Part shown: one piece after another, positions 1 to 64,000 of the stretch
Layout: each line of letters begins with the position of its first letter
How positions within the stretch are numbered: position 1 is the first letter of the stretch
Source: Thalassobaculaceae bacterium
GTDB taxonomy: Bacteria > Pseudomonadota > Alphaproteobacteria > Thalassobaculales > Thalassobaculaceae
Direction of reading: 5' to 3'
Assembly (NCBI GenBank): GCA_965228875.1
Contig: OZ245843.1
Location: 788,616 to 852,615 of the forward strand
DNA: 64,000 bases
Position numbers and translations under genes: made by a program
Notes under the pieces: model-generated
The model's database searches: none
Told to the model about the DNA's origin: nothing
Seen by the model: the letters and a program-made list of their open reading frames with translations, nothing else

Positions 1-136
1 GGGTTCCGCAAGGATGTCTTTTACTATCATGGCGAGCCAAGATACTGTAATTCAATATACTTTCGGTCCGCTTGCCGGTCAAGGTGTGTGGGTAGGGCCT
101 CGTTCACGGGGTGCTAAAGCGGACCGGAGCGAGCCG

Positions 137-2563
137 TCATGCGCCCGGGATCTGCCGCATCCGGTCGCCCTTCGGGTCGAAGGCCGCGTGCTCGAGTGTC
201 CGGGCGGCGTGCCGGACGCCGGCGATGTCCACCTCCACCGTTTCGCCGATCGCATCCATGTCGAGCATCGCGATCGCCACCGGCGCACCGACCCGATAGC
301 CGTACGCCGCCGACGTGGTGGCTCCGACGATGGCGCTGTCGAGATAGACCGGCTCGTTGCCGATCGGCCAGGCCTCGCCGTCGAATATCAGGGTCGCGGC
401 CCGCTTCGCCCGGGGAGCGTCGCGCAGGCGTTCGAGAGCGGGCTTGCCGACGAAATCCGAACTCCAGTCGACGGCGAAGCCGAGGCCGAGCTGAAGCGGG
501 TCGGTGTCGGTGTCGATGTCGTGACCGTAGGCGAGGAAGCCCTTCTCGATGCGCATGGAGGTCTGGGCGAACAGGCCAGCCGGCCGCGCCCCATCGGCGG
601 CGAGCGCGGCGTAGATCGCCGATGCGTCCTCGGCCCGACAGGTGATCTCCCATCCCGGCTCGCCCACGTAGGAGAGACGGGCGGCCCTGACGGGTCGGCC
701 GGCGACCGCGCTCTCACCGTGCGCGAAGTATCCGAGTGCGTTCAGGTCGTCGGCGCCGACGGCTGTGGCGATCCGTGCGGAGTCGGGTCCCATTAGAGCG
801 ATGACCGCATAGGCTTCCGTCTCGTCGCGGATCTCGACCCGCTCGTCCTCCCGCAGATGGCGGCGAAGCCACGCCATGTCGCGGCGGATCGCCGAACTGC
901 CGACGTAGAGGCGGTAGCTGTCGGGTGTCAGGCGCAGGGCGGTGAGGTCGCTCTCCAATCCGCCACGGGGGTTCAGCATGGCAGTGTAGATCGCGCGGCC
1001 GGGCGCCCGTGTCATGGCGTTGGCGCAGACCCGGTCGAGGAAGACCTCGGCGTCGGGTCCCTCGACGCGGATCTTGCCGAAGGTCGACTGGTCGAAGACC
1101 GCCGCCCCGGTATGCGCGGCGCGAACCTCTTCGCCGACCGCGTCGAACCAGGCGGGCCGGGCGAAGGTCAGCGCCGGGTCGCGGGGGCCGCCGAAATAGA
1201 GCGGACGCTCCCAGCCGTAGACCTGGGCGAAACGCGCGTCGGCGTCCCGCCACTCGCAGTCGAGCGGGGTGCGGCGCAGGTCCCGTGCGGTGCTCATCTG
1301 CCGACCGGGGTAGGTGATCTCGTAGTGCCGGCCCAGGACCTCCGGCACGCGCGCGGCGAGGGCGGAGACGGTGTTGAAGCAGTCGGGGAAGCGGGCGGGG
1401 TCGGCCTCGTGCAGGTCCATCGGCGTGTGGCCGTGCACCATGGCGTGCGCCAGCGCCATGCCGGCGCCGCCGCTTGTGGCGATGCCGACCGAGTTCATGC
1501 CGCAGCCGAGGAACAGCCCGTCCGTCTCCGCCGTCTCGCCCAGCATGAAGGAACCGTCCGGCGTGAAGCTCTCCGGCCCGTTGAGCAGCATCTTGACCTC
1601 GGCGGTCTCCAGCGCCGGCAGACGGTGAAGCGCGTTCACCATCATCGGTTCGAAATGGTCCCAGTCCTCCGGCAGCAGCTGGAAGGCGAAGTCGTCGCCG
1701 AGCCTGTCCGGGTCGATCGGTTTGCCCATCGGCTCGAAACAGCCGACCAGGAGACCGCCGGAATCGTCGCGGATGTACAGGTGGGCATCGTGATCCGAGA
1801 GCGTCGGAACGTTGCCGACGATGCCGTCGATCGGCCGGGTCAGCAGGTAGAAGTGCTCGCAGGGCCAGGCGGGAACGCCGGCGCCGGCGGTGGCGGCAAG
1901 TTTCCGGCTCCACAGGCCGGTCGTCAGGGCGACCGCCCCGGTCTTCAGTCGTCCGCGCGCGGTCTGCAGGGCGACGACGCGCCCGCCGCGTGTCTCGATA
2001 CCCTCGACGGCCGTGTTCTCGAACACCCGCGCGCCGAGGGCTTTGGCGCCCTTGATGAGGGCGGCGCAGAGGTCGGAGGGGCTGACCCGGCCGTCGTCGG
2101 GCGACCACACGGCGCCGAGGACGTCCTCGGCGTTCATGGCCGGCCAGATGGCCGACGCTTCCTCCTTCGACACGAACCTGGCATCGACGTCGAACAGGTG
2201 CGCGAGCGCTTCCTGGCGGCGGATATGCGTGAGGCGATCCGGCGTGGTGGCGATCGACAGCGAGCCCTTGTTGATCCATCCGGTGGCCTGGCCGGTCTCG
2301 GCCTCCAGCGACGCGTAGAGCCCGATCGAGTAGCGGATGAGGTCGGTGAGATTGCGCGACGACCGCAGCGCGCGAACCTGGGCAGCGGAGTGCCAGGTCG
2401 TCCCGGAGGTCAGCTTGTGCCGCTCGACCAGGACGGCGTCCGCTACACCGAGCCTGGCCAGGTGATAGAGCGTCGAGCAGCCCATGACGCCTCCGCCGAT
2501 CACGACGGCGGAGGCTTCGGTCGGAAACGCGGTATCGGAATCGGGTGAGGCGGCGTCGGTCAT
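137..2563 (-). CDS. GcvT-family FAD-dependent oxidoreductase (sarcosine/dimethylglycine dehydrogenase-like)
   Basis: 808 aa. N-terminal GGGVMG FAD motif, SGTTWHSAA, NGPESFTPDG, GWERP, and a C-terminal GcvT/folate domain (SYVGEPGWEI, SMRIEKG). Confidence 0.92.
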   Translation of the reverse strand: MTDAASPDSDTAFPTEASAVVIGGGVMGCSTLYHLARLGVADAVLVERHKLTSGTTWHSAAQVRALRSSRNLTDLIRYSIGLYASLEAETGQATGWINKGSLSIATTPDRLTHIRRQEALAHLFDVDARFVSKEEASAIWPAMNAEDVLGAVWSPDDGRVSPSDLCAALIKGAKALGARVFENTAVEGIETRGGRVVALQTARGRLKTGAVALTTGLWSRKLAATAGAGVPAWPCEHFYLLTRPIDGIVGNVPTLSDHDAHLYIRDDSGGLLVGCFEPMGKPIDPDRLGDDFAFQLLPEDWDHFEPMMVNALHRLPALETAEVKMLLNGPESFTPDGSFMLGETAETDGLFLGCGMNSVGIATSGGAGMALAHAMVHGHTPMDLHEADPARFPDCFNTVSALAARVPEVLGRHYEITYPGRQMSTARDLRRTPLDCEWRDADARFAQVYGWERPLYFGGPRDPALTFARPAWFDAVGEEVRAAHTGAAVFDQSTFGKIRVEGPDAEVFLDRVCANAMTRAPGRAIYTAMLNPRGGLESDLTALRLTPDSYRLYVGSSAIRRDMAWLRRHLREDERVEIRDETEAYAVIALMGPDSARIATAVGADDLNALGYFAHGESAVAGRPVRAARLSYVGEPGWEITCRAEDASAIYAALAADGARPAGLFAQTSMRIEKGFLAYGHDIDTDTDPLQLGLGFAVDWSSDFVGKPALERLRDAPRAKRAATLIFDGEAWPIGNEPVYLDSAIVGATTSAAYGYRVGAPVAIAMLDMDAIGETVEVDIAGVRHAARTLEHAAFDPKGDRMRQIPGA

Positions 2564-3423
2564 CGGTCGTCTTTCCAGTAGAAGGCGGCAGCGTTCAGGG
2601 CGGTCTCGAAGCGCGACACCGACTCCACTCCCGGCCGTCCCAGGCGGATGGCGAGCGCCGCACTCAGGACTTCCAGGGTCGCGGTCAGGGCGATCGTCGA
2701 CGGGAAGTAGTGATGATTGCGGGTGTCGACGTTCAGCACCAGGTCGGCCCCTCGGGCGATCGGCGCCAGCGGGCCGTCGGTCACAGACACGACCCTGAGC
2801 CCCGATGCCTGCGCATGGCGTGCCGCCTCGACCGTCGCCCGTGCGTAGGGGGCGGTGCTGACCGCAAGCACGACGTCGCCCGGTCGCGCGGTCGCCAGGC
2901 CGTCGATCAGGCCCTGACCCGGCAGGTTGACCAGTTCGAACGCCGGGTGCGCCATGCGGGCGACGTAGTGGAAGGTTGCCGCTGGGCCATAGGCCGCGCC
3001 GCTGGCCAGGACGAAAGTCCGACGCGCGCCGGCGATCAGGTCAGCGGCCGCTTCGACGATGCCGCCGAAGCCCGGCCTGTTCAGGCGCGACAGACCGTCG
3101 ACCGCCGACCGGGTGACCGCGTCGAGCAGTCCGTCGATGCCGGTCTGTTCGGTCGCCCGGCCCAGTTGGTCGGCCCGCTCCCCGTATCCCGGACCGGTCA
3201 GCGCGTCCTGAAAGACGGCGCGGAACGCGCGGTAGTTCGCGAAGCCGAGACGCCGTGCCAGACGCAGCATCGTCGGCGGCGACACGCCCGCATCCTCGGC
3301 CATGGTGCGCATGGAATGGACCGCCACCGAACCCGGATTCTCCACGACGGCGATGGCGGCGCGCCGCAGTCTCGGACTGAGGCGTGGCAGGTCCGCGGAG
3401 AGGGTCTTGAGCAGGTCGTCCAT
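2560..3423 (-). CDS. MurR/RpiR-family transcriptional regulator
   Basis: HTH 'AEDAGVSPPTMLRLARRLGFANY' followed by a SIS domain (VVSVTDGPLAPIA). Start chosen at ATG 3423. Overlaps the downstream gene by 4 nt. Confidence 0.88.
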   Translation of the reverse strand: MDDLLKTLSADLPRLSPRLRRAAIAVVENPGSVAVHSMRTMAEDAGVSPPTMLRLARRLGFANYRAFRAVFQDALTGPGYGERADQLGRATEQTGIDGLLDAVTRSAVDGLSRLNRPGFGGIVEAAADLIAGARRTFVLASGAAYGPAATFHYVARMAHPAFELVNLPGQGLIDGLATARPGDVVLAVSTAPYARATVEAARHAQASGLRVVSVTDGPLAPIARGADLVLNVDTRNHHYFPSTIALTATLEVLSAALAIRLGRPGVESVSRFETALNAAAFYWKDDR

Positions 3424-3577
3424 GATGCCGGAGTGGTCATTCTGAAACAAATGGTACAAACGGGACGCTAGCCGTAACATGTGGGTTAGGCAATGAATTC
3501 CTGAAACGGATTCGCGGAGATGCCGGCCTTCTTCCGTCGCGATCGGCGGCAACCCTGCCGGCGTTTCCGTAACCGAT

Positions 3578-3606
3578 TGACTCTTGAAACATTTGTTTCC
3601 TAGGCT
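3578..3606 (+). promoter_or_regulatory. Sigma70-like promoter of the ABC operon with a palindromic operator in the spacer
   Basis: TTGACT-N17-TAGGCT. The spacer contains GAAAC-ATTT-GTTTC (3586-3599). A related site TGAAACAAATGGTACA lies at 3443-3458, just upstream of the RpiR gene. Confidence 0.6.
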
Positions 3607-3723
3607 TCGCCGATCCGAGTCATTGAGCCGATGAAGACGGTTAATTTGCGATTCGGTCCGCACACTCCGCCGCAGAATGGGGCTCCGGGGCGGGGCAGGA
3701 TGGAAAATCAGGGAGAACGAGCG

Positions 3724-4554
3724 ATGAAGAAGCTACTCGCGCTGTCGATGGCGACCGTCATGATGTCGTCCAGTGCCGCCTTCGCGGCCGAATGCACCAA
3801 CGAGACCTGGAACAAGGTCATGAGCCGCGGAAAGATGGTCGTCGGCGTCAAGGCCGACTACAAGCCGTGGGGCTTCCGGGACGAGTCCGGCGAGCTCGTC
3901 GGCATGGAGATCGACATGGCCAAGGCCGCCGGCGCCGCCATGGGCGTCGATGTCGAACTGGTCCCGGTCCAGTCGTCCAATCGCATGCAGTTTCTGGAGC
4001 AGGGCAAGATCGACCTGATGATCGCGACCATGTCGGATCGTCCGGACCGGCGGAAGATCGTCGGTATCGTCCAGCCGAACTACTACACGTCCGGCACCAA
4101 CGTGATGGCGCCGAAGGCGCTCGCCCTGAAGTCCTGGGAAGACCTGCGCGACAAGCCGGTCTGCGGCAAGCAGGGCGCGTTCTACAACAAGATCGTGACC
4201 GAGCGGTACGGCGCCAAGGTCGTCGCCTTCACCGGCAACGCCGAGGCGAAGCAGGCCCTGCGCGACAAGAAGTGCATCGCCTGGGTCTATGACGACAGCT
4301 CGATCGGGTCGGATCTGGCGTCCGGCAACTGGGACGACTTCGAGATGCCGCTGAACTCCGAGGACGACAACCCCTGGGGCCTCGCGGTGCCGCTGGGCGA
4401 GGTGAACTGCGTGTTCGGCAACTTCATGTCCGGCATCAGCTACAACTGGCTGCAGTCCGGCCAGCTGCAGGAATGGGAGGCCAAGTGGGGCATCAAGCCG
4501 ACCGCCTTCCTGCAGGCCCAGAAGGCCCGCTTCACGGACTGGCTCGACAAGTAA
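3724..4554 (+). CDS. Polar amino-acid ABC transporter substrate-binding protein
   Basis: Signal peptide MKKLLALS..AFA. Motifs VGVKADYKPWGF and SSNRMQFLEQGKIDLMIATM. RBS GGGAG upstream. Confidence 0.9.
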   Translation: MKKLLALSMATVMMSSSAAFAAECTNETWNKVMSRGKMVVGVKADYKPWGFRDESGELVGMEIDMAKAAGAAMGVDVELVPVQSSNRMQFLEQGKIDLMIATMSDRPDRRKIVGIVQPNYYTSGTNVMAPKALALKSWEDLRDKPVCGKQGAFYNKIVTERYGAKVVAFTGNAEAKQALRDKKCIAWVYDDSSIGSDLASGNWDDFEMPLNSEDDNPWGLAVPLGEVNCVFGNFMSGISYNWLQSGQLQEWEAKWGIKPTAFLQAQKARFTDWLDK

Positions 4555-4608
4555 GACGGGACCGGGGGCGCCCCTGCGGTGCCCCCGACCCTGACGGGGA
4601 ACCGGCCC

Positions 4609-5364
4609 ATGATCGAGTGGATCCGACAGCTCTTCCTGGACCTCTACGCGGTGGCGCCGCGCTGGAATTTCATCTTCTTTCACGACGAGACGCAGTGGAA
4701 CCGCGTCGTCGAGGGATTCTGGGTCACGATCCAGCTCTCGGTCGCCTGCGTGATCTTCAGCGTGATCATCGGGGTGGTGGGCGCCTGGCTCCAGGGCTCG
4801 CCGAACCGGATCGTGCGCAACGTCGTTCAGGGTTACATCCAGTTCTTCCGGAACACCCCGCCCTTCGTTCAGCTTCTTTTCTTCTATTTCGCGCTCGGTC
4901 AGTTCACGCCGACCTACTCGCCGGACGGCTGGCTTGAGATCCCGATCATTTCCAATGTCGGCTGGGCCATCATCTCGCTCAGCTTCTTCGCCGGCGCCTT
5001 CAACGTCGAGATCTTCCGCGCCGGGATCGAGGCGGTGCCGCAGTCGACGCGGGAGGCGTCGGAGGCGCTGGGCTTCAACCGGCTGCAGACCTACATCTAT
5101 GTCGTCCTGCCGCTGGCATTCCGGGTCAGCCTGCCGGCGCTGAACAACAACCTGGTGAACCTGGTCAAGACGACGACCCAGGCCCTGGCGATCGCGGTGC
5201 CGGAGCTGCTCTACCAGTTCCTCGGGATCTGGAACGACTATCCTTCGGCAATGTATCCGTCGCTCACCATGGTCTTCGTCATCTACATAGGTCTGGTCGG
5301 TATTCTGGTTCTCGGAATGCACCGTTGGGAGAAGGCGATGCGCATTCCGGGGTACGGCCAGTGA
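4609..5364 (+). CDS. Amino-acid ABC transporter permease (HisM/GlnP-like)
   Basis: FFRNTP motif, EAA loop 'EIFRAGIEAVP..EASEALG', hydrophobic helices. Confidence 0.9.
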   Translation: MIEWIRQLFLDLYAVAPRWNFIFFHDETQWNRVVEGFWVTIQLSVACVIFSVIIGVVGAWLQGSPNRIVRNVVQGYIQFFRNTPPFVQLLFFYFALGQFTPTYSPDGWLEIPIISNVGWAIISLSFFAGAFNVEIFRAGIEAVPQSTREASEALGFNRLQTYIYVVLPLAFRVSLPALNNNLVNLVKTTTQALAIAVPELLYQFLGIWNDYPSAMYPSLTMVFVIYIGLVGILVLGMHRWEKAMRIPGYGQ

Positions 5365-6260
5365 CGGCGCGACGGGCCGGGGCGATCCCCGGCGTGGACG
5401 GGAGGTCGGCGACCGATCTGCCGGTCCTGCTGCCCTACGACCGTGTTCGGGGGGCGGGGCCGGACGCTTATCTGGTCACCCGCTGGCTGGCGTCGATGCC
5501 GCTGTGGGTTCCGGCCGCGCTCGCGGTGGTCGTGCTGGGCTGGCCGGCGGTGGCGATGGCGGCCTTCACCATGACCGATGCCTACGCGACCCTGTGGCGC
5601 TGGCTCTGGTTCCTGACGACCCACGGGTTTCTCTTCAACGTCCTGATCTCGTTCTTCGCCATGGCGATCGGGACGGTCCTCGGCGCCGCGCTCGGCCTGG
5701 CGCAGATCTCGCTCAATCCGACGATCCGGATCGCCGCCAAGGTGACGACCCAGGTGTTCCGGAACTCGCCCTGGCTCGTGCTGCTCTACATCGTGCTTCT
5801 GGCGTTCCCGTTCGAGATCGTGATCGGCGACGTGATCATCCCGGTGCCGGACTGGATGAAGGCGGTGATCGGCCTCAGCCTGCCGGTCATGGCGAACATC
5901 TCTGAAATCGTGCGCGGGGCGGTGCTGTCGGTTCCGACCGCCCAGTGGGAGGCGTCTGAATCCCTGGCGTTCTCGCGTGCGCAGACACTGTGGCAGATCA
6001 TCCTGCCGCAGTGCTTCAAACGCATGATCCCGCCGTGGATGAACTGGTACGCGATCCTGACGATGGCGACGCCGCTCTGTTCGCTGCTCGGCGTCGAGGA
6101 ACTCATCACGCTGTCGCGCCAGGCGATGGAGTCCGCCGGCAACCAGCCGGAGCTGCTGGTGCCGTTCTACGGCTTCGCGCTGCTGATCTTCTTTGCCTAC
6201 TGCTACCCGATTGCCCGGCTGACGATCCGCCTGGAGCGGCGGTTCGCGGTGAAGCTCTGA
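5361..6260 (+). CDS. Amino-acid ABC transporter permease
   Basis: FRNSP motif and 'EIVRGAVLSVPTAQWEASESL'. GTG start overlaps the previous stop. Confidence 0.88.
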   Translation: MTARRAGAIPGVDGRSATDLPVLLPYDRVRGAGPDAYLVTRWLASMPLWVPAALAVVVLGWPAVAMAAFTMTDAYATLWRWLWFLTTHGFLFNVLISFFAMAIGTVLGAALGLAQISLNPTIRIAAKVTTQVFRNSPWLVLLYIVLLAFPFEIVIGDVIIPVPDWMKAVIGLSLPVMANISEIVRGAVLSVPTAQWEASESLAFSRAQTLWQIILPQCFKRMIPPWMNWYAILTMATPLCSLLGVEELITLSRQAMESAGNQPELLVPFYGFALLIFFAYCYPIARLTIRLERRFAVKL

Positions 6261-6273
6261 TGGAGGGACGAGG

Positions 6274-7032
6274 ATGACGTCATCCGCGGACTGGACGCTC
6301 GACCAGCCGATGATCAGCGCGAAGGACGTTCACAAGTCCTTCGGCGAGGTGGAGGTGCTGAAGGGCATCTCGATGGACGTGATGAAGGGTGAGTGCGTGT
6401 GCGTGATCGGCCCGTCCGGGTCCGGGAAGTCGACCTACATCCGATGCATCAACGCACTGAACGACATTCAGAAAGGTTCGATCACGGTCGAGGGACAGGA
6501 GGTCAACGACCCCAATCTGGACAAGCTGGAACTTCGCAAGAAGGTCGGCATGGTGTTCCAGCAGTACAATCTCTTCCCCCACAAGACCGCCATCGAGAAC
6601 ATCATGATGGCGCCGCTCAAGGTCCTGAAGCAGGACAAGGCGGAGGTCGAGGAGCGCGCCCGGCATCTCATCAGGAAGGTCCGGCTGGAGGGCAAGGAGA
6701 ACAGCTATCCGGGCGAGCTCTCCGGCGGTCAGCAGCAGCGCGTTGCGATCGCCCGCTCGCTCGCCATGCACCCGGACGTCATGCTGTTCGACGAGGTCAC
6801 GGCCGCCCTTGACCCGGAGACCGTGAAGGAGGTGCTCGTCACCATCCGCGAACTGGCGGAGGAGGGCATGACCTGCGTGCTCGTCACCCATGAGATGGGC
6901 TTCGCGCGGGAGGTGGCGAACCACATCTATTTCACCGACCGCGGCATCATCGTCGAGCATGGGCCGCCCGCGACCTTCTTCTCCGAGGCGAAAGACCCCA
7001 GGACCCGGGAGTTTCTCAGCCAGATCCTCTGA
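6274..7032 (+). CDS. Amino-acid ABC transporter ATP-binding protein (GlnQ-like)
   Basis: Walker A GPSGSGKS, LSGGQQQR signature, MLFDEVT, VTHEMGFA. Confidence 0.95.
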   Translation: MTSSADWTLDQPMISAKDVHKSFGEVEVLKGISMDVMKGECVCVIGPSGSGKSTYIRCINALNDIQKGSITVEGQEVNDPNLDKLELRKKVGMVFQQYNLFPHKTAIENIMMAPLKVLKQDKAEVEERARHLIRKVRLEGKENSYPGELSGGQQQRVAIARSLAMHPDVMLFDEVTAALDPETVKEVLVTIRELAEEGMTCVLVTHEMGFAREVANHIYFTDRGIIVEHGPPATFFSEAKDPRTREFLSQIL

Positions 7033-7047
7033 ACGGCCGATACCCTG

Positions 7048-7677
7048 TCACCGTCGGCCGCCCCCGGTCGGCCGCGATCTCGACGTTGCGCCCCATGCGA
7101 CCCGCACGGTGGCGACAACCGTGAGCGTGCAGAGTACCGCTTTCGACAGGGTCTCCATCGTACCCTCGATCAGCAGAGCGTGGACGACGCTGCACAGAAC
7201 GGTCGCCGCGGCCATCGCCGTGTGCGCCGTCCGCCAGGTCCGGGGGCGCAGCGGCAGGCGCCCGCGAAGCGCCGCGAGGAGCGCGGTCGCGACGACCGTC
7301 CACATGGCCACGACCCCCCAGGCGGAGAATGGGGTCGGGGATGCGAACAGGAGGGCGTCCACCACGTCCGGCGGGCTGGTAATCCACAGCGCCGCCACGT
7401 GTATGCAGACGGCGAGAACCAGGGCGACGCCGATGCCTTTGTGCACCTGACGCGACCGTCGGGTGGACAGGCCCGGGAGAAATCCGCCGATCAGCAGCGG
7501 CTGCAGCAGCAGGAAGGCCATGGCGAGGATGCCGGCGAACCCGCCCGCGATGTAGACCGGTTGCCTCCAAGCTAGAAGCGGGCTCGCCGCCGCTGCCAGC
7601 AAGGGCACGACGATCGTCGCGGCGAGAACGGCCCAGACCAGAGTCGCGCGGGCGCGTCGTCCCGGCTCGGACAGCAC
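7048..7677 (-). CDS. Ferric reductase-like transmembrane (MsrQ-like) protein
   Basis: About six hydrophobic helices with paired His residues (QVHKG..CIHVA; WRTAHT..VVHAL), typical of heme-b ferric reductase domains. Confidence 0.7.
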   Translation of the reverse strand: MLSEPGRRARATLVWAVLAATIVVPLLAAAASPLLAWRQPVYIAGGFAGILAMAFLLLQPLLIGGFLPGLSTRRSRQVHKGIGVALVLAVCIHVAALWITSPPDVVDALLFASPTPFSAWGVVAMWTVVATALLAALRGRLPLRPRTWRTAHTAMAAATVLCSVVHALLIEGTMETLSKAVLCTLTVVATVRVAWGATSRSRPTGGGRR

Positions 7678-7682
7678 GCGGA

Positions 7683-8168
7683 TCAGGCCGGCGTCAGGAC
7701 GAAATGCGCCTCGAGGCTGGTGTCGCGCGAGCTGCGCATCACGGGGCGCAGGAACACTGTTTCGAACGCACCGCTGTCATAGGCGAGATGCCCGTGCGGC
7801 TGGCCGAAGGCGGGAACGATCTGCGGCATCTCCATGCGGAACACGCCATTCTCGTCGGTCAGCGTGGCTCCGTGGCTGTGCGGGTCGCGTTCGTGCCCCT
7901 CGGTGGTGTGGGCCCAGATCTGGATTCGCTGCCCGGCGAGCGGTGCGCCGTCTCCGGCCCGGCGGACGGTGCCTGTCATCCAGAAGCCGCCGCCGCCGAT
8001 ACGCTCCACGATCGGCGCGTTGGGAATGTAGTTGTTGGACCCGCCCCGCATCGAAGGGGTCGGAGCCAGGCTTTCCGCCCGGACCGGGCCGACCAGTCCG
8101 GCCGATCCGACCGCCGCGAAGGCGCCGCCGGCGATCAGCGCGCGGCGGGTGAGGAGGGGGGACGTCAT
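7683..8168 (-). CDS. Tat-exported intradiol ring-cleavage dioxygenase-like protein
   Basis: Twin-arginine signal LTRRALIAGG. Motifs 'GTVRRAGDGAPLAGQRIQIWAH', 'TDENGVFRM' and 'PHGH'. RBS GGAG. Confidence 0.7.
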   Translation of the reverse strand: MTSPLLTRRALIAGGAFAAVGSAGLVGPVRAESLAPTPSMRGGSNNYIPNAPIVERIGGGGFWMTGTVRRAGDGAPLAGQRIQIWAHTTEGHERDPHSHGATLTDENGVFRMEMPQIVPAFGQPHGHLAYDSGAFETVFLRPVMRSSRDTSLEAHFVLTPA

Positions 8169-8372
8169 GAGGATCACTCCTGCCTCTGGTGACACGTGGT
8201 GCCGACCGTGACACCTCTGTCGTCCGCGGAGGTGCCGACCGGCCGGGTGCTCGCTTGTCTGAAGTGGGTAGGGCGGAACGGCCGTTAACCTCACCTCACA
8301 GTTTCGTGATCGGCCGGCCTGCCGTGGTACCGGCTGGCGGGGAACCGGTTGCGTCCGTACGATTCCGACTTT

Positions 8373-8391
8373 GTTGCGAATCAGTCTCATT
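8373..8391. promoter_or_regulatory. Putative Fur-type iron box
   Basis: GTTGCGAATCAGTCTCATT upstream of the ECF sigma gene. Resembles three other 19-bp boxes in this window. Confidence 0.6.
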
Positions 8392-8582
8392 ATTGGTTAT
8401 GAAGAGGACGTACGCACACAGCCCGGAAGTGCCCCGATGACGGCGGAGCCGTTGGAGACAGTCTGCGAGACCGATATCGGCCGGCGGCTCGTTGTCCGCG
8501 TGGATCGTCAGGTTGAGGCGCGTGGCAGGGTAAGGTCCAGGCTCCCGCAGCGGGGGCCTGCGATGGACTGCGGCCGGTCCCG

Positions 8583-9113
8583 GTGATCCAGAGTTCCCGT
8601 TTCGATACGCTCTACGCCGCGCACCGGGGCGAGCTGATTGGGTATGCCGGCAGGATCCTCGGCGACCTTGGAAGAGCCGAGGACGTGGTCCAGGAGGCTT
8701 TCATCCGGTTCTCGGCATCGGCCGAATCCACGGTGATCGATGAGCCGCTCGCCTACCTCTACCGCACCGTCCGCAATCTCTGTCTCGACTTGCGACGAGG
8801 GCAGGAACGGGACCGCCGGCGCGACCAACTGCTCTCCAGTGCCCTGGCCGACCTCGACGGCGTTCGCGACACACTGCCGACCCCAGAGGCGTTCGCCGTG
8901 TCGCGCGAGGAACTCCGGCACCTGCAATCCGCGATGTCCGAACTCCCGGAACGCATGCGGCGGGCGCTTGAACTCCATCGCTTCTCGGAAATGTCGGTGA
9001 AGCGGGTCGCATTGGAGCTCGGTGTGTCGGTCGGCACCGCGCACGGCCTGATCGCGCAGGCTCTGAGCCACTGCCGCCAGCGGTTGGAGCGGCCGAGGGG
9101 CGGCGAAGATTGA
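8583..9113 (+). CDS. FecI-like ECF sigma factor
   Basis: Region 2 'AEDVVQEAFIR..AYLYRTVRNL' and region 4 'LPERMRRALELHR..VALELGVSVGT'. Directly upstream of a FecR-like gene. Confidence 0.88.
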   Translation: MIQSSRFDTLYAAHRGELIGYAGRILGDLGRAEDVVQEAFIRFSASAESTVIDEPLAYLYRTVRNLCLDLRRGQERDRRRDQLLSSALADLDGVRDTLPTPEAFAVSREELRHLQSAMSELPERMRRALELHRFSEMSVKRVALELGVSVGTAHGLIAQALSHCRQRLERPRGGED

Positions 9114-9183
9114 ACGAGACGGATCGGCAATCGTCTAAGGAACAGGGCACCGTGGCCGTGGACCGACAGGGGCGGGCGGGGCG

Positions 9184-10173
9184 GTGCATGGGTCGAGGAC
9201 TCCCGTGACGATTGATCGACAGGCTGACTTGATTGGGGACGGTTGGACGGCCGAGGAGTGGCTGATCGCACTGGCGGACAGCCCGGACGACGCCGATCTC
9301 CGCGCCGGCTTGGCGCGGTGGTTGGACTCCGATCCGCAGAACCTGTCGGACTGGAAGACGGCGGTTCGCACCTATCGGTCGCTCGGAGCGTTGAAGGTGT
9401 CGGCTGCGCCGGCTACCCCGGTCCCGATCCGCCGCCGGTTTTCGCGCCGGCTTTCTCGCCGCGCCGCCGCCTGTGCGGCCGTGGCCGCCGCGGCTTGCCT
9501 GATCCTGATGCTGGGCCCGTCGCTCCTGCGGGGGCTGCAATCCGATTTCTCCTCCGGAACGGGGGAGATCCGCCGGATCGAACTCGGCGACGGCAGCATC
9601 GTTCGCCTGGCTCCCGAATCCGCCGTTGCGGTCGAATTTCGTCCCGACAGCCGACGCGTCGACCTCGTCGATGGCATCGCTCTGTTCGACGTCGCCCCGG
9701 ATCCGGACCGGCCGTTCTCCGTAACCGCCGCGAGCGCACGGGCGACGGCGATCGGCACGAGCTTCGAGGTCCGCCGCACCATCGGCGGCGACGGCGTCGC
9801 TGTGCGCGAGGGGGTTGTCGCCGTCGATGTCGTGACGGACGGGGTCGGTCCTGCGCGGCTCGAGGCGGGCCAGGGGCTCATCCTCGCCCCGGCCCGGCCG
9901 CCGCGGCCCCGCACGGTGCTTCCGGAACAGGTGGGCCTTTGGGCGGAGGGCCTGGTGACGGCGCGCGATCGTCCGGTCGGCGATCTGGTCGACGAGATCC
10001 GCCGGTACTTCGCCGGTCTGATCGTGGTTCACGGCGACGCGTTCGCCAGCCAGCCGGTGACCGGTATCTACGACGTCGGCGATCCCGAAGCCGCCCTGAA
10101 GCTGATCGCCGCGTCGCAGGGGGCGGATTTCTACCGCCTCTCTCCGTGGGTCGTCGTGCTGATCGGCGACTGA
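9184..10173 (+). CDS. FecR-family anti-sigma/signal transducer
   Basis: N-terminal 'AEEWLI..LARWLDSDPQN', one TM helix, and 'GEIRRIELGDGS..FDVAPDPDRPFSV..AIGTSFEV'. Exact start uncertain. Confidence 0.88.
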   Translation: MHGSRTPVTIDRQADLIGDGWTAEEWLIALADSPDDADLRAGLARWLDSDPQNLSDWKTAVRTYRSLGALKVSAAPATPVPIRRRFSRRLSRRAAACAAVAAAACLILMLGPSLLRGLQSDFSSGTGEIRRIELGDGSIVRLAPESAVAVEFRPDSRRVDLVDGIALFDVAPDPDRPFSVTAASARATAIGTSFEVRRTIGGDGVAVREGVVAVDVVTDGVGPARLEAGQGLILAPARPPRPRTVLPEQVGLWAEGLVTARDRPVGDLVDEIRRYFAGLIVVHGDAFASQPVTGIYDVGDPEAALKLIAASQGADFYRLSPWVVVLIGD

Positions 10174-10185
10174 GCCAAAAAAATT

Positions 10186-10240
10186 TGAACGTCCCGCCGT
10201 CCCGTTCGTCTTGGATAGAACGCTGCGACTAAGTCGCAAT
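10186..10240 (+). promoter_or_regulatory. Putative ECF promoter plus Fur-type box upstream of the TonB receptor
   Basis: TGAAC-N16-CGTC (10186-10210), followed by the palindrome GCTGCGACTAAGTCGCAAT (10222-10240). Confidence 0.55.
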
Positions 10241-10285
10241 CGCATTTTCTGTGCCGCCGAACGGGCGGGGTGTATGGGGGACGTC

Positions 10286-12568
10286 ATGCGGAAGTCAGTT
10301 CCGGTCGCCGGAGAGCGCTGGATTAGTGGTGGTGTGCTGGTTCTGGCGGCCTGTGCCGTTGTGTCGGGAACGCCGGCCCACGCGGACGCGGTCCGGAAAC
10401 CGGTCGACGTCGCCCAGGCGTCGGACGAACGCCGGTTCGATATCCCGGCCCAGAGCCTCGGTGACGCTCTGGCGCTGTTCGGTCAGCAGGCGGGCCTTCA
10501 GGTTTCCGCCCATGGCGACCTGGTCAGTGGTCGAACCTCCAGCGCGGTCTCCGGCGCCATGACGCCGCGCGCCGCGCTTGCGGCTCTGCTCGGCGGGTCC
10601 GGCCTGTCGTTCGAGCTGACGGACGGCGGTGCGGTCATCACGGATCCCGCCGCCGGCAATGCCGCCGCCCTGACGCTCGATCCGATCCTGGTCGCCGGGT
10701 CCGGAAGCGGCTACCGCAACGGTGGCGACAACGCGGCCTCGATCACGATCGGCTCGCAGGAATTGCAGCGTCTCGACCCCCAGGATCTGCAGGACGTCTA
10801 CCGGGGAGTCCCGGGCGTCCAGGTTGGCAGTTCCCTGCCGATCTCGCAGAAGGTCTACGTGAACGGGATCGAGGAGACCAACCTCGCCGTGTCGATTGAC
10901 GGTTCGCGCCAGAAGAACAAGCTGTTCCACCACAGCGGCACGACGCCGATCGACCCGGATCTGCTGAAGGCGGTCGAGGTGAATCCGGGTGTCGCGCCGG
11001 CGGATGCTGGGCCAGGTGCGTTGGGCGGCTCCATCGCCTACGAGACCAAGGATGTCGCCGACTTGCTGGAGCCGGGCGACAATTTCGGCGGCACGGCCGG
11101 TACGGAGTACAACTTCAACGGCGGCACGCTCGTGAACGACATCTCGCTGTTCGGTCGGCACTCCGGCTTCGAAGCGCTGGGGTACTTCAAGTTCGCACGA
11201 GGCGATGAGTTCGAGGACGGCGATGGCGAAGAGGTCGTCGGGTCTGAGACCAACCTGATCAGCGGGCTTGCCAAGGTGGGGTACCAGCACGACAGCGGCT
11301 ACCGCCTGGAGCTGTCCTACGAAATGGTCGATGACGATGGCGAGCGGCCGTACCGGGCCAACTTCGGCACCACGTCGGCCACACGGACCTACCGGATCCT
11401 GCGGGAGAACGCGGTCGTCTCGGTCGAGAACGCGCGGCCGGAGGGGCTCTTCAACCCCTATGCCCGCATCGCCCTGAGCACCACGCATCTCGACACGCCG
11501 GAGACCGGCAACAACAACTTCGGCACCTATGAGAGCCTGAACGGGATGCTGGCCAACAGGTCGGAGATCGCGATGGGGTCGATCGACGTCGGCGCCGACT
11601 TCTATTCCGACAGCAGCCGGGGCGACTTCCCGGACTACGGATCGACCTGGATCGGGCTTGAGGAGAAGGCCCGGAACTTCGGCCTGTTCGGACAGGCGCG
11701 GCTGGAGCCGACCGACCGGATCCGCCTGTCTTTCGGTGCGCGCGGCGATCACCATCAGTTCGAAGGCCTGGACGGCTCCGAGTCCGACAACTCGGGCCTG
11801 TCAGGGAACATCTCCGGCGAGTTCGACGTCCTGCCGTTTCTCACGGCCAGTGCCGGCGCGTCGCACGTGTTCGGCGGCGTCGAGCTGGGTGAGCCGTACA
11901 TCGTCAACCCGAACTGGGTGTATCCCGACGGCGGCATGGAGGCGTCCACCGCCAACAACGTCTTCGCCGGCCTCGAGTTCCGGGGCGAGGGCGTGAACCC
12001 GAGCCTGGCCGGCGTGACCGTCTACGGCAAGGTCTTCAACACAACGATCGACGACATCCGCGACGAGGAGTACAGGGTCGGTCCGGACGTCTACAGCGAC
12101 GTCGAGACGTCCGGGTTCGAGATCGGCGCCGGCTACTCCTGGCAGAACGGCTTCGTGCGGGCCAGCTACGCCGATATCGACACGGAGATCAACGGCGGCA
12201 CCAGCACCAGCTACGCCTATATCGGCACCCCGATCGGCCGGGTCGTCACGGCCGAGGCCGCCTACACGTTCGCCTCGGCCGGCGTGACCGTCGGCGCCGA
12301 TACGCAGTTCTTCTTCGAGGAGGACAGCAACGACATCTATGCCGCCGACGGCGTCGGCACGCCGTTCCCGGCCTATGAGGTTGCCAACGCCTACGTCTCC
12401 TACACGCCGCCCGAGCTCGACTTCATCACGGTCCGGGCGACGGTGAAGAACATCTTCGACGAGACCTATGCGGACCGCGCGACCTATGGGCAGGAATTCG
12501 TGCCCAACATCACCTTGCTCAACGAGCCCGGGCGGTCGTTCCTCCTGAGCGCCAAGGTCCGGTTCTGA
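10286..12568 (+). CDS. TonB-dependent receptor with N-terminal signalling (STN) domain
   Basis: 'FDIPAQSLGDALALFGQQAG' STN domain, plug 'GPGALGGSI', C-terminal 'KNIFDETY..EPGRSFLLSAKVRF'. Confidence 0.92.
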   Translation: MRKSVPVAGERWISGGVLVLAACAVVSGTPAHADAVRKPVDVAQASDERRFDIPAQSLGDALALFGQQAGLQVSAHGDLVSGRTSSAVSGAMTPRAALAALLGGSGLSFELTDGGAVITDPAAGNAAALTLDPILVAGSGSGYRNGGDNAASITIGSQELQRLDPQDLQDVYRGVPGVQVGSSLPISQKVYVNGIEETNLAVSIDGSRQKNKLFHHSGTTPIDPDLLKAVEVNPGVAPADAGPGALGGSIAYETKDVADLLEPGDNFGGTAGTEYNFNGGTLVNDISLFGRHSGFEALGYFKFARGDEFEDGDGEEVVGSETNLISGLAKVGYQHDSGYRLELSYEMVDDDGERPYRANFGTTSATRTYRILRENAVVSVENARPEGLFNPYARIALSTTHLDTPETGNNNFGTYESLNGMLANRSEIAMGSIDVGADFYSDSSRGDFPDYGSTWIGLEEKARNFGLFGQARLEPTDRIRLSFGARGDHHQFEGLDGSESDNSGLSGNISGEFDVLPFLTASAGASHVFGGVELGEPYIVNPNWVYPDGGMEASTANNVFAGLEFRGEGVNPSLAGVTVYGKVFNTTIDDIRDEEYRVGPDVYSDVETSGFEIGAGYSWQNGFVRASYADIDTEINGGTSTSYAYIGTPIGRVVTAEAAYTFASAGVTVGADTQFFFEEDSNDIYAADGVGTPFPAYEVANAYVSYTPPELDFITVRATVKNIFDETYADRATYGQEFVPNITLLNEPGRSFLLSAKVRF

Positions 12569-12582
12569 CCGGGAGCGTTCCG

Positions 12583-13710
12583 ATGCGGCATTCCTGGCTG
12601 AGATCGATCGCGGCGTCGCTGTGTCTGTTGGCAACGCCGTTGCAGGCGGAACCGATCGTGGTCACCGACATCGTCGGCCGCGAGGTAAGAGTCGACCGGC
12701 CGGTCGAGCGGTTCGTCGTCAGCGAGGGGCGGTACATTCCGCTCCTCGCGCTTCTGCGCCCGGACAACCCGGTCGAGGGACTGGTCGGCATGATGACCAC
12801 CCTCGGCTGGACCCAACCGGGTCTGGAGAAGCAGCTGTACGCGCGGTTTCCCGAAGCGCGGGATATTCCGCTCTTCGGCCATCGCAGCGCGGACAGTGTC
12901 TCGGTCGAGCGCATCATCGACCTGGACCCGCAGGTGGCGGTCTTCGGGCTCGGCGATCACGGGCCGGGCGCCGAGAGTGCTGAACTCATCGCACAGCTGG
13001 AGGCGGCCGGCATCGCGGTGGTGTTCATCGATTTCCGCCTGGACCCGCTGAACAACACGATCCCTTCGGTCGAGCTGATCGGACGGATTCTCGGCGAGGA
13101 GGCGCGCGCCACCGAGTACGTGGATTTCTATCGCGCCCGCCGCGATGCCGTGGCGGCTCGGGTGGCGGAGGTGACGCACCGACCGACCGTGTTCATGCAG
13201 GTCCACCCCGGGCGGCGCGACTGCTGCTGGGGCATGGCGGATGGTATGCTGGGTCCGTTCGTCGAGCAGGCTGGCGGCATCAACATCGCCGACCGTGCGG
13301 CTCCCGGTCCGACGACGCAGCACACGGCCGAGTTCCTGATCGTGGAAGACCCCGATGTCTGGATCGGGACGGCCTCCGGCACGGTGGAGGAATACGAGCG
13401 GGGCGATCTTCCCGTCGCGGTCGGGCCCGGCATGACCGCCGACACGGCGGCGGACAGCCTGAACCGCTACCTGTCGGCCCCGGAGTTCGCCCATCTGAGC
13501 GCCGTGCGCAACGGACGGGCGCACGTGTTCTGGCACAATTTCTACAACTCTCCGTTCAACGTCGTGGTCCTCGAAGCGCTGGCCGGGTGGATCCATCCGG
13601 ACCGGTTCCGGGATACCGACCCTCAGGCGACGCTCGAGCACATAGTCGCGACATTCCTGCCCTTCGTGGCGGACGGAACCTACTTCGCGTCGGTCACGCG
13701 GGATCGGTAG
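12583..13710 (+). CDS. Iron-siderophore/cobalamin-type ABC substrate-binding protein
   Basis: Signal peptide, 'VTDIVGREV', 'SVERIIDLDPQV', 'LSAVRNGRAH'. Confidence 0.85.
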   Translation: MRHSWLRSIAASLCLLATPLQAEPIVVTDIVGREVRVDRPVERFVVSEGRYIPLLALLRPDNPVEGLVGMMTTLGWTQPGLEKQLYARFPEARDIPLFGHRSADSVSVERIIDLDPQVAVFGLGDHGPGAESAELIAQLEAAGIAVVFIDFRLDPLNNTIPSVELIGRILGEEARATEYVDFYRARRDAVAARVAEVTHRPTVFMQVHPGRRDCCWGMADGMLGPFVEQAGGINIADRAAPGPTTQHTAEFLIVEDPDVWIGTASGTVEEYERGDLPVAVGPGMTADTAADSLNRYLSAPEFAHLSAVRNGRAHVFWHNFYNSPFNVVVLEALAGWIHPDRFRDTDPQATLEHIVATFLPFVADGTYFASVTRDR

Positions 13711-13714
13711 TCGG

Positions 13715-14749
13715 ATGGCCAGCCTGGAGAGCTATGCCGGCCTCACTCGGCATCGCTACATGATCCTGCTGCTGCTCTCGCCGGGCCTGGTACTGAGTCT
13801 GCTGCTGGACCTGTCGGCCGGCCCCGCGGGCCTCGGCGTGGTTGACATCCTGCGCGGGTTGCTCGACCCGGAGAGCCTCGACCCGCGCCATCGGGTGATC
13901 CTCTGGCAGGTCAGGATGCCGGACGCCCTGATCGCGGTCGTGGTCGGCGCGGCTCTCGGCCTAGCCGGGGTGGAGACCCAGACGATCCTGGACAATCCGC
14001 TGGCCAGCCCGTTCACCCTCGGGGTATCCGCGGCCGCCGTGCTCGGCGCCAGCGTGGCGATCGTGCTGATGCCGGCGATGCCGATGATCCCCCAGACCGC
14101 GACCCTGCCGATCCTCGCACTGGTCTTCGCGCTCGGGGCGGGTGGCGTCACGCTCGCTGTGGTCCGGTTCGGCGGCGGCGCCCGCGAGACCGTCGTGCTG
14201 TTCGGGATCGCGATGGTGTTTCTGTGCAACGCCCTGACCTCGGCGCTGCATTATGTCGCCGACGCCGACGCGATCCAGCAGATCGTGTTCTGGACGATCG
14301 GCAACCTCACCAAGGCCGGCTGGTGGGAGGTCGCCATCGTCGCCGGCTGCGTTGCCATCGTCCTGCCGTTCAGCCTCCGCCACGTGTGGTGGATGACCAT
14401 GCTGCGCGGCGGCGAATCCTATGCCCGCAGCGCCGGACTGAACGTCGCCCGTCTGCGGGTCCGCGTGATCCTGCGGAGTTCGGTCCTGGCGGCGTTCGCC
14501 GTCTGCTTCGTCGGGTCGATCGGCTTCGTCGGCCTCGTCGGCCCGCACATCGCTCGCCTGCTTCTGGGCGAGGACCATCGCGCCCTGGTGCCGGGGGCTG
14601 CGCTCTGCGGCGCGCTCATGCTCTCGGTGGCGTCTTTCCTGTCGAAATCGGTTCTGCCCGGCGCCATCGTGCCCGTCGGTATCCTCACCGCCGTGATCGG
14701 CGTGCCGGTTTTTCTCGGGCTGCTGGCCCTTCAGCGGAGGACGCGGTGA
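13715..14749 (+). CDS. FecCD-family ABC permease
   Basis: 'NPLASPFTLGVSAAA' and 'GSIGFVGLVGPHIAR' motifs. Confidence 0.92.
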   Translation: MASLESYAGLTRHRYMILLLLSPGLVLSLLLDLSAGPAGLGVVDILRGLLDPESLDPRHRVILWQVRMPDALIAVVVGAALGLAGVETQTILDNPLASPFTLGVSAAAVLGASVAIVLMPAMPMIPQTATLPILALVFALGAGGVTLAVVRFGGGARETVVLFGIAMVFLCNALTSALHYVADADAIQQIVFWTIGNLTKAGWWEVAIVAGCVAIVLPFSLRHVWWMTMLRGGESYARSAGLNVARLRVRVILRSSVLAAFAVCFVGSIGFVGLVGPHIARLLLGEDHRALVPGAALCGALMLSVASFLSKSVLPGAIVPVGILTAVIGVPVFLGLLALQRRTR

Positions 14750-15537
14750 CCATGCTCTTGCTGGAGCGGGTGTCGGTCGGGTACGGCCGCCGCACGGTCG
14801 TTCACGAGGTGTCGATCCCGGCGGTCGAGAACGGTCAGCTTCTCGGTCTTCTGGGACCCAACGCGAGCGGCAAGTCGACCCTGATCCGTGCCTTGTCGCG
14901 GGAGAAGGCGGCGACCGGCCGGATCGCCTTCGACGGCCGTCCGGTCGAGCGGTTCAGCCACGCGGACTGGTATCGCGCGGTCGCCACGATGCCCCAGGCA
15001 CCACCCTCGGCAAGCGCCCTGCGCCCCGTCGAACTGATCTGGAGTACAGCGAGAACGCTGGATCTCGGATTGTCGGACCGGGAACTGGGCGACCGGATTG
15101 ACGGTCTGTTCCGTACTCTTGGTCTCGATGCCGTCGCGATGGCGCCGCTCTCGACCCTGTCGGGCGGCAAACGCCAGCTCGTCGGTTTCGCGCTGGCGAT
15201 GGTGCGCGACCCGGACCTGCTGCTCCTGGACGAGCCGACATCGGCGCTCGACCTCTACTGGCGCCTGACCCTGATGGACATCGTTCGCGATCGCCTGACG
15301 ACGCGTGGCGGGGTGGGGGTGATCGCCGTGCACGACCTCGACATCGCGGCCCGCTATTGCGACAGGCTGGCGCTGATCCAGGACGGACGCTTGGTCGCCA
15401 CGGGTTCGGCCGCCGAGGTCCTGACGCAAGCGAACCTGGCTACGGTCTACGGGGTGGAAAGCGAGGTTCGCGCGGGACCGGACGGCAGACCCGAGGTGCG
15501 GGTCCACCGCGCCATGCGGCCCGACCGGGCGGACTGA
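14746..15537 (+). CDS. Iron ABC transporter ATP-binding protein
   Basis: GPNASGKS, LSGGKRQ, LLLDEPTSALD, VHDLD. GTG at 14746 overlaps the permease stop (alternative ATG at 14752). Confidence 0.9.
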   Translation: MTMLLLERVSVGYGRRTVVHEVSIPAVENGQLLGLLGPNASGKSTLIRALSREKAATGRIAFDGRPVERFSHADWYRAVATMPQAPPSASALRPVELIWSTARTLDLGLSDRELGDRIDGLFRTLGLDAVAMAPLSTLSGGKRQLVGFALAMVRDPDLLLLDEPTSALDLYWRLTLMDIVRDRLTTRGGVGVIAVHDLDIAARYCDRLALIQDGRLVATGSAAEVLTQANLATVYGVESEVRAGPDGRPEVRVHRAMRPDRAD

Positions 15538-15569
15538 CCGCCGCCGGTCGAACCCGGACCGCCGTCCCT

Positions 15570-15848
15570 CTACTCCCAGGTTACCGACAGTTCCTCGCGC
15601 CACGCGAAGCGGACCAGGTGGTCCTCGACGATATGCTGCGCCACCGACAGGCCTTCCGCGTCCTTCGCCTCGCACACCATGGTCAGGGTGTTGCCGTCGA
15701 CCGTCATCCGGCAGTCGCCGGGGGGGAGCTGGACGTGCCCGGTGGTGTCCGTCCATTCCGCCGGCACCTTGTGCGCGAAGTGCTTGCACAGTTGAACGAG
15801 ATAGCGCGAGGCCTTTTCGGTCTCGACGGAGGCGGTTGCGGTTAGCAT
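15570..15848 (-). CDS. DUF2218-family protein
   Basis: 'ASRYLVQLCKHFAHK' and 'HLVRFAWRE' signature, 92 aa. Confidence 0.8.
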   Translation of the reverse strand: MLTATASVETEKASRYLVQLCKHFAHKVPAEWTDTTGHVQLPPGDCRMTVDGNTLTMVCEAKDAEGLSVAQHIVEDHLVRFAWREELSVTWE

Positions 15849-15849
15849 G

Positions 15850-16665
15850 TCAGGCTCTCTCCAGGCGTGGGACGGAAGTCTCTGTCGGGTGAAGCGCCCT
15901 GTCGGCCAGCACCATGGGCCGGCCGGCCGAGCAGTATTCGATACGGGCATCGACGCCATAGGCCCGGCGCAGCAGTGCCGGTGTCAGCGTCGTATCCGCC
16001 GGTCCCGCGGCCAGCGCCCGCCCACCGCTCAGCACGGCGACTTGATCGCAGAACCTCAGGGCCAGGTTCAAGTCGTGGATCGCTACCAGCGCGAGCGCGG
16101 AACGGTCCTGGACGGTTCTGCGGATCGCCGTCAGCGTCTCCACCTGCCAGCGCAGGTCGAGCGCGCTTGTTGGCTCGTCCAGAAGCAGGAGCGGCGTGTG
16201 ACGGGCGAGCACGAGGGCGAGCGAGAGCAGCTGGCGCTGGCCGCCTGACAGGGTCTCGACCCGGTGCAGGGCGACCGGCATCAGGCCGAGGTCGGAGAAC
16301 GCTGTCTCGATCCGTCGTTCCGCCTCCGCGCGGGACAGCGTTGTGGCGGTGGCCCTGAAGGTCGACAGCGCCACCTCGTAGACCAGCAGCCCGGTCGGGG
16401 GAGGGGCGATCTGCGGCTGATAACCGATCAGGCTCGATCGGCGCCGGGCAGGCAGGGCGGCGAGTTCGTCGTCGGCGAACCGCGCCGAGCCCGCGTACCG
16501 CACGAGGCCGGCCAGCGACCGGATGAGGGTCGACTTTCCCGCCGCGTTCTGGCCGAGCAGACCGACCACCGATCCGGTCGGCAGGTCCGGCAGGTCGACG
16601 CCGTCGAGGATCAGAGGCCCGCCATAGCCGACGCTGAGGCCGCGGATCGACAGGGTGGCGGTCAT
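15850..16665 (-). CDS. Iron ABC transporter ATP-binding protein
   Basis: GQNAAGKS, LSGGQRQ, LLLDEPTSALD, IHDLN. ATG 16665 overlaps the permease stop. Confidence 0.9.
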   Translation of the reverse strand: MTATLSIRGLSVGYGGPLILDGVDLPDLPTGSVVGLLGQNAAGKSTLIRSLAGLVRYAGSARFADDELAALPARRRSSLIGYQPQIAPPPTGLLVYEVALSTFRATATTLSRAEAERRIETAFSDLGLMPVALHRVETLSGGQRQLLSLALVLARHTPLLLLDEPTSALDLRWQVETLTAIRRTVQDRSALALVAIHDLNLALRFCDQVAVLSGGRALAAGPADTTLTPALLRRAYGVDARIEYCSAGRPMVLADRALHPTETSVPRLERA

Positions 16666-17714
16666 ACGCCCCTCCGCCGAGCGACGATCAGGGCGACGAA
16701 GACGGGCACGCCGACCAGGGCGGTGACGATTCCGACCGGCAGGATGACACCGGGGAGCAGTGCCTTCGACGCGATGGATGCCAGCGACAGCATCAGCGCA
16801 CCGGTGATCGCCGCACCGGGCAGCAGGAACCGGTGATCCTCGCCCAGCAGCATGCGGGCGATATGCGGGCCGACCAGTCCGACGAAACCGATGGTGCCGA
16901 CGAAGGCGACGGCGGCGGCGGTCAGGAGGCTGCTGCGGAGGATTGCGACCAGCCGCAGTCGATGTACGGCGAGCCCGGCGCTGGCGGCCTGATCCTCTCC
17001 GCCGCGCAGCAGGGTCATGGCCCAGGCGCTGCGCAGGGTGAACGGACAGACCAGCGCGAAGACGACGGCGACCAGAGCAACCTTCTCCCACGTCGCCCGG
17101 CCGAGGCTTCCCATCATCCAGAAAACCGTCTCCTGTACCGTCTCCGCGTCGGCGACGAACTGCAGAAGAGAGATCAGGGCCGTGCAGGCGAAGACCAGGG
17201 CGATGCCGAAAAGGATGATCGTTTCGGTCCGCGAACCGAACAGCTGCGACATGCCGAGGATGGCAAGGCCGGCGGCGACAGCCAGCGCGAAGGCGGCGAT
17301 CGGGAGGATCGCCGGACCGAAGACGCCGTCCAGGCGGAACACGATCGCGGCGACGGCGCCGAGGGCGGCCGCCCACGAGATCCCGAGCGTGTAGGGGCTG
17401 GCGAGCGGGTTGTTCAACGCCGTCTGGGTCTCGGCGCCGGCGACGCCGAGGCTGGCACCGACGGCGACGGCCATCAGGGCATAGGGCAGGCGCACGGTCC
17501 ACAGGATGACGGACTCGCCCGGGCCGAGCGACGCGGGGTCGACGAGGCCGCCGACCACGGCGGCGATGCTGAGCGCAGACGGGCCGGTCACGATGTCGGC
17601 CACCACCGACAGGCACAGCGCGACGGCGAGGCCGGTCAGAATGGCGGCGCGGCGCCGGGCGATGCGTCCGTAGCCCGCCGCCAGCGGCAGGTCTCTCACG
17701 TTCGCTGCGGTCAT
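16662..17714 (-). CDS. FecCD-family ABC permease
   Basis: 'NPLASPYTLG' and 'GTIGFVGLVGPHIAR' motifs. Confidence 0.92.
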   Translation of the reverse strand: MTAANVRDLPLAAGYGRIARRRAAILTGLAVALCLSVVADIVTGPSALSIAAVVGGLVDPASLGPGESVILWTVRLPYALMAVAVGASLGVAGAETQTALNNPLASPYTLGISWAAALGAVAAIVFRLDGVFGPAILPIAAFALAVAAGLAILGMSQLFGSRTETIILFGIALVFACTALISLLQFVADAETVQETVFWMMGSLGRATWEKVALVAVVFALVCPFTLRSAWAMTLLRGGEDQAASAGLAVHRLRLVAILRSSLLTAAAVAFVGTIGFVGLVGPHIARMLLGEDHRFLLPGAAITGALMLSLASIASKALLPGVILPVGIVTALVGVPVFVALIVARRRGV

Positions 17715-18847
17715 TCGCCGACGGAGGGCCGGGCGCTGGCGTAGGTCCCGGTCAGATCGACCGGATGGAACAGCGCGAGCATCCGGGCCAGGGTCGCCTC
17801 CGGATCCAGGTCCGCGAAAAGATCCGGGTGGAACCATTTCGCGAAGCGCTGCACCGCATAGACGTTCAGCGGCGAGTTGTAGAAGTGGTGCCAGATCGCG
17901 TAGACGCGGCCCGCCTTAACGGCCTCGAGATCGCGGATGCCCGGTCGGTCCATGGCGGTCGACAGCGACCGGGCCGCGACCTCCGTCGTCAAGCCGGCTC
18001 CGAGCGCGATCCGTCCCCGGAGGGCGGTCGCCGGCGTACCGATGGCGGTGCCGAGATAGATGTCGGGCTGCTCGGCCAGCACGGTCTCCAGGCTCACCAT
18101 GCCGACAGGGCCGGGAAGGTATTTGGCCGCCATGTTGCGTCCACCGGCGGCGTCGATGAGGTCGGCGAACATGCCACGGGCTATGCTGAAGCAGCACTCC
18201 TCGCGCAGGCCGACATGAGCCTCCAGCATCACCGTCGGCCGCTCGACCGTCTCCGAGGCGAGGCGGTCGGTCACCCGCTTCATCTCCGCTTCATGGAAGT
18301 CGGCGAAGGCATCGGCTTGGGTCTCAAGGCCGAGCAACTGGCCGAGGATACGGATGCTCGGAGCCGTGTTGGCCAGAGGGTCGGCGCGGAAGTCGATGAA
18401 CACGACCGGGATGCCGGCGGCTTCCAGCGCGGCGATGATCGTGGCCGACTGGGCGTTCGGCCCGTGGCTCTGGGCTCCGAAGATGGCCGCGTCCGGCCGG
18501 GTCGCGATCGCCTTCTCCAGGCTGGCGCTGTCGGCTGACGTCTGACCGAAGGTCGGGATGTCGTCGATGCGGGGGAAGGCCTCCCGGTACCGGTCGTAGC
18601 CCAGCGGGTCGAACCGCTCGAACTCCCCGAGCATCCCGGCGACCCGGCTCAACGGATCGCGCTGGTCGAGGACGCCGAGGGCGGCGACGAACCGACCCTC
18701 ACCCAGCAGGAGCCTCCTGGCCGGCGCCTCGAGCTGGATCCTCCGGCCGGTGATGTCGACCAGATCGACCGCCGCCGGCGACGGCGTCGCCGGCAGGATG
18801 AGGCAGAGGGCCAGCAGCAGCGGCCCGAGAACCTGTCGCGCGGCCAT
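17711..18847 (-). CDS. Iron-siderophore-type ABC substrate-binding protein
   Basis: Signal peptide, 'VDITGRRI', 'LEAVKAGRVYAIWHHFYNSP'. Paralogue of 12583-13710. Confidence 0.85.
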   Translation of the reverse strand: MAARQVLGPLLLALCLILPATPSPAAVDLVDITGRRIQLEAPARRLLLGEGRFVAALGVLDQRDPLSRVAGMLGEFERFDPLGYDRYREAFPRIDDIPTFGQTSADSASLEKAIATRPDAAIFGAQSHGPNAQSATIIAALEAAGIPVVFIDFRADPLANTAPSIRILGQLLGLETQADAFADFHEAEMKRVTDRLASETVERPTVMLEAHVGLREECCFSIARGMFADLIDAAGGRNMAAKYLPGPVGMVSLETVLAEQPDIYLGTAIGTPATALRGRIALGAGLTTEVAARSLSTAMDRPGIRDLEAVKAGRVYAIWHHFYNSPLNVYAVQRFAKWFHPDLFADLDPEATLARMLALFHPVDLTGTYASARPSVGE

Positions 18848-18849
18848 GG

Positions 18850-20982
18850 TCAGAACTTCGCCGTCAGCCGGAAGGTCGCGGTCAGGGGTTCGCCGTAGAA
18901 GGTTCCGCGTTCAACGGTGTTCACCCGCTGAATGTACTTGCGGTCCAGAACGTTGTGGACGGCGACGCTGGCGTCCACGTTCTCGGTGATCGCATAGCCC
19001 ACCAGCGCGTTGACGATCGCATAGCCCGGTGCCTCGATCGGCACGCCGCTCGCCTGAGACTTGAAACCGCTCACCGCCTGGACGCCGGCGCCGAGATAGG
19101 CGTCCTGCAGCGGACCGTCGAGGAAGGTGTACTTGGCGAACCCGACCAGGCTGTGCTCCGGCGTCGGATCGGTGTCGAGGTCGGTCGTCACGTAGCTGTA
19201 GCCCGCGATCAGGTCGACACCCGGGTAGGGGCTGCCGCTGACGTTGACCTCGAAGCCCTTGGTCTCCGCCTCGCCGGAGGCGGTGAAGGAGCCGACATTG
19301 GCCGTGTCGTCTTCGGCCCGGTTCTCGTCCTCAAGCCAGAATACCGCCGTCTGGGCGTTCAGTGCGCCGTCCAGGAAGCTGGCCTTCGCGCCGACCTCGA
19401 CCTGTCGGCCGATCACCGGGTCGAGCTGCGAGCCGTCGGCGGCCTGCTCGCTCTGGGGCTGGAAGATCTCCGAGTAGCTGGAATAGGCGGTCAGCTGCGA
19501 CGTCAGGTCGTAGCTCAGGCCGACCATCGGCACGAAACGGTCGGCGGAAACCTCGGTCGTGATGCCGCGGCCGGTGTCCTCGGTCTCGCTGTCGTAGGTC
19601 GCGAGACGGGCGCCGAAGCTGAGATTCAGGCCGTCGAGAACCTGGAGGCGGGCGTAGCCGTAGCCGCCGTACTCCGTGGATTCTGTTTCTGTGTTCAGCC
19701 GGAAACCGGGGCCTACACCTGGAAAGGTGACGTCGGGTTCGGCGATCGAACCGGGGTCGAAGGTGTAGATGTTGTGCGTGCCGGCCGAGAAGTCGAAGTT
19801 CTGCTTCATGTCCTGCTCGGACAGCCGCGCGTCGGCGCCGATGGTGAATTCGCTGCTGCGGCCCATGAAGGTGAACGGCGAGGTCAGGTTGGCGTCGACG
19901 TAAGAGGTCAGTTCGTCGAACTTGCGGGCGAAGGTGAACATCGAGAAATCGCCCGTGTCCCGATCCACGCCGCTCAGGCCGAGCGCCGTCTTGATGTTGA
20001 CGTCACGGCCGTAGGTCCGGGCGGTGACCTTGAGGATACCCCCATAGTCGAACCCGTGCTCGGCCTCGACGAAGCCCTCGGCGGTGTCGATCTCCCGGGT
20101 GTTCCAGTCGGCCCCGATGAAGGTGCTCCGGTCGAGGTCGATCAGCGTGCCGTCGGTGAAGGTCGGCAGGCCGCTCGTCCCGGTGGTGTCCTGGGTCTCG
20201 GCGATGCCGCCGATGGAAAGGGTGGTGGTTTCGGTGATATCGGCCTCGAGGGTTCCGTATCCGCCTCCCTTGTCCTGGTTCTGAACGTCGACGAAGGAGT
20301 CGCGGGTGAGGCCATACCCGATCACCCGTCCCCGCAGCGAACCGGACTCGTTCAGCGGTCCGCCGACATCCCCCTCGGCCCGGTAGGCGTCGTAGGAACC
20401 GGCCGATGCGCCGAAGTTGGCGGCCAGGCGGTCGCCGGGTCGCTTGCGTACCAGGTTAAGGGTGCCGACCGGCTCGCCGGAGCCCTGGAACACGCCGGAG
20501 GGGCCCGACAGGAACTCGATGCGGTCGAAGAACACGAGGTCGGGCGCGGTGCCGTAGAGGCTGAGGAAGGGTCTTGGCGCCCCGTCGATGTTGTAGGTGA
20601 ACACCTCGTGACCGCGTGAGTACAGCGACCCGTCGTAGAGGTTGCCGGTAGCCGTCGTCACGTTCGGGATCAGATAACCCGCTTCCTCAAGCGTGTTGGC
20701 GTTGGCGTCGTCGAGCCTCTGGCGGGTGATGACGGTGACGCTCTGCGGCACTTTGCGGATGTCGACCGGATGCTTGTAGCCGACCGTGGCCCGTTCTGTG
20801 GTGTAGGAACCGGTGTCTTCCGTCACCACGCCCGGATCGCCTTCGACGACGATCGGCGAGAGAACCATCGGCTGGCTGTCGGCCTGCTGAGCGGCGGCGG
20901 CACCCGCCATCGCGGCATAGGCGGTGCCGGCAAGCAGCATCGCGGTCAGCGCCTTGCGGCTGTCTGTCGGTAGTGCGGACAT
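18850..20982 (-). CDS. TonB-dependent siderophore receptor (FhuE/FpvA-like)
   Basis: 'VPQSVTVITRQRLDD', 'FDRIEFLSGPSG..GTLNLVRKRP', 'HNVLDRKY..YGEPLT..TAKF'. Confidence 0.92.
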   Translation of the reverse strand: MSALPTDSRKALTAMLLAGTAYAAMAGAAAAQQADSQPMVLSPIVVEGDPGVVTEDTGSYTTERATVGYKHPVDIRKVPQSVTVITRQRLDDANANTLEEAGYLIPNVTTATGNLYDGSLYSRGHEVFTYNIDGAPRPFLSLYGTAPDLVFFDRIEFLSGPSGVFQGSGEPVGTLNLVRKRPGDRLAANFGASAGSYDAYRAEGDVGGPLNESGSLRGRVIGYGLTRDSFVDVQNQDKGGGYGTLEADITETTTLSIGGIAETQDTTGTSGLPTFTDGTLIDLDRSTFIGADWNTREIDTAEGFVEAEHGFDYGGILKVTARTYGRDVNIKTALGLSGVDRDTGDFSMFTFARKFDELTSYVDANLTSPFTFMGRSSEFTIGADARLSEQDMKQNFDFSAGTHNIYTFDPGSIAEPDVTFPGVGPGFRLNTETESTEYGGYGYARLQVLDGLNLSFGARLATYDSETEDTGRGITTEVSADRFVPMVGLSYDLTSQLTAYSSYSEIFQPQSEQAADGSQLDPVIGRQVEVGAKASFLDGALNAQTAVFWLEDENRAEDDTANVGSFTASGEAETKGFEVNVSGSPYPGVDLIAGYSYVTTDLDTDPTPEHSLVGFAKYTFLDGPLQDAYLGAGVQAVSGFKSQASGVPIEAPGYAIVNALVGYAITENVDASVAVHNVLDRKYIQRVNTVERGTFYGEPLTATFRLTAKF

Positions 20983-21048
20983 TCCTGTTTCCCCCGGCTC
21001 GCCCCGACATCCGTCGGGGACTCACGATCATCGCGTCCTTTGTATGAG

Positions 21049-21067
21049 ATTGCGAACCATTCGCAAT
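21049..21067. promoter_or_regulatory. Putative Fur-type iron box in the divergent receptor/AraC promoter
   Basis: Perfect 8-3-8 palindrome ATTGCGAA-CCA-TTCGCAAT. Confidence 0.7.
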
Positions 21068-21114
21068 ACGGGCATCTTTGCGGTATCGCGAACGACGTTT
21101 GAGGTGAGGGCAAA

Positions 21115-22125
21115 ATGACCCAGGGGCCACCGCAACGAGGGAAACGACCCGGAACTCGGCTGCCTGTCGGCGAGGGCGACCTGGAGGCGGTTGGGCGCCT
21201 GGCCGGCGCCGACTATCGGGTGCGCGCGGCCAACGGGCCGGGGGCGCAGTTGCTTGAAGGCCGGGTCTCCTACCGGACGTTCGAATCCGGGATCAGTCTT
21301 CACGCGACCGACGCCATCGAAATGACGGACCTGAAGTCCGAGGTGGTTCTCGGTGCGGGCCTGTGCGTCATGTTGCTTCTGGAAGGTGCCGTAGAAGCGT
21401 CCCTGGACGGCACCTCCCTGAAGTTCCGTGCCGAAGGCGCGCCGTCCGGCAGGATCTGGTCGCTGACCCGCCCCACCACCCTGATTCGGGCATCCGCGCA
21501 GGGCCGACATGTCCGCAAGGTCAACGTCAACGTCCCCCCGCCTTGGCTCGAGAAGCGCCTCGGCGGTGGGCGGGCGACCAGTGGCGAACTGGCGGATTTC
21601 CTGCGCGCACAGCTGTCGATCAAGGCCTGGACGCCATCCGCCGGCTCGGTGCGCGGCGCTGAGGAGATCCTCGCGGTGGGAGACGGGGACGGCCTGCTCG
21701 ACCAGCTGACCCTGGAACGCAATGCCCTGGACATCCTGAGCGACGCCCTTTCCCGGTTCCACCCGCTCACGGCCGGCACGACGGTGCCGGATCACGTCAG
21801 CCTGCGCGACATGTCACGGGCGCAGGCGGTGCGGGATCTGATCCTGCGGTCGCTGGATAAGGACGTGAATCTGCCGGAACTCGCGCGGGCGAGCGGTATG
21901 AGCACCAGTACCCTGCAGAGGGTGTTCAGGAAGTGCTACGGCCGGACGGTCATGGAGTTCCTGCGCATCCGGCGTCTGGAACTGGGCCGCGATGTGCTTG
22001 TGCGGCACGGCGTATCCGTCGCCGAGGCGGCTCATCGGGCCGGTTACACGAGCCCGGCCAACTTCGCGACCGCCTTCCAGCGAGAGTTCGGCTACCCCCC
22101 ATCCCAGGTCCGCGGCCGGGCATAG
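21115..22125 (+). CDS. AraC-family transcriptional regulator (PchR/YbtA-like)
   Basis: C-terminal 'LARASGMSTSTLQRVFR..VAEAAHRAGYTSPANFATAFQREFG'. Divergent from a siderophore receptor. Confidence 0.9.
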   Translation: MTQGPPQRGKRPGTRLPVGEGDLEAVGRLAGADYRVRAANGPGAQLLEGRVSYRTFESGISLHATDAIEMTDLKSEVVLGAGLCVMLLLEGAVEASLDGTSLKFRAEGAPSGRIWSLTRPTTLIRASAQGRHVRKVNVNVPPPWLEKRLGGGRATSGELADFLRAQLSIKAWTPSAGSVRGAEEILAVGDGDGLLDQLTLERNALDILSDALSRFHPLTAGTTVPDHVSLRDMSRAQAVRDLILRSLDKDVNLPELARASGMSTSTLQRVFRKCYGRTVMEFLRIRRLELGRDVLVRHGVSVAEAAHRAGYTSPANFATAFQREFGYPPSQVRGRA

Positions 22126-22150
22126 CCCGTGGCGCGGGCGTCGCCGCGGG

Positions 22151-22741
22151 TCAGTTCCGCACGATGACGGACGCCGAGAGGGGGCGGTCGCCGACGACAA
22201 GCGGGCGGTGGTCGTTTGCGTTCAGCGTGACGGCGACGGTCACCGGCCCCGGCGGGAGGGAACTCAGGTGGGTCCACGGCCCGTAGACGCGGCCGAGCTT
22301 CTCGCCGTTCACGTAGACGTGGGCATGGCCTTCGCCCGGCACGTGGTCGCCGCTAGCGTGCTCCGGGGCGAAGCGAAATCCGGATGTCTCGATCCGCAGG
22401 TTCCAGCCGCTTGCCGGGTCGGGCGTCACGCCGAGTGCAAGCGTCGGCGCGCCGGCGCCGGCCGGCAGCACATGCGGGCTTCCGTGGTCGTGACGATCCG
22501 GACCGGAGACGACACCGCGCGGCATGTCCGCTGTGCAGATGTGTCCCGCAAGCAGGTCGCCCTCAAGGTCGGGCATTGCCGTCGCCTTCGCAACCGGCGC
22601 CGAGGGTTCGCCGTGCCGGTGGTGACCCGGCTTGCCGTGGTCGTGCCCGTCCAGGGTGATCCCGTTGCCCGCGGCGACGGCAAAGCCGATGCCACCGCCG
22701 AAGATCAGCCCGATGAGCAGCATGGGAATGGATCGGTCCAT
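22151..22741 (-). CDS. His-rich membrane-anchored putative metal-binding protein
   Basis: N-terminal TM helix, His clusters, and 'GEGHAHVYVNG..TLNANDH'. Downstream of cbtA. Confidence 0.65.
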   Translation of the reverse strand: MDRSIPMLLIGLIFGGGIGFAVAAGNGITLDGHDHGKPGHHRHGEPSAPVAKATAMPDLEGDLLAGHICTADMPRGVVSGPDRHDHGSPHVLPAGAGAPTLALGVTPDPASGWNLRIETSGFRFAPEHASGDHVPGEGHAHVYVNGEKLGRVYGPWTHLSSLPPGPVTVAVTLNANDHRPLVVGDRPLSASVIVRN

Positions 22742-22808
22742 GGGGGCTCCGTCCTGTGGACCGCCGGACCGCGGACCCGCGCCGGCGGAACGTCGTCTCC
22801 GGGCGTCC

Positions 22809-23510
22809 TCAGGCGGCCTCGGTCGCGCCGGCGCCGGCAGCGTCCCTCGACCAGAAGTAGCCGCCGAGACCGCCGACCATCACCCAGGCGGCAAGCCCGA
22901 CGCCATAGGCACGGGCGGCGAACAGCGCGCCGATCTCGGTCGGGGCGGGGCCGGTGAACACGTCCGGTTCCGGCGCGCCGATGACATGCGGCGCGAGCAG
23001 TAAGGCCACGGCCGGGCCCCACGCCTTCCAGCCATGTCCGAACGCGATCAGCCACAGGGCTGCCGAGGCGGCCGCCACGGTGGCGAGCCACCAGGCCTGA
23101 CGCGCGTAGACATCGGCGGAGGCGACGCCCGGAACCTCCGGCGGCAGCGTGAAGCCGGGGGCGAAATGGACCGCAACGAAGCCGGCGACGCCCCAGATGA
23201 GACCGGTCCGGACAGAGATCGACGCCCCCCGCTGCTCGGCCAGAGACATCAGAGCCACCATGACAAGGGCGTAGCCGGAATAGATCAGCATGGTGAAGAC
23301 GATGCTCAATCCGTCGCGCACGGGATCGAGGCCCCCGACCTCCGGATGGGCGGAGAGCTCGGACGCGCTGCCGAAATGCACGAGGTGACCGCCCTCGTAC
23401 AGTTCGGCGTGGAGCAGCACCGGCTGAACGAAATACAGCTGCAACAGGGCCGCAAGCAGACCGGCGACGGCGCCAGCGAACAGGCCGCTGGTCAGGATCC
23501 GGGTGAACAT
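22809..23510 (-). CDS. cbtA: Cobalt transporter subunit CbtA
   Basis: 'VQPVLLHAELYE', 'LPPEVPG', 'RQAWWLAT', 'LAPHVIGAP' and five TM helices. Confidence 0.88.
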   Translation of the reverse strand: MFTRILTSGLFAGAVAGLLAALLQLYFVQPVLLHAELYEGGHLVHFGSASELSAHPEVGGLDPVRDGLSIVFTMLIYSGYALVMVALMSLAEQRGASISVRTGLIWGVAGFVAVHFAPGFTLPPEVPGVASADVYARQAWWLATVAAASAALWLIAFGHGWKAWGPAVALLLAPHVIGAPEPDVFTGPAPTEIGALFAARAYGVGLAAWVMVGGLGGYFWSRDAAGAGATEAA

Positions 23511-23514
23511 GGCG

Positions 23515-23685
23515 TCAGTGACACGGGAACCCGGTCGAGTGCCGGACGTCGTGAGCGGCGTTGTGCAGCGTCTCGGTCTGGACATGGCCGGCGACGAAGA
23601 CGATGGCGAGCCCGAAAAGGGCGGCCAGGATCGCCGGCGTGTACCTTGAGGTGGAAACGCCGGTGGCGGTCGCGGTGGTGTTCAT
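23515..23685 (-). CDS. cbtB: Cobalt transporter subunit CbtB
   Basis: One TM helix plus the signature 'LHNAAHDVRHSTGFPCH'. RBS GGAAGGA. Confidence 0.9.
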   Translation of the reverse strand: MNTTATATGVSTSRYTPAILAALFGLAIVFVAGHVQTETLHNAAHDVRHSTGFPCH

Positions 23686-23732
23686 CGAGGGTCCTTCCTG
23701 CCGCCGCACCCGGCGATCGTGGGCAATCAAGA

Positions 23733-23845
23733 GCGTCCGGTTCGTCCTTTGCGAAGGCGGCTCCGGCTTGGACGTGAGCGCGGGCACCGGTTTCCCGGAA
23801 CGCATTCAGCCGGACGGCCTTCGGATTGAGAGCCAAGTCGGACGC
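23733..23845 (-). ncRNA. Candidate structured cis-regulatory leader RNA of cbtBA
   Basis: Closing stem GCGUCCG/CGGACGC, nested stem UCCGGCU/AGCCGGA, and a CCGG-GAAA-CCGG tetraloop hairpin. Starts just downstream of a TTGGCA-N18-TAAGGT promoter-like site. Lacks canonical B12-box motifs. Confidence 0.45.
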
Positions 23846-24040
23846 CGCAACCTTACGCCCCCGCAACAGCCCTTGCCAAGCGGTCGCCCGGCGTGGCCAA
23901 AGCAACGGTCGTCGCTACCGGTCGCGGTAAGGCCGTGCCGCCGGATCTCGCCCCTGGGGGGGCACGGGTCTTGGTGACGACGCCGGCACCCCTATCTCAA
24001 GGTGGGCCATCGACGACGGAACGGGACGGAGAATAGTTGG

Positions 24041-25234
24041 ATGCGCGTTGATGTGGTCATCGTCGGCAACGGGCCGACCGGCCGGCTTGCCCAAAGGGCG
24101 CTCAGCGCCCTTGGTCTCGACACCGTCGTCGTCGCGCCGGCGGGTGGCCCGAGACGAGATCCGAGGACGATCGCGCTGCTGCCCGGTACGGTCGCGTCGC
24201 TTGATAGCCTGGGTGTCGACGTGCGGCCGCACGCCACCGTCCTCCCCGAACTGGTCATTCAGACGATGGGACCGTTCGGCCTCTCGGCCGAGCGGTTCTC
24301 GGCCGCCGAGATCGGCGAGCCCTACCTCGCGCTCAACGTGCCGATCGCCCGTCTTGCCGAGCTCATGCCTGTCGCGGATGCCGTGGAAGCCGCCGTCTCG
24401 GGGCTGAGCCGGACCCACGGACGCGCCGCGATCTCGAGCGCGGAGGGTACGCGGATCGAGGCACGGCTGGTGGTTGCGGCGGACGGTGCCGCGTCCCCGA
24501 CGCGAGAGGCGGCAGGGATCCGGATGTACCGGCGGTCCCTCGGCCTGAGCGCGCTCTGTGCGCCGGTAGCGCTTGGCTCGGACCATGGCGGCGTCTGCAT
24601 CGAACGCTACGACGACGTCGGATCGGTGACCGTCATCCCCGTCGGAACGCGGGACGGGTCGCTCATCACGATCGCGCCGACCCCGGCCGTCGAGCGGTTG
24701 GCCGACGCCGGTCCAGAGAGCATCGCCGCCTCGGTCGTCGAGCGCCAACCCGCCTATGGGTCGGTTCGGCTGGTCGGGGAGCCGGCGCTGTTCGGGCTGT
24801 CGATCGGCTGGTCCCCGAGTCCGGGCAGGCAACGCGTCGTCGCCGTGGGCGAGGCGGCGCACACCGTGCCGCCGATCGGGGCGCAGGGCTGGAACATGGC
24901 CGCTGGCGACGTGATCGCCCTGCGCGATGCCGTGGCGGCCGCCGTGCAGGCGGGGAGGGACATCGGCGCCGCTGACGTGCTGGCGGACTATGCCCGCCGG
25001 CGGCGGGGCGATCTGGCGGGCCGGATCACCGCGGTCGGCCTGCTCGCCGGGGTGGCGACGAACCATGCGGGGCCGGCCCGGCTGGCGCGGCAGATCGGCC
25101 TCGGCGTGCTCTCGCGGCTTCCGGGGGCGAAGCGGCGGCTGATGCGCAACGGTCTCGGCCGGACCGCGCAAGGCGGCCGCCGACCGAGACCGGGCAAAGC
25201 CCCTGCGAAATCACGGTCTGGCGGAGACATCTGA
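24041..25234 (+). CDS. UbiH/UbiL-family FAD-dependent monooxygenase (divergent)
   Basis: 'VVIVGNGPTG', 'VVAADGAAS', 'VGEAAHTVPPIGAQGWN'. Confidence 0.75.
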   Translation: MRVDVVIVGNGPTGRLAQRALSALGLDTVVVAPAGGPRRDPRTIALLPGTVASLDSLGVDVRPHATVLPELVIQTMGPFGLSAERFSAAEIGEPYLALNVPIARLAELMPVADAVEAAVSGLSRTHGRAAISSAEGTRIEARLVVAADGAASPTREAAGIRMYRRSLGLSALCAPVALGSDHGGVCIERYDDVGSVTVIPVGTRDGSLITIAPTPAVERLADAGPESIAASVVERQPAYGSVRLVGEPALFGLSIGWSPSPGRQRVVAVGEAAHTVPPIGAQGWNMAAGDVIALRDAVAAAVQAGRDIGAADVLADYARRRRGDLAGRITAVGLLAGVATNHAGPARLARQIGLGVLSRLPGAKRRLMRNGLGRTAQGGRRPRPGKAPAKSRSGGDI

Positions 25235-25297
25235 TCGTGTGATTCTGTGCTGTTTTCAACAGCTTGAAGCGCGACCCGTCCCCACGGCCGCCCACGT

Positions 25298-26695
25298 TCA
25301 GTCGCTGGGAGCCGTCATGAGTTCCGGGCGGACCAGCCTGTCGAACTCCTCCTCCGAGACGTAGCCGAGACCGAGAGCTTCGTCCCTGAGCGACGTACCG
25401 TTCTTGTGCGCCGCCTTCGCGATCTCGGTGGCCTTGTCGTAGCCGATGGCCGGGGCCAGCGCCGTGACGAGCATCAGCGAGCGCTCCATCAGGACCCTGA
25501 TGTTGTCCTCGTTCGCGGTGATGCCGCTCACGCACCGGTCCGTGAAGCTGACCGAAGCGTCGGCCAGCAGCCTGATCGACTGCAGCATGGCGTTCGCCAT
25601 GACGGGCTTGAACACGTTGAGCTCGAAGTGACCCTGGCTGCCCGCGAAGGACATGGTAGCCTGGTTCCCGTGGACCTGGGTGCACACCATCGTCAGTGCC
25701 TCGCACTGGGTCGGGTTGACCTTGCCGGGCATGATGGACGATCCGGGCTCGTTCTCCGGAAGCGCCAGTTCCCCGAGGCCGGACCGCGGCCCGGAGCCGA
25801 GCAGGCGGATATCGTTCGCGATCTTGAACAGCGAGACGGCGACGGTGTTCAGCGCACCGTGGGCGTAGACGTAGGCGTCGTTCGCGGCCAGGGCCTCGAA
25901 CTTGTTGGGCGCCGTGCGGAACGGCAGGCCGGTGATCTGAGCGACCTCGGCGGCGAAGCTTTCCGCGAACCCCTTTCGGCTGTTCAGTCCCGTGCCGACG
26001 GCGGTACCGCCCTGCGCGAGATCCAGAAGGTCCTCCGAGGCCTCGGTCACGCGACGGATTCCAAGCTCGACCTGCTTGGCGTAGCCGCTGAACTCCTGAC
26101 CGAGGGTAAGCGGCGTGGCGTCCTGGGTGTGGGTGCGTCCGATCTTCACGATCGACTGCCAGTCGGCGGCCTTCCGCTCCAACGCGCCCTTGAGGTGTTC
26201 GAGCGCCGGAAGAAGGGCACGACGGATCTCCGTCGCGGCGGCGATATGCATCGCGGTCGGGAACGTGTCGTTCGACGACTGGCTCATGTTGCAGTGATCG
26301 TTGGGATGCACCGGATGCTTGGAGCCGATCTCGCCCCCGAGAATTTCGATCGCCCGGTTGGCGATGACCTCGTTGGCGTTCATGTTGGACTGCGTTCCCG
26401 ACCCGGTCTGCCAGACCACAAGGGGGAAGTCTTCGTCGAACGCTCCCTGGGCGACTTCCGCGGCCGCGCGCTCGATGGCCTCGGCGAGTTCCGGTGCGAG
26501 TCTGCCCTGCGCCCTGTTCACCCGTGCCGCCGCCTGCTTGATGACGCCCAGGGCGTGAACGAGGGGGCGCGGCAGGGTCTCTCCGCCGATCGGAAAGTTC
26601 ATCAGCGACCGGGCGGTCTGAGCGCCGTAGTAACGGGCGGCCGGTACCTCGAGGGTACCGAACGAGTCGGATTCCAACCGGACGTCTCCAGACAT
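25298..26695 (-). CDS. fumC: Class II fumarate hydratase
   Basis: '[15 protein letters not shown]', '[12 protein letters not shown]', signature '[11 protein letters not shown]'. Confidence 0.97.
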
Positions 26696-26942
26696 GATGT
26701 CCTCATGGGTTCTGTGAAGGGCAGGGGGCAGCCGGCCATCTCCGCTCGCATCGCCGAGCCCCGGCGTTCTGCCGGCAGATCCGGGTCCGGGTCATGGTAG
26801 GCCGAACGCGCCGAAATGTGCGGAGTGTCTCGCCAACGTCTTGTTGCGTTATCCGCCGGTCCTACGCTTCGACCCGACGCTTTCTGCGCCGGCCGTCCGG
26901 AAACCGCAGCGCGTCGCGTTTCGAGCCGCATGGCCGATAAAT

Positions 26943-26961
26943 AATGATAACGCTTCGCAAT
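26943..26961. promoter_or_regulatory. Putative Fur-type iron box upstream of fumC
   Basis: AATGATAACGCTTCGCAAT in an AT-rich patch. Shares the TCGCAAT half-site with the boxes at 10222 and 21049. Confidence 0.6.
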
Positions 26962-27048
26962 ATCAATGGGTGCGGTGCGGAGAGGCGCCCGCCCGGTCGA
27001 CGCATTCGACGCCGGCTCCGCGCCGACCGGGCCAGGAACCCGCCGGAC

Positions 27049-28194
27049 TCAGCGGAACGCCAGGTTGTCCCGCGAGAGTTCGGCGACGCTGCGGCAGCCC
27101 ATGAGCTTCATCCCGCGCTCGATCTCGGCGCGCATCAGCGTCAGTGCCCGCTCCACGCCCGCCTGACCCGCGGCGGCGAGGGGATAGAGGTAGAAGCGCC
27201 CACCGCCGACCGCCTTCGCACCGAGCGAAAGCGCCTTCAGGATGTGCGTGCCCCGCTGGATCCCGCTGTCCATGATGACATCGATCCGGTCGCCGACCGC
27301 GGCGACGATCTCCTCAAGCTGGTCGAACGGCGCGCGCGAGCCGTCGAGTTGTCGCCCACCGTGGTTGGACAGGACGATCCCGGTGCAGCCGATTTCCACC
27401 GCCCGGCGGGCGTCCTCGACCGACATCACGCCCTTGAGGCAGAACTGACCGTCCCAGAGCTCGACCATCTTGGCGACGTCGTCCCAGGTCATCGAGGGGT
27501 CGAGCATCTCGGTGAAGTACCTGCCGATCGACATCGTGCCGCCGCCCATGTCGACGTGCTCGTCCAACTGGGGAAGCTTGAAGGACTCGTGCGTCAGGTA
27601 GTTGATGCCCCACGCCGGCTTGATCGCGAACTGCGCCATTCCGGCGAGCGTGAGACGGAACGGGATGGAGAAACCGGTCCGCAGGTCCCGCTCGCGGTTG
27701 CCGCCGGTGATGCTGTCGACCGTGAGCATCATCACGTCGATCCCGGCCGACTTCGCGCGTTCGAGCATGGCGCGGTTCAAGCCGCGGTCCTTGTGGAAGT
27801 AGAACTGGTAGACCTGCGGCGTGTCGTACGCCCGGCGCAACTCCTCTAGGCTGACCGTGCCGAGCGAGGAGACCCCGAACATGGTTCCGAACTTCGAGGC
27901 GGCCGCCGCCACCGCGCGCTCTCCATCGTGGTGAAAGAGCCTTTGCAGGGCGGTCGGCGAACAGTAGATCGGCATATCGAGCTTCTGGCCGAGGACCTCG
28001 ACCGACATGTCGATGTCCTCCACCCCGCGCAGGATGTTCGGAACCAGGTCGCAACGCTCGAAGCTCTCGGTGTTGCGCCGGTACGTCACCTCGTCGTCGG
28101 CCGCCCCGTCGATATAGTTGAAGATTGGCCCCGGCAGCCTGCGCTGCGCCAGCTTCCGGAAATCGTGGAAGTTGTGGCAGTTCTCGAGTCTCAT
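27049..28194 (-). CDS. lldD: FMN-dependent alpha-hydroxy acid dehydrogenase (L-lactate dehydrogenase-like)
   Basis: 'YIDGAADDE', 'GNRERD', 'SNHGGRQLD', 'DSGIQRGT'. Substrate is inferred. Confidence 0.85.
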   Translation of the reverse strand: MRLENCHNFHDFRKLAQRRLPGPIFNYIDGAADDEVTYRRNTESFERCDLVPNILRGVEDIDMSVEVLGQKLDMPIYCSPTALQRLFHHDGERAVAAAASKFGTMFGVSSLGTVSLEELRRAYDTPQVYQFYFHKDRGLNRAMLERAKSAGIDVMMLTVDSITGGNRERDLRTGFSIPFRLTLAGMAQFAIKPAWGINYLTHESFKLPQLDEHVDMGGGTMSIGRYFTEMLDPSMTWDDVAKMVELWDGQFCLKGVMSVEDARRAVEIGCTGIVLSNHGGRQLDGSRAPFDQLEEIVAAVGDRIDVIMDSGIQRGTHILKALSLGAKAVGGGRFYLYPLAAAGQAGVERALTLMRAEIERGMKLMGCRSVAELSRDNLAFR

Positions 28195-28327
28195 GGATCC
28201 TCACTTTGTGCACAGGTCGAGCCGTGGATACAGGATATCAAAATCCGTGTCGGCGCAATCGCCCGCAGCGAGGCGGCGGGCCAGGGGGGCTCGAACGGCG
28301 CAGGCGTGTTGAGAAGGAGCGTATGAA

Positions 28328-28513
28328 TTGATCGGGTTCGAACTGCCGGCCGAACTGGCACTGATGATCTTCGTCGTTCTGTGCTGGTGCGGTTTCCGGT
28401 ATCGCACCCTCTGGAAGACGGAGGGAGCCCGCTGGAAGCTCTGGCTCTACGGCGGTCTGGCCGGCGCGTGCTTCCTCGCCCTGGGATTCATCCCGATTTC
28501 GACATCGTTCTAA
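28328..28513 (+). CDS. Small two-TM hypothetical membrane protein
   Basis: 61 aa with two hydrophobic segments. AAGGAG upstream of the TTG start. Confidence 0.55.
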   Translation: MIGFELPAELALMIFVVLCWCGFRYRTLWKTEGARWKLWLYGGLAGACFLALGFIPISTSF

Positions 28514-28599
28514 GGCATTAGAAATAAAGCAAATTCACACGATCAGAGGGGAAACATCTGATCGCGCTCCAGGGTCGCCCGCGCCGGCCCGCGGACGCG

Positions 28600-29121
28600 T
28601 TAGCCGACGATAAGCTGTTTGAGCTGCAGCGCCTCGTGCTCGACCTCGGTCAGCCGGAAGTTCACGACATCGCCGATCGTGACCATGCCGATCAGCGCGC
28701 CGTTCTCCACCACCGGCATGTGGCGGAACCGCCCGTCGCGCATGCGCACGAGAACGGACGTCAGGTCGTCGTCGGGCGTGCAGGTGACGACCTTCCGGAC
28801 CATGACGTCCTCGACCAGCTGCGGCAGGGTTCGCCCCGGTGTATCGGCCAGTTTGCGAACGATGTCGCGCTCCGACAGGATGCCGCAGAGCTTGCCGTCG
28901 TCGTCCGTGACGACAAGGGCGCCGATCCCGTAGTCTCGAAGGACTTCGACGGCGTGGCCCAGCGTCTCCTTCGGTCTGATCGAGATGACGCCGTTGCTCT
29001 TGTGCTTCATCAGCGCCCCGACGTCGGAGCGGGCCACCGCCATGTTGCTGGCCGGCGTTTGGCTATGCGTCTTGTCCTTGGCCTTGTCTTGCCGCATGGG
29101 CGCTTGATACGTGGCTGGCAT
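28600..29121 (-). CDS. CBS-domain protein
   Basis: 'IGALVV..GILSERDIVR' and 'RFRHMPVVENGALIGMVTIGDVV'. Confidence 0.9.
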   Translation of the reverse strand: MPATYQAPMRQDKAKDKTHSQTPASNMAVARSDVGALMKHKSNGVISIRPKETLGHAVEVLRDYGIGALVVTDDDGKLCGILSERDIVRKLADTPGRTLPQLVEDVMVRKVVTCTPDDDLTSVLVRMRDGRFRHMPVVENGALIGMVTIGDVVNFRLTEVEHEALQLKQLIVG

Positions 29122-29254
29122 CCGTCTGCCCCCAGATCGTGATGGCTCGGGTACAATGCTTGGCGCATTCGTCGCCGGGAGCGATCACGTCGGCGCGATG
29201 CGCATCAAGACCTACAGTCTGAGCAAAGTCCGCGATGAGGTAAAGCGTTCGATG

Positions 29255-29494
29255 CTAGGCCGTGCCCGGGCCCATGCGCCGGAGCATCTTGCGGCCGCGC
29301 GGACACTGCAGCCGTTCGCGCAGCGGGCTGTTGGGGTCGATTTCCTTCTGGCAGACCAGACACTGGTCGGCATCGGAGATGGCGTTCAGGCCGCCGCAGC
29401 TCCCCTTGATCGTCCTGCCGCTGAGGATCACCCCCAGCGCCATTGCGACCGTCACGGCGAGCAGCAACAGGAAACCGAAAAGAAACGTCAGCAT
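29255..29494 (-). CDS. nqrM: Na+-NQR maturation factor NqrM
   Basis: TM helix then 'IKGSCGGL..CLVC..C'. Adjacent to apbE and nqr. Confidence 0.82.
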   Translation of the reverse strand: MLTFLFGFLLLLAVTVAMALGVILSGRTIKGSCGGLNAISDADQCLVCQKEIDPNSPLRERLQCPRGRKMLRRMGPGTA

Positions 29495-29519
29495 GTCCGC
29501 AAGCTCCCGCCCGCTCAGG

Positions 29520-30548
29520 CTAGGCGGTGATCGCGTCGAAGCGCGGGCTGGACCACGTCTTGAACCTGACGGAGCCGGCCTGGCTGTCCCGGTCGACGAA
29601 CAGCACGGCGACATCGTGCTCGCGCGCCACGTCGAGGCCCTTCTCGCGTCCGAGAATCAGCATCGCCGTCGCCCAGGCATCGGCCAGCATGGCGTTCTCG
29701 GCCAGAACGGTCGTCGAGGCCGTCCTGTGGGTGATCGGAGCGCCGGTCGTCGGGTCGATGATGTGCGAGAACCGCTTGCCGTCGTTCTCGAAGTAGTTCC
29801 GGTAGTCGCCGGACGACGCCATCCCGAGACCGGAGACGGCCACCACGTCGAGCACGCCGCCGGACAGCGCGACGGGCTTTTCGACGCCGATCTGCCAGGG
29901 CACGCCGTCGGGATTGCGTCCGGAGGCGTAGAGGTCGCCGCCGATCTCCACCATGAAGTCGGTCAGGCCATGCGCCTCGAGGGCGCGGCCGACGTGATCG
30001 GCTCCGAAGCCCTTTCCGATCGCCGACAGGTAGACTTCCGTGTCGGGCTGCGTCTTCCGCAGCGTCGAACCCTCGGCGCGCAGCGTCCTGTCATGGCCGA
30101 CGCGCCGCTTCGCGGCCGCGATCTCGGCGTCGGAGGGCTTACGATAGCCGCCCTTCGCACCGAAGCCCCAGAGATCGATCAGCGGGCCGGCGGTGATGTC
30201 GAAGCGGCCGAGGCTCGAGCTGTGGACATCCGCCGCGGCCTGGACCACCGAAGCCAGCATGCCGGAGGCCCGGAAACCGTCCGCGCCGTCATGGGCGTTG
30301 AACTTGGAGACCTCGGATGACGGCTCCCAGTTCGAGAGCTGCGCATTGACCTCGGCCAACGCGGATTCGACGACGGTGCGAAGGCCGGACTGCGTGAGAT
30401 CGGATGACCCGGAAACCGCCACCACGTTGTAGGTGGTGCCCATCGTTTGGCCGCTCACTTCCTTTACCGCCGGGCCGAATTTGCAGCCGGCGAGGATAAG
30501 TGGCATAGCCATGAAACCACGGCGCGAGATCACAGGCAGATTGGACAC
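29520..30548 (-). CDS. apbE: FAD:protein FMN transferase ApbE (Tat lipoprotein)
   Basis: 'SRRGF..LAGC', 'TMGTTY', 'LSAIGKGF', 'VEIGGD', 'SSGDYRNY', 'SHIIDP', 'ADAWATA'. GTG start with AGAGGA RBS. Confidence 0.93.
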   Translation of the reverse strand: MSNLPVISRRGFMAMPLILAGCKFGPAVKEVSGQTMGTTYNVVAVSGSSDLTQSGLRTVVESALAEVNAQLSNWEPSSEVSKFNAHDGADGFRASGMLASVVQAAADVHSSSLGRFDITAGPLIDLWGFGAKGGYRKPSDAEIAAAKRRVGHDRTLRAEGSTLRKTQPDTEVYLSAIGKGFGADHVGRALEAHGLTDFMVEIGGDLYASGRNPDGVPWQIGVEKPVALSGGVLDVVAVSGLGMASSGDYRNYFENDGKRFSHIIDPTTGAPITHRTASTTVLAENAMLADAWATAMLILGREKGLDVAREHDVAVLFVDRDSQAGSVRFKTWSSPRFDAITA

Positions 30549-30723
30549 GGTACATCCTCTTTCGCATCGGAACGGGGCACATTGGCGAACAGAAAGCTCA
30601 GGTGACGCCCGATTATGGGCTATCCTCCTATCAGAAAATCGGAAAATATGCGGCACCTTAAATCGGCCGGCGCGAACCGTTTTTTGAGGGCCCGGCAATC
30701 ACTCCTGTTTGAGGTTGGATAAC

Positions 30724-32064
30724 GTGAAGCGTTTCACGCTACGCAAAGGGCTCAACATTCCGATCGCCGGACGTCCGAGAGCCGAAATCGATCCGGGCGT
30801 CGCGATTCGGACCGTTGCCATCCTAGGCGATGACTATATCGGTTTGAAGCCACGGGTTCTCGTCGCGGAGGGCGACGAGGTGCAGCCGGGGTCGCCCGTT
30901 CTCATCAACAAGGATCTTCCCGACGTACAGATCGTCTCGCCCGTTGCGGGTCGTGTCAAAGCGATCAACCGCGGCGCCCGGCGTCGACTGATCAGTATCG
31001 AGATCGAGAAGTCCGAGACCGCGGACCCGCTGAACTTCGCCGAGGTCGGCGACGTTTCCACCCGCGAGGGACTGGTCGAACGGATTTGCGCCGCCGGGCT
31101 CTGGACCTCCCTGCGGACGCGTCCGTATTCGAAGGTCCCTGATCCGTCGTCCCGTCCATCAGCGATCTTCGTCACGGCCATGGATACCGAGCCCCTGGCG
31201 GCCGACCCCGCGCCCCTGATCGCGGAAGAGCCGGAGGCGTTCGCCGCGGGGCTTGAGGCCGTCGCCTCCCTGTCCGACGGCGCGACCTTCCTGTGCCACG
31301 CGGCTGACGCGACGCTTCCCGGAAGCGACATCGCGGGGGTTGAGCCGGCGGCGTTCTCGGGGCCGCATCCGGCCGGTCTCGCCGGCACCCATATCCACTT
31401 CCTCGAACCGCCCCGGGCCGACCGGCCGGTCTGGACCATCGGCTACCAGGATGTGATCGTGATCGGCCGGCTGATGCTCACCGGGGTCTACGACGCCCGC
31501 TGCGTCGTGGCCCTCGGAGGTCCCGCCTGCCGCGACCCGCGCCTGGTCCGCACCGTGATGGGCGCGTCGCTGACCGAACTCAGCGCCGGCGACCTGCCGT
31601 CGGACGTGCCGGTCCGGTTGATCTCGGGCTCCGTCCTGAGCGGACGCAACGGGGAGGGGGCAAGCGCCTATCTGGGACGCTATGCGCGCCAGATCACCCT
31701 GATCGAGGAAGACCGGAAGCAGATCCCGATGGGGTGGATCCGGCCGATGTTCTCCAAGTACGCGATCCAGCCCGTTCTCGGTTCGGCCCTGGCGAAACGC
31801 GAGTTTCCGCTGACCTCGAATCTCAACGGCGGGCGCCGCGCCATGGTGCCGTTGGGCACGTTCGAGCAGCTCATGCCCCAGGACTTCCTGCCGACGCAGC
31901 TGTTGCGCGCGATTATCGTGATGGATACCGATCAGGCGCAGCTTCTGGGGGCGCTGGAGCTGGACGAGGAGGACCTGGGATTGGTCGGCTTCGCCTGTCC
32001 CGCCAAGTACGAATACGGGCTCGCCTTGCGTGACTGCCTGACGAAGATCGAGAAAGAGGGCTGA
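30724..32064 (+). CDS. nqrA: Na+-translocating NADH:quinone reductase subunit A
   Basis: 'RKGLNIPIAG', 'LRTRPYSK', 'GPHPAGL', 'LGALELDEEDL', terminal 'IEKEG'. Confidence 0.95.
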   Translation: MKRFTLRKGLNIPIAGRPRAEIDPGVAIRTVAILGDDYIGLKPRVLVAEGDEVQPGSPVLINKDLPDVQIVSPVAGRVKAINRGARRRLISIEIEKSETADPLNFAEVGDVSTREGLVERICAAGLWTSLRTRPYSKVPDPSSRPSAIFVTAMDTEPLAADPAPLIAEEPEAFAAGLEAVASLSDGATFLCHAADATLPGSDIAGVEPAAFSGPHPAGLAGTHIHFLEPPRADRPVWTIGYQDVIVIGRLMLTGVYDARCVVALGGPACRDPRLVRTVMGASLTELSAGDLPSDVPVRLISGSVLSGRNGEGASAYLGRYARQITLIEEDRKQIPMGWIRPMFSKYAIQPVLGSALAKREFPLTSNLNGGRRAMVPLGTFEQLMPQDFLPTQLLRAIIVMDTDQAQLLGALELDEEDLGLVGFACPAKYEYGLALRDCLTKIEKEG

Positions 32065-32067
32065 TCC

Positions 32068-33267
32068 TTGGGCTTGCGTAGCATCTTCGACTCCATCGAA
32101 CCGCACTTCGAGAAGGGCGGGAAGTGGGAGCGATATTTTCCGATCTATGAAATGGTCGAGAGCTTCGCTTTCACTCCCAAGACGGTGACCACCGTCGCGC
32201 CGCATGCGCGGTCGTATATCGATATGAAGCGCATCATGACGTACGTGGTGATCGCGACGATCCCATGCATCCTGATGGCGCTGTACAACACCGGCTACCA
32301 GACCAATCTGGCCATCGCCGAGTTCGGCGCGTCGGGTTGGCGGGCTTGGATCATCGAGACGGCGGGGATCGGTTTCGACCCCAACAACCCGTTCGCCAAC
32401 ATGGTCCACGGCCTGCTCTATTTTCTGCCGATCTACGTGACGACCCTGGTCGCGGGCGGCGTGTTCGAGGTTGTCTTCGCGACCGTCCGAAAACACGAGG
32501 TCAACGAAGGGTTTCTCGTCTCCTCGATGCTTTACGCGTTGATCGTCCCGGCGACCACGCCGCTCTGGCAGGTTGCGCTCGGGATCATCTTCGGCGTCGT
32601 GATCGGCAAGGAGGTGTTCGGAGGGACGGGGAAGAACTTCCTCAACCCGGCGCTGACGGGACGCGCCTTCCTCTATTTCGCCTATCCGGCGCAGCTCTCC
32701 GGAGACAGCGTCTGGGTCCCCGTGGACGGTTTCACCGGGGCGACGGCCCTGGCGGTGTCGGCGGCCGACGGGTTCGAGCAGCTCGCGGCGCGGGGCATGA
32801 CCTGGTGGGACAGCTTCCTGGGTTTCATTCCTGGCTCGATGGGCGAGACCTCCACGCTGGCCTGTCTGATCGGCCTGGCCTTCCTGCTGGCGACGAAGAT
32901 CGCGAACTATCGGATGGTCGTCGGGTGCCTGGCCGGCATGATCGGGTTCTCGCTGCTGCTGAACTGGATCGGGTCGGACACGAACCCGATGTTCGCCATG
33001 CCGTGGCACTGGCATCTGGTCCTCGGCGGCTACGCCTTCGGGCTGGTCTTCATGGTGACGGAGCCCGTGTCGGGGGCCCACACGAACCTGGGCCGGTATT
33101 TCTACGGCGCCCTGATCGGCGTGATGGTGGTGATGATCCGCGTCATCAACCCGGCTTTCCCGGAAGGCATGATGCTGGCCATCCTGTTCGGAAACGTCTT
33201 CGCGCCCCTGATCGACTACTTCGTTGTCCAAGCGAACATCAAACGACGGGCGAAGCGCCATGCCTGA
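32068..33267 (+). CDS. nqrB: Na+-NQR subunit B
   Basis: 'KEVFGGTGKNFLNPA', FMN-attachment motif 'FTGAT', 'PGSMGETS'. Confidence 0.96.
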   Translation: MGLRSIFDSIEPHFEKGGKWERYFPIYEMVESFAFTPKTVTTVAPHARSYIDMKRIMTYVVIATIPCILMALYNTGYQTNLAIAEFGASGWRAWIIETAGIGFDPNNPFANMVHGLLYFLPIYVTTLVAGGVFEVVFATVRKHEVNEGFLVSSMLYALIVPATTPLWQVALGIIFGVVIGKEVFGGTGKNFLNPALTGRAFLYFAYPAQLSGDSVWVPVDGFTGATALAVSAADGFEQLAARGMTWWDSFLGFIPGSMGETSTLACLIGLAFLLATKIANYRMVVGCLAGMIGFSLLLNWIGSDTNPMFAMPWHWHLVLGGYAFGLVFMVTEPVSGAHTNLGRYFYGALIGVMVVMIRVINPAFPEGMMLAILFGNVFAPLIDYFVVQANIKRRAKRHA

Positions 33268-34075
33268 CGACATGAACCAGTCCCCGCCCAAGAGCGCATT
33301 GCGCCGGTTTCTCGACCTGCCGCCGGACTCGGTCCCGAAGACCATCTTCGTCGCCGTCTCCGTGTGTCTGGTCGCCTCCATGATCGTGTCGGCGGCCGCG
33401 GTGGCGCTCCGCCCCCTGCAGGCCGTCAACGCGCTCAAGGACAAGCAGATCAACATCCTCCAGGTGGCCGGTATCTACGATCCGACCGCGGATGTCGTGG
33501 AGGCGTTCAAGGCGTTCGAGCCCAGGGTTCTCGAACTGGACTCCGGCACCTTCACGGATCGGTTCGATCCCGCCTCGTTCGACGACCGAAAGGCGGCCGA
33601 CGATCCGGCGACGTCCGAGGCCCTGGACGAGGATCCGGCCGGCATCGGGCGGCAGGCCGACTTCGTGACCGTCTATCTCCTGCGCGATCAGGACGGCAAG
33701 ATCGACAAGGTGATCCTGCCGATCCATGGCTACGGGCTGTGGTCGACGCTCTACGGCTTCATCGCCCTGGAAGAGAACGGCAACGACATCTACGGCCTCC
33801 AGTTCTACGAGCATGCGGAGACGCCTGGGCTGGGCGCCGAGGTCGACAACCCGCGCTGGAAGGCCCTCTGGAAAGGCAAGAAGCTGGCCGACGAGAACGG
33901 CGAGCTGCAGATCAGCGTGACCAAGACACCGCCCGCGGCCGGCGCCGAGTACCACATCGATGCTCTCGCCGGGGCGACGCTCACCACCGTCGGCGTCCAC
34001 AATCTGGTGAACTTCTGGATGGGTGAAGCGGGGTACGAACCGTTCCTGGAGAACCTTCGGGCAGGAGAAATCTGA
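33260..34075 (+). CDS. nqrC: Na+-NQR subunit C
   Basis: 'GYGLWS', 'ETPGLG', FMN-attachment motif 'DALAGATLT'. Confidence 0.95.
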
Positions 34076-34728
34076 TGGCACAGAAACGTGCGGCAATGCT
34101 GACCGACCCGCTGGTCGACAACAACCCGATCACGCTGCAGGTCCTTGGGATCTGTTCGGCGCTCGCGGTGACGTCGTCGCTCCAGGTCGCGTTCGTCATG
34201 GCCGTCGCCGTGACGTTCGTCACCGGATTCTCGTCGATGTTCATCTCGGTGATCCGCAGCCACATTCCCGGATCGATCCGCATCATCGTGCAGATGGTGA
34301 TCATCGCGTCCCTGGTGATCCTGGTCGATCAGCTGCTCAAGGCCTTCGCCTTCGAGATTTCCAAGACGCTGTCGGTGTTCGTCGGCCTCATCATCACCAA
34401 CTGCATCGTCATGGGCCGGGCCGAAGCGTTCGCCATGAAGAACCCGCCGGTCGAGAGCTTCATCGACGGCGTGGGCAACGGCCTAGGCTACGGTCTGATC
34501 CTGATGATGGTCGGCGTCATCCGCGAACTGTTCGGGGCCGGAAGCCTGTTCGGCATCACGCTCCTGGAGACGGTGAACAACGGTGGATGGTACGTGCCTA
34601 ACGGCATGCTGCTGCTGCCCCCGTCGGCGTTCTTCATCATTGGGCTCATCATCTGGGCGTTCCGGTCCTGGAAGCCGGCCCAGGTCGAAGAGCGCGAGTA
34701 CAAAATCCAGACCGTTGAGGCGCACTGA
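34075..34728 (+). CDS. nqrD: Na+-NQR subunit D
   Basis: '[12 protein letters not shown]' and '[15 protein letters not shown]'. Confidence 0.96.
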
Positions 34729-35336
34729 TGGAAGGTCTCGTCTCTCTCGCCGTCAAAGCCATTTTCGTCGAGAATCTGGCGCTGTCGTTTTTCCTCGGGA
34801 TGTGCACGTTCATCGCCGTCTCGAAGAAGATCTCGACCGCGATCGGCCTGGGCATTTCGGTGATGGTGGTCCAGTCGATCACCGTCCCCGCAAACAACCT
34901 CATCCTGACCTACCTGCTGGCTCCCGGGGCGTTCGCGTGGGCCGGCCTCCCGGATATCGACCTGACGTTTCTGGGGCTGATCTCCTACATCGGGGTTATC
35001 GCCGCGCTGGTGCAGATCCTGGAGATGGTCCTCGATAAGTACTTTCCGCCGCTCTACAACGCGCTGGGCGTGTTCCTGCCGCTCATCACGGTGAACTGCG
35101 CGATCCTCGGCGGGTCGCTGTTCATGGTCGAGCGGGGCTATGACTTCTCCGAATCCGTCACGTACGGCGTGTCCTCGGGCTTCGGCTGGGCGCTGGCCAT
35201 CACCGCCATGGCGGGAGTGCGGGAGAAGCTGAAGTACTCGGACATTCCGGACGGCCTGCAGGGGCTGGGAATCACCTTTATCACCGCTGGGCTGATGGCG
35301 ATGGCATTCATGTCCTTCTCCGGCGTGAAGCTCTGA
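34728..35336 (+). CDS. nqrE: Na+-NQR subunit E
   Basis: '[12 protein letters not shown]' and '[10 protein letters not shown]'. Confidence 0.96.
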
Positions 35337-35349
35337 AAGGGGTCGTGAC

Positions 35350-36573
35350 ATGATTACGTTCGGCCTCGGCATCACGCTGTTCACCCTTATTGTCATCTCG
35401 CTCGTGACGGTGATCCTGCTTGCGCGGTCCCAGCTCGTCTCGAGCGGTAACGTCACCATCACCATCAACGGCGAGAAGACGATCTCGGTCCCCGCGGGCG
35501 GCAAGCTGCTGCAGACCCTCGCGGAGCAGAAGCTGTTCGTCCCGTCGGCATGCGGCGGAGGCGGTACCTGCGCCCAGTGCCGCGTGCGGATTCATTCGGG
35601 CGGCGGGACGATCCTGCCGACGGAAGAAAGCCACATCACCAAGCGCGAGGCCTCGTGCGGCGACCGGCTGTCCTGTCAGGTCGCCGTGAAGCAGGACATG
35701 GAGGTCGAGGTTCCCGAAGAGGTGTTCGGCGTCAAGAAGTGGGAATGCGAAGTCATCTCGAACGAGAACGTCGCGACCTTCATCAAGGCGCTGATCCTCA
35801 AGCTGCCGGAGGGCGAGGACGTCAACTTCAGGGCGGGCGGCTACATCCAGATCGAGGCGCCGGTGCACCATGTGAAGTACAGCGACTTCGACGTGGAGGA
35901 GGAATACCGGGAGGACTGGGACAAGTTCAATCTGTGGCAGTACGAGTCGGTCGTCGACGAGCCGCTCGAGCGCGCGTACTCGATGGCGAACTATCCGGAC
36001 GAGAAGGGCATCATCATGCTCAATGTCCGCGTCGCCTCGCCGCCGCCGCGCTCGGAGGGCATTCCGCCGGGCAAGATGTCGTCCTACATCTTCAACCTGA
36101 AACCCGGCGACAAGGTCACGATCTCCGGACCGTTCGGCGAGTTCTTCGCCCGCGAGACCAAGAAGGAGATGGTCTTCATCGGCGGCGGCGCCGGCATGGC
36201 GCCGATGCGCAGCCATATCTTCGACCAGCTCAAGCGCCTGGAGAACCGAGACCGGAAGATCACGTTCTGGTACGGCGCCCGTTCGAAGCGGGAGATGTTC
36301 TTCGTCGACGACTTCAACGAACTCGCCGAGCAGTTCGACAACTTCGAGTGGCATGTGGCGCTGTCCGATGCGCTGCCGGACGACGAGTGGACCGGCTACA
36401 CCGGCTTCATCCACAACGTGTTGTACGAAGAGTATCTGAAGGACCACCCGGCGCCTGAGGATTGCGAGTACTACATGTGCGGTCCGCCCATCATGAACCA
36501 GTCCGTGATCAACATGCTCCTGGAACTGGGCGTGGACCGCGACGACATCATGCTGGACGACTTCGGCGGCTGA
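35350..36573 (+). CDS. nqrF: Na+-NQR subunit F
   Basis: 2Fe-2S motif '[12 protein letters not shown]', 'RAYSMAN', 'GGGAGMAP', terminal 'DDFGG'. Confidence 0.97.
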
Positions 36574-36715
36574 CCATGCCGGATCCGGCCGGGCGCGGGT
36601 GCCTGGCCGGCCTTCCCCCAGGGCCTTCGACGGTGGTGCCCCGCCTCGCGGTGTCGCGGACCGGTGACTGCTGCCTCCGGCACGGTCGGCAACCCATCTG
36701 ACGGAGAGACGGCGC

Positions 36716-37858
36716 ATGGACTGGATGGATCTGGAATTCGATGCCGAGGCCATCGCGTCCGGGATCGCGAAATGGGTCGCCGTCGAAAGCCCGAGCTACG
36801 ACGCCACGGCGGTCAACCGGATGATGGATCTGGCCTCGGAGCACATGGCGGCGCTCGGAGCCGAGATTACGCGCTTTCCGGGCGCCGAAGGGTTCGGCGA
36901 TGTGGTCAAGGCGCATTTCCCCTGGGGAAAAGGGCCGGGGCTGATGATCCTGGGCCACCTGGACACGGTCCATCTGGTGGGGACCCTCGCCGAGAGCCTG
37001 CCTCTGCGGCGGGAGGGGGACCTGCTCTACGGACCGGGCGCTCAGGATATGAAGGGCGGCATGTTCCTCGCCGTTCATGTGCTGGGAGAGATCATTGCCA
37101 GGCGTGGCCCGTTGCCCGTTCCGGTGACCGTTCTGTTCATTCCGGACGAGGAACTGGGCAGCCCCTCGAGCCGCGAGGTGATCGAGCGGGAAGCGCAGGC
37201 CTGCAAGGCGGTGCTGGTCCCCGAGCCCGGCAAGGGAGACAAGCTGGTAACCGGACGTCACGCCTTCCTGCGCTACCGCATCCGGGTGACCGGAAAACCG
37301 GCGCATGCCGGCGTCGCGAGCGGTGTCGGACGCAGCGCCATTTCGGCGATGGCGCGTCTGGTGGCGGAGATCGAGGCCATGAGCGACGTTGAGCGGGAAG
37401 TGACCTACCGGGTGGGCAACATCCGGGGGGGCACCTTCGTCAACGTGATTCCCACGCTCTGCGAGGCTGAGGCTCTGTGCGTTGCACCGACCCAGGACGC
37501 GGTGGCCCTGATCCAGGACCGGATGGCGGGTCTGGCCTCCCCGGATCCGGAGGTGGCGCTTGAAGTCATCCCGGGACCTGTTCGTCCATTGTTCCAGGCA
37601 AGCGAGGGCAATCTGGAACTCTACGAGGTGGGCGCACGGGTCGCCAAGGAACTGGGGTTGGACCTGGGGCACGGCCAGTTCGGTGGCGGCAGCGACGGGA
37701 ACTTCACCGGGGCCCTGGGTATTCCCACCCTGGATGGGCTTGGTGTCGTGGGCGCGGGACTGCACACCAAGGAGGAGCACATCAGCGTCTCCCAACTGAC
37801 GACCCGCGCGCGACTGTTCGCCGGTGTCCTTTGCGAGCTGTCCGTCCGGAACAGATAG
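36716..37858 (+). CDS. M20-family metallopeptidase (glutamate carboxypeptidase-like)
   Basis: 'GHLDTV', 'GPGAQDMKGG', 'PDEELGS', 'GGSDGN', 'GLHTKEE'. Confidence 0.9.
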   Translation: MDWMDLEFDAEAIASGIAKWVAVESPSYDATAVNRMMDLASEHMAALGAEITRFPGAEGFGDVVKAHFPWGKGPGLMILGHLDTVHLVGTLAESLPLRREGDLLYGPGAQDMKGGMFLAVHVLGEIIARRGPLPVPVTVLFIPDEELGSPSSREVIEREAQACKAVLVPEPGKGDKLVTGRHAFLRYRIRVTGKPAHAGVASGVGRSAISAMARLVAEIEAMSDVEREVTYRVGNIRGGTFVNVIPTLCEAEALCVAPTQDAVALIQDRMAGLASPDPEVALEVIPGPVRPLFQASEGNLELYEVGARVAKELGLDLGHGQFGGGSDGNFTGALGIPTLDGLGVVGAGLHTKEEHISVSQLTTRARLFAGVLCELSVRNR

Positions 37859-38053
37859 GCCCCCTGGCCGTAGGGGCCGCACATCCCGAGACGGCCCTGC
37901 CGAGTCGGCCTGACGGCACAACCCATGTGACCGGTTCGGGACCGATTGGCGGGTCCCGCTCTCGGAGGCCGTGGAGCCTATCCCGCGGCGGCCGGGCGAC
38001 GCGCGGGATCGTCGGGCTCCCAGTTCCCCCCCCCGATGCGGAGCACATCGCGA

Positions 38054-38100
38054 TAACTAGATGTTGACGTGATGGCATCAGATCGCCCAATATGATGTGG
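38054..38100 (+). promoter_or_regulatory. Tandem NrdR boxes
   Basis: TAACTAGATGTTGACG (38054-38069) and GCCCAATATGATGTGG (38085-38100), 31 bp apart, matching acaCwAtATaTwGtg. Upstream of the nrd operon. Confidence 0.7.
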
Positions 38101-38267
38101 TCTTGGTGCCCACGCGATGTCGTGGGTGAAAAGGGAAGCCGGTGAAGAACCGGCGCTGCCCCCGCAACTGTGAGCGGCGAGTTCGGGCCTGATCGTGCCA
38201 CTGGCATCTCGATGCCGGGAAGGCGGGCCGGAGCGCTGGAGCCGCGAGCCAGGAGACCTGCCAGGAC
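38098..38267 (+). ncRNA. Cobalamin (AdoCbl) riboswitch
   Basis: AAAAGGGAAGCCGGTG, CTGCCCCCGCAACTGT, GCCACTG..CCGGGAAGG, and B12 box AGCCAGGAGACCTGCC. Confidence 0.95.
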
Positions 38268-38385
38268 GAGAACGAAACCGGGCGGAGGGTCCGGAGATAT
38301 CGTCTCAGCCGCGGCCCGGATGTCGTGGCGGATCGTGTCTCCGATCTTTCCGGCCCACTGGGCATACCGAGCAGGAGACCCGTCG

Positions 38386-38607
38386 ATGGCCGTGACCGTT
38401 TATTCCAAGCCCGCTTGCGTGCAGTGCACCGCCACCACCCGCGCGCTCGCCGCCCGGGGGATCGAGTTCGATCTGGTCGACCTGACCGAGGACCTCGAGG
38501 CCATGGAGAGGGTGACCGCGTTGGGGTACCGCCAGGCCCCGGTGGTCATGGTCGGCGACGATCACTGGGCCGGGTTCCGCCCCGACAAGATCAGCGCGCT
38601 CGGCTGA
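38386..38607 (+). CDS. nrdH: Glutaredoxin-like NrdH
   Basis: '[24 protein letters not shown]'. RBS AGGAG. Confidence 0.95.
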
Positions 38608-39000
38608 GGAAGCCGTGGGCGGGCTCGTCTACTTCTCCTCGCGGTCGGGCAATACGGACCGCTTCGTCGCCCGTCTGGGGCTGGCGGCGGAGCGGATCCC
38701 CATCGCGGCGGAGGATGAGATGCCGGTCGCGCGTGCACCGTTCGTGCTGATTTCGCCGACCTATTCCGACGGGCAGGGGCGCGGGGCCGTCCACAAACAG
38801 GTGATCCGGTTCCTGAACGACCCGGTTTCCCGCCGCAATCTCCGTGGCGTCGTCGCTGCGGGCAACAGGAATTTCGGGGTGCATTTCGCGCTCGCGGGCG
38901 ACGTGGTCGCGCAGAAATGCGGCGTACCGCTGCTCTATCGGTTCGAGCTGGCGGGAACCGACATCGACGTCGAGCGTGTCAGAGAAGGATTGGACAGGTT

Positions 39001-42166
<3,166 letters not shown>

Positions 42167-42167
<1 letters not shown>

Positions 42168-42577
42168 TGGCGAGAGACACGCTCGAGATCGTCCGGGAAT
42201 GGCATGAGGCCTTCGACGTTCCGGTGGCCGATGGTCCGACGCTTCCCGAGGCGCGCGCCGGGATGCGGCTGGCGATCCTGGAGGAGGAGATGGCGGAACT
42301 GCGCCAGGCGGTCGAGGCGGGCGATCTGGTCGAAGTGCTCGACGCGCTCTGCGACATTCAGTACGTGCTCGACGGCACGTTCCTGGAGTTCGGCATGCAC
42401 CGCATCAAGGCGGCGGCGATGGCCGAGGTCCATGCCTCGAACTTGTCCAAGCTCGGCACCGATGGCCGCCCGGTGCTTCGCGGCGACGGCAAGGTCCTGA
42501 AAGGACCGAACTTCATCCGTCCTTCCCTGGCGCGCCTGCTTTGTAGAGCAGATCACGATCAGATGGATTCGATCTGA
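42167..42577 (+). CDS. MazG-like/PRA-PH nucleoside triphosphate pyrophosphohydrolase
   Basis: 'LEEEMAEL..EVLDALCDIQYV..EVHASNLSK..DGKVLKGPN'. TGATG coupling to nrdF. Confidence 0.85.
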
Positions 42578-42707
42578 AGCGATCGCACTCCAGGCATCGG
42601 ACGCCGGAGGCGCGGAGGACCTGCCGTGGGGGACGCCGCTGTCTGGCGTGGGCGGACACCCCGGCTCTTCTCCCTCTCAACGTTCCGCCATGGCCGAGAG
42701 GCGAATT

Positions 42708-45700
42708 CTACTGCGCCGCGGCGAGCGGGAAGTCGCGCAGGCTCTTGCCGCCAGACTTGAACTCGGCTGTCTGCGTATATCCCTCCGACTTCGCGAGCCC
42801 CTCGACACGCGCCGGCACCCTCGAGCCGAGGTCGAACGCGGTGATCGTCTGACCGGACGCGCGCCGGCTGTCCAACTCACTGAGAATGGCGTGGGCGAAC
42901 ACGCCGTTCCGACCGTTGTATCCGTCCAGGGCCTCCTGGGTTTCGGACGACGCGGCCAGAATGAAGTAGCCGGTATCGTTGCCAATCTCGCCCGGGGTGT
43001 CGGTCGGCAGGGCTCCCGAGTGGCAGGTATCGAGAAAAACCATCGTGTTGGCCCCCAACAGACTGCCCAGCAATCCGACCAGCCGGTCCTGATCGATGGC
43101 CTGATCGGGAACCGCGTGGATCCCCTCAACGTTGTGACTGATGAAGTGGTACACGCCGCCATCAACAATGACGCCATGCCCGGCTATGTAGACAACCACA
43201 GTGTCGACCGGCTTGATCCGCTCTGCCACGCTGTCGAAGGCGCTCTGAATGCCCTCCGCCGTCGCTTCCTCGTCGAAGCGCGAGACCACCTGAACATCCT
43301 TGTAGAGCGGGGCACGGGACTGGCTGATCCGCTGCGATACCGAATCCGCATCGCGGCGGGCGAACGAAAGGTCCTGAATGTCGCCCTTGTAGATGTCGAT
43401 CCCCACCGCGATCACATAGAGCGTCGGTTCCGGCGGCGCTTCCGGCTCGGGTACCTTGAGGGTCAGCTCATGGGACTTGCCGAACACGCCGGACGTCGAA
43501 TAGGCCCTGACGTAAAGCTTGTTGAGGCCGGGCGACACGGTGACGACCTTTTCGACGGTCTGAACCTCGACGGCTTCGGTGTCCGCCGGCTTCTTGCGCG
43601 AGAGACCGCGGAACGCCTGGCCGGTTGTCCGGTCGTTCAGAAAAACGTCATACCGGGTCACGGGTTCGGATCCCGGCGTGATCTCGAAGACCAGACGGAC
43701 CCTGTCATGGCCTTCCGGCAGTAGCGACACGGCCGCGGGTGGTGCATCGGCGGACTGTTTTCGAGAAAGACCTCGACGCAACTGGTTGGCGGGATAGCAG
43801 GCGGTGTCGTCGCCCGTATCGGCTACGGCACAGAACCGGACAAGGGTGACGCTCGGCGCCAAGGCGATCGTGTTCTCGACTTCCGGGGCCGCATCCGGAC
43901 GCGCGACGTTGGCCGGTTGGACCAGCCCCACCCGATATCGCATCAGCTCGATATCGTAGAATCGCTTGTAGAGCTGGGAGAAGTCGATCCACCGGGCCAC
44001 CTGCTTGCGGCCACGGTTCAGGACATACCCCGCCAATTCCTGGCCGCCGCCGACCGAATGGGTGAAGTGGCCGTCCGGCGACCAAAGAATCCATCTTCGG
44101 CCGTCCGCGTGCACGAACAGAGACGCGATCTCCTCCAGTTCCTGCCCGGCGACGAGCGAGTACCATCGGATCGTACCGTCCCGGTGGGCGACCACCAGGC
44201 GTTTGCCGTCGGGGGTCGCGACGACGGCGGACGCCGCCGAGAGAACGACCGCCTCCCGCTGTGGCGTGCCGTCCGCCGCATACATCGAGAGTGAATAGTC
44301 GCTGCCGACGACAAAACCGTCATCCGTGAGTTCCGTCGCGCTTCTCGCGATGTCGCGGCGCGAGGACAGGCGGACCAGGCGGCCATCCAGTGTCATCTCC
44401 GGGCTGTCGCGCCAGCCCTCGAGCCTGGAGGGAGGAGCCGGCCTGGCGAAGCCCGGCGCCGGCTCCGGCGCGGCCTTCAGGGAAAGTGTCTTCGCGTCAA
44501 ACCGAAGGGTGCGATCGCGCCCTTCCGCCCGGAAGGAGAAGTCGACGACCGTTCCGTCTTCCGATGTCCTGAACACGCTCTCATACAGGCGTCGGAAGTC
44601 GGCCTTCGGGCTGGATATGCGGAAGAGAAGGCGGCCACTCTCGCCGGCGACGCGGCCCCATGCCGGATCGCCCGTCGCGAACAGGATGTCTCCCTCAGGC
44701 GTCGTCTCCAGGCGGGTGACCGCATCGCGGCTTACCGGTATGTCCGTGAAATCGTCGGGACGGTCGACGCTCCGCCAGCGCCGAACCACGATGTCGCGAT
44801 TGCGGTCGACGACGCCGCCGGACGCCCAGAGTTCGTCGCCCTTCGCGCCGACACGCCAGGCGACCGCGCTGAGGAAGAGTGTCGCCGTGCCCGGCGCATT
44901 CCCCGACAGCGACGTGGCGCGGCGCATGGACCCGACGTCAAGAATGTCCACCCTTGGCCGGTTGGCGTATGCGACCGCGAGTTGGGCACCGTTTGGAGAA
45001 AAACGGACCTGCGCCGGCCGGCCGTCGGGCGCGTTCCATTCCTTCACCGTCGAGAAGTCGTTGTCGTAGAGGCGAACGACCCCGTTTTCGGCCACGGCCG
45101 CCAGACGTCCATCTTGCGCGAATTCGACCCAGTTCGTCGCCGCGCCTAGATCGTCGGAGAACACGCGCTTGAGACGTTGGTCGATGACGGTGACGCCGCT
45201 TGGGTTGCGGGTATGGGCGGACGCGAGGAGGGTCGCCTTGCCATCGGCCGACGGTCGATGGGTATCGATGGCGTTGACGATACCGCCGGTCGCGACCCGG
45301 TCGATCGTCTCAAGGCCGGAGGAGAAGCGCACGAAGTAGAGCAGGTTCTGGCGCCGTCCCTGAGCGTCGGCGAAATAGCGACCACCGGTGAATCCGGAAG
45401 TGATGATATGGCTCTCGCCCGGCCAGTACTCGACGGTGTTGAGGACCCCTTCCTCGTCGGGGCCGACCGGTGTCCGGACGGTCTCCAGCAGCTCGCCCGT
45501 CGCCGCGTCCCAGAGACGCATGGTTTTGTCATCGGAGACGGTGGCAACGACGCCACCGTCCGCACGCACCTTGATGTCGCGGATCGTCGCCGTGTGGTTC
45601 CCCGTCTCGATCTGCAGTATCGGCGATGTCGGCAGCCCGTCGGCCCGCGCCGGATGGGAGAGAACGCCGGCGAGCATCGCGGCTGCGGCCAGGACGAGAG

Positions 45701-45767
45701 CGCAGACTCGAAGGTTCTTCCGGGGGGCGCCGTCCGGCCGGCGGCGAAATTTCGGCCCATACGACAT
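42708..45767 (-). CDS. Exported WD40 beta-propeller protein with C-terminal caspase-like (C14) domain
   Basis: Signal peptide ending ARA. WD repeats ('ATVSDDKTMRLWD', 'HRDGTIRWY'). C14 motifs 'VIAVGID', 'YIAGHG', 'FLDTCHSG', 'NGVFAHA'. Confidence 0.85.
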   Translation of the reverse strand: MSYGPKFRRRPDGAPRKNLRVCALVLAAAAMLAGVLSHPARADGLPTSPILQIETGNHTATIRDIKVRADGGVVATVSDDKTMRLWDAATGELLETVRTPVGPDEEGVLNTVEYWPGESHIITSGFTGGRYFADAQGRRQNLLYFVRFSSGLETIDRVATGGIVNAIDTHRPSADGKATLLASAHTRNPSGVTVIDQRLKRVFSDDLGAATNWVEFAQDGRLAAVAENGVVRLYDNDFSTVKEWNAPDGRPAQVRFSPNGAQLAVAYANRPRVDILDVGSMRRATSLSGNAPGTATLFLSAVAWRVGAKGDELWASGGVVDRNRDIVVRRWRSVDRPDDFTDIPVSRDAVTRLETTPEGDILFATGDPAWGRVAGESGRLLFRISSPKADFRRLYESVFRTSEDGTVVDFSFRAEGRDRTLRFDAKTLSLKAAPEPAPGFARPAPPSRLEGWRDSPEMTLDGRLVRLSSRRDIARSATELTDDGFVVGSDYSLSMYAADGTPQREAVVLSAASAVVATPDGKRLVVAHRDGTIRWYSLVAGQELEEIASLFVHADGRRWILWSPDGHFTHSVGGGQELAGYVLNRGRKQVARWIDFSQLYKRFYDIELMRYRVGLVQPANVARPDAAPEVENTIALAPSVTLVRFCAVADTGDDTACYPANQLRRGLSRKQSADAPPAAVSLLPEGHDRVRLVFEITPGSEPVTRYDVFLNDRTTGQAFRGLSRKKPADTEAVEVQTVEKVVTVSPGLNKLYVRAYSTSGVFGKSHELTLKVPEPEAPPEPTLYVIAVGIDIYKGDIQDLSFARRDADSVSQRISQSRAPLYKDVQVVSRFDEEATAEGIQSAFDSVAERIKPVDTVVVYIAGHGVIVDGGVYHFISHNVEGIHAVPDQAIDQDRLVGLLGSLLGANTMVFLDTCHSGALPTDTPGEIGNDTGYFILAASSETQEALDGYNGRNGVFAHAILSELDSRRASGQTITAFDLGSRVPARVEGLAKSEGYTQTAEFKSGGKSLRDFPLAAAQ

Positions 45768-45785
45768 CGTATCCTCCGCAGGTGG

Positions 45786-45812
45786 CCGCCCGACCGATCG
45801 CCGGTCGGGCGG
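45786..45812. repeat. Intra-operon 11-bp inverted repeat
   Basis: CCGCCCGACCG-ATCGC-CGGTCGGGCGG between the lipoprotein and WD40-caspase genes, with no U-tract. Confidence 0.6.
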
Positions 45813-45834
45813 ATGTTCGGACCGCTACCGTGGT

Positions 45835-46935
45835 TCAGCCCAGTGTGAACTGATCGCTGTCCGCCTCGGCCGTCGCCGTGGCTTCGTACACGCGATCCCG
45901 CTTCTCGACGTTGGCGAGGCTCACGTCCTGCAGGTCCTCGACCTTGTCGCGGTCGCCGTCAGGCAGGACGATCGGCTTGAGATCCTCGTCCTCGATCGGC
46001 TTTTCGGCGGGCGCGTCGGCGATGCGGGCATTCGCCTTCGGCGTCGGGCTGGATGCGATGGTGGCATCGACCGATCCCAGGAGGAACTCGGCGATGTAGG
46101 CCTCGCCGCCGCTCGGATTGGCGATCTTGAACCAGTCGCCTTCCTGACCGATGACCCGCACGACGGTGCCGGCGCTGAGTGTGCCGACTTTGGCGTGGTC
46201 CGTTCCCGGACCGCCACGCAGGTTCGACCCCTGGAGGACCTTCATCCTCGTGCCGGAAGTGGCTTCCGACGACGTCGCGGAGCGGGTCTTCGTGGGCTCG
46301 TCGACGACCAGCTGTCGCCCGCCATTGTCGGCTGCAATCTGGTTGTAGACGGCGGCATAGCCGTCGGTGCGCTTGCCGATATTCTTGGCGATCTTGTCGA
46401 GCTGTTCGACGTCCTCATCATACCGCTGCTTCACCAGGGTCATGCGTTCCTGGGCGACGCCGCGTGTGATCCGGCCGGCCTTGAGATCCGCCCGGATGGC
46501 GGCGGCCTCTCCGGTCCGACAGTCCTTCAACGTGTCGAAACGGGTCAGAAGAAGATCGATGCGCTCGTTCTCCTCGCGCACGTTCTTGATCGCGGCGTCC
46601 GTAAGCTGGACCGGATCGGAATACTTTTCCTGCAGATCGTACAGCAGAGTGCCCGCAAGCGCCGCGGCGGCTCCGATCAGGCCGCCCTTGAGGGCGTTCT
46701 TGCCGGTCGCTGCGGCAATCAGTGCTCCACCGGCGGCACCGATCAGAACGTTGCGCAGCACCTCGGTCTCGAACGTGTTTCCCGTGCTGTCGAGTGCCGC
46801 CCGCTGGGTGTAACACACGTCCGTCTTGTCGCTGAGGTACCCGCCCGGAAGCACACTTCCGATATTGGTCGTCTGACACGCGGCAAGCACGATCACCATG
46901 CTCAGCGCCGTGCCTTTCTTCAGAGTTCTCTTCAT
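45835..46935 (-). CDS. Lipoprotein with glycine-zipper, coiled-coil and bacterial SH3 (SH3b) domain
   Basis: Lipobox LAAC. Glycine zipper 'IGAAGGALIAAATG..GGLIGAAAALAG'. SH3b 'NLRGGPGTDHAKVGTL..GDWFKI..AYI'. Confidence 0.75.
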   Translation of the reverse strand: MKRTLKKGTALSMVIVLAACQTTNIGSVLPGGYLSDKTDVCYTQRAALDSTGNTFETEVLRNVLIGAAGGALIAAATGKNALKGGLIGAAAALAGTLLYDLQEKYSDPVQLTDAAIKNVREENERIDLLLTRFDTLKDCRTGEAAAIRADLKAGRITRGVAQERMTLVKQRYDEDVEQLDKIAKNIGKRTDGYAAVYNQIAADNGGRQLVVDEPTKTRSATSSEATSGTRMKVLQGSNLRGGPGTDHAKVGTLSAGTVVRVIGQEGDWFKIANPSGGEAYIAEFLLGSVDATIASSPTPKANARIADAPAEKPIEDEDLKPIVLPDGDRDKVEDLQDVSLANVEKRDRVYEATATAEADSDQFTLG

Positions 46936-46999
46936 GATCCTGTCCCCTCTACGCTCCCGTTAGGGAATTGAATGGTTTCGCCACTGTTCTACCACCCGA

Positions 47000-48304
47000 T
47001 CAGTTCGGGTCGGAGATGAAGCCCACGAGCAACGGCGTCGGAACTTTCGCGTGATGCAACGCGATGTGAAACGGTCGGTCGACAATGAACTCGAACGTGT
47101 CGGTGTTGATGGAACGGAGGCTGAGGATTGCCGTCGCCGCGGATGCCGTTGTCCCCCGCTCATCGACAGCCAGATGGCTGCGCTGAACGATCTGGCTGAC
47201 CGCTGGTGGGAACGGGCCCCGTATTTCCTTGATGACGTCAGGATTGCCGAGCATTCCCGCGAGGCCGATCTCGGCCAGGATGTCCGTAAGGTCCATGTCG
47301 CCGCTCGCCGAGAACCGGGGGAGGGCGATGGTCCCCGAGGAGGACGGCATGGTTTCCTCGAAGTCGACCGTGAACAGCCATGACACAGCCTCGGCCCATG
47401 CGGCGTCCTGGTCGGCACCCTCGTTGGGAAGATAGATGAGGAGCGATAGCTCGGTGTCCTCGTAGAACAGGCGCGCCAGGTGGCCGTGCTCGGCAACGGC
47501 ATAGGGATAGCGTCCGCTCCGACGCATCATCGGGACGGTTTTCGATGCCCCGTCCTCGCCCGTGAACGACTGTTCCGTCGTCTCCGCCTTGGCGAACGGG
47601 CGCAGCCACGCGCCCTTGAAGTAGAACGCATTGGTTAGGAGCATCGTCGTCTGACCGGTGAGACGGTCGAGGATTGCCGGGATCGCCCCTTGTGTCTTGT
47701 CAGAGACCCAGTCGTTCACCTGTTTGAGCGCCTCCGGGGTTCCGAAATCGATGCTGGAGACCTCCCCGCGGTATTCCGATATCAGTCGCGTCGAGTACTC
47801 CGGCGAGATCGAGGAGGATTCCGGAAGCCAGAGAGCGTTGGCGAGAGTCAATCGACCCTTCTCGGTGACGGCATTGTCGTCCATCGCCGCGAGCGCTTCG
47901 TACGAGTGGCCGATGACCTCACCGATGTCGACCCGCCAGGTGTCGGACGCGGCCTCGCCGATCAGGGCAAGCGCGAGTTCGACACTGATCGGGGAGAGCA
48001 CGACGTTCCCGCTCCGGCTCTTCATCAGTGCGGAGTAGGCCCGCAGCCCGAGCGTTGCAGAGGGAGGCGCGACGACAACCGGCTTTTTGGTTTCAACGCT
48101 GAACTTGGAGCTGTCGTCGGTCGCCACCTGGGTGGGTGACCCGGTCGCCGTCTTGGCGGCCGCGATGGCCCGGGGCGCGTCCGGTCCGCTCGACAGGTCC
48201 GCAGACCAAGCCGCCGATGCGGCGACGACCATGACGGCGGCAGAAACCGATCCCAACAGCGCCCGGGTCACGGAAGCCGCGAAACCGGAAAGTGTTTCTG
48301 TCAT
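47000..48304 (-). CDS. Exported serpin (serine protease inhibitor family)
   Basis: 'NVVLSPISV', 'VNDWVSDKTQG', 'NAFYFKGAW', 'VPMM', 'LPRF', hinge 'VDERGTTASAAT', signature 'FIVDRPF'. Signal peptide present. Confidence 0.92.
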   Translation of the reverse strand: MTETLSGFAASVTRALLGSVSAAVMVVAASAAWSADLSSGPDAPRAIAAAKTATGSPTQVATDDSSKFSVETKKPVVVAPPSATLGLRAYSALMKSRSGNVVLSPISVELALALIGEAASDTWRVDIGEVIGHSYEALAAMDDNAVTEKGRLTLANALWLPESSSISPEYSTRLISEYRGEVSSIDFGTPEALKQVNDWVSDKTQGAIPAILDRLTGQTTMLLTNAFYFKGAWLRPFAKAETTEQSFTGEDGASKTVPMMRRSGRYPYAVAEHGHLARLFYEDTELSLLIYLPNEGADQDAAWAEAVSWLFTVDFEETMPSSSGTIALPRFSASGDMDLTDILAEIGLAGMLGNPDVIKEIRGPFPPAVSQIVQRSHLAVDERGTTASAATAILSLRSINTDTFEFIVDRPFHIALHHAKVPTPLLVGFISDPN

Positions 48305-48362
48305 TGGCGCATCCTCGCTCTTAGCGGTTCCATCCGGGTTTCGCGGCGGCCCATAGTCAGCC

Positions 48363-50699
48363 TCACTCCACAATCCGGTAGTTCGTCTGACCCATCGACC
48401 AACGGCCGCGCCGCACGGTCGCACCGGCGCCGACTGTGGGTTTGCGCAGCTCCGAGGCCAGCTTGTCGACGAAGGCCTTCGGTCCGGCAATCTGCAGTAC
48501 GTTGTCGAGAAGCTGCTGATCCAGTGGAGCTTCCGAGGCGACCGCCACCAACAGGTACTCGCCGGCGGGCGGCTGTACCTGAAACCACTCGTATCCCGTC
48601 TCCACCACGTCGGGCACCACCACCGGCCGGCCGCCCCGGATCTCGTACTCTTCGAGGTAGGCGTCGGGGTTGGGCAGAATCCGGCTGACACTCCCCGAGG
48701 GGGCGACCTCGAATAGGGTGAAGTGGCCCCCGATCTCGGAATCGACGCGGATACGAATGCGTGAGCCGACACGACGCTCCGTGCCCGGCTCCACCGTGAT
48801 ATCCAGCCGCGCGCCGTTCACCGGATTGAGGGCACCGCCCACACCGCTCCCGGCGTCGCCGACCGGTGCGCCGGTAAGGACCTCGGCCGTCATGATCGAC
48901 GCCGGCCCTTCAAGGCTCGGCGTCAGCCCGAGGACGCAGTAATCCGGGTTGCGTTTGCAGTACGCCTCGGACTCCGCCGTGACATGGTCGAGCAGCTCCG
49001 CATGGGTGACCTTGCCGTCCTGGTTTCCGTCCGCCTTCAGATCGGCGATGCCGGCGATGAACCGGCTCGTGAAGACGCCACGAGGTTCCGGCGACTCCAG
49101 GTCGACCAGCGCCACCTGGCTCGGGCTGACCGCTGTCCACGTCGAGACGTTGCCGTCCAGCGCCTCGAAGGCCCTGGACAGCTGCGCCTGGCGCACGGAG
49201 CCGCGGGGCAGCGGCAGTTTGGCCTTGGAGAAGCCGCCGGAAGGCTGACGTTTGAACCGGGTTGACGGTCCGAAGGACAGCGACCGCGTCATCGTTCCCG
49301 AATGACAGCTGTCCACGACGATGGTGATCTTGCGATCCGGCATGCGTTTCAGAATGTCGCGGATCTCGTCGTCGCGAATGATGTTGTCGACCGTGCCGTC
49401 GGCTTTCGGCACGGCGTCATGGGGAATGAGCACCTCATCCAGACCATCCTCCTCGTCGCCGTTCTGGTCGGGCACATAGAACCCGTGTCCGGAATACGAG
49501 AAGAACACCCGACCACCGGGTTTCGAGCCCTGGACGAGCCAAGATTGCATGGCGTCTAGAATGCGGTCGCGGGTCGCGTCCGCGTCCTTGAGCACCTTGA
49601 TCTGTTCGGGCCTGAACCCGAAGGATCCGGTCAGCAGGCCGACCATGGCATCGGCATCGGCACCCGATCCGACCAGGTCGTTGGCTTCGTCCCGGTAGTC
49701 GTCGATACCGATGACGAGCGCCCGGTCGGTGTCCACCGGCGCGGGCGGCGGCGGTGGCGGCGCCGCGGCGTAGCGCGGGAGTTTCACGTACTGCTCGATC
49801 CAGTCGACGTACCGCGACACCCTGGTGAAGATTGCTGGCGACAGCCCGCAGCTCACCTCCTCGGTGCCGGCGCCCCAACTGACCACGCCGATCTGATATG
49901 GCGCGCCATCCGGACCGGGCGCGAACAGCGGCCCCCCCGAGTCTCCCTGGCAGGTGGTGCGCTGACCGCCCCAGTCTCCCGCGCAGATCTGGTTCTCCGT
50001 GACCAAGGAGGACAGGAAGTCCGAAAATCTTCGCGTGCACTCCCGCCTGGACACAATCGGCAGGTCGGCCTGCAGCAGGTACTCCGAGACGACATTCTCG
50101 CGCCCGGACGTCTTGCCCCAGCCGATCGCGGTGGCGCTCAGGCCGGGGCGCTCGACCGCCTCGACGATGCCGCCGGCCGCCAGTTTCACAACCGGCAGGT
50201 CGATCGGACGTTTCAGCTCGATCAACGCAATGTCGTCGAGAATCTTGGGTTTGGGCTTGGTCGTCGTGGCCCGGATATATCCCGAATGGGCTATGATCCG
50301 CTTCGCAAACCCCAGCTTTCCATAGATCTGCGGTTCGCCGGGCCCAAGGAGAGCCGGCATGCGCGTATGGCCGGCCTGCACGACCACGACCGTATTTCCG
50401 TCATTCGGGTCGGTCACCCGCCCGTTGTCGTCGACGACGCAGTGCGCTGCGGTGAGGATCCAGCTTCGATCGATGAGAGTGCCACCGCAGGCGGTTCCCG
50501 CGGCGAACACGTACACCTGAAACGGCCATGCGCCGGGCCGCGCCTGAACGCCGCCGACAATCCGCGAACCACCGGCTTTCACAGTAGGGCGCTCGGTCGG
50601 GGTAACGAACGTGTCGAAGGTTTGAGCGCCCGCGTCGACGGCGGACACCAGCAGACCACTGGCAAGCAAGACAATCGTGAGCAGGCCTGACCTCAGCAC
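48363..50699 (-). CDS. Exported S1 (chymotrypsin-fold) serine protease - caspase-like C14 - DUF4384-like fusion
   Basis: 'R|IVGG', 'CGGTLI..TAAHC', 'DDIAL', 'CQGDSGGP', poly-Pro linker, then 'ALVIGID', 'YSGHG', 'VDSCHSG', and a C-terminal beta domain. GTG start overlaps the upstream stop. Confidence 0.88.
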   Translation of the reverse strand: MLRSGLLTIVLLASGLLVSAVDAGAQTFDTFVTPTERPTVKAGGSRIVGGVQARPGAWPFQVYVFAAGTACGGTLIDRSWILTAAHCVVDDNGRVTDPNDGNTVVVVQAGHTRMPALLGPGEPQIYGKLGFAKRIIAHSGYIRATTTKPKPKILDDIALIELKRPIDLPVVKLAAGGIVEAVERPGLSATAIGWGKTSGRENVVSEYLLQADLPIVSRRECTRRFSDFLSSLVTENQICAGDWGGQRTTCQGDSGGPLFAPGPDGAPYQIGVVSWGAGTEEVSCGLSPAIFTRVSRYVDWIEQYVKLPRYAAAPPPPPPAPVDTDRALVIGIDDYRDEANDLVGSGADADAMVGLLTGSFGFRPEQIKVLKDADATRDRILDAMQSWLVQGSKPGGRVFFSYSGHGFYVPDQNGDEEDGLDEVLIPHDAVPKADGTVDNIIRDDEIRDILKRMPDRKITIVVDSCHSGTMTRSLSFGPSTRFKRQPSGGFSKAKLPLPRGSVRQAQLSRAFEALDGNVSTWTAVSPSQVALVDLESPEPRGVFTSRFIAGIADLKADGNQDGKVTHAELLDHVTAESEAYCKRNPDYCVLGLTPSLEGPASIMTAEVLTGAPVGDAGSGVGGALNPVNGARLDITVEPGTERRVGSRIRIRVDSEIGGHFTLFEVAPSGSVSRILPNPDAYLEEYEIRGGRPVVVPDVVETGYEWFQVQPPAGEYLLVAVASEAPLDQQLLDNVLQIAGPKAFVDKLASELRKPTVGAGATVRRGRWSMGQTNYRIVE

Positions 50700-52339
50700 G
50701 CCACCGTCTCCCCGTTGCAGCTGTAGAAGGACAGCAGTCCCAACCGGTGCGGGACGCCGCTCAGCCATTTTCTGAAAGCCTGAGGCACGTCCAGAGGCCG
50801 GACCTGTCCGTCCATCGCGCTCAGTTCCGCAACAAGCTGCGCCGGGTGGGTCTCGGTTGTCAGCGCCACGAGCAGATCGGCTCCGAAAGGTCCCGAGACG
50901 TTTATGCCGGCGAGTTCGAAAGGGCTCTCGGGGTCGCGTGGACCGGCCTCTCCCGAGCTCAGGGGATAGAGAAACTGGACGGTCCCGTCGTTCGCCAGAT
51001 TGACCAGGGTGAGGTAGGGATACCCGAGGTCGCCGACCTCGATCGTCACCACCTCGCCCTCGCGATAGATGGATTTGCCCGGACTGACAGAGATGTCCAG
51101 GGAATGGGTCTCCCCCATCGCCGACAACCGTGAGCGCGCCCGGAACTTGTCGACCACTCCCTGGAGCGCGTCGGCCGGAATCTCCTGGGCGACGACGGTG
51201 TCGATGCCGCTGACCACCTCTCGCTTTTCGGCGTCCCAGACGATGTCCGGGGTGTCGTGCACGTCCACGATCCGGGCGCCCTCGAGGCCGGGCGGCGTGG
51301 TGCCGGGAACGCCCAGGACCGCGACCCGGATATTGCGGTCGGGCGGTGGAGCGACGACCGCCGGTCGACCATGGGCATAGAGCGTGCGTTCCGCGCCGTC
51401 ATCCGCCGAGACGATATTCGGGATCTGCGCCCCCTGCGTCTCGAAGTTGATGTTGCGCAGGACGTACCGTTTCATCTCCGCAAGCTGGATACGGCCGTCG
51501 CCGTCGGTGTCGGCCGCCCCCCGCAAACCGCGCGAGAAGAAGTAGCTCATGGCTCCCCGTGGGACCGCCTGACCGTCCGTGTCGGGCAAGGGGATTTCGG
51601 GAACGAGTTGATCGTCGAGAACGGCACCGAAGGAGATCAGGTTGCTTGGAAACGCCTCCGCCGTCTCCGCCGCCGCGGGGGCATCGAGGCCGGCGAAGAG
51701 ATCGTCTGTCTCTGTGCTTGAGAGCAGATCGCCCTCGATCTTGACGCCTGAAAACCGGTACCGGGGCCTTACCCGCCGATCGACACTCCTGAACGTGGTT
51801 CCGGAGTGGCACGCATCGATCACCAGGACCACCTGCACGTCCCGCTCGGCGGCCTTGCGCACGAAAGCATCGATCTCGTCGTCGAGTATGAACTCGCTGC
51901 GGCCAGCGTCCGCCTTGCCGAAGGCGTGCAGCGGCAGAAACTCGTCGTAGCCATCCTCCTCCGCCGATGAGGCCGGGGCTTCGGCCTGCATCCCGTGACC
52001 CGCATAGGTGAGGAAGACGGTATCACCCGGTCCCGACCGTTCGAGGGCGCCGTTCCAGGCTGCGATGACGGCATCGCGGCGGGCCTCGCCATCCAGCAGT
52101 ACCGTCACATCGGTCATCCCGATGGCTCGGAACGTCGTCTCGAGATCGCGGGCGTCGTTCACGGCGCCACCGAGGTCGGAGAGGATGCCGTCCGGATCGA
52201 GATAGTCGTCGATGCCGACGACGACCGCGCGCCATTGCGTCTCGACGGACGCGGCGACGGTGGCGGTCCACGCGAGCAGAAGACAGGCCGCAATCCCCAG
52301 GACAGCTGCGGTGGCTTGACTAGGACCCGTTGCACGCAT
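50693..52339 (-). CDS. Exported caspase-like (C14, meta/orthocaspase) protease with DUF4384-like C-terminus
   Basis: Signal peptide. 'AVVVGID', 'LGGAVNDA', 'YAGHG', 'IDACHSG'. C-terminal 'YLTLVNLANDGTVQFLYP..GPFGAD'. Confidence 0.87.
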   Translation of the reverse strand: MRATGPSQATAAVLGIAACLLLAWTATVAASVETQWRAVVVGIDDYLDPDGILSDLGGAVNDARDLETTFRAIGMTDVTVLLDGEARRDAVIAAWNGALERSGPGDTVFLTYAGHGMQAEAPASSAEEDGYDEFLPLHAFGKADAGRSEFILDDEIDAFVRKAAERDVQVVLVIDACHSGTTFRSVDRRVRPRYRFSGVKIEGDLLSSTETDDLFAGLDAPAAAETAEAFPSNLISFGAVLDDQLVPEIPLPDTDGQAVPRGAMSYFFSRGLRGAADTDGDGRIQLAEMKRYVLRNINFETQGAQIPNIVSADDGAERTLYAHGRPAVVAPPPDRNIRVAVLGVPGTTPPGLEGARIVDVHDTPDIVWDAEKREVVSGIDTVVAQEIPADALQGVVDKFRARSRLSAMGETHSLDISVSPGKSIYREGEVVTIEVGDLGYPYLTLVNLANDGTVQFLYPLSSGEAGPRDPESPFELAGINVSGPFGADLLVALTTETHPAQLVAELSAMDGQVRPLDVPQAFRKWLSGVPHRLGLLSFYSCNGETVAC

Positions 52340-53327
52340 TGTCGTACCGCCCGCTCTCCTGGTTGCCTTGTCCGTAGTAGACCTCGACGCGCCGATTGAT
52401 CCGCCAACGCTCCTCCTGTGTGAACCGGTCGGGATTGTCGATGTTCACCGGAATGCGTTCGCCGCACCAAAGCGCGCGGATCGTTCCGGCGAATCCGTTC
52501 TGCTGGAGGTAGGTCCGGATCCGGGTGGCCCGGCGGCCGGACAGGTCGAGGTTGTAGGCGTCGTCGCCGCGTTCGTCGGTGTGCCCGATGATCGTGATCT
52601 CGTTCGGGCTCTCGCGCCGCAGGATCGGGAGCAACCGCTCCGCCGTCACGCGACCCTGCTGGTCAAACTCGTCGGACCCGGTGACGAACGTGATCTGTGG
52701 CGTCTTCTTCGGTACCCCGATCCCCCGGACGCTTGGCGCGAAATAGGCGGCGGTGCCGCCTCCGCGCGTCGTCGGCTCGACCGGGATCTCGGTGAGAACC
52801 AGCGCCTCTGATGCCGCAGCATGAACCGCGTGGATGGTCTCGGCCGAGGGCGCCTTGGCGGTGTAGCCGGTATGCTCCATAAGGTTGAGCGCCTGGAAAT
52901 AGTGTCGCGTTGCGGCGTCGTAGCGTTTCAGGTCCATCGCGAGCGAGCCGAGCTGAGCGCGCATTTCCCAGTGATCGGCATAGGGGAGGTACTCTTCGAC
53001 TTCGCGATAGAGGGCGTCGATTTCGGCTCCCCGCTGGCGCTCGACGCCAGCGATCCGGGCTACGAGGAGACCGAGGTGAGAGCGCGCCGCGATGCGATTC
53101 TTCGGGGGACAGAACACATCGATATCAGTGATCAGCCCGCGGGCGGCGGCACTGTCGTGGGCTTTCAGGCTCTGCGCGAAACTGGTGATGAGGGAGCGAC
53201 AGTTGTTCGCGTCGCCGGCGGTATCGCCTGCTGCCGGACCCGCCAATGCGATCCCAAATACCGCGGCGATCCCGAGGCCGGGTCCGATTAGCCGTTGCCG
53301 CATACTTACGCCTGATCTCCGCGTCAT
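52320..53327 (-). CDS. Exported OmpA-family peptidoglycan-binding protein with helical/TPR-like N-terminus
   Basis: Signal peptide. TPR-like 'LGSLAMDLKRYDAATRHYFQAL'. OmpA C-terminal motifs 'IIGHTDERG..YNLDLSGRRA..NRRVE'. Alternative ATG at 53303. Confidence 0.85.
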   Translation of the reverse strand: MTRRSGVSMRQRLIGPGLGIAAVFGIALAGPAAGDTAGDANNCRSLITSFAQSLKAHDSAAARGLITDIDVFCPPKNRIAARSHLGLLVARIAGVERQRGAEIDALYREVEEYLPYADHWEMRAQLGSLAMDLKRYDAATRHYFQALNLMEHTGYTAKAPSAETIHAVHAAASEALVLTEIPVEPTTRGGGTAAYFAPSVRGIGVPKKTPQITFVTGSDEFDQQGRVTAERLLPILRRESPNEITIIGHTDERGDDAYNLDLSGRRATRIRTYLQQNGFAGTIRALWCGERIPVNIDNPDRFTQEERWRINRRVEVYYGQGNQESGRYDNACNGS

Positions 53328-53627
53328 CTCGCTTCGCCCCACCTTCGCCTCGCGTCCGCCACGCGTCGCGTACGGCCTAGCCTTGCCTCGAATTCATCAT
53401 CCGTCCAGGATGGAAATCAACCAAAACCCGAATCCTTGCGCCCTTGCGCTCCCGCCCATTGCAGGGCGCCGCCGGATTTGGTGGATGGACACTGTCGAGC
53501 CGGTCCTTGACGCAGGCGCAGCGATCCGGCGGGGCACCGTGCGACGTGCCGCGGACTCGACCGGGAGCGCGGTGGGGCCGAAAAGAGCTGACTTCCGGGG
53601 ACCGGCGGCGTGTCGGGCAGAGCCGGA

Positions 53628-54662
53628 TCAGCGTGCGACCGCGTGGCGCGGTACGACCGTCTCGGCTGCATCGGCAGGCGGTTCCATCTTCTCCGCGTGG
53701 TGACAGGCGACGGTGTGATCGGTATCGCCGATGGTCCGCAGGGCGGGGATGGCCCGGGCGCAGTCCGCGGTCGCCATCGGGCAGCGGGTGTGGAAGACGC
53801 AGCCCGTGGGTGGGTTCAGGGGGCTCGGCGGGTCGCCTTCGAGCAGGGCGCCACGGCGGCGGGCCCGGGGATCGAGCCGGGGGGCGGCGGCTATCAGCGC
53901 GCGCGTATAGGGGTGTCGCGGCGCCGAGAACACCTGGGCGGCGGGGCCGGTCTCGACCATGCGGCCGAGGTACATGACCACGACCCGGTCGCAGATGTGT
54001 CGCACGATCCCGAGATCGTGGGAGATGAACAGGTAGGTCAGGCGGTGGGCTTCCTGCAGGTCGAGCAGCAGGTTCACCACCTGGGCTTGGATCGACACGT
54101 CGAGGGCGGCAACGGCCTCGTCGCAGACGATGAAGCTCGGCGACACCGCCAGAGCACGGGCAATCACCGCGCGCTGCAGCTGGCCGCCGGACATCTGGTG
54201 TGGATAACGCGCCAGCATGTGGCGCTCGAGTCCGACGGACTGGAGCAGTTCATCCATTCTCTGTGGGCGGTCCGCAGCCTCGCCGATCTCGTGTACATCG
54301 AGGATCTCGCGGATCTGCGTGCCGATCGTCAGGCGCGGATTCAGGGCACCGAACGGGTTCTGGAAAATCATCTGCATCTGCTGACGCAACTGACGCCATT
54401 CGGTGCTGCCGCGCTCGGCGGAGACCGTCCGGCCGCGGAACCGGACCGTACCTCCGCTCGGGGCGAGTAGGCCGAGCACGAGCTTGCCGATCGTCGACTT
54501 GCCACAGCCGCTCTCGCCGACAAGGCCGAGGGTTTCCCCTTCGCGGACCTGGAAGGAGACGTCCTGGGCGGCCGTCACAATCCGCTTGGCGCCGAGAAAG
54601 GGGATCGACCGGCCGACCGGAAAACGCCGCGTGAGTTTGTGTACATCGACCAGGACTGTCAT
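53628..54662 (-). CDS. Oligopeptide/dipeptide-family ABC ATP-binding protein (OppF-like)
   Basis: GESGCGKS, MSGGQLQR, 'GCVFHTRCP'. Confidence 0.92.
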   Translation of the reverse strand: MTVLVDVHKLTRRFPVGRSIPFLGAKRIVTAAQDVSFQVREGETLGLVGESGCGKSTIGKLVLGLLAPSGGTVRFRGRTVSAERGSTEWRQLRQQMQMIFQNPFGALNPRLTIGTQIREILDVHEIGEAADRPQRMDELLQSVGLERHMLARYPHQMSGGQLQRAVIARALAVSPSFIVCDEAVAALDVSIQAQVVNLLLDLQEAHRLTYLFISHDLGIVRHICDRVVVMYLGRMVETGPAAQVFSAPRHPYTRALIAAAPRLDPRARRRGALLEGDPPSPLNPPTGCVFHTRCPMATADCARAIPALRTIGDTDHTVACHHAEKMEPPADAAETVVPRHAVAR

Positions 54663-55711
54663 GAATCCTCTCTGTTGAGCGGGTGATGGCAGGCCACGCC
54701 GCCGGCCGCACCGTCGGTCGCGGTGAGCGGTGGCGGGATGCTCTGGCAGCGGTCGCTGGCCCGTGGACAGCGTGGGGCGAAGCGGCACCCGGCCGGGTAG
54801 TCGCGCGGCGCCGGGACCGTCCCCTCGATCAGCGGCAGGCGACGGTTGATGCTGGCACCGCCCGGCAGTGAGCGCAGCAGGCCACGGGTGTAGGGGTGGC
54901 GGGGCGCCTCGAAGATCTGCTCTACCGGCCCGGTCTCAACGACGCGGCCGGCATACATGACCGCTACGTCGTCGGCGGTCTCCGCCACCACGGCGAGGTC
55001 GTGGGTGACCAGGATGACGGCGGTCCCGGTGTCGCTTGCCAGGCGGCGCATCAAGTCGAGGATCTGTGCCTGGATGGTGACGTCGAGGGCGGTGGTCGGC
55101 TCGTCGGCGATCAGCAGCCGCGGCTTGCAGGCGAGCGCCATCGCGATCATCACCCGCTGGCACATACCGCCGGAGAGCTGGTGCGGAAAGCTGCGGGCCC
55201 GTGATGCCGGATCGGGGATACCAACCAGACGCAGCATCTCGATCGCCCGCTCCTGGGCGGCCGGCATGGAGAGACCCTCGTGCAGGTGCAGGGCTTCGGC
55301 GATCTGCCAGCCGACCCGCTTGACCGGGTTCAGGGACGACATCGGATCCTGGAAGATCATCGCCACGTCGCCGCCGCGCAGTTCCTGCATGTCCCGCTGG
55401 TTGAGGTCGGTCAGGTCACGGCCGGAGAAGCGGATGCGCCCCGAGAGGATCCGCCCGCGCTCCGGCAGCAGACGGAGGATAGACAGGCAGGACACCGACT
55501 TGCCGGAACCGCTTTCGCCTACCAGGCCGAGGGTGCGCCCCGCGCCCACATCCAGGTCGACGCCGTCAACGGCGACCGTGGTCTCGCTGCCGTCAGCCGA
55601 CGTGAACCCGACCCGTAGCCCCGAGACCTGCAGGAGCGGTGGCTCGACGATACGCTCGGCATGGATCGAGGGCAGGGCGCTCCGGGCGTCCTTGGGAGAT
55701 GTTTCGCTCAT
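54659..55711 (-). CDS. Oligopeptide/dipeptide-family ABC ATP-binding protein (OppD-like)
   Basis: GESGSGKS, LSGGMCQR, ADEPTTALD, 'GCRFAPRC'. Confidence 0.92.
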   Translation of the reverse strand: MSETSPKDARSALPSIHAERIVEPPLLQVSGLRVGFTSADGSETTVAVDGVDLDVGAGRTLGLVGESGSGKSVSCLSILRLLPERGRILSGRIRFSGRDLTDLNQRDMQELRGGDVAMIFQDPMSSLNPVKRVGWQIAEALHLHEGLSMPAAQERAIEMLRLVGIPDPASRARSFPHQLSGGMCQRVMIAMALACKPRLLIADEPTTALDVTIQAQILDLMRRLASDTGTAVILVTHDLAVVAETADDVAVMYAGRVVETGPVEQIFEAPRHPYTRGLLRSLPGGASINRRLPLIEGTVPAPRDYPAGCRFAPRCPRASDRCQSIPPPLTATDGAAGGVACHHPLNREDS

Positions 55712-56613
55712 CGCAGGCTCGGGTCCAGGTGGTCGCGCAGCCAGTCGCCGAGGATCGAGACTGACAGGGTTATCAGGAAGATCATCATGCCCGGGATCAC
55801 GGCGATCCACGGCGCCTGAAGGAGGTAGTCGCGGCCGTAGCCCAGCATCTGGCCGAGGCTGGTCATCGGCGGCTGCACGCCGAGGCCGAGGAAGCTCAAC
55901 GAGGTCTCGAGCAGGATGGTGCCCGGCAGGTTGATCGTGAACTGGATCATCAGCGCCGGGAGGATGTTCGGCAGGAGATGCCGGGCGTAGAGCTTCCAGG
56001 TCGGCACGCCGAGGGAACTCACCGCCTCGATGTAAGTCGCCTGACCGCTGGACAGCGTCATGCCGCGGGCGAGGCGGGCATAGCGCTCCCAGCCGTCGAT
56101 GCCGACGACGATCACCAGCACCCAGAAGTTCCCGGAGAAGAACGCCAGCACGGCAAGGGCGAAGATGATGAACGGCAAGGAGGACTGGGCGTCGACGAGC
56201 ATCATGATGACCTCGTCGGCCCAGCCACGGAAATGGGCGGCGACGATGCCGAGGAGGGAACCCAGCAGGGCGCCGATTCCGGTGCCGACCAGGGCGATGG
56301 CGACCGAGATCTTGGTCCCGTAGATCACCCGGCTGAGCACGTCGCGGCCGAGGTCGTCCGAGCCCAGGACGTAGCGCCAGTCGCCGCCCATGAAGACCGG
56401 TGGGTTGCGGATTTCGAACAGATCCTGCTGGGCGTGGTCGTAGGGCTGCAGGAGCGGGGCGAAGATCGCCACAAGCAGCACCAGGGTGAGGTAGGCGCCG
56501 GCGATGATGACGATCCATGGCCGGTCGAGCCTCAGCCGCCGGAGCCGGCTTGGCGGATGCTGGATCACAGCACCGTGCTGCACGCGATCTGCGGCGGTGT
56601 CGGCTTGAGCCAT
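55708..56613 (-). CDS. Peptide-family ABC permease (OppC-like)
   Basis: 'LGSDDLGRDVLSR' and 'ETSLSFLGLG'. Confidence 0.92.
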   Translation of the reverse strand: MAQADTAADRVQHGAVIQHPPSRLRRLRLDRPWIVIIAGAYLTLVLLVAIFAPLLQPYDHAQQDLFEIRNPPVFMGGDWRYVLGSDDLGRDVLSRVIYGTKISVAIALVGTGIGALLGSLLGIVAAHFRGWADEVIMMLVDAQSSLPFIIFALAVLAFFSGNFWVLVIVVGIDGWERYARLARGMTLSSGQATYIEAVSSLGVPTWKLYARHLLPNILPALMIQFTINLPGTILLETSLSFLGLGVQPPMTSLGQMLGYGRDYLLQAPWIAVIPGMMIFLITLSVSILGDWLRDHLDPSLR

Positions 56614-56623
56614 GGCGATGACC

Positions 56624-57553
56624 TCAGGGTTTCTCGGCGGTCCCGCGGACCCGGGGGTCGAGGACCGCGTAGAGCAGGTCGACCATCAGGTTCACGAAGA
56701 TGATGCTGGCGGCGATCAGCAGGATGATGGCCTGGACCACGGCGTAATCGCGGGCGCCGACCGCCTGATAGAAAAGGCGGCCCATGCCCGGCCAGGCGAA
56801 GACCGTCTCGATGACCACCGTCCCACCGATCATCAGGCCGAACTGAAAGCCGAGCACGGTGACCGTCGGGATGGCGGCGTTCGGCAGGGCGTGCCAGCGG
56901 ATCCGGCGGCCGTATGATGCCCCCTTGGCCCGAGCGGTTCGGATATAGGACTGGCGGATCACCTCAAGGATCGACGAGCGGGTGAAGCGTGCGATTTGAG
57001 CACCGGCGGCGAGGCCGAGGGTGACTGCCGGCATCACCATATGGGCCAGCGTGTCCGACCCCGAGGGCGGCAGCCATCGGAGCTGCAGCGACAGGAAGAT
57101 GATGAGGAGCAGGCCGAAGAAGAAGTTCGGCATGGAGTAGCCGAACACCGCGGTCACCATGACCAGTCGGTCGACCAGCGTGTTTCGGTTCAGGGCGGCG
57201 ATGACGCCAAGTGAGACCCCGAAGATCACGGCGCCGCAGTAGGCAACGATGCCGAGCTGCAGGGTCTTCGGCAGGCGTTCCAGCACGATCTCGATCGCCG
57301 GCTTGAAGTCGAAGAAACTGACGCCGAAGTCACCCTGGAGCAGAGAGCCCAGATAGGTGACGTACTGTTCGTAGACCGGGCGGTCAATGCCCCAGCGCTC
57401 CTTGTAGACGTCGATGATATACTGCGGCGTGTCGTCCGGCAGGAGGACATAGGTCGGATCGCCCGATGCCCGCAGAATGAAGAAGACGGCGGTAACGACA
57501 AGCAAAAGCGTCGCAATTGCACGCAGAGCTTTCGTGGAAATCATTACCAGCAT
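56624..57553 (-). CDS. Peptide-family ABC permease (OppB-like)
   Basis: 'GDFGVS', 'YIRTARAKG', 'IETVFAWPGMG'. Confidence 0.92.
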   Translation of the reverse strand: MLVMISTKALRAIATLLLVVTAVFFILRASGDPTYVLLPDDTPQYIIDVYKERWGIDRPVYEQYVTYLGSLLQGDFGVSFFDFKPAIEIVLERLPKTLQLGIVAYCGAVIFGVSLGVIAALNRNTLVDRLVMVTAVFGYSMPNFFFGLLLIIFLSLQLRWLPPSGSDTLAHMVMPAVTLGLAAGAQIARFTRSSILEVIRQSYIRTARAKGASYGRRIRWHALPNAAIPTVTVLGFQFGLMIGGTVVIETVFAWPGMGRLFYQAVGARDYAVVQAIILLIAASIIFVNLMVDLLYAVLDPRVRGTAEKP

Positions 57554-57917
57554 GCGTCGCCTCCGCGCTTCAGCCCGGGGACGGTAGGCCGCGATCAGTT
57601 GCCGAAATGTGGCGAGAATAAAAAAGTAATTGGTACATTGTTTAGTTTTTGTGAATCATTCCATTGTTCGAATTCAGTAGAGCATCAAGGATATTAAAAC
57701 AGAATACTATTATCGATTTCACCGTTTTGACTTGATTTCACCGCGCAAGGTTCACCGAGCCGTCACCGTAATGGCGCGGACGATGGAGAAGGCTGTTGCG
57801 GGCGTCCCGAGGGGCGCTGCTTCCGGCCGGCCCCGGCTTCGGAAGCCCCAGCCCATCCGCTCCCTGGACAGGTACGGCGCCACGCCTCTGCCGGGGGTCC
57901 TGCCGAGGAAAGAGGAC

Positions 57918-59504
57918 ATGAGAAAACAACTGATTGCGGGAATGGTCGCGGGCGTTGTCGCGCTCACGGCGATGCCGATGACAGCACATGCCGACAGTCG
58001 CCCGGAACTCATCATCGCCATGGCGGCGATGCAGCGCGCACATCCGGCGATCGCGGAATCCAACTACGACAGCCGGGTCATCAAGTCGGTCATGGACGGC
58101 CTGCTGAACCGCGACTGGCTGAACGGCCCGAACGGCAATGACGGCACCGAGATCGTTGCCGGCATCCTGACCCAATGGGATCAGATCTCCGACACAGTGT
58201 GGGAGTTCAAGGTTCGCCAGGGCGTCAAGTTCCACAACGGTCGCGACCTGACGGTCGAGGACGTGGCCTTCACCATCTCCGAGGAGCGGCTGTGGGGCGA
58301 GAAGGCCCTCCAGCCCCATTCGCTCGCCTCCAGCCTTGCCGGTGTCGAGATCGTCGACGCCGAGACGATCCGGGTGACGACCAAGTATCCCGATCCGGTT
58401 CTGCTGCACCGCCTGGCCCATGTGATCGGCCACGTGGTTCCGGCCAAGGAGTATCGGGAGCTCGGCCCGGAAGCCTTCGCCGCCGCGCCGATCGGCACCG
58501 GTCCGTACAAGTGGGTTCGGATGATTGCCGACGAGGAGATCGTCCTCGAGGCGTTCGACGACTACTGGGGCGACACGCCGCCGCTGAAGCGCCTCACCTT
58601 CAAGGCTGTGCCGGAGACCTCCGCCCGGATCGCCGGTCTGGTGACCGGTGAATACGACATCATCACGTCGGTGCCGCCGGACCAGGCCGAGCTGATCGAC
58701 CGCGAGGCCAACTACGAGTCCCGCACGATCGAGGTGGAGAACATGCACCACCTCACCTTCATGACCGGCTGCGGCGAGGAGAGCCAGGCCTGCGAGCGCA
58801 AGTCGGCGGTTCACGACCCGAGGGTGCGCAAGGCCATGGTCCTTGCGGTTGATCGGCAAAAGATCGCCGACCGTCTCTGGAACGGCATGGCGGAGGTTCC
58901 GGGCGGTCCGAACTGGGCGATGTTCGGCAAGCTGTTCGATGCCGGGCGCAAGCCGCTGCCCTACGACCCGGACCAGGCCAAGGCGCTGCTCAAGGAGGCC
59001 GGCTACGACGGCAAGGAGATCGTCGTCGCGGTGACCGCCGGTTACTACGTCAACGGCGATCGGGCCGTGCAGGTCATGATGCAGATGTGGGAGCAGGTCG
59101 GCCTGAACGTCCGCCTGCAGTTCGTCGAGAACTGGTCCCAGATGCGGCCTTACGGTTGGCAGGATCTGTGGCTCAACTCCTCGAATATTCGCATCCCTGA
59201 CCCGCTGACCCCGTTTTGGTGGCGCTTCGGCGAGCCGTCCGCGTCCTATCAGACCCGCAAGGTCGTGTCCGTGAGCGACGACTACAAGCGGGTCGGCAAC
59301 GTGCTGGAGCGGACCCTCGACGAGGGTGCGCGGATCGCGGCGTTCGAGGAGGGCCTCGACATCTGGCAACGGGAAAATCCGGCCATCATCATGTACCGAC
59401 CGCTGGAGATCTATGGCGTCCGCAAGGACATCAAGTGGGTGCCCTACAGTTTCTACTGGATGGATTTCCGCGCCTACAACTTCGCGATCCAGAGCGGCAG
59501 CTGA
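57918..59504 (+). CDS. Family-5 ABC substrate-binding protein
   Basis: Signal peptide, 'VRQGVKFHNG', 'PIGTGPY', 'FDDYWG'. RBS AGAGGA. Confidence 0.9.
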   Translation: MRKQLIAGMVAGVVALTAMPMTAHADSRPELIIAMAAMQRAHPAIAESNYDSRVIKSVMDGLLNRDWLNGPNGNDGTEIVAGILTQWDQISDTVWEFKVRQGVKFHNGRDLTVEDVAFTISEERLWGEKALQPHSLASSLAGVEIVDAETIRVTTKYPDPVLLHRLAHVIGHVVPAKEYRELGPEAFAAAPIGTGPYKWVRMIADEEIVLEAFDDYWGDTPPLKRLTFKAVPETSARIAGLVTGEYDIITSVPPDQAELIDREANYESRTIEVENMHHLTFMTGCGEESQACERKSAVHDPRVRKAMVLAVDRQKIADRLWNGMAEVPGGPNWAMFGKLFDAGRKPLPYDPDQAKALLKEAGYDGKEIVVAVTAGYYVNGDRAVQVMMQMWEQVGLNVRLQFVENWSQMRPYGWQDLWLNSSNIRIPDPLTPFWWRFGEPSASYQTRKVVSVSDDYKRVGNVLERTLDEGARIAAFEEGLDIWQRENPAIIMYRPLEIYGVRKDIKWVPYSFYWMDFRAYNFAIQSGS

Positions 59505-59518
59505 CGCGTCCGCCTGCC

Positions 59519-59551
59519 GGCCGCGCCCTTCGGGGCGCGGCCTTTCTCTTT
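59519..59551 (+). terminator. Rho-independent terminator between the two binding-protein genes
   Basis: GGCCGCGCCC-TTCG-GGGCGCGGCC followed by TTTCTCTTT. Confidence 0.8.
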
Positions 59552-59573
59552 AGTCAATCCGGAGGACCGACCC

Positions 59574-61145
59574 GTGATACTTTCCGAGATCCGGCTGCCG
59601 AAGGCTGTCCTGCGCCTGGTGCTCGCCGTTTTCGCGATCGCAGCGCCGGCGACGGCGAGCCTCGCCGATGATCGTCCGTCTCTGACCATTGCCATGCCGA
59701 ACATCAACCGCGGCAGCTATGGCGGTTACGACGCCTCGAACTACGCCTCGCGCATCGTCCACAACCTCTACGACAACGTCATCAAGCGCGACTGGCTGTC
59801 CAAGCCGGACGGCACCGGAACCGACCTGGTGCCGGGCCTCGCGGTCTCCTGGAAGCGCACCGCGCCGACCCTGTGGGAACTGAAAGTCCGCCGGGGCGTG
59901 AAGTTCCATGACGGCGCCGAGATGACGGCGGAAGACGTTGCCTTCACGCTGTCGCCCGAGCGTCGGGAGATCCGCCCGCACGGTCTTGGCGCACCGATCA
60001 TTCGGGCCGAGGCGCTCGACGCCGACACCGTGATCGTCGAGACCGATGCACCGGACGCCGCCTTCGAGCATCGGCTCGCGACCCGCATCGGCAAGGTCGT
60101 GCCGAAATCCGTCTATACGAAGCTCGGCCACCCGGCTTTCGCCGCCGACCCGATCGGCACCGGCCCGTACTACATCGCCGACAAGTCCGAGGACACCGTG
60201 GTTCTGAAGGCGTTCGACGATTACTGGGGCGGGCGTCCGCCGTTGTCGACCATCACCTACAAGGCGGTGCCGGAGGTGTCGGCCCGGATCGCCGGCCTGG
60301 TCACCGGCGAGTTCGACATCGTCACCTCGATCCCGCCGCAGCAGGCGGAACTGATCGAGCGCGAGAACGGCTTCCACACTCAGGCTTCGCTGCTCGAGAA
60401 CGTGCAGCTCATCATGTTCCCGAACGACAAGCGCGAGGACATGGCGGCGGCGCAGACCTCCAACAAGTTGATCCGCCAGGCCATCGTGCACGCCACCGAC
60501 CGCAAGCTGCTGACCGAGCGGCTGTGGAATGGCCTGAACTCGGTGCCGGAAGGCTTCAGCTTCCCGGAGTACGGCCAGTATCACGTCCCGCAGACGCCGC
60601 GACCCTACGATGTCGCCAAGACCAAGGCGTTGCTGCAGGAGGCCGGCTATGACGGCGCGCCGATCAAGGTTGCGATGGTCGGCGGCTATTACGTCAACAT
60701 GGATCAGGCGGTCCAGGTCATGCAGCAGATGTGGACCGAGGCCGGCCTGAACGTCGACCTGACGATCCAGGAGAACTGGGCGCAGATGAACCCGCGGACC
60801 CAGTGGGACGCGTTCCCGATCTCCGCCAACTTCAACTTCCCCGACCCGGCCGCGCCCATGTGGGCCTATTGGGGCGCCGCCCAGGGTCCGCATCGTCGCC
60901 AGCGGATGTGGAACCCGCCGGCACGGTTCCTGGAACTCGGCAAGGTGCTGGAATCCAGCCTGGTCCAGGAGGAACGCAAGGCCGCTTTCGCCGAGATGCT
61001 GGAAATCTGGGAGGAGGAGGTGCCGGGCATGCTGCTGTACCGCCCGGTCGAGATCTACGGCGTCCGCGACGACCTGAAGTGGCAGAACTACGGCATGTAT
61101 TGGATGGATTTCCGCGACTACAACGTGTCCTTCGCCGGCCACTGA
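59574..61145 (+). CDS. Family-5 ABC substrate-binding protein (paralogue)
   Basis: 'VRRGVKFHDG', 'PIGTGPY', 'FDDYWG'. C-terminal 'YWMDFR' shared with the upstream paralogue. Confidence 0.9.
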   Translation: MILSEIRLPKAVLRLVLAVFAIAAPATASLADDRPSLTIAMPNINRGSYGGYDASNYASRIVHNLYDNVIKRDWLSKPDGTGTDLVPGLAVSWKRTAPTLWELKVRRGVKFHDGAEMTAEDVAFTLSPERREIRPHGLGAPIIRAEALDADTVIVETDAPDAAFEHRLATRIGKVVPKSVYTKLGHPAFAADPIGTGPYYIADKSEDTVVLKAFDDYWGGRPPLSTITYKAVPEVSARIAGLVTGEFDIVTSIPPQQAELIERENGFHTQASLLENVQLIMFPNDKREDMAAAQTSNKLIRQAIVHATDRKLLTERLWNGLNSVPEGFSFPEYGQYHVPQTPRPYDVAKTKALLQEAGYDGAPIKVAMVGGYYVNMDQAVQVMQQMWTEAGLNVDLTIQENWAQMNPRTQWDAFPISANFNFPDPAAPMWAYWGAAQGPHRRQRMWNPPARFLELGKVLESSLVQEERKAAFAEMLEIWEEEVPGMLLYRPVEIYGVRDDLKWQNYGMYWMDFRDYNVSFAGH

Positions 61146-61226
61146 CCGATTCTTCGACGCGGTCCGGCGCACCCGCCGGGCCGCGCGCCCTGCTGTTCGC
61201 GCTCCTCTCCCGTCAAGGTGTTCGCC

Positions 61227-62096
61227 ATGTCGAGTTTCCGTCTCGTGATGCTGACCGATACCCATGTCAGCCAGACCCATCCGTTCTTCTTCCACAACTG
61301 GGAGGTCGCCCTTGAGGCGGCCAATGCCCTGGCGCCGGACGTCGCGCTGATCACCGGCGACGTCACCTTCAACGGCCCCGATGCGCCGGAGGATCTCGCT
61401 TTCGGTGCCCGTCAGGTCGAGAGGCTCTCCGCACCCGTTGTCCGCACCGTGCCCGGCAATCACGATGTCGGCTACTCCCCGGCCGCTTCATCCATGCGCC
61501 AGCTCATGACCCCGGGCCGTCGCCAGGCCTGGACCGAGAACTTCGGGCCGGACTTCTGGTGGTTCGACCACGGCGATTGGCGCTTCGTCGGCCTCAACGC
61601 CTTTCTCTATGAGAGCGGTGACGAGGCGGAGGAAGCGCAGGATGCGATGCTGGCCGACGCACTCGCTGGCGGCCGGCCGGTCGGCATCTTCCTGCACGTC
61701 CCGCCCTTCGCCCACGATCCGGCGGAGACCGACGAGGTCACGACCGGCACCCTGCGCCCGGCCGCCCGCAAGCGCCTGCTCGACACCTGTGTCGAGGCCG
61801 GCTCCGTGCGGTTCATGGCCAGCGGCCACCTGCACCGCGACAAGCGCATGCGGTTCCGGGATATCGACTTCATCTGGGCGCCGGGCACCGCGTTCATGTC
61901 CTCCGGGCCACGTTCCGAGGCCTGGGGCGGCGAGCCCTGGGTCGGCTTCCTCGACTTCCGGTTCGAGGGCGACAGCTACACCGTGGAGAAGGTCGAGCCC
62001 GAAGACATGCTGAACATCGACCTGCGCAACTGGGCCCGGGGCGACAAGCACCGCTACTTCGACATTGCAAGCCAGCCGTTCCGTACCGCCGACTGA
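61227..62096 (+). CDS. Calcineurin-like metallophosphoesterase
   Basis: Motifs DTH, TGD, GNHD, H and GHLH in canonical order. Confidence 0.88.
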   Translation: MSSFRLVMLTDTHVSQTHPFFFHNWEVALEAANALAPDVALITGDVTFNGPDAPEDLAFGARQVERLSAPVVRTVPGNHDVGYSPAASSMRQLMTPGRRQAWTENFGPDFWWFDHGDWRFVGLNAFLYESGDEAEEAQDAMLADALAGGRPVGIFLHVPPFAHDPAETDEVTTGTLRPAARKRLLDTCVEAGSVRFMASGHLHRDKRMRFRDIDFIWAPGTAFMSSGPRSEAWGGEPWVGFLDFRFEGDSYTVEKVEPEDMLNIDLRNWARGDKHRYFDIASQPFRTAD

Positions 62097-62551
62097 AACC
62101 ACCCGCTCCGGACCCGGACCGCATGACCAAGCGGCTCCAGGTCCGGGCGGGAGAAGAACCTTCGCCGGCACGCCGATATTGCGCGGCTGGCGCCATCATC
62201 GTCTGATGAAGCCGGTCTCCAACGCCCTCACATCTCTCGACGCCTCGTGACGGATTGCCGGCAAGCGGCCTTGGGTCAAGGCCAGCTCATTGCCGGCGCC
62301 ACGGACGGCTTGATGTGTCCGGAACTCCGTTAAGACGTTCTGCCAACGATGCGACGGTGCCTACAACCCAGCGAACCGGTCGGATTGGTTGAAGTCGCCA
62401 TGACTGACGGGAGTGGCTGCGTGCGGAGGCGACTGCCCAGCATCAGGTCGCCAACAGTCTGGTTGGGCGGCGGCTCTGGGACAGTGTTTTGAGCGGCTTC
62501 TCTATCGTCACCCGGGACACTGAGCTGCTTGGCGATCACCTGATTGCAGTA

Positions 62552-62566
62552 TGTTATAACGTAACG
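62552..62566. promoter_or_regulatory. Putative Zur box
   Basis: TGTTAT-AAC-GTAACG, close to TGTTATnnnATAACA, upstream of zur-like and azt genes. Confidence 0.7.
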
Positions 62567-62597
62567 TATGAATGGGTACCTTGATTGGAGTCAGAAC

Positions 62598-63000
62598 GTG
62601 AATAAGCGGGGGGCGACGCATGCAGACGGAGATGTTGGCGGTTCTTTGCCGGCAGGACCGTCCGTTGACCGCATTCAAGGTTCAGGCGGGGTTATGGGGT
62701 TCCAATCCGAGGTTCGCGTCACCAACGATTTATCGAGCGCGAACCGTGCTGGTGGAGCAGGGGCGGGTACATCGTCTCGAGGCCCTGAGTGCTGGTATAG
62801 CGGGCCAAGGCTTGGCGCATCAGCGCGCAGTAATCCTGGCCAACAGCAACGACTGCGGCAGCGTCGAGGAAGGCACTGCTCCCCGTTCGCTGATGGGCCA
62901 CTCGCACACCTCAAGTAGGTTCGGGACTACGCCGGCGCGCCATGTGGTCGACGTCCAAGGCCACTGTGCCGCCTGCGATGGCGGGGAGGTGTCAGGATGA
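62598..63000 (+). pseudogene. Degenerate Fur/Zur-family regulator
   Basis: 'SPTIYRA..GRVHRLEAL' and terminal 'GHCAAC'. The first CxxC is reduced to 'SNDC'. The RBS-preceded GTG 62598 is out of frame with ATG 62620 across a G6 run. Confidence 0.6.
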
Positions 63001-63128
63001 GGGGGATGCACTCCATGGGGCGCCTTCTTCTCCTCGGCGCGGGGCCGCGTTTGATCGGTGCCGCACTGATCGTGGCGGCGCTTTGGGCAGGCTTCTTCTG
63101 GGCGACCTCGACGCCGGGGGCGCTATGA
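62997..63128 (+). CDS. Small single-TM protein (43 aa)
   Basis: MRGMHSMGRLLLLGAGPRLIGAALIVAALWAGFFWATSTPGAL, with ATGA overlaps on both sides. Confidence 0.6.
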   Translation: MRGMHSMGRLLLLGAGPRLIGAALIVAALWAGFFWATSTPGAL

Positions 63129-63868
63129 CCGCGGTTGTCGCCTTCCAGGATCTGACGCTTGGATACGACCGGTTGCCGGCGGTTCACCGACTGGATACCG
63201 AGATCGCGCAAGGTAGCCTGACGGCCGTCGTCGGCCCTAATGGGGCCGGTAAATCCACGCTGTTGAAAGGCGTGGTCGGTACCCTGTCGCCATTGGAGGG
63301 GCGGGTGGCGTTCGGCGCGCTTCGGCAGGAGGACATTGCATATCTGCCGCAACAGTCGGAGATCGATCAGTCCTTTCCGCTCTCCGTCGTGGATCTTGTC
63401 GCCATGGGGCTCTGGCGGGAGATCGGTCCCTTCGGATGGTTCGGCAAGACGCACCGTGCCCGTGTCGAGGAGGCGATCGCCGCCGTCGGACTGACCGGGC
63501 TCGAGACCCGCGTGATCGGATCTCTGTCGGGTGGTCAGATGCAACGGGCGCTCTTCGCCCGCCTCCTCTTGCAGGATGCGCGGTTGGTCCTGCTCGATGA
63601 GCCCTTCACCGCGATCGACGCCCGCACCATGGCGGATCTTCTTGGGGTGATCCGCCGGTGGCACGGTGAAGGACGGACGGTTCTGGCCGTCCTGCATGAT
63701 CATGACATTGTTCGGGAGCAGTTTCCGCGCACGCTGATGCTGGCGCGGGAACTCGTCGCCCACGGTCCCACCGACAATGTTCTCACGGCGGAGAACCAGT
63801 TTCGCGCTCGCCAGATGTGCGAAGCCTGTGCCGGACCGCCGCATGTCTGCGGCCGGAGTGCGGCATGA
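63125..63868 (+). CDS. aztA: Zn/Mn ABC transporter ATP-binding protein (AztA-like)
   Basis: GPNGAGKS, 'AYLPQQS', LSGGQMQR, LLDEPF, C-terminal 'CEAC..HVC'. Zur box upstream. Confidence 0.8.
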   Translation: MTAVVAFQDLTLGYDRLPAVHRLDTEIAQGSLTAVVGPNGAGKSTLLKGVVGTLSPLEGRVAFGALRQEDIAYLPQQSEIDQSFPLSVVDLVAMGLWREIGPFGWFGKTHRARVEEAIAAVGLTGLETRVIGSLSGGQMQRALFARLLLQDARLVLLDEPFTAIDARTMADLLGVIRRWHGEGRTVLAVLHDHDIVREQFPRTLMLARELVAHGPTDNVLTAENQFRARQMCEACAGPPHVCGRSAA

Positions 63869-64000
63869 TCTGGGACGTCCTGATTGCGCCGTTCGCGGAT
63901 TTTGGCTTCATGCGTCGCGCCCTGTTCGGCTGCGTCGCGGTTTCTGTGGGCGCCACGCCGGTGGGCGTTTTCCTGATGCTGCGGCGGATGAGCCTGACCG
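63865..64000 (+). CDS. aztB: Zn/Mn ABC permease (AztB-like), truncated by window end
   Basis: 'MIWDVLIAPFADFGFMRRAL..PVGVFLMLRRMSLT', ATGA-coupled to the ATPase gene. Confidence 0.75.
   Translation, partial: MIWDVLIAPFADFGFMRRALFGCVAVSVGATPVGVFLMLRRMSLT

Follow-up and report, generated by a model that had tools for sequence, protein, structure and literature searches.

The 64,000-nt stretch of Thalassobaculaceae DNA analysed here (the window) carries a cluster of six minus-strand genes, co-oriented and tightly packed between 42708 and 53342 (Table 1). The gene spacing is, as read from the sequence, operon-like: g1 and g2 overlap by 20 nt and g2 and g3 by 7 or 76 nt, and gaps of 58 nt (g3/g4, computed with the g4 start at 48304), 64 nt (g4/g5) and 67 nt (g5/g6) separate the remaining genes. 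These ORFs, overlaps and gaps agree with the six co-oriented, closely spaced genes reported in a preliminary description of this DNA. The end that it gave to the cluster, 53327, stands as an in-frame ATG of g1, while the ORF itself extends to a GTG at 53342, and either start is probable. If g3 starts instead at the GTG at 50699, its product is the 778-aa public form (P0001). A scan against the sigma-70 consensus returned 0 sites in 42000-54000, therefore the presumed promoter is given as a region only, with no site assigned; a clear terminator of the cluster was not found either. These two results favour a reading without joint function, in which unrelated genes for exported proteins are neighbours by chance, but the overlaps and very short distances between the genes count against it.

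Table 1. Features of the six-gene cluster (positions within the window)
Feature	Position	Strand	Description	Basis
Presumed promoter region	53343..53627	-	285-nt intergenic region upstream of the cluster	sequence read
g1	52320-53342	-	OmpA-like anchor	
g2	50693-52339	-	C14 + DUF4384-like	
g3	48363-50768	-	S1+C14+DUF4384	
Predicted zymogen activation bond	50559..50564	-	Arg69/Ile70 (R/IVGG) of g3	alignment
g4	47000-48304	-	serpin	
Hinge and reactive-centre loop	47111..47161	-	E-R-G-T-T-A-S-A-A-T-A-I-L-S-L-R/S of g4, with conserved Arg	alignment
g5	45835-46935	-	SH3b lipoprotein	
g6	42708-45767	-	WD40+C14	

Export signals were judged by a heuristic of our own, a run of basic residues and, after it, a hydrophobic Kyte-Doolittle window of 12 residues. 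All six N-termini show this pattern (6/6, window mean ≥2.3), and a lipobox is present in g5 (LAAC) and possibly in g2 (IAAC), in keeping with the earlier statement that every product begins with a signal peptide or lipobox. Together with an invariant Cys pair in the g1 family and the OmpA/Pal fold of g1, these N-termini make export of the six products very probable. The description of g1 as OmpA/TPR held in its first half (Pfam OmpA, 1.3e-12) and failed in its second: there is no Pfam call for TPR, and the N-domain, seven helices in an AF2 model (pLDDT 77), gives weak TPR-like fold matches with Z ≤8. In the same model the C-domain matches Pal (4g4v) with Z 14.9 and an rmsd of 2.3 over 110 residues, and is thus Pal/OmpA-like and predicted to bind peptidoglycan. 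Cys48 and Cys78 of the N-domain are invariant in 5/5 orthologues.

In g3, Pfam calls for Trypsin (2.8e-44), C14 (3.7e-21) and DUF4384 (3.9e-11) bear out the S1+C14+DUF4384-like reading. A signal peptide is followed by a propeptide of ~20 aa, an S1A domain, a Pro-rich linker, C14 and a DUF4384 beta-sandwich. Among solved structures, S1 is nearest to animal-type S1A proteases and C14 to type I metacaspases (E 1e-20; acidic stretch DGDEEDGxDE). The S1 domain has its His/Asp/Ser triad, and an alignment of 23 S1-C14-DUF4384 proteins (A1) shows H86, D156, S254 and C465 to be invariant and six Cys of the S1 domain invariant or nearly so. In all 23 proteins the propeptide before IVGG is 10-25 aa long and ends in Arg/Lys, and the pattern [R/K] before [IVT][IVA][GN]G recurs in 23/23 family members and in 9/9 cassettes, where the S1 triad is likewise intact (9/9). 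This conserved basic site strengthens the proposal of an S1 zymogen, and the S1 domain of g3 is very probably one, activated by cleavage after Arg/Lys. Its pocket residues are Thr189, Gly216 and Ala226; residue 189 is therefore not Asp here, and is Asp in 17 of the 23 A1 proteins.

The first gene product after the anchor, g2, is a metacaspase-like C14 protease (Pfam Peptidase_C14, 4.7e-17) with an EF-hand-like loop (EF-hand_5, 0.0038, below the Pfam cut-off). The DUF4384-like C-terminus attributed to it was recovered by BLASTP (E 0.001) and alignment, with no Pfam call. The His/Cys dyads can be read in g2 (YAGHG/DACHSG), g3 (YSGHG/DSCHSG) and g6 (IAGHG/DTCHSG), so that all three C14 dyads and the S1 triad are kept, as had been noted. 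When the g3 DUF4384 region was modelled with AF2, macroglobulin (MG) domains came out as the structures most like it (Z 9.2-10.3; rmsd 1.7-2.5; ~90 residues), with Z scores only 1-2 units above those of generic Ig-like folds. The likeness to alpha-2-macroglobulin and complement C3/C4/C5 is confined to this fold; unlike them, the six proteins all lack the thioester motif (sequence check). Adhesion and carbohydrate-binding domains are also among the fold neighbours. In relatives, DUF4384 occurs on the OmpA anchor, on S1-only proteins and on stand-alone proteins as well.

The sole serpin of the genome is g4 (Pfam Serpin, 2.8e-69), whose ATG at 48304 is preceded by a GAGGA motif and which has conserpin, PAI-1 and alpha-1-antitrypsin among its relatives in the PDB (lowest E 5e-36). 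Cassette serpins share the hinge pattern E-x-G-T-x-A-rich, and the loop Arg lies at an identical position in 11/11 of them (10 aligned plus the copy on contig L118). By these motifs g4, a predicted exported protein, is a serpin of inhibitory type, agreeing with the preliminary description, and it probably inhibits a protease of the cassette. Counted from P17, the loop Arg comes 16th, which in the canonical 17-residue register would correspond to P2, not P1. Inhibition of S1 by the serpin is least certain in this genome, since the serpin keeps its Arg while the S1 pocket has Thr189/Gly216/Ala226. The serpin tree has no resolution at depth and therefore gives no support for ancient co-inheritance.

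A neighbourhood search revealed a conserved gene unit. On the metagenome contig L118 the order of the six genes is fully preserved, with 49-60% identity, between unrelated flanks. Seven further cassettes have a four-gene core (OmpA, C14, S1-C14-DUF4384, serpin); they come from an alphaproteobacterial MAG, two other genomes and four species of Rhizobium. A Rhizobium leguminosarum plasmid shows the same gene order in its RefSeq annotation. RefSeq gives the genes generic names only. In a profile scan of 83 loci, S1 and C14 share one frame at eight, each flanked by OmpA upstream and, immediately downstream, by a serpin (8/8). Within an unbiased subset of 80 loci this holds for 5/5 fusion loci, and the other 75 have a serpin in only two, both with S1-DUF4384 and OmpA. 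The fusion was found in three genomes of a 401-genome class sample, with an adjacent serpin in 3/3. At L016, L046 and L055, C14 and S1 stand in reverse order, with no serpin match. The S1-C14-DUF4384 architecture accounts for 116/120 among the matches listed, and the fusion is matched by 90 Rhizobium plasmid records: it is widespread, and the cluster is not unique to this genome. Searches of 10 congeners, and of 40 relatives overall, did not recover it. Because L118 keeps the order in other flanks and the four-gene core recurs, the cluster is not a chance neighbourhood; with all ten serpin-bearing loci among the 83 also containing S1-(C14)-DUF4384 genes, we regard the absence of any joint function as extremely improbable.

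Accessory regions and plasmids harbour the cassettes. This location would suit a secreted effector or feeding system, in which g3 (and g2 and g6) degrade external proteins or attack cells and the serpin, like an immunity protein, protects the producer's periplasm during export. An adjoining oligopeptide ABC transporter in the window, near-identical DNA of the organism in marine and aquatic metagenomes, and a DUF4384 domain that could bind surfaces, given its fold neighbours, point the same way. However, the transporter link is not conserved, since the flanks differ in L118 and in the Rhizobium loci; the first gene in 8/8 cassettes encodes a peptidoglycan-binding anchor, and conserved secretion-system genes were not found beside them. 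The C14 domains also decay in a complementary fashion. In the four Rhizobium cassettes Gln replaces the His of the fused C14 and g2 is intact, and in L108 and L109 g2 is dead (both dyad residues lost, C-domain kept) and the fused C14 intact, therefore at least one live C14 remains in 9/9 cassettes. Retention of such pseudo-proteases is more in keeping with a regulatory assembly than with bulk digestion, and an effector or feeding role is in our view unlikely.

The two remaining genes, g5 (Pfam SH3_3, 4.2e-13; lipobox LAAC with Cys20; Gly-zipper N-domain; Atlas lead score 0.83) and g6 (a WD40 beta-propeller with C14 at its C-terminus; Pfam WD40, 6.3e-11; C14, 3.9e-11), match their earlier assignments, as does g4, and are restricted to one narrow cassette clade. 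Only nine near-length homologues of g5 were found; g6 orthologues are 60-76% identical (60% in the syntenic L118). In Rhizobium their place directly after the serpin is taken by a receptor-type Ser/Thr kinase gene, whose product has one transmembrane helix and ~465 extracytoplasmic residues. This could indicate trans-envelope signalling, with regulated periplasmic proteolysis acting on a receptor, not on bulk targets, and informing the cytoplasm of the state of the envelope. The g5 N-domain distantly resembles TagQ, a lipoprotein of the outer membrane that belongs to a kinase/FHA pathway for envelope sensing, but its score is far below the cut-off (19.7 vs 300 bits), as are matches in 7/9 sampled g5 relatives. 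In a kinome preprint, DUF4384 is one of the domains found at the C-terminus in one family of proteobacterial kinases (10.1101/2025.01.12.632604), and according to another preprint some Csx30 proteins, substrates of a caspase-like protease, carry it as well (10.1101/2022.08.17.504292). However, a DUF4384 profile found none in the Rhizobium kinase, and the clusters of the window and L118 contain neither a kinase nor another membrane-spanning signalling gene, making a signalling role about as improbable as an effector one.

PADLOC made no system-level call on the six proteins, and NCBIfam and the literature searched yielded no described system of this composition, as the preliminary description had supposed. 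Bacterial gasdermin systems come with an associated caspase-like protease and lie in accessory regions or defence islands; unlike those cytoplasmic systems, the six proteins here are predicted to be exported and match only generic PADLOC models (caspase for g2, g3 and g6, MotB-type ZorB for g1, and weakly HEAT-ARM for g6). Animal S1 zymogen cascades (coagulation, complement, arthropod CLIP/Toll) are extracytoplasmic, with Arg/Ile-Val-Gly-Gly activation and serpins bearing a basic loop residue. They share with the cluster chymotrypsin-fold zymogens and a serpin brake, and the solved structures nearest to S1 are of animal type, but they have no C14 and no OmpA anchoring. Since each cluster shows a single S1 zymogen, there is no sign of an S1 cascade with several steps.

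Metacaspases and orthocaspases cleave their substrates after Arg/Lys, and AtSerpin1 regulates AtMC9 (PMC2064784, PMC6426788). Plant metacaspase 9 with AtSerpin1 is thus similar in pairing an Arg/Lys-specific C14 with a suicide-inhibitor serpin, but is eukaryotic, with unlinked genes and no S1 partner (PMC2064784); here the serpin gene directly follows the S1-C14 fusion, and all products have export signals. Bacterial orthocaspases and metacaspases share the p20-type His/Cys dyad, with WD40 described as a frequent partner (PMC6426788, PMC3501461). The 2012 survey reports 14 metacaspase operons with OmpA, and also N-terminal helices as possible signal peptides; its main text does not contain the words trypsin or serpin, and neither a fusion to an S1 zymogen nor a linked serpin is described there (PMC3501461). 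Type III-E Craspase (Csx29/Csx30) also has a caspase-like protease, and the preprint describes one group of Csx30 C-domains as DUF4384, often fused to protease domains (10.1101/2022.08.17.504292), but Craspase is cytoplasmic and RNA-guided, and the cluster has no Cas genes.

We suggest, with moderate confidence, that the cluster encodes an exported, peptidoglycan-anchored zymogen/serpin protease switch; domain content, conserved motifs and conserved synteny are its observed part, and we infer its cascade order and role. The products would be Sec-exported and act either in the periplasm or on the inner surface of the outer membrane. The central enzyme would be g3, an S1 zymogen that is inactive when synthesized, carries a fused metacaspase-like C14 and is activated when cleavage of the propeptide after the conserved Arg/Lys frees the IVGG N-terminus. 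The likely activators would be C14 domains with Arg/Lys specificity, whether that of g3 itself or those of g2 and g6, although activation in cis by the fused C14 cannot be general, because the Rhizobium fused C14 lacks its His. S1 domains with an Asp189 pocket (the majority in A1) could self-activate without C14, which speaks against C14 as a required activator, and C14 activation of the zymogen is put forward tentatively, at somewhat below even chances. The serpin would serve as an irreversible brake on S1, on the C14 domains, or on both, and the DUF4384 beta-sandwich common to g2 and g3 probably holds these parts on the OmpA-like g1. In the narrow clade, g5, as an outer-membrane lipoprotein with SH3b, and g6 may add input or anchoring modules. 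The roles proposed in the preliminary description for WD40 (sensor), the caspases (initiators) and S1 (amplifier) are likewise hypothetical. For the bacteria that carry it, the switch might conceivably take part in envelope conflict or in the response to envelope damage.

The minus-strand cluster comprises six ORFs that overlap or are separated by gaps of no more than 67 nt (see table), and its composition is that claimed in the preliminary description: Pfam places g1 in OmpA, g2 in Peptidase_C14, g3 in Trypsin, Peptidase_C14 and DUF4384, g4 in Serpin, g5 in SH3_3 and g6 in WD40 and Peptidase_C14. The catalytic residues reported there are likewise intact, with PF00656 above cut-off and a His-Gly plus Cys dyad present in each of g2, g3 and g6, and the S1 triad complete in g3. 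All six N-termini look Sec-like on a simple reading of charge and hydrophobicity, and g5 carries a lipobox (LAAC), in line with the claim of export signals. An extracytoplasmic, oxidising location fits the cysteines of the S1 domain, six of which are invariant or nearly so in an alignment of 23 proteins of the g3 type, as well as the invariant Cys pair of the g1 family and the Pal-like C-domain of g1 (PF00691, 1.3e-12; Z 14.9 to Pal 4g4v).

Features located in the window, in its own genome (G000) and in the loci compared
Sequence	Coordinates	Feature	Remarks
Window	42708-53342	Six-gene cluster, g1-g6	Minus strand
Window	38170-42577	Glutaredoxin-like NrdH, NrdI, large subunit and next ORF (class Ib ribonucleotide reductase set); MazG-like gene	Adjoins the cluster
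Window	8583-20982	ECF sigma/FecR pair, two TonB-dependent receptors, two siderophore-type ABC uptake sets	Ordinary iron-uptake content
G000:C1	~4432650-4435190 (L114 6650-9187)	Further C14-domain gene, 845-aa ORF	Outside the window; between a VgrG-like gene and VipA/VipB-like T6SS sheath genes
G000:C1	~752450-757400 (L112 7450-12417)	Two adjacent trypsin-like genes, then a BTAD/TPR regulator gene	~35 kb upstream of the window; one S1 match contains TGA
L118 (metagenome contig)	1-3068, 14332-21025	Flanks of the six genes: nSTAND1 NTPase, patatin-like phospholipase (lipase), RyR/TrkA_N protein, Fic	Wholly unlike the window's flanks
L108 (cassette in G287)	5109-6623	g2 orthologue	Both His and Cys absent
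L109 (cassette in G124)	4971-6464	g2 orthologue	Both His and Cys absent
L026 (Rhizobium)	13623-16046	Ser/Thr kinase gene	
L115 (Rhizobium)	11665-14070	Ser/Thr kinase gene	

The cluster is flanked by ordinary genes, those for a class Ib ribonucleotide reductase and a MazG-like protein on one side and an oligopeptide ABC transporter on the other, and the remainder of the window is given over to iron uptake, Na+-NQR and central metabolism. The MazG-like neighbour has no match in 10 congeners at E <=1e-20. A promoter scan of the cluster region returned 0 sigma-70-like sites and a terminator scan 4 terminator-like sites, against 5.7 expected; in run X20, whose RNA origin is a guess, a few low-depth contig pieces of 70-465 nt lie over g1, g2, g3, g4 and g6. 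In this lineage the cluster is accessory: among 40 relatives, 10 congeners included, no other genome encodes either a full-length g3 or the serpin. Synteny with the congeners G001 and G005 stops at the oppF orthologue, and neither of the two offers an empty-site junction that would define an insertion. Elsewhere in the same genome, a further C14-domain gene and a pair of trypsin-like genes lie outside the window (see table).

The cluster is more than a chance assembly, and the co-occurrence of serpin, C14 and S1 genes, proposed in the preliminary description as a check, does recur in other genomes. A search of metagenome contigs with g5 returned a single locus, L118, where the whole set of six recurs with the window's gene order and orientation unchanged, at amino-acid identities (in gene order) of 58, 56, 55, 49, 59 and 60%. 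The S1+C14+DUF4384 architecture is itself common, matching 1514 proteins at E <=0.001 among 8000 candidates scored, with all three Pfam families present in 116/120 among the matches listed. With profiles built here we scanned 83 loci, namely 80 found with the fusion alignment together with L108, L109 and L118. S1 and C14 share a single open frame in eight of the 83, in every case with an OmpA-domain gene upstream of this frame and a serpin immediately downstream of it; if the count is restricted to the 80 loci retrieved by the fusion alignment, which form the unbiased subset, the arrangement is present at 5/5 one-frame loci. Just two of the other 75 contain a serpin (L021 from Aureimonas, and L035), both with an S1-DUF4384 protein and OmpA genes. 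At three loci (L016, L046 and L055) the order is reversed, with the C14 match ahead of that to S1, and no serpin match falls within the locus; these may represent an alternative arrangement of the same components. The flanks of L118 make up a conflict-island-like setting.

Serpins are rare in this class: counted at the Pfam cut-off, they occur in 9 genomes of an even sample of 401. The S1-C14-DUF4384 fusion occurs in three of the sampled genomes (2 genera), and in all three the serpin adjoins it. Of the plasmid records from Rhizobium, g3 has matches in 90 and the serpin in 86, the two matches lying within ~460 bp of each other in the 7 records compared. At one Rhizobium locus the RefSeq gene order reads DUF4384 protein, caspase family protein, trypsin-like serine protease, serpin family protein and Ser/Thr kinase. 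This kinase gene, which directly follows the serpin in Rhizobium, encodes a protein with one transmembrane helix and ~465 extracytoplasmic residues.

Several features of g3 point to an S1 zymogen. The triad (H86, D156, S254) is invariant in the alignment, and every protein in it (23/23) begins with a signal peptide and a propeptide of 10-25 residues. The residue preceding [IVT][IVA][GN]G is R in 18/23 and K in 5/23, and by sequence this corresponds to the bond classically cleaved when chymotrypsin-fold zymogens are activated. GDSGGP is retained in g3, and with it the Asp194 expected of a zymogen. Residue 189 in the specificity pocket is Asp in 17 of the 23 and in 8/9 cassettes, L118 among them, Thr in the g3 of the window, and Ser, Gly or Ala in five closer relatives of the latter; g3 is thus an S1A protease whose pocket, having no Asp189, does not allow trypsin-like specificity to be demonstrated.

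The nearest solved relatives of the C14 domain fused to it in g3, the domain compared, are type I metacaspases (Yca1, 4f6o, and 7qp0; E ~1e-20), the alignment covering the acidic stretch DGDEEDGxDE that follows the catalytic His. Metacaspases and orthocaspases are described as cleaving after Arg or Lys (PMC2064784; PMC6426788), and we infer a similar preference for the C14 domains of the cassette. Beyond the catalytic Cys, the families of g2 and g3 both conserve a canonical-looking EF-hand-like loop, DxNxDGxxxxxE (in the window, residues 277-288 of g2 and 580-591 of g3), which hints at control by Ca2+; Pfam EF-hand_5 scores only 0.0038 on that of g2.

The two C14 domains have decayed in a complementary fashion. 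In four Rhizobium cassettes (L015, L017, L025 and L026) Gln replaces the catalytic His of the fused C14, and the g2 orthologues keep both His and Cys; in L108 and L109 it is the g2 orthologue that is without its dyad, and the fused C14 is intact. Each cassette retains at least one intact C14. Because the decay is complementary, and because 9/9 cassettes have an unbroken S1 triad and keep the activation Arg, one live C14 together with a live S1 would appear to be the minimum maintained by selection. That the dead C14 copies persist along with their DUF4384-like domains suggests that they serve in structure or regulation. Leaving aside the direction of cleavage, we regard complementary decay as the best indirect support for a functional partnership between C14 and S1.

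The product of g4 matches PF00079 over profile positions 4-370 of 370 (E 2.8e-69), and 137 PDB serpins match it at E <=1e-20. Inhibitory serpins follow a hinge rule of Glu at P17, Gly at P15, Thr at P14 and an Ala-rich P12-P9, and the hinge of g4 (E-R-G-T-T-A-S-A-A-T-A), conserved among the cassette serpins, is of this inhibitory type. In all cassette serpins (11/11) one and the same loop position is occupied by Arg, the next residue being Ser, Ala or Thr. Counted from P17 this Arg is the 16th residue, vs 17 expected for P1, so that it would be P1 only if the reactive loop were one residue short; serpins with such short loops exist. Inhibition of a cassette protease by g4 is a prediction from the hinge and loop, and the loop Arg fits a trypsin-like S1 as well as an Arg-specific C14. 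For the latter there is a plant counterpart, AtSerpin1 being described as a regulator of metacaspase 9 (PMC2064784). Since the S1 domain of the window has no Asp189, the serpin there is no less likely to target the C14 domains than S1. In the serpin phylogeny the deep branches are without resolution, and cassette serpins form no supported clade vs 4 non-cassette serpins.

In the anchor protein g1, a block N-x-x-L-S-x-R-R-A is invariant among 5 orthologues. The TPR region originally ascribed to it gave no Pfam TPR match; its N-domain matches NCBIfam Tgl weakly (E 0.0038), and a fold search with the g1 model found nothing convincing for this helical domain, TPR-like folds reaching no more than Z 7.7-8.0, values that count as noise with helical models. 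In g3 the DUF4384 assignment holds by Pfam (PF14326, 3.9e-11, above cut-off); g2 is not recognised by Pfam, and resembles the g3 C-domain by BLASTP (E 0.001) and alignment, its profile match to DUF4384 being circular because g2 is in the alignment behind the profile. In relatives, DUF4384 is also found on the Rhizobium OmpA anchor, on S1-only proteins and as stand-alone proteins, and it may be a common module by which the parts are assembled. For the C-terminal region of g3, the AF2 model (mean pLDDT 75, good from residue 34) shows a beta-sandwich with two helices, whose best fold neighbours are macroglobulin domains of C5, C4, C3, alpha-2-macroglobulin, CD109 and TEP1 (Z 9.2-10.3). These matches barely exceed generic Ig-like folds (~Z 8), and Foldseek TM-scores are low (<=0.39 by query length); the likeness of the model to macroglobulin domains is to be taken as a lead only. 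Identity with a thioester-containing protein or alpha-2-macroglobulin was rejected, as no C[GLA]EQ occurs in the six proteins and there is but a single MG-like sandwich.

Close homologues of g5 are few (9), and distant relatives of its N-domain are many. Assignment of g5 to the T6SS-associated lipoprotein TagQ (NCBIfam NF041250) was rejected at 19.7 bits against a 300-bit cut-off, 7/9 sampled relatives scoring 23-47 bits; the resemblance of the N-domain is distant and is again a lead only. WD40-C14 proteins of the g6 type are widespread, and at four Mesorhizobium loci their genes lie 5-6 kb from trypsin-like genes.

Comparison with PADLOC-DB 2.0, another of the checks initially proposed, gave generic matches and no system-specific defence model: the caspase model matched g2, g3 and g6, MotB-type ZorB models matched the OmpA domain of g1 and HEAT-ARM weakly matched g6, with no match for the serpin or g5. 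NCBIfam holds no model for a system of this composition. In the literature mentioning DUF4384 we found no characterisation of the domain; a search for serpin, metacaspase, bacteria and operon gave nothing relevant, and one linking serpin and orthocaspase gave no bacterial case among the matches listed. A 2012 survey of prokaryotic metacaspases reports OmpA in 14 metacaspase operons (PMC3501461); unlike the cassette described here, its main text includes neither trypsin nor serpin. The suspicion that no system of this composition had been described thus holds across PADLOC, NCBIfam and the main texts of the literature searched.

We conclude that the cluster is genuine and conserved, an exported protease/serpin cassette that appears not to have been characterised before. 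Of the protease cascade originally envisaged, the motifs fit a zymogen-plus-brake mechanism; the order of its steps, its sensor and its biological role stay hypotheses. That the cassette is a zymogen cascade acting outside the bacterial cytoplasm, organised like the humoral cascades of animals and serving envelope surveillance or immunity, we consider conceivable and rather unlikely. In such a cascade, MG-like DUF4384 modules would bring the metacaspase-like initiators (g2, g6 and the fused C14) to a platform bound to peptidoglycan; the initiators would turn the S1 zymogen into an executioner, with the dedicated serpin setting the threshold. It might fire, for example, on breach of the envelope by a phage, a predator or an attacking neighbour, and firing would then sever tethers of the envelope or send a signal inward, which in Rhizobium would go via the linked receptor kinase.

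Caspase homologues abound in bacteria and few of them have a known function, and for most bacterial serpins no target is known. In the cassette, the tight genetic linkage of a serpin, an S1 zymogen and as many as three metacaspase-like domains, all with export signals, gives each of these orphans a candidate partner and makes it concrete to ask who cuts the bond between Arg and IVGG, what the serpin traps and what follows from losing the brake. If the cascade proposed here were real, zymogen/serpin logic would not be confined to the extracellular fluids of eukaryotes, and a function would be defined for DUF4384. The presence of the cassette in genetically tractable Rhizobium strains makes functional tests practical.

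Follow-up and report, generated by a model that had tools for sequence, protein, structure and literature searches.

The window analysed here, a stretch of 64,000 nucleotides from a Thalassobaculaceae bacterium (assembly GCA_965228875.1, contig OZ245843.1, positions 788,616 to 852,615), encodes a predicted exported protein in which a chymotrypsin-fold (S1A) serine protease domain is joined to a metacaspase-like C14 domain; the S1A domain has Thr where trypsin has Asp189, and its zymogen activation site carries Arg before the scissile bond. The reading favoured here, if tentatively, is that the S1A zymogen would be switched on by a C14 peptidase, either the fused domain in cis or the product of a neighbouring gene. 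Every cleavage event in this scheme, and its direction, is read from the anatomy of the protein, the identity and conservation of its residues, and the conservation of its operon.

Anatomy of the Fusion Protein

The fusion gene starts with a GTG codon at 50699, which lies about 10 nt downstream of a Shine-Dalgarno-like GGGGAG run and overlaps the stop codon of the upstream C14 gene (GTGCTGA); from there the frame reads through 778 residues without an internal stop, and the database cluster P0002, identical in sequence, likewise counts 778 residues. The translation and the Pfam matches bear out the layout proposed in a preliminary description of this DNA, namely a signal peptide, a short pro-segment, a poly-Pro linker and an intact C14 domain (Table 1). 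Judged from alignments, this anatomy is not the product of chance, because homologues keep the Arg/Lys-Ile/Val junction as well as the catalytic triad, Asp194 and a set of six cysteines.

Table 1. Features of the fusion gene and its neighbours, in window positions.
Feature	Positions	Strand	Basis or remark
Fusion gene, 778 aa	48363..50699	-	signal peptide, propeptide, S1A, poly-Pro linker, C14, DUF4384
Signal peptide, residues ~1-26	50622..50699	-	read from sequence: basic n-region, hydrophobic core, ...AVDAGA↓Q
Propeptide, residues 27-46 (20 residues)	50562..50621	-	ends in activation Arg46 (50564-50562)
S1A (chymotrypsin-fold) domain, residues 47-310	49770..50561	-	PF00089, E 2.8e-44; PDB alignments
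Ala/Pro-rich linker AAAPPPPPPAP, residues ~311-324	49728..49769	-	sequence; joins S1A to C14
Metacaspase-like C14 domain, residues 325-602	48894..49727	-	PF00656, E 3.7e-21
Disordered Arg/Lys-rich stretch past catalytic Cys, residues 466-502	49194..49304	-	pLDDT <50
DUF4384 beta-sandwich module, residues 622-778	48366..48836	-	PF14326, E 3.9e-11
Secreted serpin, 434 aa	47000..48304	-	PF00079, E 1.1e-69
Paralogous secreted C14 protein, 548 aa	50693..52339	-	intact His-Cys dyad; divergent DUF4384-like C-terminus
OmpA-like peptidoglycan-binding protein, first gene of the cluster	52320..53342	-	PF00691; position conserved
Lipoprotein with bacterial SH3 domain	45835..46935	-	in the cluster in the window's genome only
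WD40 beta-propeller and C14 protein, 1019 aa	42708..45767	-	third C14 of the cluster, window's genome only

The Pfam Trypsin profile begins exactly at I47 (residues 70-324 of an 801-aa reading) and is covered over its whole length (1-220) with 152 bits, against a cut-off of 20.6. The catalytic residues His86 (50444-50442), Asp156 (50234-50232) and Ser254 (49940-49938), together with D253 and I47, align with those of solved S1A enzymes and are kept in homologues; the cysteines C71, C87, C221, C239, C250 and C284, invariant in 33 of 33 rows, would pair as disulfides. The S1A domain is modelled with pLDDT values mostly between 75 and 95, and in the full-length model the predicted signal peptide region falls below 50. 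At the other end of the protein, the DUF4384 module (43.3 bits against a cut-off of 27) is modelled with a pLDDT of 91.4. A Foldseek search of this module against the PDB returned no match at E ≤0.001, and the best VIA-align hits were an S-layer protein (Z 9.0, rmsd 3.7, 125 aligned residues) and the macroglobulin domain of complement C5 (Z 8.8, rmsd 1.8, 92 aligned); these are middling fold matches that may reflect just a common beta-sandwich.

Activation Site and Specificity Pocket of the S1A Domain

The R↓IVGG junction noticed in the preliminary description is present as GGSR46↓I47VGG, with R46 to G50 at 50564-50550 and Ile47 as the predicted new N-terminus. The P1 residue is Arg in 115 of 118 members of the fusion family and Lys in the other 3. 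Its labelling as "eukaryote-style" does not hold, as Arg or Lys at P1 is common in bacterial S1A proteins, being found in 50 of 78 sampled loci (a biased background, made of the leftovers of a contig pattern scan and ranked by match to a C14-containing query). Since 111 of 119 family members have Asp189, R↓IVGG is, on this count, an ancestral and trypsin-compatible site. The propeptide that precedes it is longer in the window's subclade, where it carries the conserved motif LVHPxxRPVLPxGGxR, than in Asp189 members, whose propeptides are short and variable. In the full-length model the propeptide is undocked, and the two proposed cleavage regions, here and in the C14 loop, are the sole long stretches with pLDDT below 50.

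Alignments by phmmer to matriptase and plasmin place T248 (49958-49956) at position 189, G276 at Gly216 and A289 at Gly226, which confirms the Thr reported earlier in place of Asp189. The motif TTCQGDSGGP does lie at 49958-49929, as had been given, the 12-residue string quoted for it spanning 49964-49929. The pocket thus reads T189/T190/G216/A226 and departs from the Asp189/Gly216/Gly226 signature of the trypsin-like subgroup. The earlier view that it lacks the trypsin-type residue also fits granzyme H, whose Thr189-Gly216-Gly226 triplet is read as chymotrypsin-like in the available part of the source (PMC6096847). Having lost Asp189, the S1A domain is therefore probably not Arg-specific and probably unable to cut its own site efficiently. 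In the window's subclade the 220-loop has an insertion with a conserved Glu (GTEEVSC, GSENVSC, GSEAVPC, GTNEVSC), which might restore a basic preference there.

The C14 Domain

The C14 domain scores 76.3 bits against a Pfam cut-off of 21.4 and aligns with yeast metacaspase-1 at E 1.8e-20. Its catalytic dyad, His405 (49487-49485) and Cys465 (49307-49305), falls on the SGHG and DSCHSG motifs of the yeast enzyme, and its acidic pocket residues D348 and D463, also aligned to yeast metacaspase, are invariant in 33 of 33 rows and correspond, in a numbering equivalence made by motif position, to Asp95 and Asp211 of TbMC2. The domain is thus as intact as had been claimed. In metacaspases, two such acidic residues accommodate or confer a basic P1, according to the accessible text of a 2019 survey (PMC6426788). 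With His405, the window's protein falls outside the Gln-Cys pseudo-orthocaspase clade (Klemencic 2019); 34 of 119 relatives have Gln in place of the catalytic His, and each of them is of the Rhizobium type.

The disordered loop past the catalytic Cys holds a near-invariant Thr471-Arg472 pair (Arg472 at 49286-49284; of 83 rows, 81 keep Arg472 and 76 keep Thr471), a candidate autoprocessing site. The two rows without Arg472 both have a dead dyad. In 48 of 83 rows, the S1A activation site and the C14 loop site both have Thr-Arg at P2-P1.

The Fusion Family and the Loss of Asp189

The S1A, C14 and DUF4384 architecture is common to 119 of the best 120 database matches, and as 111 of these 119 have Asp189, most of the family could cut its own activation site with its S1A domain. 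A search for the S1 plus C14 architecture, proposed with the first description of this gene, was run and finds it already in databases and in print: RefSeq names the relatives "trypsin-like serine protease" or "peptidase C14", and the Rhizobium form figures in the part of the 2019 survey at hand (PMC6426788).

Fusions without Asp189 (T, S, G or A instead) number 13 of 142 and occupy four places on a FastTree tree of 83 non-redundant rows. One of these groups is a 10-row clade that includes the window's protein, with an SH-like support of 90 and a summed branch length of about 8.7 changes per column (printed lengths, added by hand); in this clade there is free variation at 189 and 226, with P1, Ile16, Asp194 and the triad constant. 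On this tree the window's protein is a member of an old subclade that lost Asp189. Three further loci (L008, L065 and L083) hold split pairs, a C14 gene followed by an S1 gene with Thr189 and Arg or Lys at P1, and the S1-domain-only tree resolves poorly whether their loss of Asp189 was independent of that in the window's clade. A fusion in the opposite order, C14 then S1, had been considered for these loci and for L039 and was rejected, as the genes are separate and adjacent. In Spirulina (L079), an S1 protein with S189/A226 has Arg at P1, and a scan of the five neighbouring ORFs found no C14.

The fusion is rare around the window's lineage: in the order it turned up in 0 of 62 other genomes, and in the class in 2 of 400. 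A metagenome scan with the whole protein gave 32 loci, which match the C14/DUF4384 part alone and none of which falls near the non-Asp189 clade; the contig pattern scan returned mostly generic trypsins, with full-length fusions in L006, L007 and L042 only. The window's genome also encodes, about 83 kb off at ~754 kb, an unlinked canonical secreted trypsin (full-length PF00089, E 5.6e-39) with an R↓IING site, Asp189, Gly216 and Gly226.

The Operon and Its Serpin

The same gene order, OmpA-like protein, C14 protein, fusion and serpin, was seen at two Rhizobium-type loci (L006, L161) and at three Minwuia-type loci (L042, L094, L095), and the annotation of a Rhizobium etli plasmid shows it too; this recurrence amounts to three lineages, the window's included. 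At least one intact C14 dyad is present in six of the six operons checked: in Rhizobium-type operons the fusion C14 is dead (Gln-Cys) and its neighbour live, in Minwuia-type operons the fusion C14 is live and its neighbour dead, and in the window both are live. The SH3 lipoprotein was not beside the fusion in the other loci examined, and the OmpA-like protein matches NCBIfam OmpA/Pal-type models below their cut-offs. On the cluster as a whole, PADLOC gave just generic "caspase" and MotB-like domain matches and no named defence system, and NCBIfam gave generic domain matches and no named family. Scanning 42000-54000 for promoters and terminators gave 0 promoter-like and 4 terminator-like signals, not above shuffled sequence, and the nrdF-flank DNA compared with same-genus genomes matched a short dispersed repeat only.

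The serpin, the sole one in the window's genome, scores 235.8 bits against PF00079, with invariant E382, G384 and T391 and the hinge G-T-T-A-S-A-A-T, which has the small residues expected of an inhibitory serpin (Gly at P15, Thr at P14, Ala or Ser at P12-P9). Its reactive-centre loop lies at about 47069-47161, and Arg397 (47116-47114), followed by Ser or Ala, is found in all 11 serpins examined, three close relatives of the window's serpin among them; it is the single invariant residue of the distal loop. Two of the three close relatives are indirectly matched to the Ser189 fusions P0003 and P0007, so the Arg bait persists where S1 lost Asp189. By the canonical register in alignments, Arg397 is P2 and the Ser or Ala is P1; Arg as P1 needs a loop one residue shorter. 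Such a loop, shorter by one residue, is that of CrmA, a point on which a literature search returned no statement.

The serpin and the C14 domain co-fold with a score of 0.37 (best of three controls, 0.00). Of 157 solved complexes, 116 reached the mark, as did 2 of 215 mismatched pairs; those that reached it with scores of at most 0.60 were just 18 of the 157 complexes and the two passing mismatches. Contacts agree between runs to at least 65%, with a partner pLDDT of at least 78; the co-fold thus lends weak backing to a serpin-C14 pairing.

A Possible Relay from C14 to S1A

In the favoured scheme, an exported (periplasmic or secreted) two-protease zymogen would operate within a four-gene core module made of an OmpA-like anchor, a C14-DUF4384 paralogue, the S1A-C14-DUF4384 fusion and the serpin. 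The S1A domain would be made inactive, and a cut after Arg46 would, by the mechanism of the S1A family, let Ile47 pair with Asp194. Metacaspase-like C14 would provide the module's constant Arg-specific activity: having first cut itself within the disordered loop, either at Thr471-Arg472 or at R/K sites close by, it could cut Arg46↓Ile47 in cis, between molecules or by way of the neighbouring C14 paralogue. The serpin, with its invariant loop Arg, would act as a suicide-substrate brake on the Arg-specific protease, and DUF4384 would serve as a beta-sandwich binding module.

The preliminary description had called for a heterologous Arg-specific activator, an idea that gains from the retention of a basic P1 in all 13 non-Asp189 members (Arg in 12, Lys in one) and loses from the prevalence of Asp189; because that residue is so widespread in the family, Arg at P1 may be an inherited trait, the retention of which any Arg-specific protease could serve. 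The relay within one polypeptide also put forward there is, if taken as strictly in cis, contradicted by P0082, which keeps R↓IVGG with Ala189 and a dead Arg-Cys dyad, so that a purely in-cis relay fails in this protein.

An S1A domain that keeps an Arg/Lys preference and activates itself, alone or between molecules, with another acidic residue such as the 220-loop Glu compensating for Asp189 and with C14 doing a separate job on shared substrates, is an unlikely account. The loop Glu is present in P0001, P0003, P0004 and P0007, an acidic residue stands a few residues before Cys220 in 7 of 12 non-Asp189 rows, and the family is trypsin-like in its ancestral state; there are also S1A enzymes that carry the charge at 226 instead of 189. 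However, no acidic residue runs across the whole non-Asp189 clade (P0005, P0125, P0127, P0136 and P0196 are without one in the loop), the free variation of positions 189 and 226 speaks against it as well, and the longer conserved propeptide and the live C14 of each operon are left unexplained; the Thr189-type pocket of granzyme H, read as chymotrypsin-like in the portion of PMC6096847 available, points the same way. Activation by an unlinked Arg-specific protease, in which the fused C14 is not the activator, is improbable even though the genome offers an obvious candidate: the canonical trypsin at ~754 kb could self-activate at its own R↓IING site, and the Spirulina protein L079 provides a case of a non-Asp189 S1 with P1 Arg and no C14 found nearby. 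A new host need not encode such a helper, and this account explains neither the recurrent fusion or adjacency of S1 and C14, nor the operon's own conserved serpin and its Arg bait, nor the occurrence of the operon as a unit in distant genomes while the fusion is so scarce within the order and class.

A relay in the reverse direction, with S1 processing the C14 loop, or no relay at all, with both proteases acting in parallel, is just as hard to credit. There, C14 would be mainly an Arg-recognising, partly pseudo-enzymatic dimerising partner, and the serpin would regulate S1 with Ser or Ala as its true P1, as the canonical register has it, the T189/A226 pocket being one that might take small or medium residues. 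The long retention of dead C14 copies in the Gln-Cys clade would speak for a non-catalytic role of C14, and Asp189 S1 domains could cut the family-wide Thr-Arg site in the C14 loop. But without Asp189 an S1 domain could not cleave the Thr-Arg conserved in its own C14; Asp189 operons have the same serpin loop, although a Ser or Ala P1 mismatches a trypsin-like S1; and it is Arg that is the one invariant residue of the distal loop. Activation of S1 by C14 remains the preferred reading. Its widest form, a self-contained extracytoplasmic cascade across catalytic classes in which a metacaspase-like protease activates a fused zymogen and a dedicated serpin is a metacaspase inhibitor, is conceivable and on balance doubtful. 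The C14 protease, which may be gated by Ca2+ and pair with a paralogue, live or dead, much as caspase-8 does with cFLIP, would cut Arg↓Ile and turn on a fused chymotrypsin-fold zymogen of other specificity; the serpin's Arg bait would sit on a loop one residue below the canonical length, and the whole would parallel, in a prokaryote, the zymogen-and-serpin cascades of eukaryotes.

Comparison with Known Systems

Blood clotting in animals, complement and insect immunity all characteristically run on zymogen cascades that serpins hold in check; to our knowledge, bacterial serpins and bacterial caspase homologues are mostly without known partners. The operon is a compact bacterial system, with one C14 paralogue, one S1A-C14 fusion and one serpin, and its natural variants resemble mutants, Asp189 being kept or lost and C14 live or dead in either gene. 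The relay, if true, would reveal what a bacterial metacaspase cuts physiologically and what a bacterial serpin targets, and would be a case of cross-class zymogen activation within a single polypeptide; if false, the fusion gene is simply another member of a catalogued family.

Chymotrypsinogen is activated by trypsin at Arg15↓Ile16, and its own pocket, with Ser189, is not Arg-specific; the fusion would likewise be an S1A zymogen with a non-Arg pocket and an Arg↓Ile bond that needs a separate Arg-specific protease, whereas the activator proposed here is a clan CD cysteine peptidase, fused or adjacent, and the host is bacterial. In the staphylococcal cascade, aureolysin activates the serine protease SspA, which activates the cysteine protease SspB, and the operon encodes the inhibitor SspC. 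It shares with the proposed relay a bacterial extracellular zymogen cascade across catalytic classes and an inhibitor gene in the operon, but the families and the direction differ, the proteases are separate proteins, and the inhibitor is a staphostatin, not a serpin.

The Rhizobium fusion form, described in the 2019 survey with an inactive caspase domain (PMC6426788), has the same three-domain architecture, intact S1 triad, acidic C14 pocket and operon neighbours; by comparison, the window's C14 domain has the His-Cys dyad and is presumably active, and its S1 domain has Thr189, not Asp189, at about 34% identity. In the part of that paper available, no mention was found of the activation site, position 189 or the serpin. 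In plants and algae, serpins are known to inhibit metacaspases, with AtSerpin1 acting on AtMC9 and AtMC1 and CrSERPIN on CrMCA-I, as the accessible text of PMC10609998 has it; these too pair a serpin with an Arg/Lys-specific C14 peptidase, but the known cases are eukaryotic and not operon-linked, and the pairing in the window is suggested by gene order, the invariant loop Arg and the weak co-fold score. The C14 domain has the p20 core, the dyad, the acidic pocket and the acidic DGDEEDG(L/M)D motif in common with orthocaspases and with type I metacaspases, among them yeast Mca1/Yca1 (PDB 4f6o, 7qp0); in contrast to them, the fusion is predicted to be exported, is joined to S1A and DUF4384 domains, and belongs to a family with a Thr-Arg site seven residues past the catalytic Cys.

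Domain Anatomy of the Fusion Protein

The fusion gene encodes 778 residues and is taken to start with the GTG at 50699, since GGGGAG lies upstream, the codon overlaps the stop of the preceding gene (GTGCTGA) and P0002, the database cluster of identical sequence, has the same length. A signal-peptide-like segment is followed by a 20-residue propeptide ending in GGSR46, and the Pfam Trypsin profile (E 2.8e-44) begins exactly at Ile47; Peptidase_C14 (E 3.7e-21) and DUF4384 (E 3.9e-11) are also matched. ORF translation, these domains and alignments to S1A enzymes and metacaspase-1 bear out the preliminary description of a fusion with an R/IVGG site, Thr189 and a C14 domain. Alignment to solved S1A enzymes gives His86, Asp156 and Ser254 as the catalytic triad, with Thr248 at Asp189, as had been noted, Gly276 at Gly216 and Ala289 at Gly226; the 12-mer quoted earlier has the right residues, its coordinates being off by six bases. 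The C14 domain was rightly called intact: it aligns with yeast metacaspase-1 (E 1.8e-20) and shares its SGHG (His405), DSCHSG (Cys465) and acidic DGDEEDGLD motifs. Six cysteines are invariant in the S1 domain among aligned homologues, which would fit an oxidising, extracytoplasmic location.

In the AlphaFold full-length model (mean pLDDT 78.6), only residues 1-48 and 466-502 form long stretches with pLDDT <50, and both are proposed as candidate cleavage regions. Thr471-Arg472, a family-specific pair seven residues past the catalytic Cys of the C14 domain, is a candidate autoprocessing site: Arg472 is kept in 81/83 rows of the family alignment, both exceptions (P0082 and P0140) having a dyad dead by other substitutions, and Thr-Arg is also the P2-P1 pair of the S1 activation site in 48/83. 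The DUF4384 model has a pLDDT of 91.4 and forms a β-sandwich with a C-terminal helical hairpin; among its best structural neighbours, at a middling Z of 8-9, are macroglobulin domains from complement C3/C4/C5 and α-2-macroglobulins, proteins that act as protease traps.

Features of the gene cluster, in order of transcription, and further elements of the window
Feature	Position	Strand	Remarks
OmpA-like protein	52320-53342	-	first gene
C14 protein	50693-52339	-	second gene; 548 residues; tail weakly DUF4384-like
Fusion	48363-50699	-	third gene
Arg472 codon	49284-49286		fusion
DUF4384 domain	48366-48836		fusion
Serpin	47000-48304	-	fourth gene; E 1.1e-69; sole serpin in genome
SH3 lipoprotein	45835-46935	-	fifth gene
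WD40-C14 protein	42708-45767	-	sixth gene; 1019 aa, predicted secreted; N-terminal WD40 β-propeller region, C-terminal C14 with intact dyad
Repeat element	42544-42610		35-50 nt; spacer between nrdF and end of WD40-C14 gene

Activation Site and S1 Pocket across the Family

The search for the S1+C14 architecture that the preliminary description had called for found PF00089 and PF00656 in 119 of the 120 best matches (of 2420), 118 of them also carrying PF14326 and one of the 119 being the window's protein; NCBI names the fusions "trypsin-like serine protease" or "peptidase C14". Representatives at 50% identity added further fusions and numerous C14-DUF4384 proteins that lack an S1 domain, and custom domain HMMs sorted the 261 collected proteins into, among others, 143 fusions and 81 C14-DUF proteins. 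The fusion is phyletically sparse: it was found in none of 62 further genomes from the order, 10 of which share the genus, in 2/400 sampled genomes of the class and in 1/400 of the phylum.

Among 119 aligned relatives, P1 is Arg in 115, Lys in three and a gap in one; Asp189 is present in 111, and Asp194 and Ser195 in all. The caspase Cys is likewise kept in 119/119, and the caspase His position is occupied by His (84), Gln (34) or Arg (one). The P1 and Asp189 counts therefore indicate that the ancestral enzyme was trypsin-like, with a trypsin-compatible activation site. The label "eukaryote-style" did not hold, for 50/78 background bacterial S1A loci have R/K at P1 and R/IVGG is therefore no unusual eukaryotic trait.

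Once representatives are added, 13/142 fusions lack Asp189, and all 13 have R/K at P1. A FastTree built from 83 non-redundant rows, with sequences of <700 residues or >85% identical to a kept row left out, puts them in four places. The window's protein belongs to one of these, a 10-row clade without Asp189 (SH-like support 90), in which positions 189 (T/S/G/A) and 226 (A/T/N/G/S) both vary while P1, Ile16, Asp194 and the triad stay fixed; a long propeptide motif, LVHPxxRPVLPxGGxR, is common to the subclade of the window's protein. From the 13/13 count and the invariant P1 beside a drifting pocket, we infer that selection has long kept the Arg activation bond in enzymes that lack the canonical residue for binding Arg.

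Operon Context and C14 Partners

The cluster of six genes is bordered by nrdEF and an oligopeptide ABC transporter, and all six products, as read from their sequences, appear to start with signal-peptide-like segments. Searches by tblastn with the window's proteins recovered OmpA-like, C14, fusion and serpin genes, in this order, in two Rhizobium-type operons (L006 from Rhizobium lusitanum; L161 from genome G513) and three Minwuia-type operons (L042 from Minwuia sp.; L094 and L095); no serpin was found within the flanks examined of another fusion locus, L007. The annotation of a Rhizobium etli Mim1 plasmid, pRetMIM1d (NC_021908.1:152972-162758), runs DUF4384 protein, caspase family protein, trypsin-like serine protease, serpin family protein, Ser/Thr kinase. 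There, the DUF4384 protein (653 aa) and the kinase (801 aa) flank the caspase/fusion/serpin core, a hint that DUF4384 modules may be linked to transmembrane signalling. Among the loci compared, the SH3 lipoprotein and WD40-C14 protein are cluster members in the window's genome only. The repeat element has at least 25 further copies in this genome and many in a same-genus genome (G444), and looks like a REP-type dispersed repeat. Outside the window, at ~753.2-755.0 kb of contig C1 (L098/L101), stand two tandem secreted S1A genes, the first encoding a protein with KDSCHGDSGAP and a long N-terminal stretch rich in Gly/Ser, the second a canonical trypsin (R/IING, Asp189, Gly216, Gly226).

In the Rhizobium-type operons the fusion's C14 is dead (Gln-Cys) and the neighbour's live (AGHG/DTCHAG); in the Minwuia-type operons, reciprocally, the fusion's C14 is live and the neighbour's dead (AGAG/DTG(Y/H)); in the window both are live. 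All six operons seen, from three lineages only, thus hold at least one live C14, and none has both copies dead, a pattern suggesting a live/pseudo-enzyme pair. A fusion with Ala189 and a dead dyad (P0082) is a counter-example to activation by the protein's own C14; a live C14 in a neighbouring gene would be a purely hypothetical answer to it.

The two activities also occur as separate genes. In Shimia aestuarii (L065) a C14 gene overlaps the start of a trypsin-family gene with Thr189 and SGSK/VIGG, and two similar loci (L008 and L083) combine Thr189 with a P1 Arg; a further split locus (L039) has Asp189. In the background sample, five S1 genes lack Asp189. Three of them have a C14 gene close by; another, with a P1 Arg (L079), has none among the five ORFs scanned, and the last, with a P1 Asn (L058), has none nearby. 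The Shimia series (L065:8381-13043) comprises a patatin-like phospholipase, the C14 protein (706 aa) and the trypsin-family gene, with a second C14 gene ~6 kb upstream on the opposite strand.

The Serpin and Its Reactive Loop

Arg397, 13 residues past the hinge Gly, is the one invariant distal residue of the serpin loop and is followed by Ser/Ala in 7/7 aligned serpins, in L161 and in the close relatives P0263-P0265; P0263 and P0265 come from contigs equal in length to those of the Ser189 fusions P0003 and P0007, and so may share contigs with them. Alignment to PAI-1 and to serpins with the α-1-antitrypsin loop puts this Arg at the canonical P2 register, so that as true P1 it would imply a loop one residue shorter than usual. 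The caspase inhibitor CrmA may have a loop of this kind, which a literature search did not confirm. Co-folding of serpin and C14 domain scored 0.37 (best control 0.00). The mark was passed by 116/157 solved complexes and 2/215 mismatched pairs; with scores of ≤0.60, just 18 of the solved complexes passed it, as did both of those mismatched pairs. Runs agreed in ≥65% of contacts, and partner pLDDT was ≥78. This predicted pairing is weakly backed by the co-fold.

A Possible Cross-Class Relay and Its Rivals

On the most economical reading, a C14 activity specific for Arg and a serpin with an Arg bait would be constant parts of the module. The S1 activation bond would be adapted to the C14 activity, which would leave the S1 pocket of the window's clade free to drift from trypsin-like specificity. 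We place such a predicted C14-to-S1 relay a little below an even chance. Among the rivals that remain, a Glu in the inserted 220-loop may compensate for the lost Asp189, or the activator may be the canonical trypsin (R/IING, Asp189) encoded ~83 kb away in the same genome. A reverse or parallel arrangement, with the Ser/Ala after the Arg as the serpin's true P1, also remains and would fit the P2 register of that Arg.

The fusion architecture itself is already catalogued, Klemencic et al. (2019; PMC6426788) having described the Rhizobium form with its inactive caspase domain. The literature searches listed no paper on fusions with an intact His-Cys dyad, on Asp189 loss with Arg retained, on the serpin-containing operon or on the reciprocal live/dead C14 pattern; PMC3501461 is listed with no mention of "trypsin". 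With the relay as the reading preferred here, the module is a candidate, compact and open to testing, for a bacterial zymogen relay across catalytic classes that a serpin would brake. PMC6096847 reads granzyme H, with Thr189-Gly216-Gly226, as chymotrypsin-like, PMC6426788 describes metacaspase pockets in which two Asp residues accept basic residues, and PMC10609998 reports inhibition of metacaspases by serpins in plants and algae.
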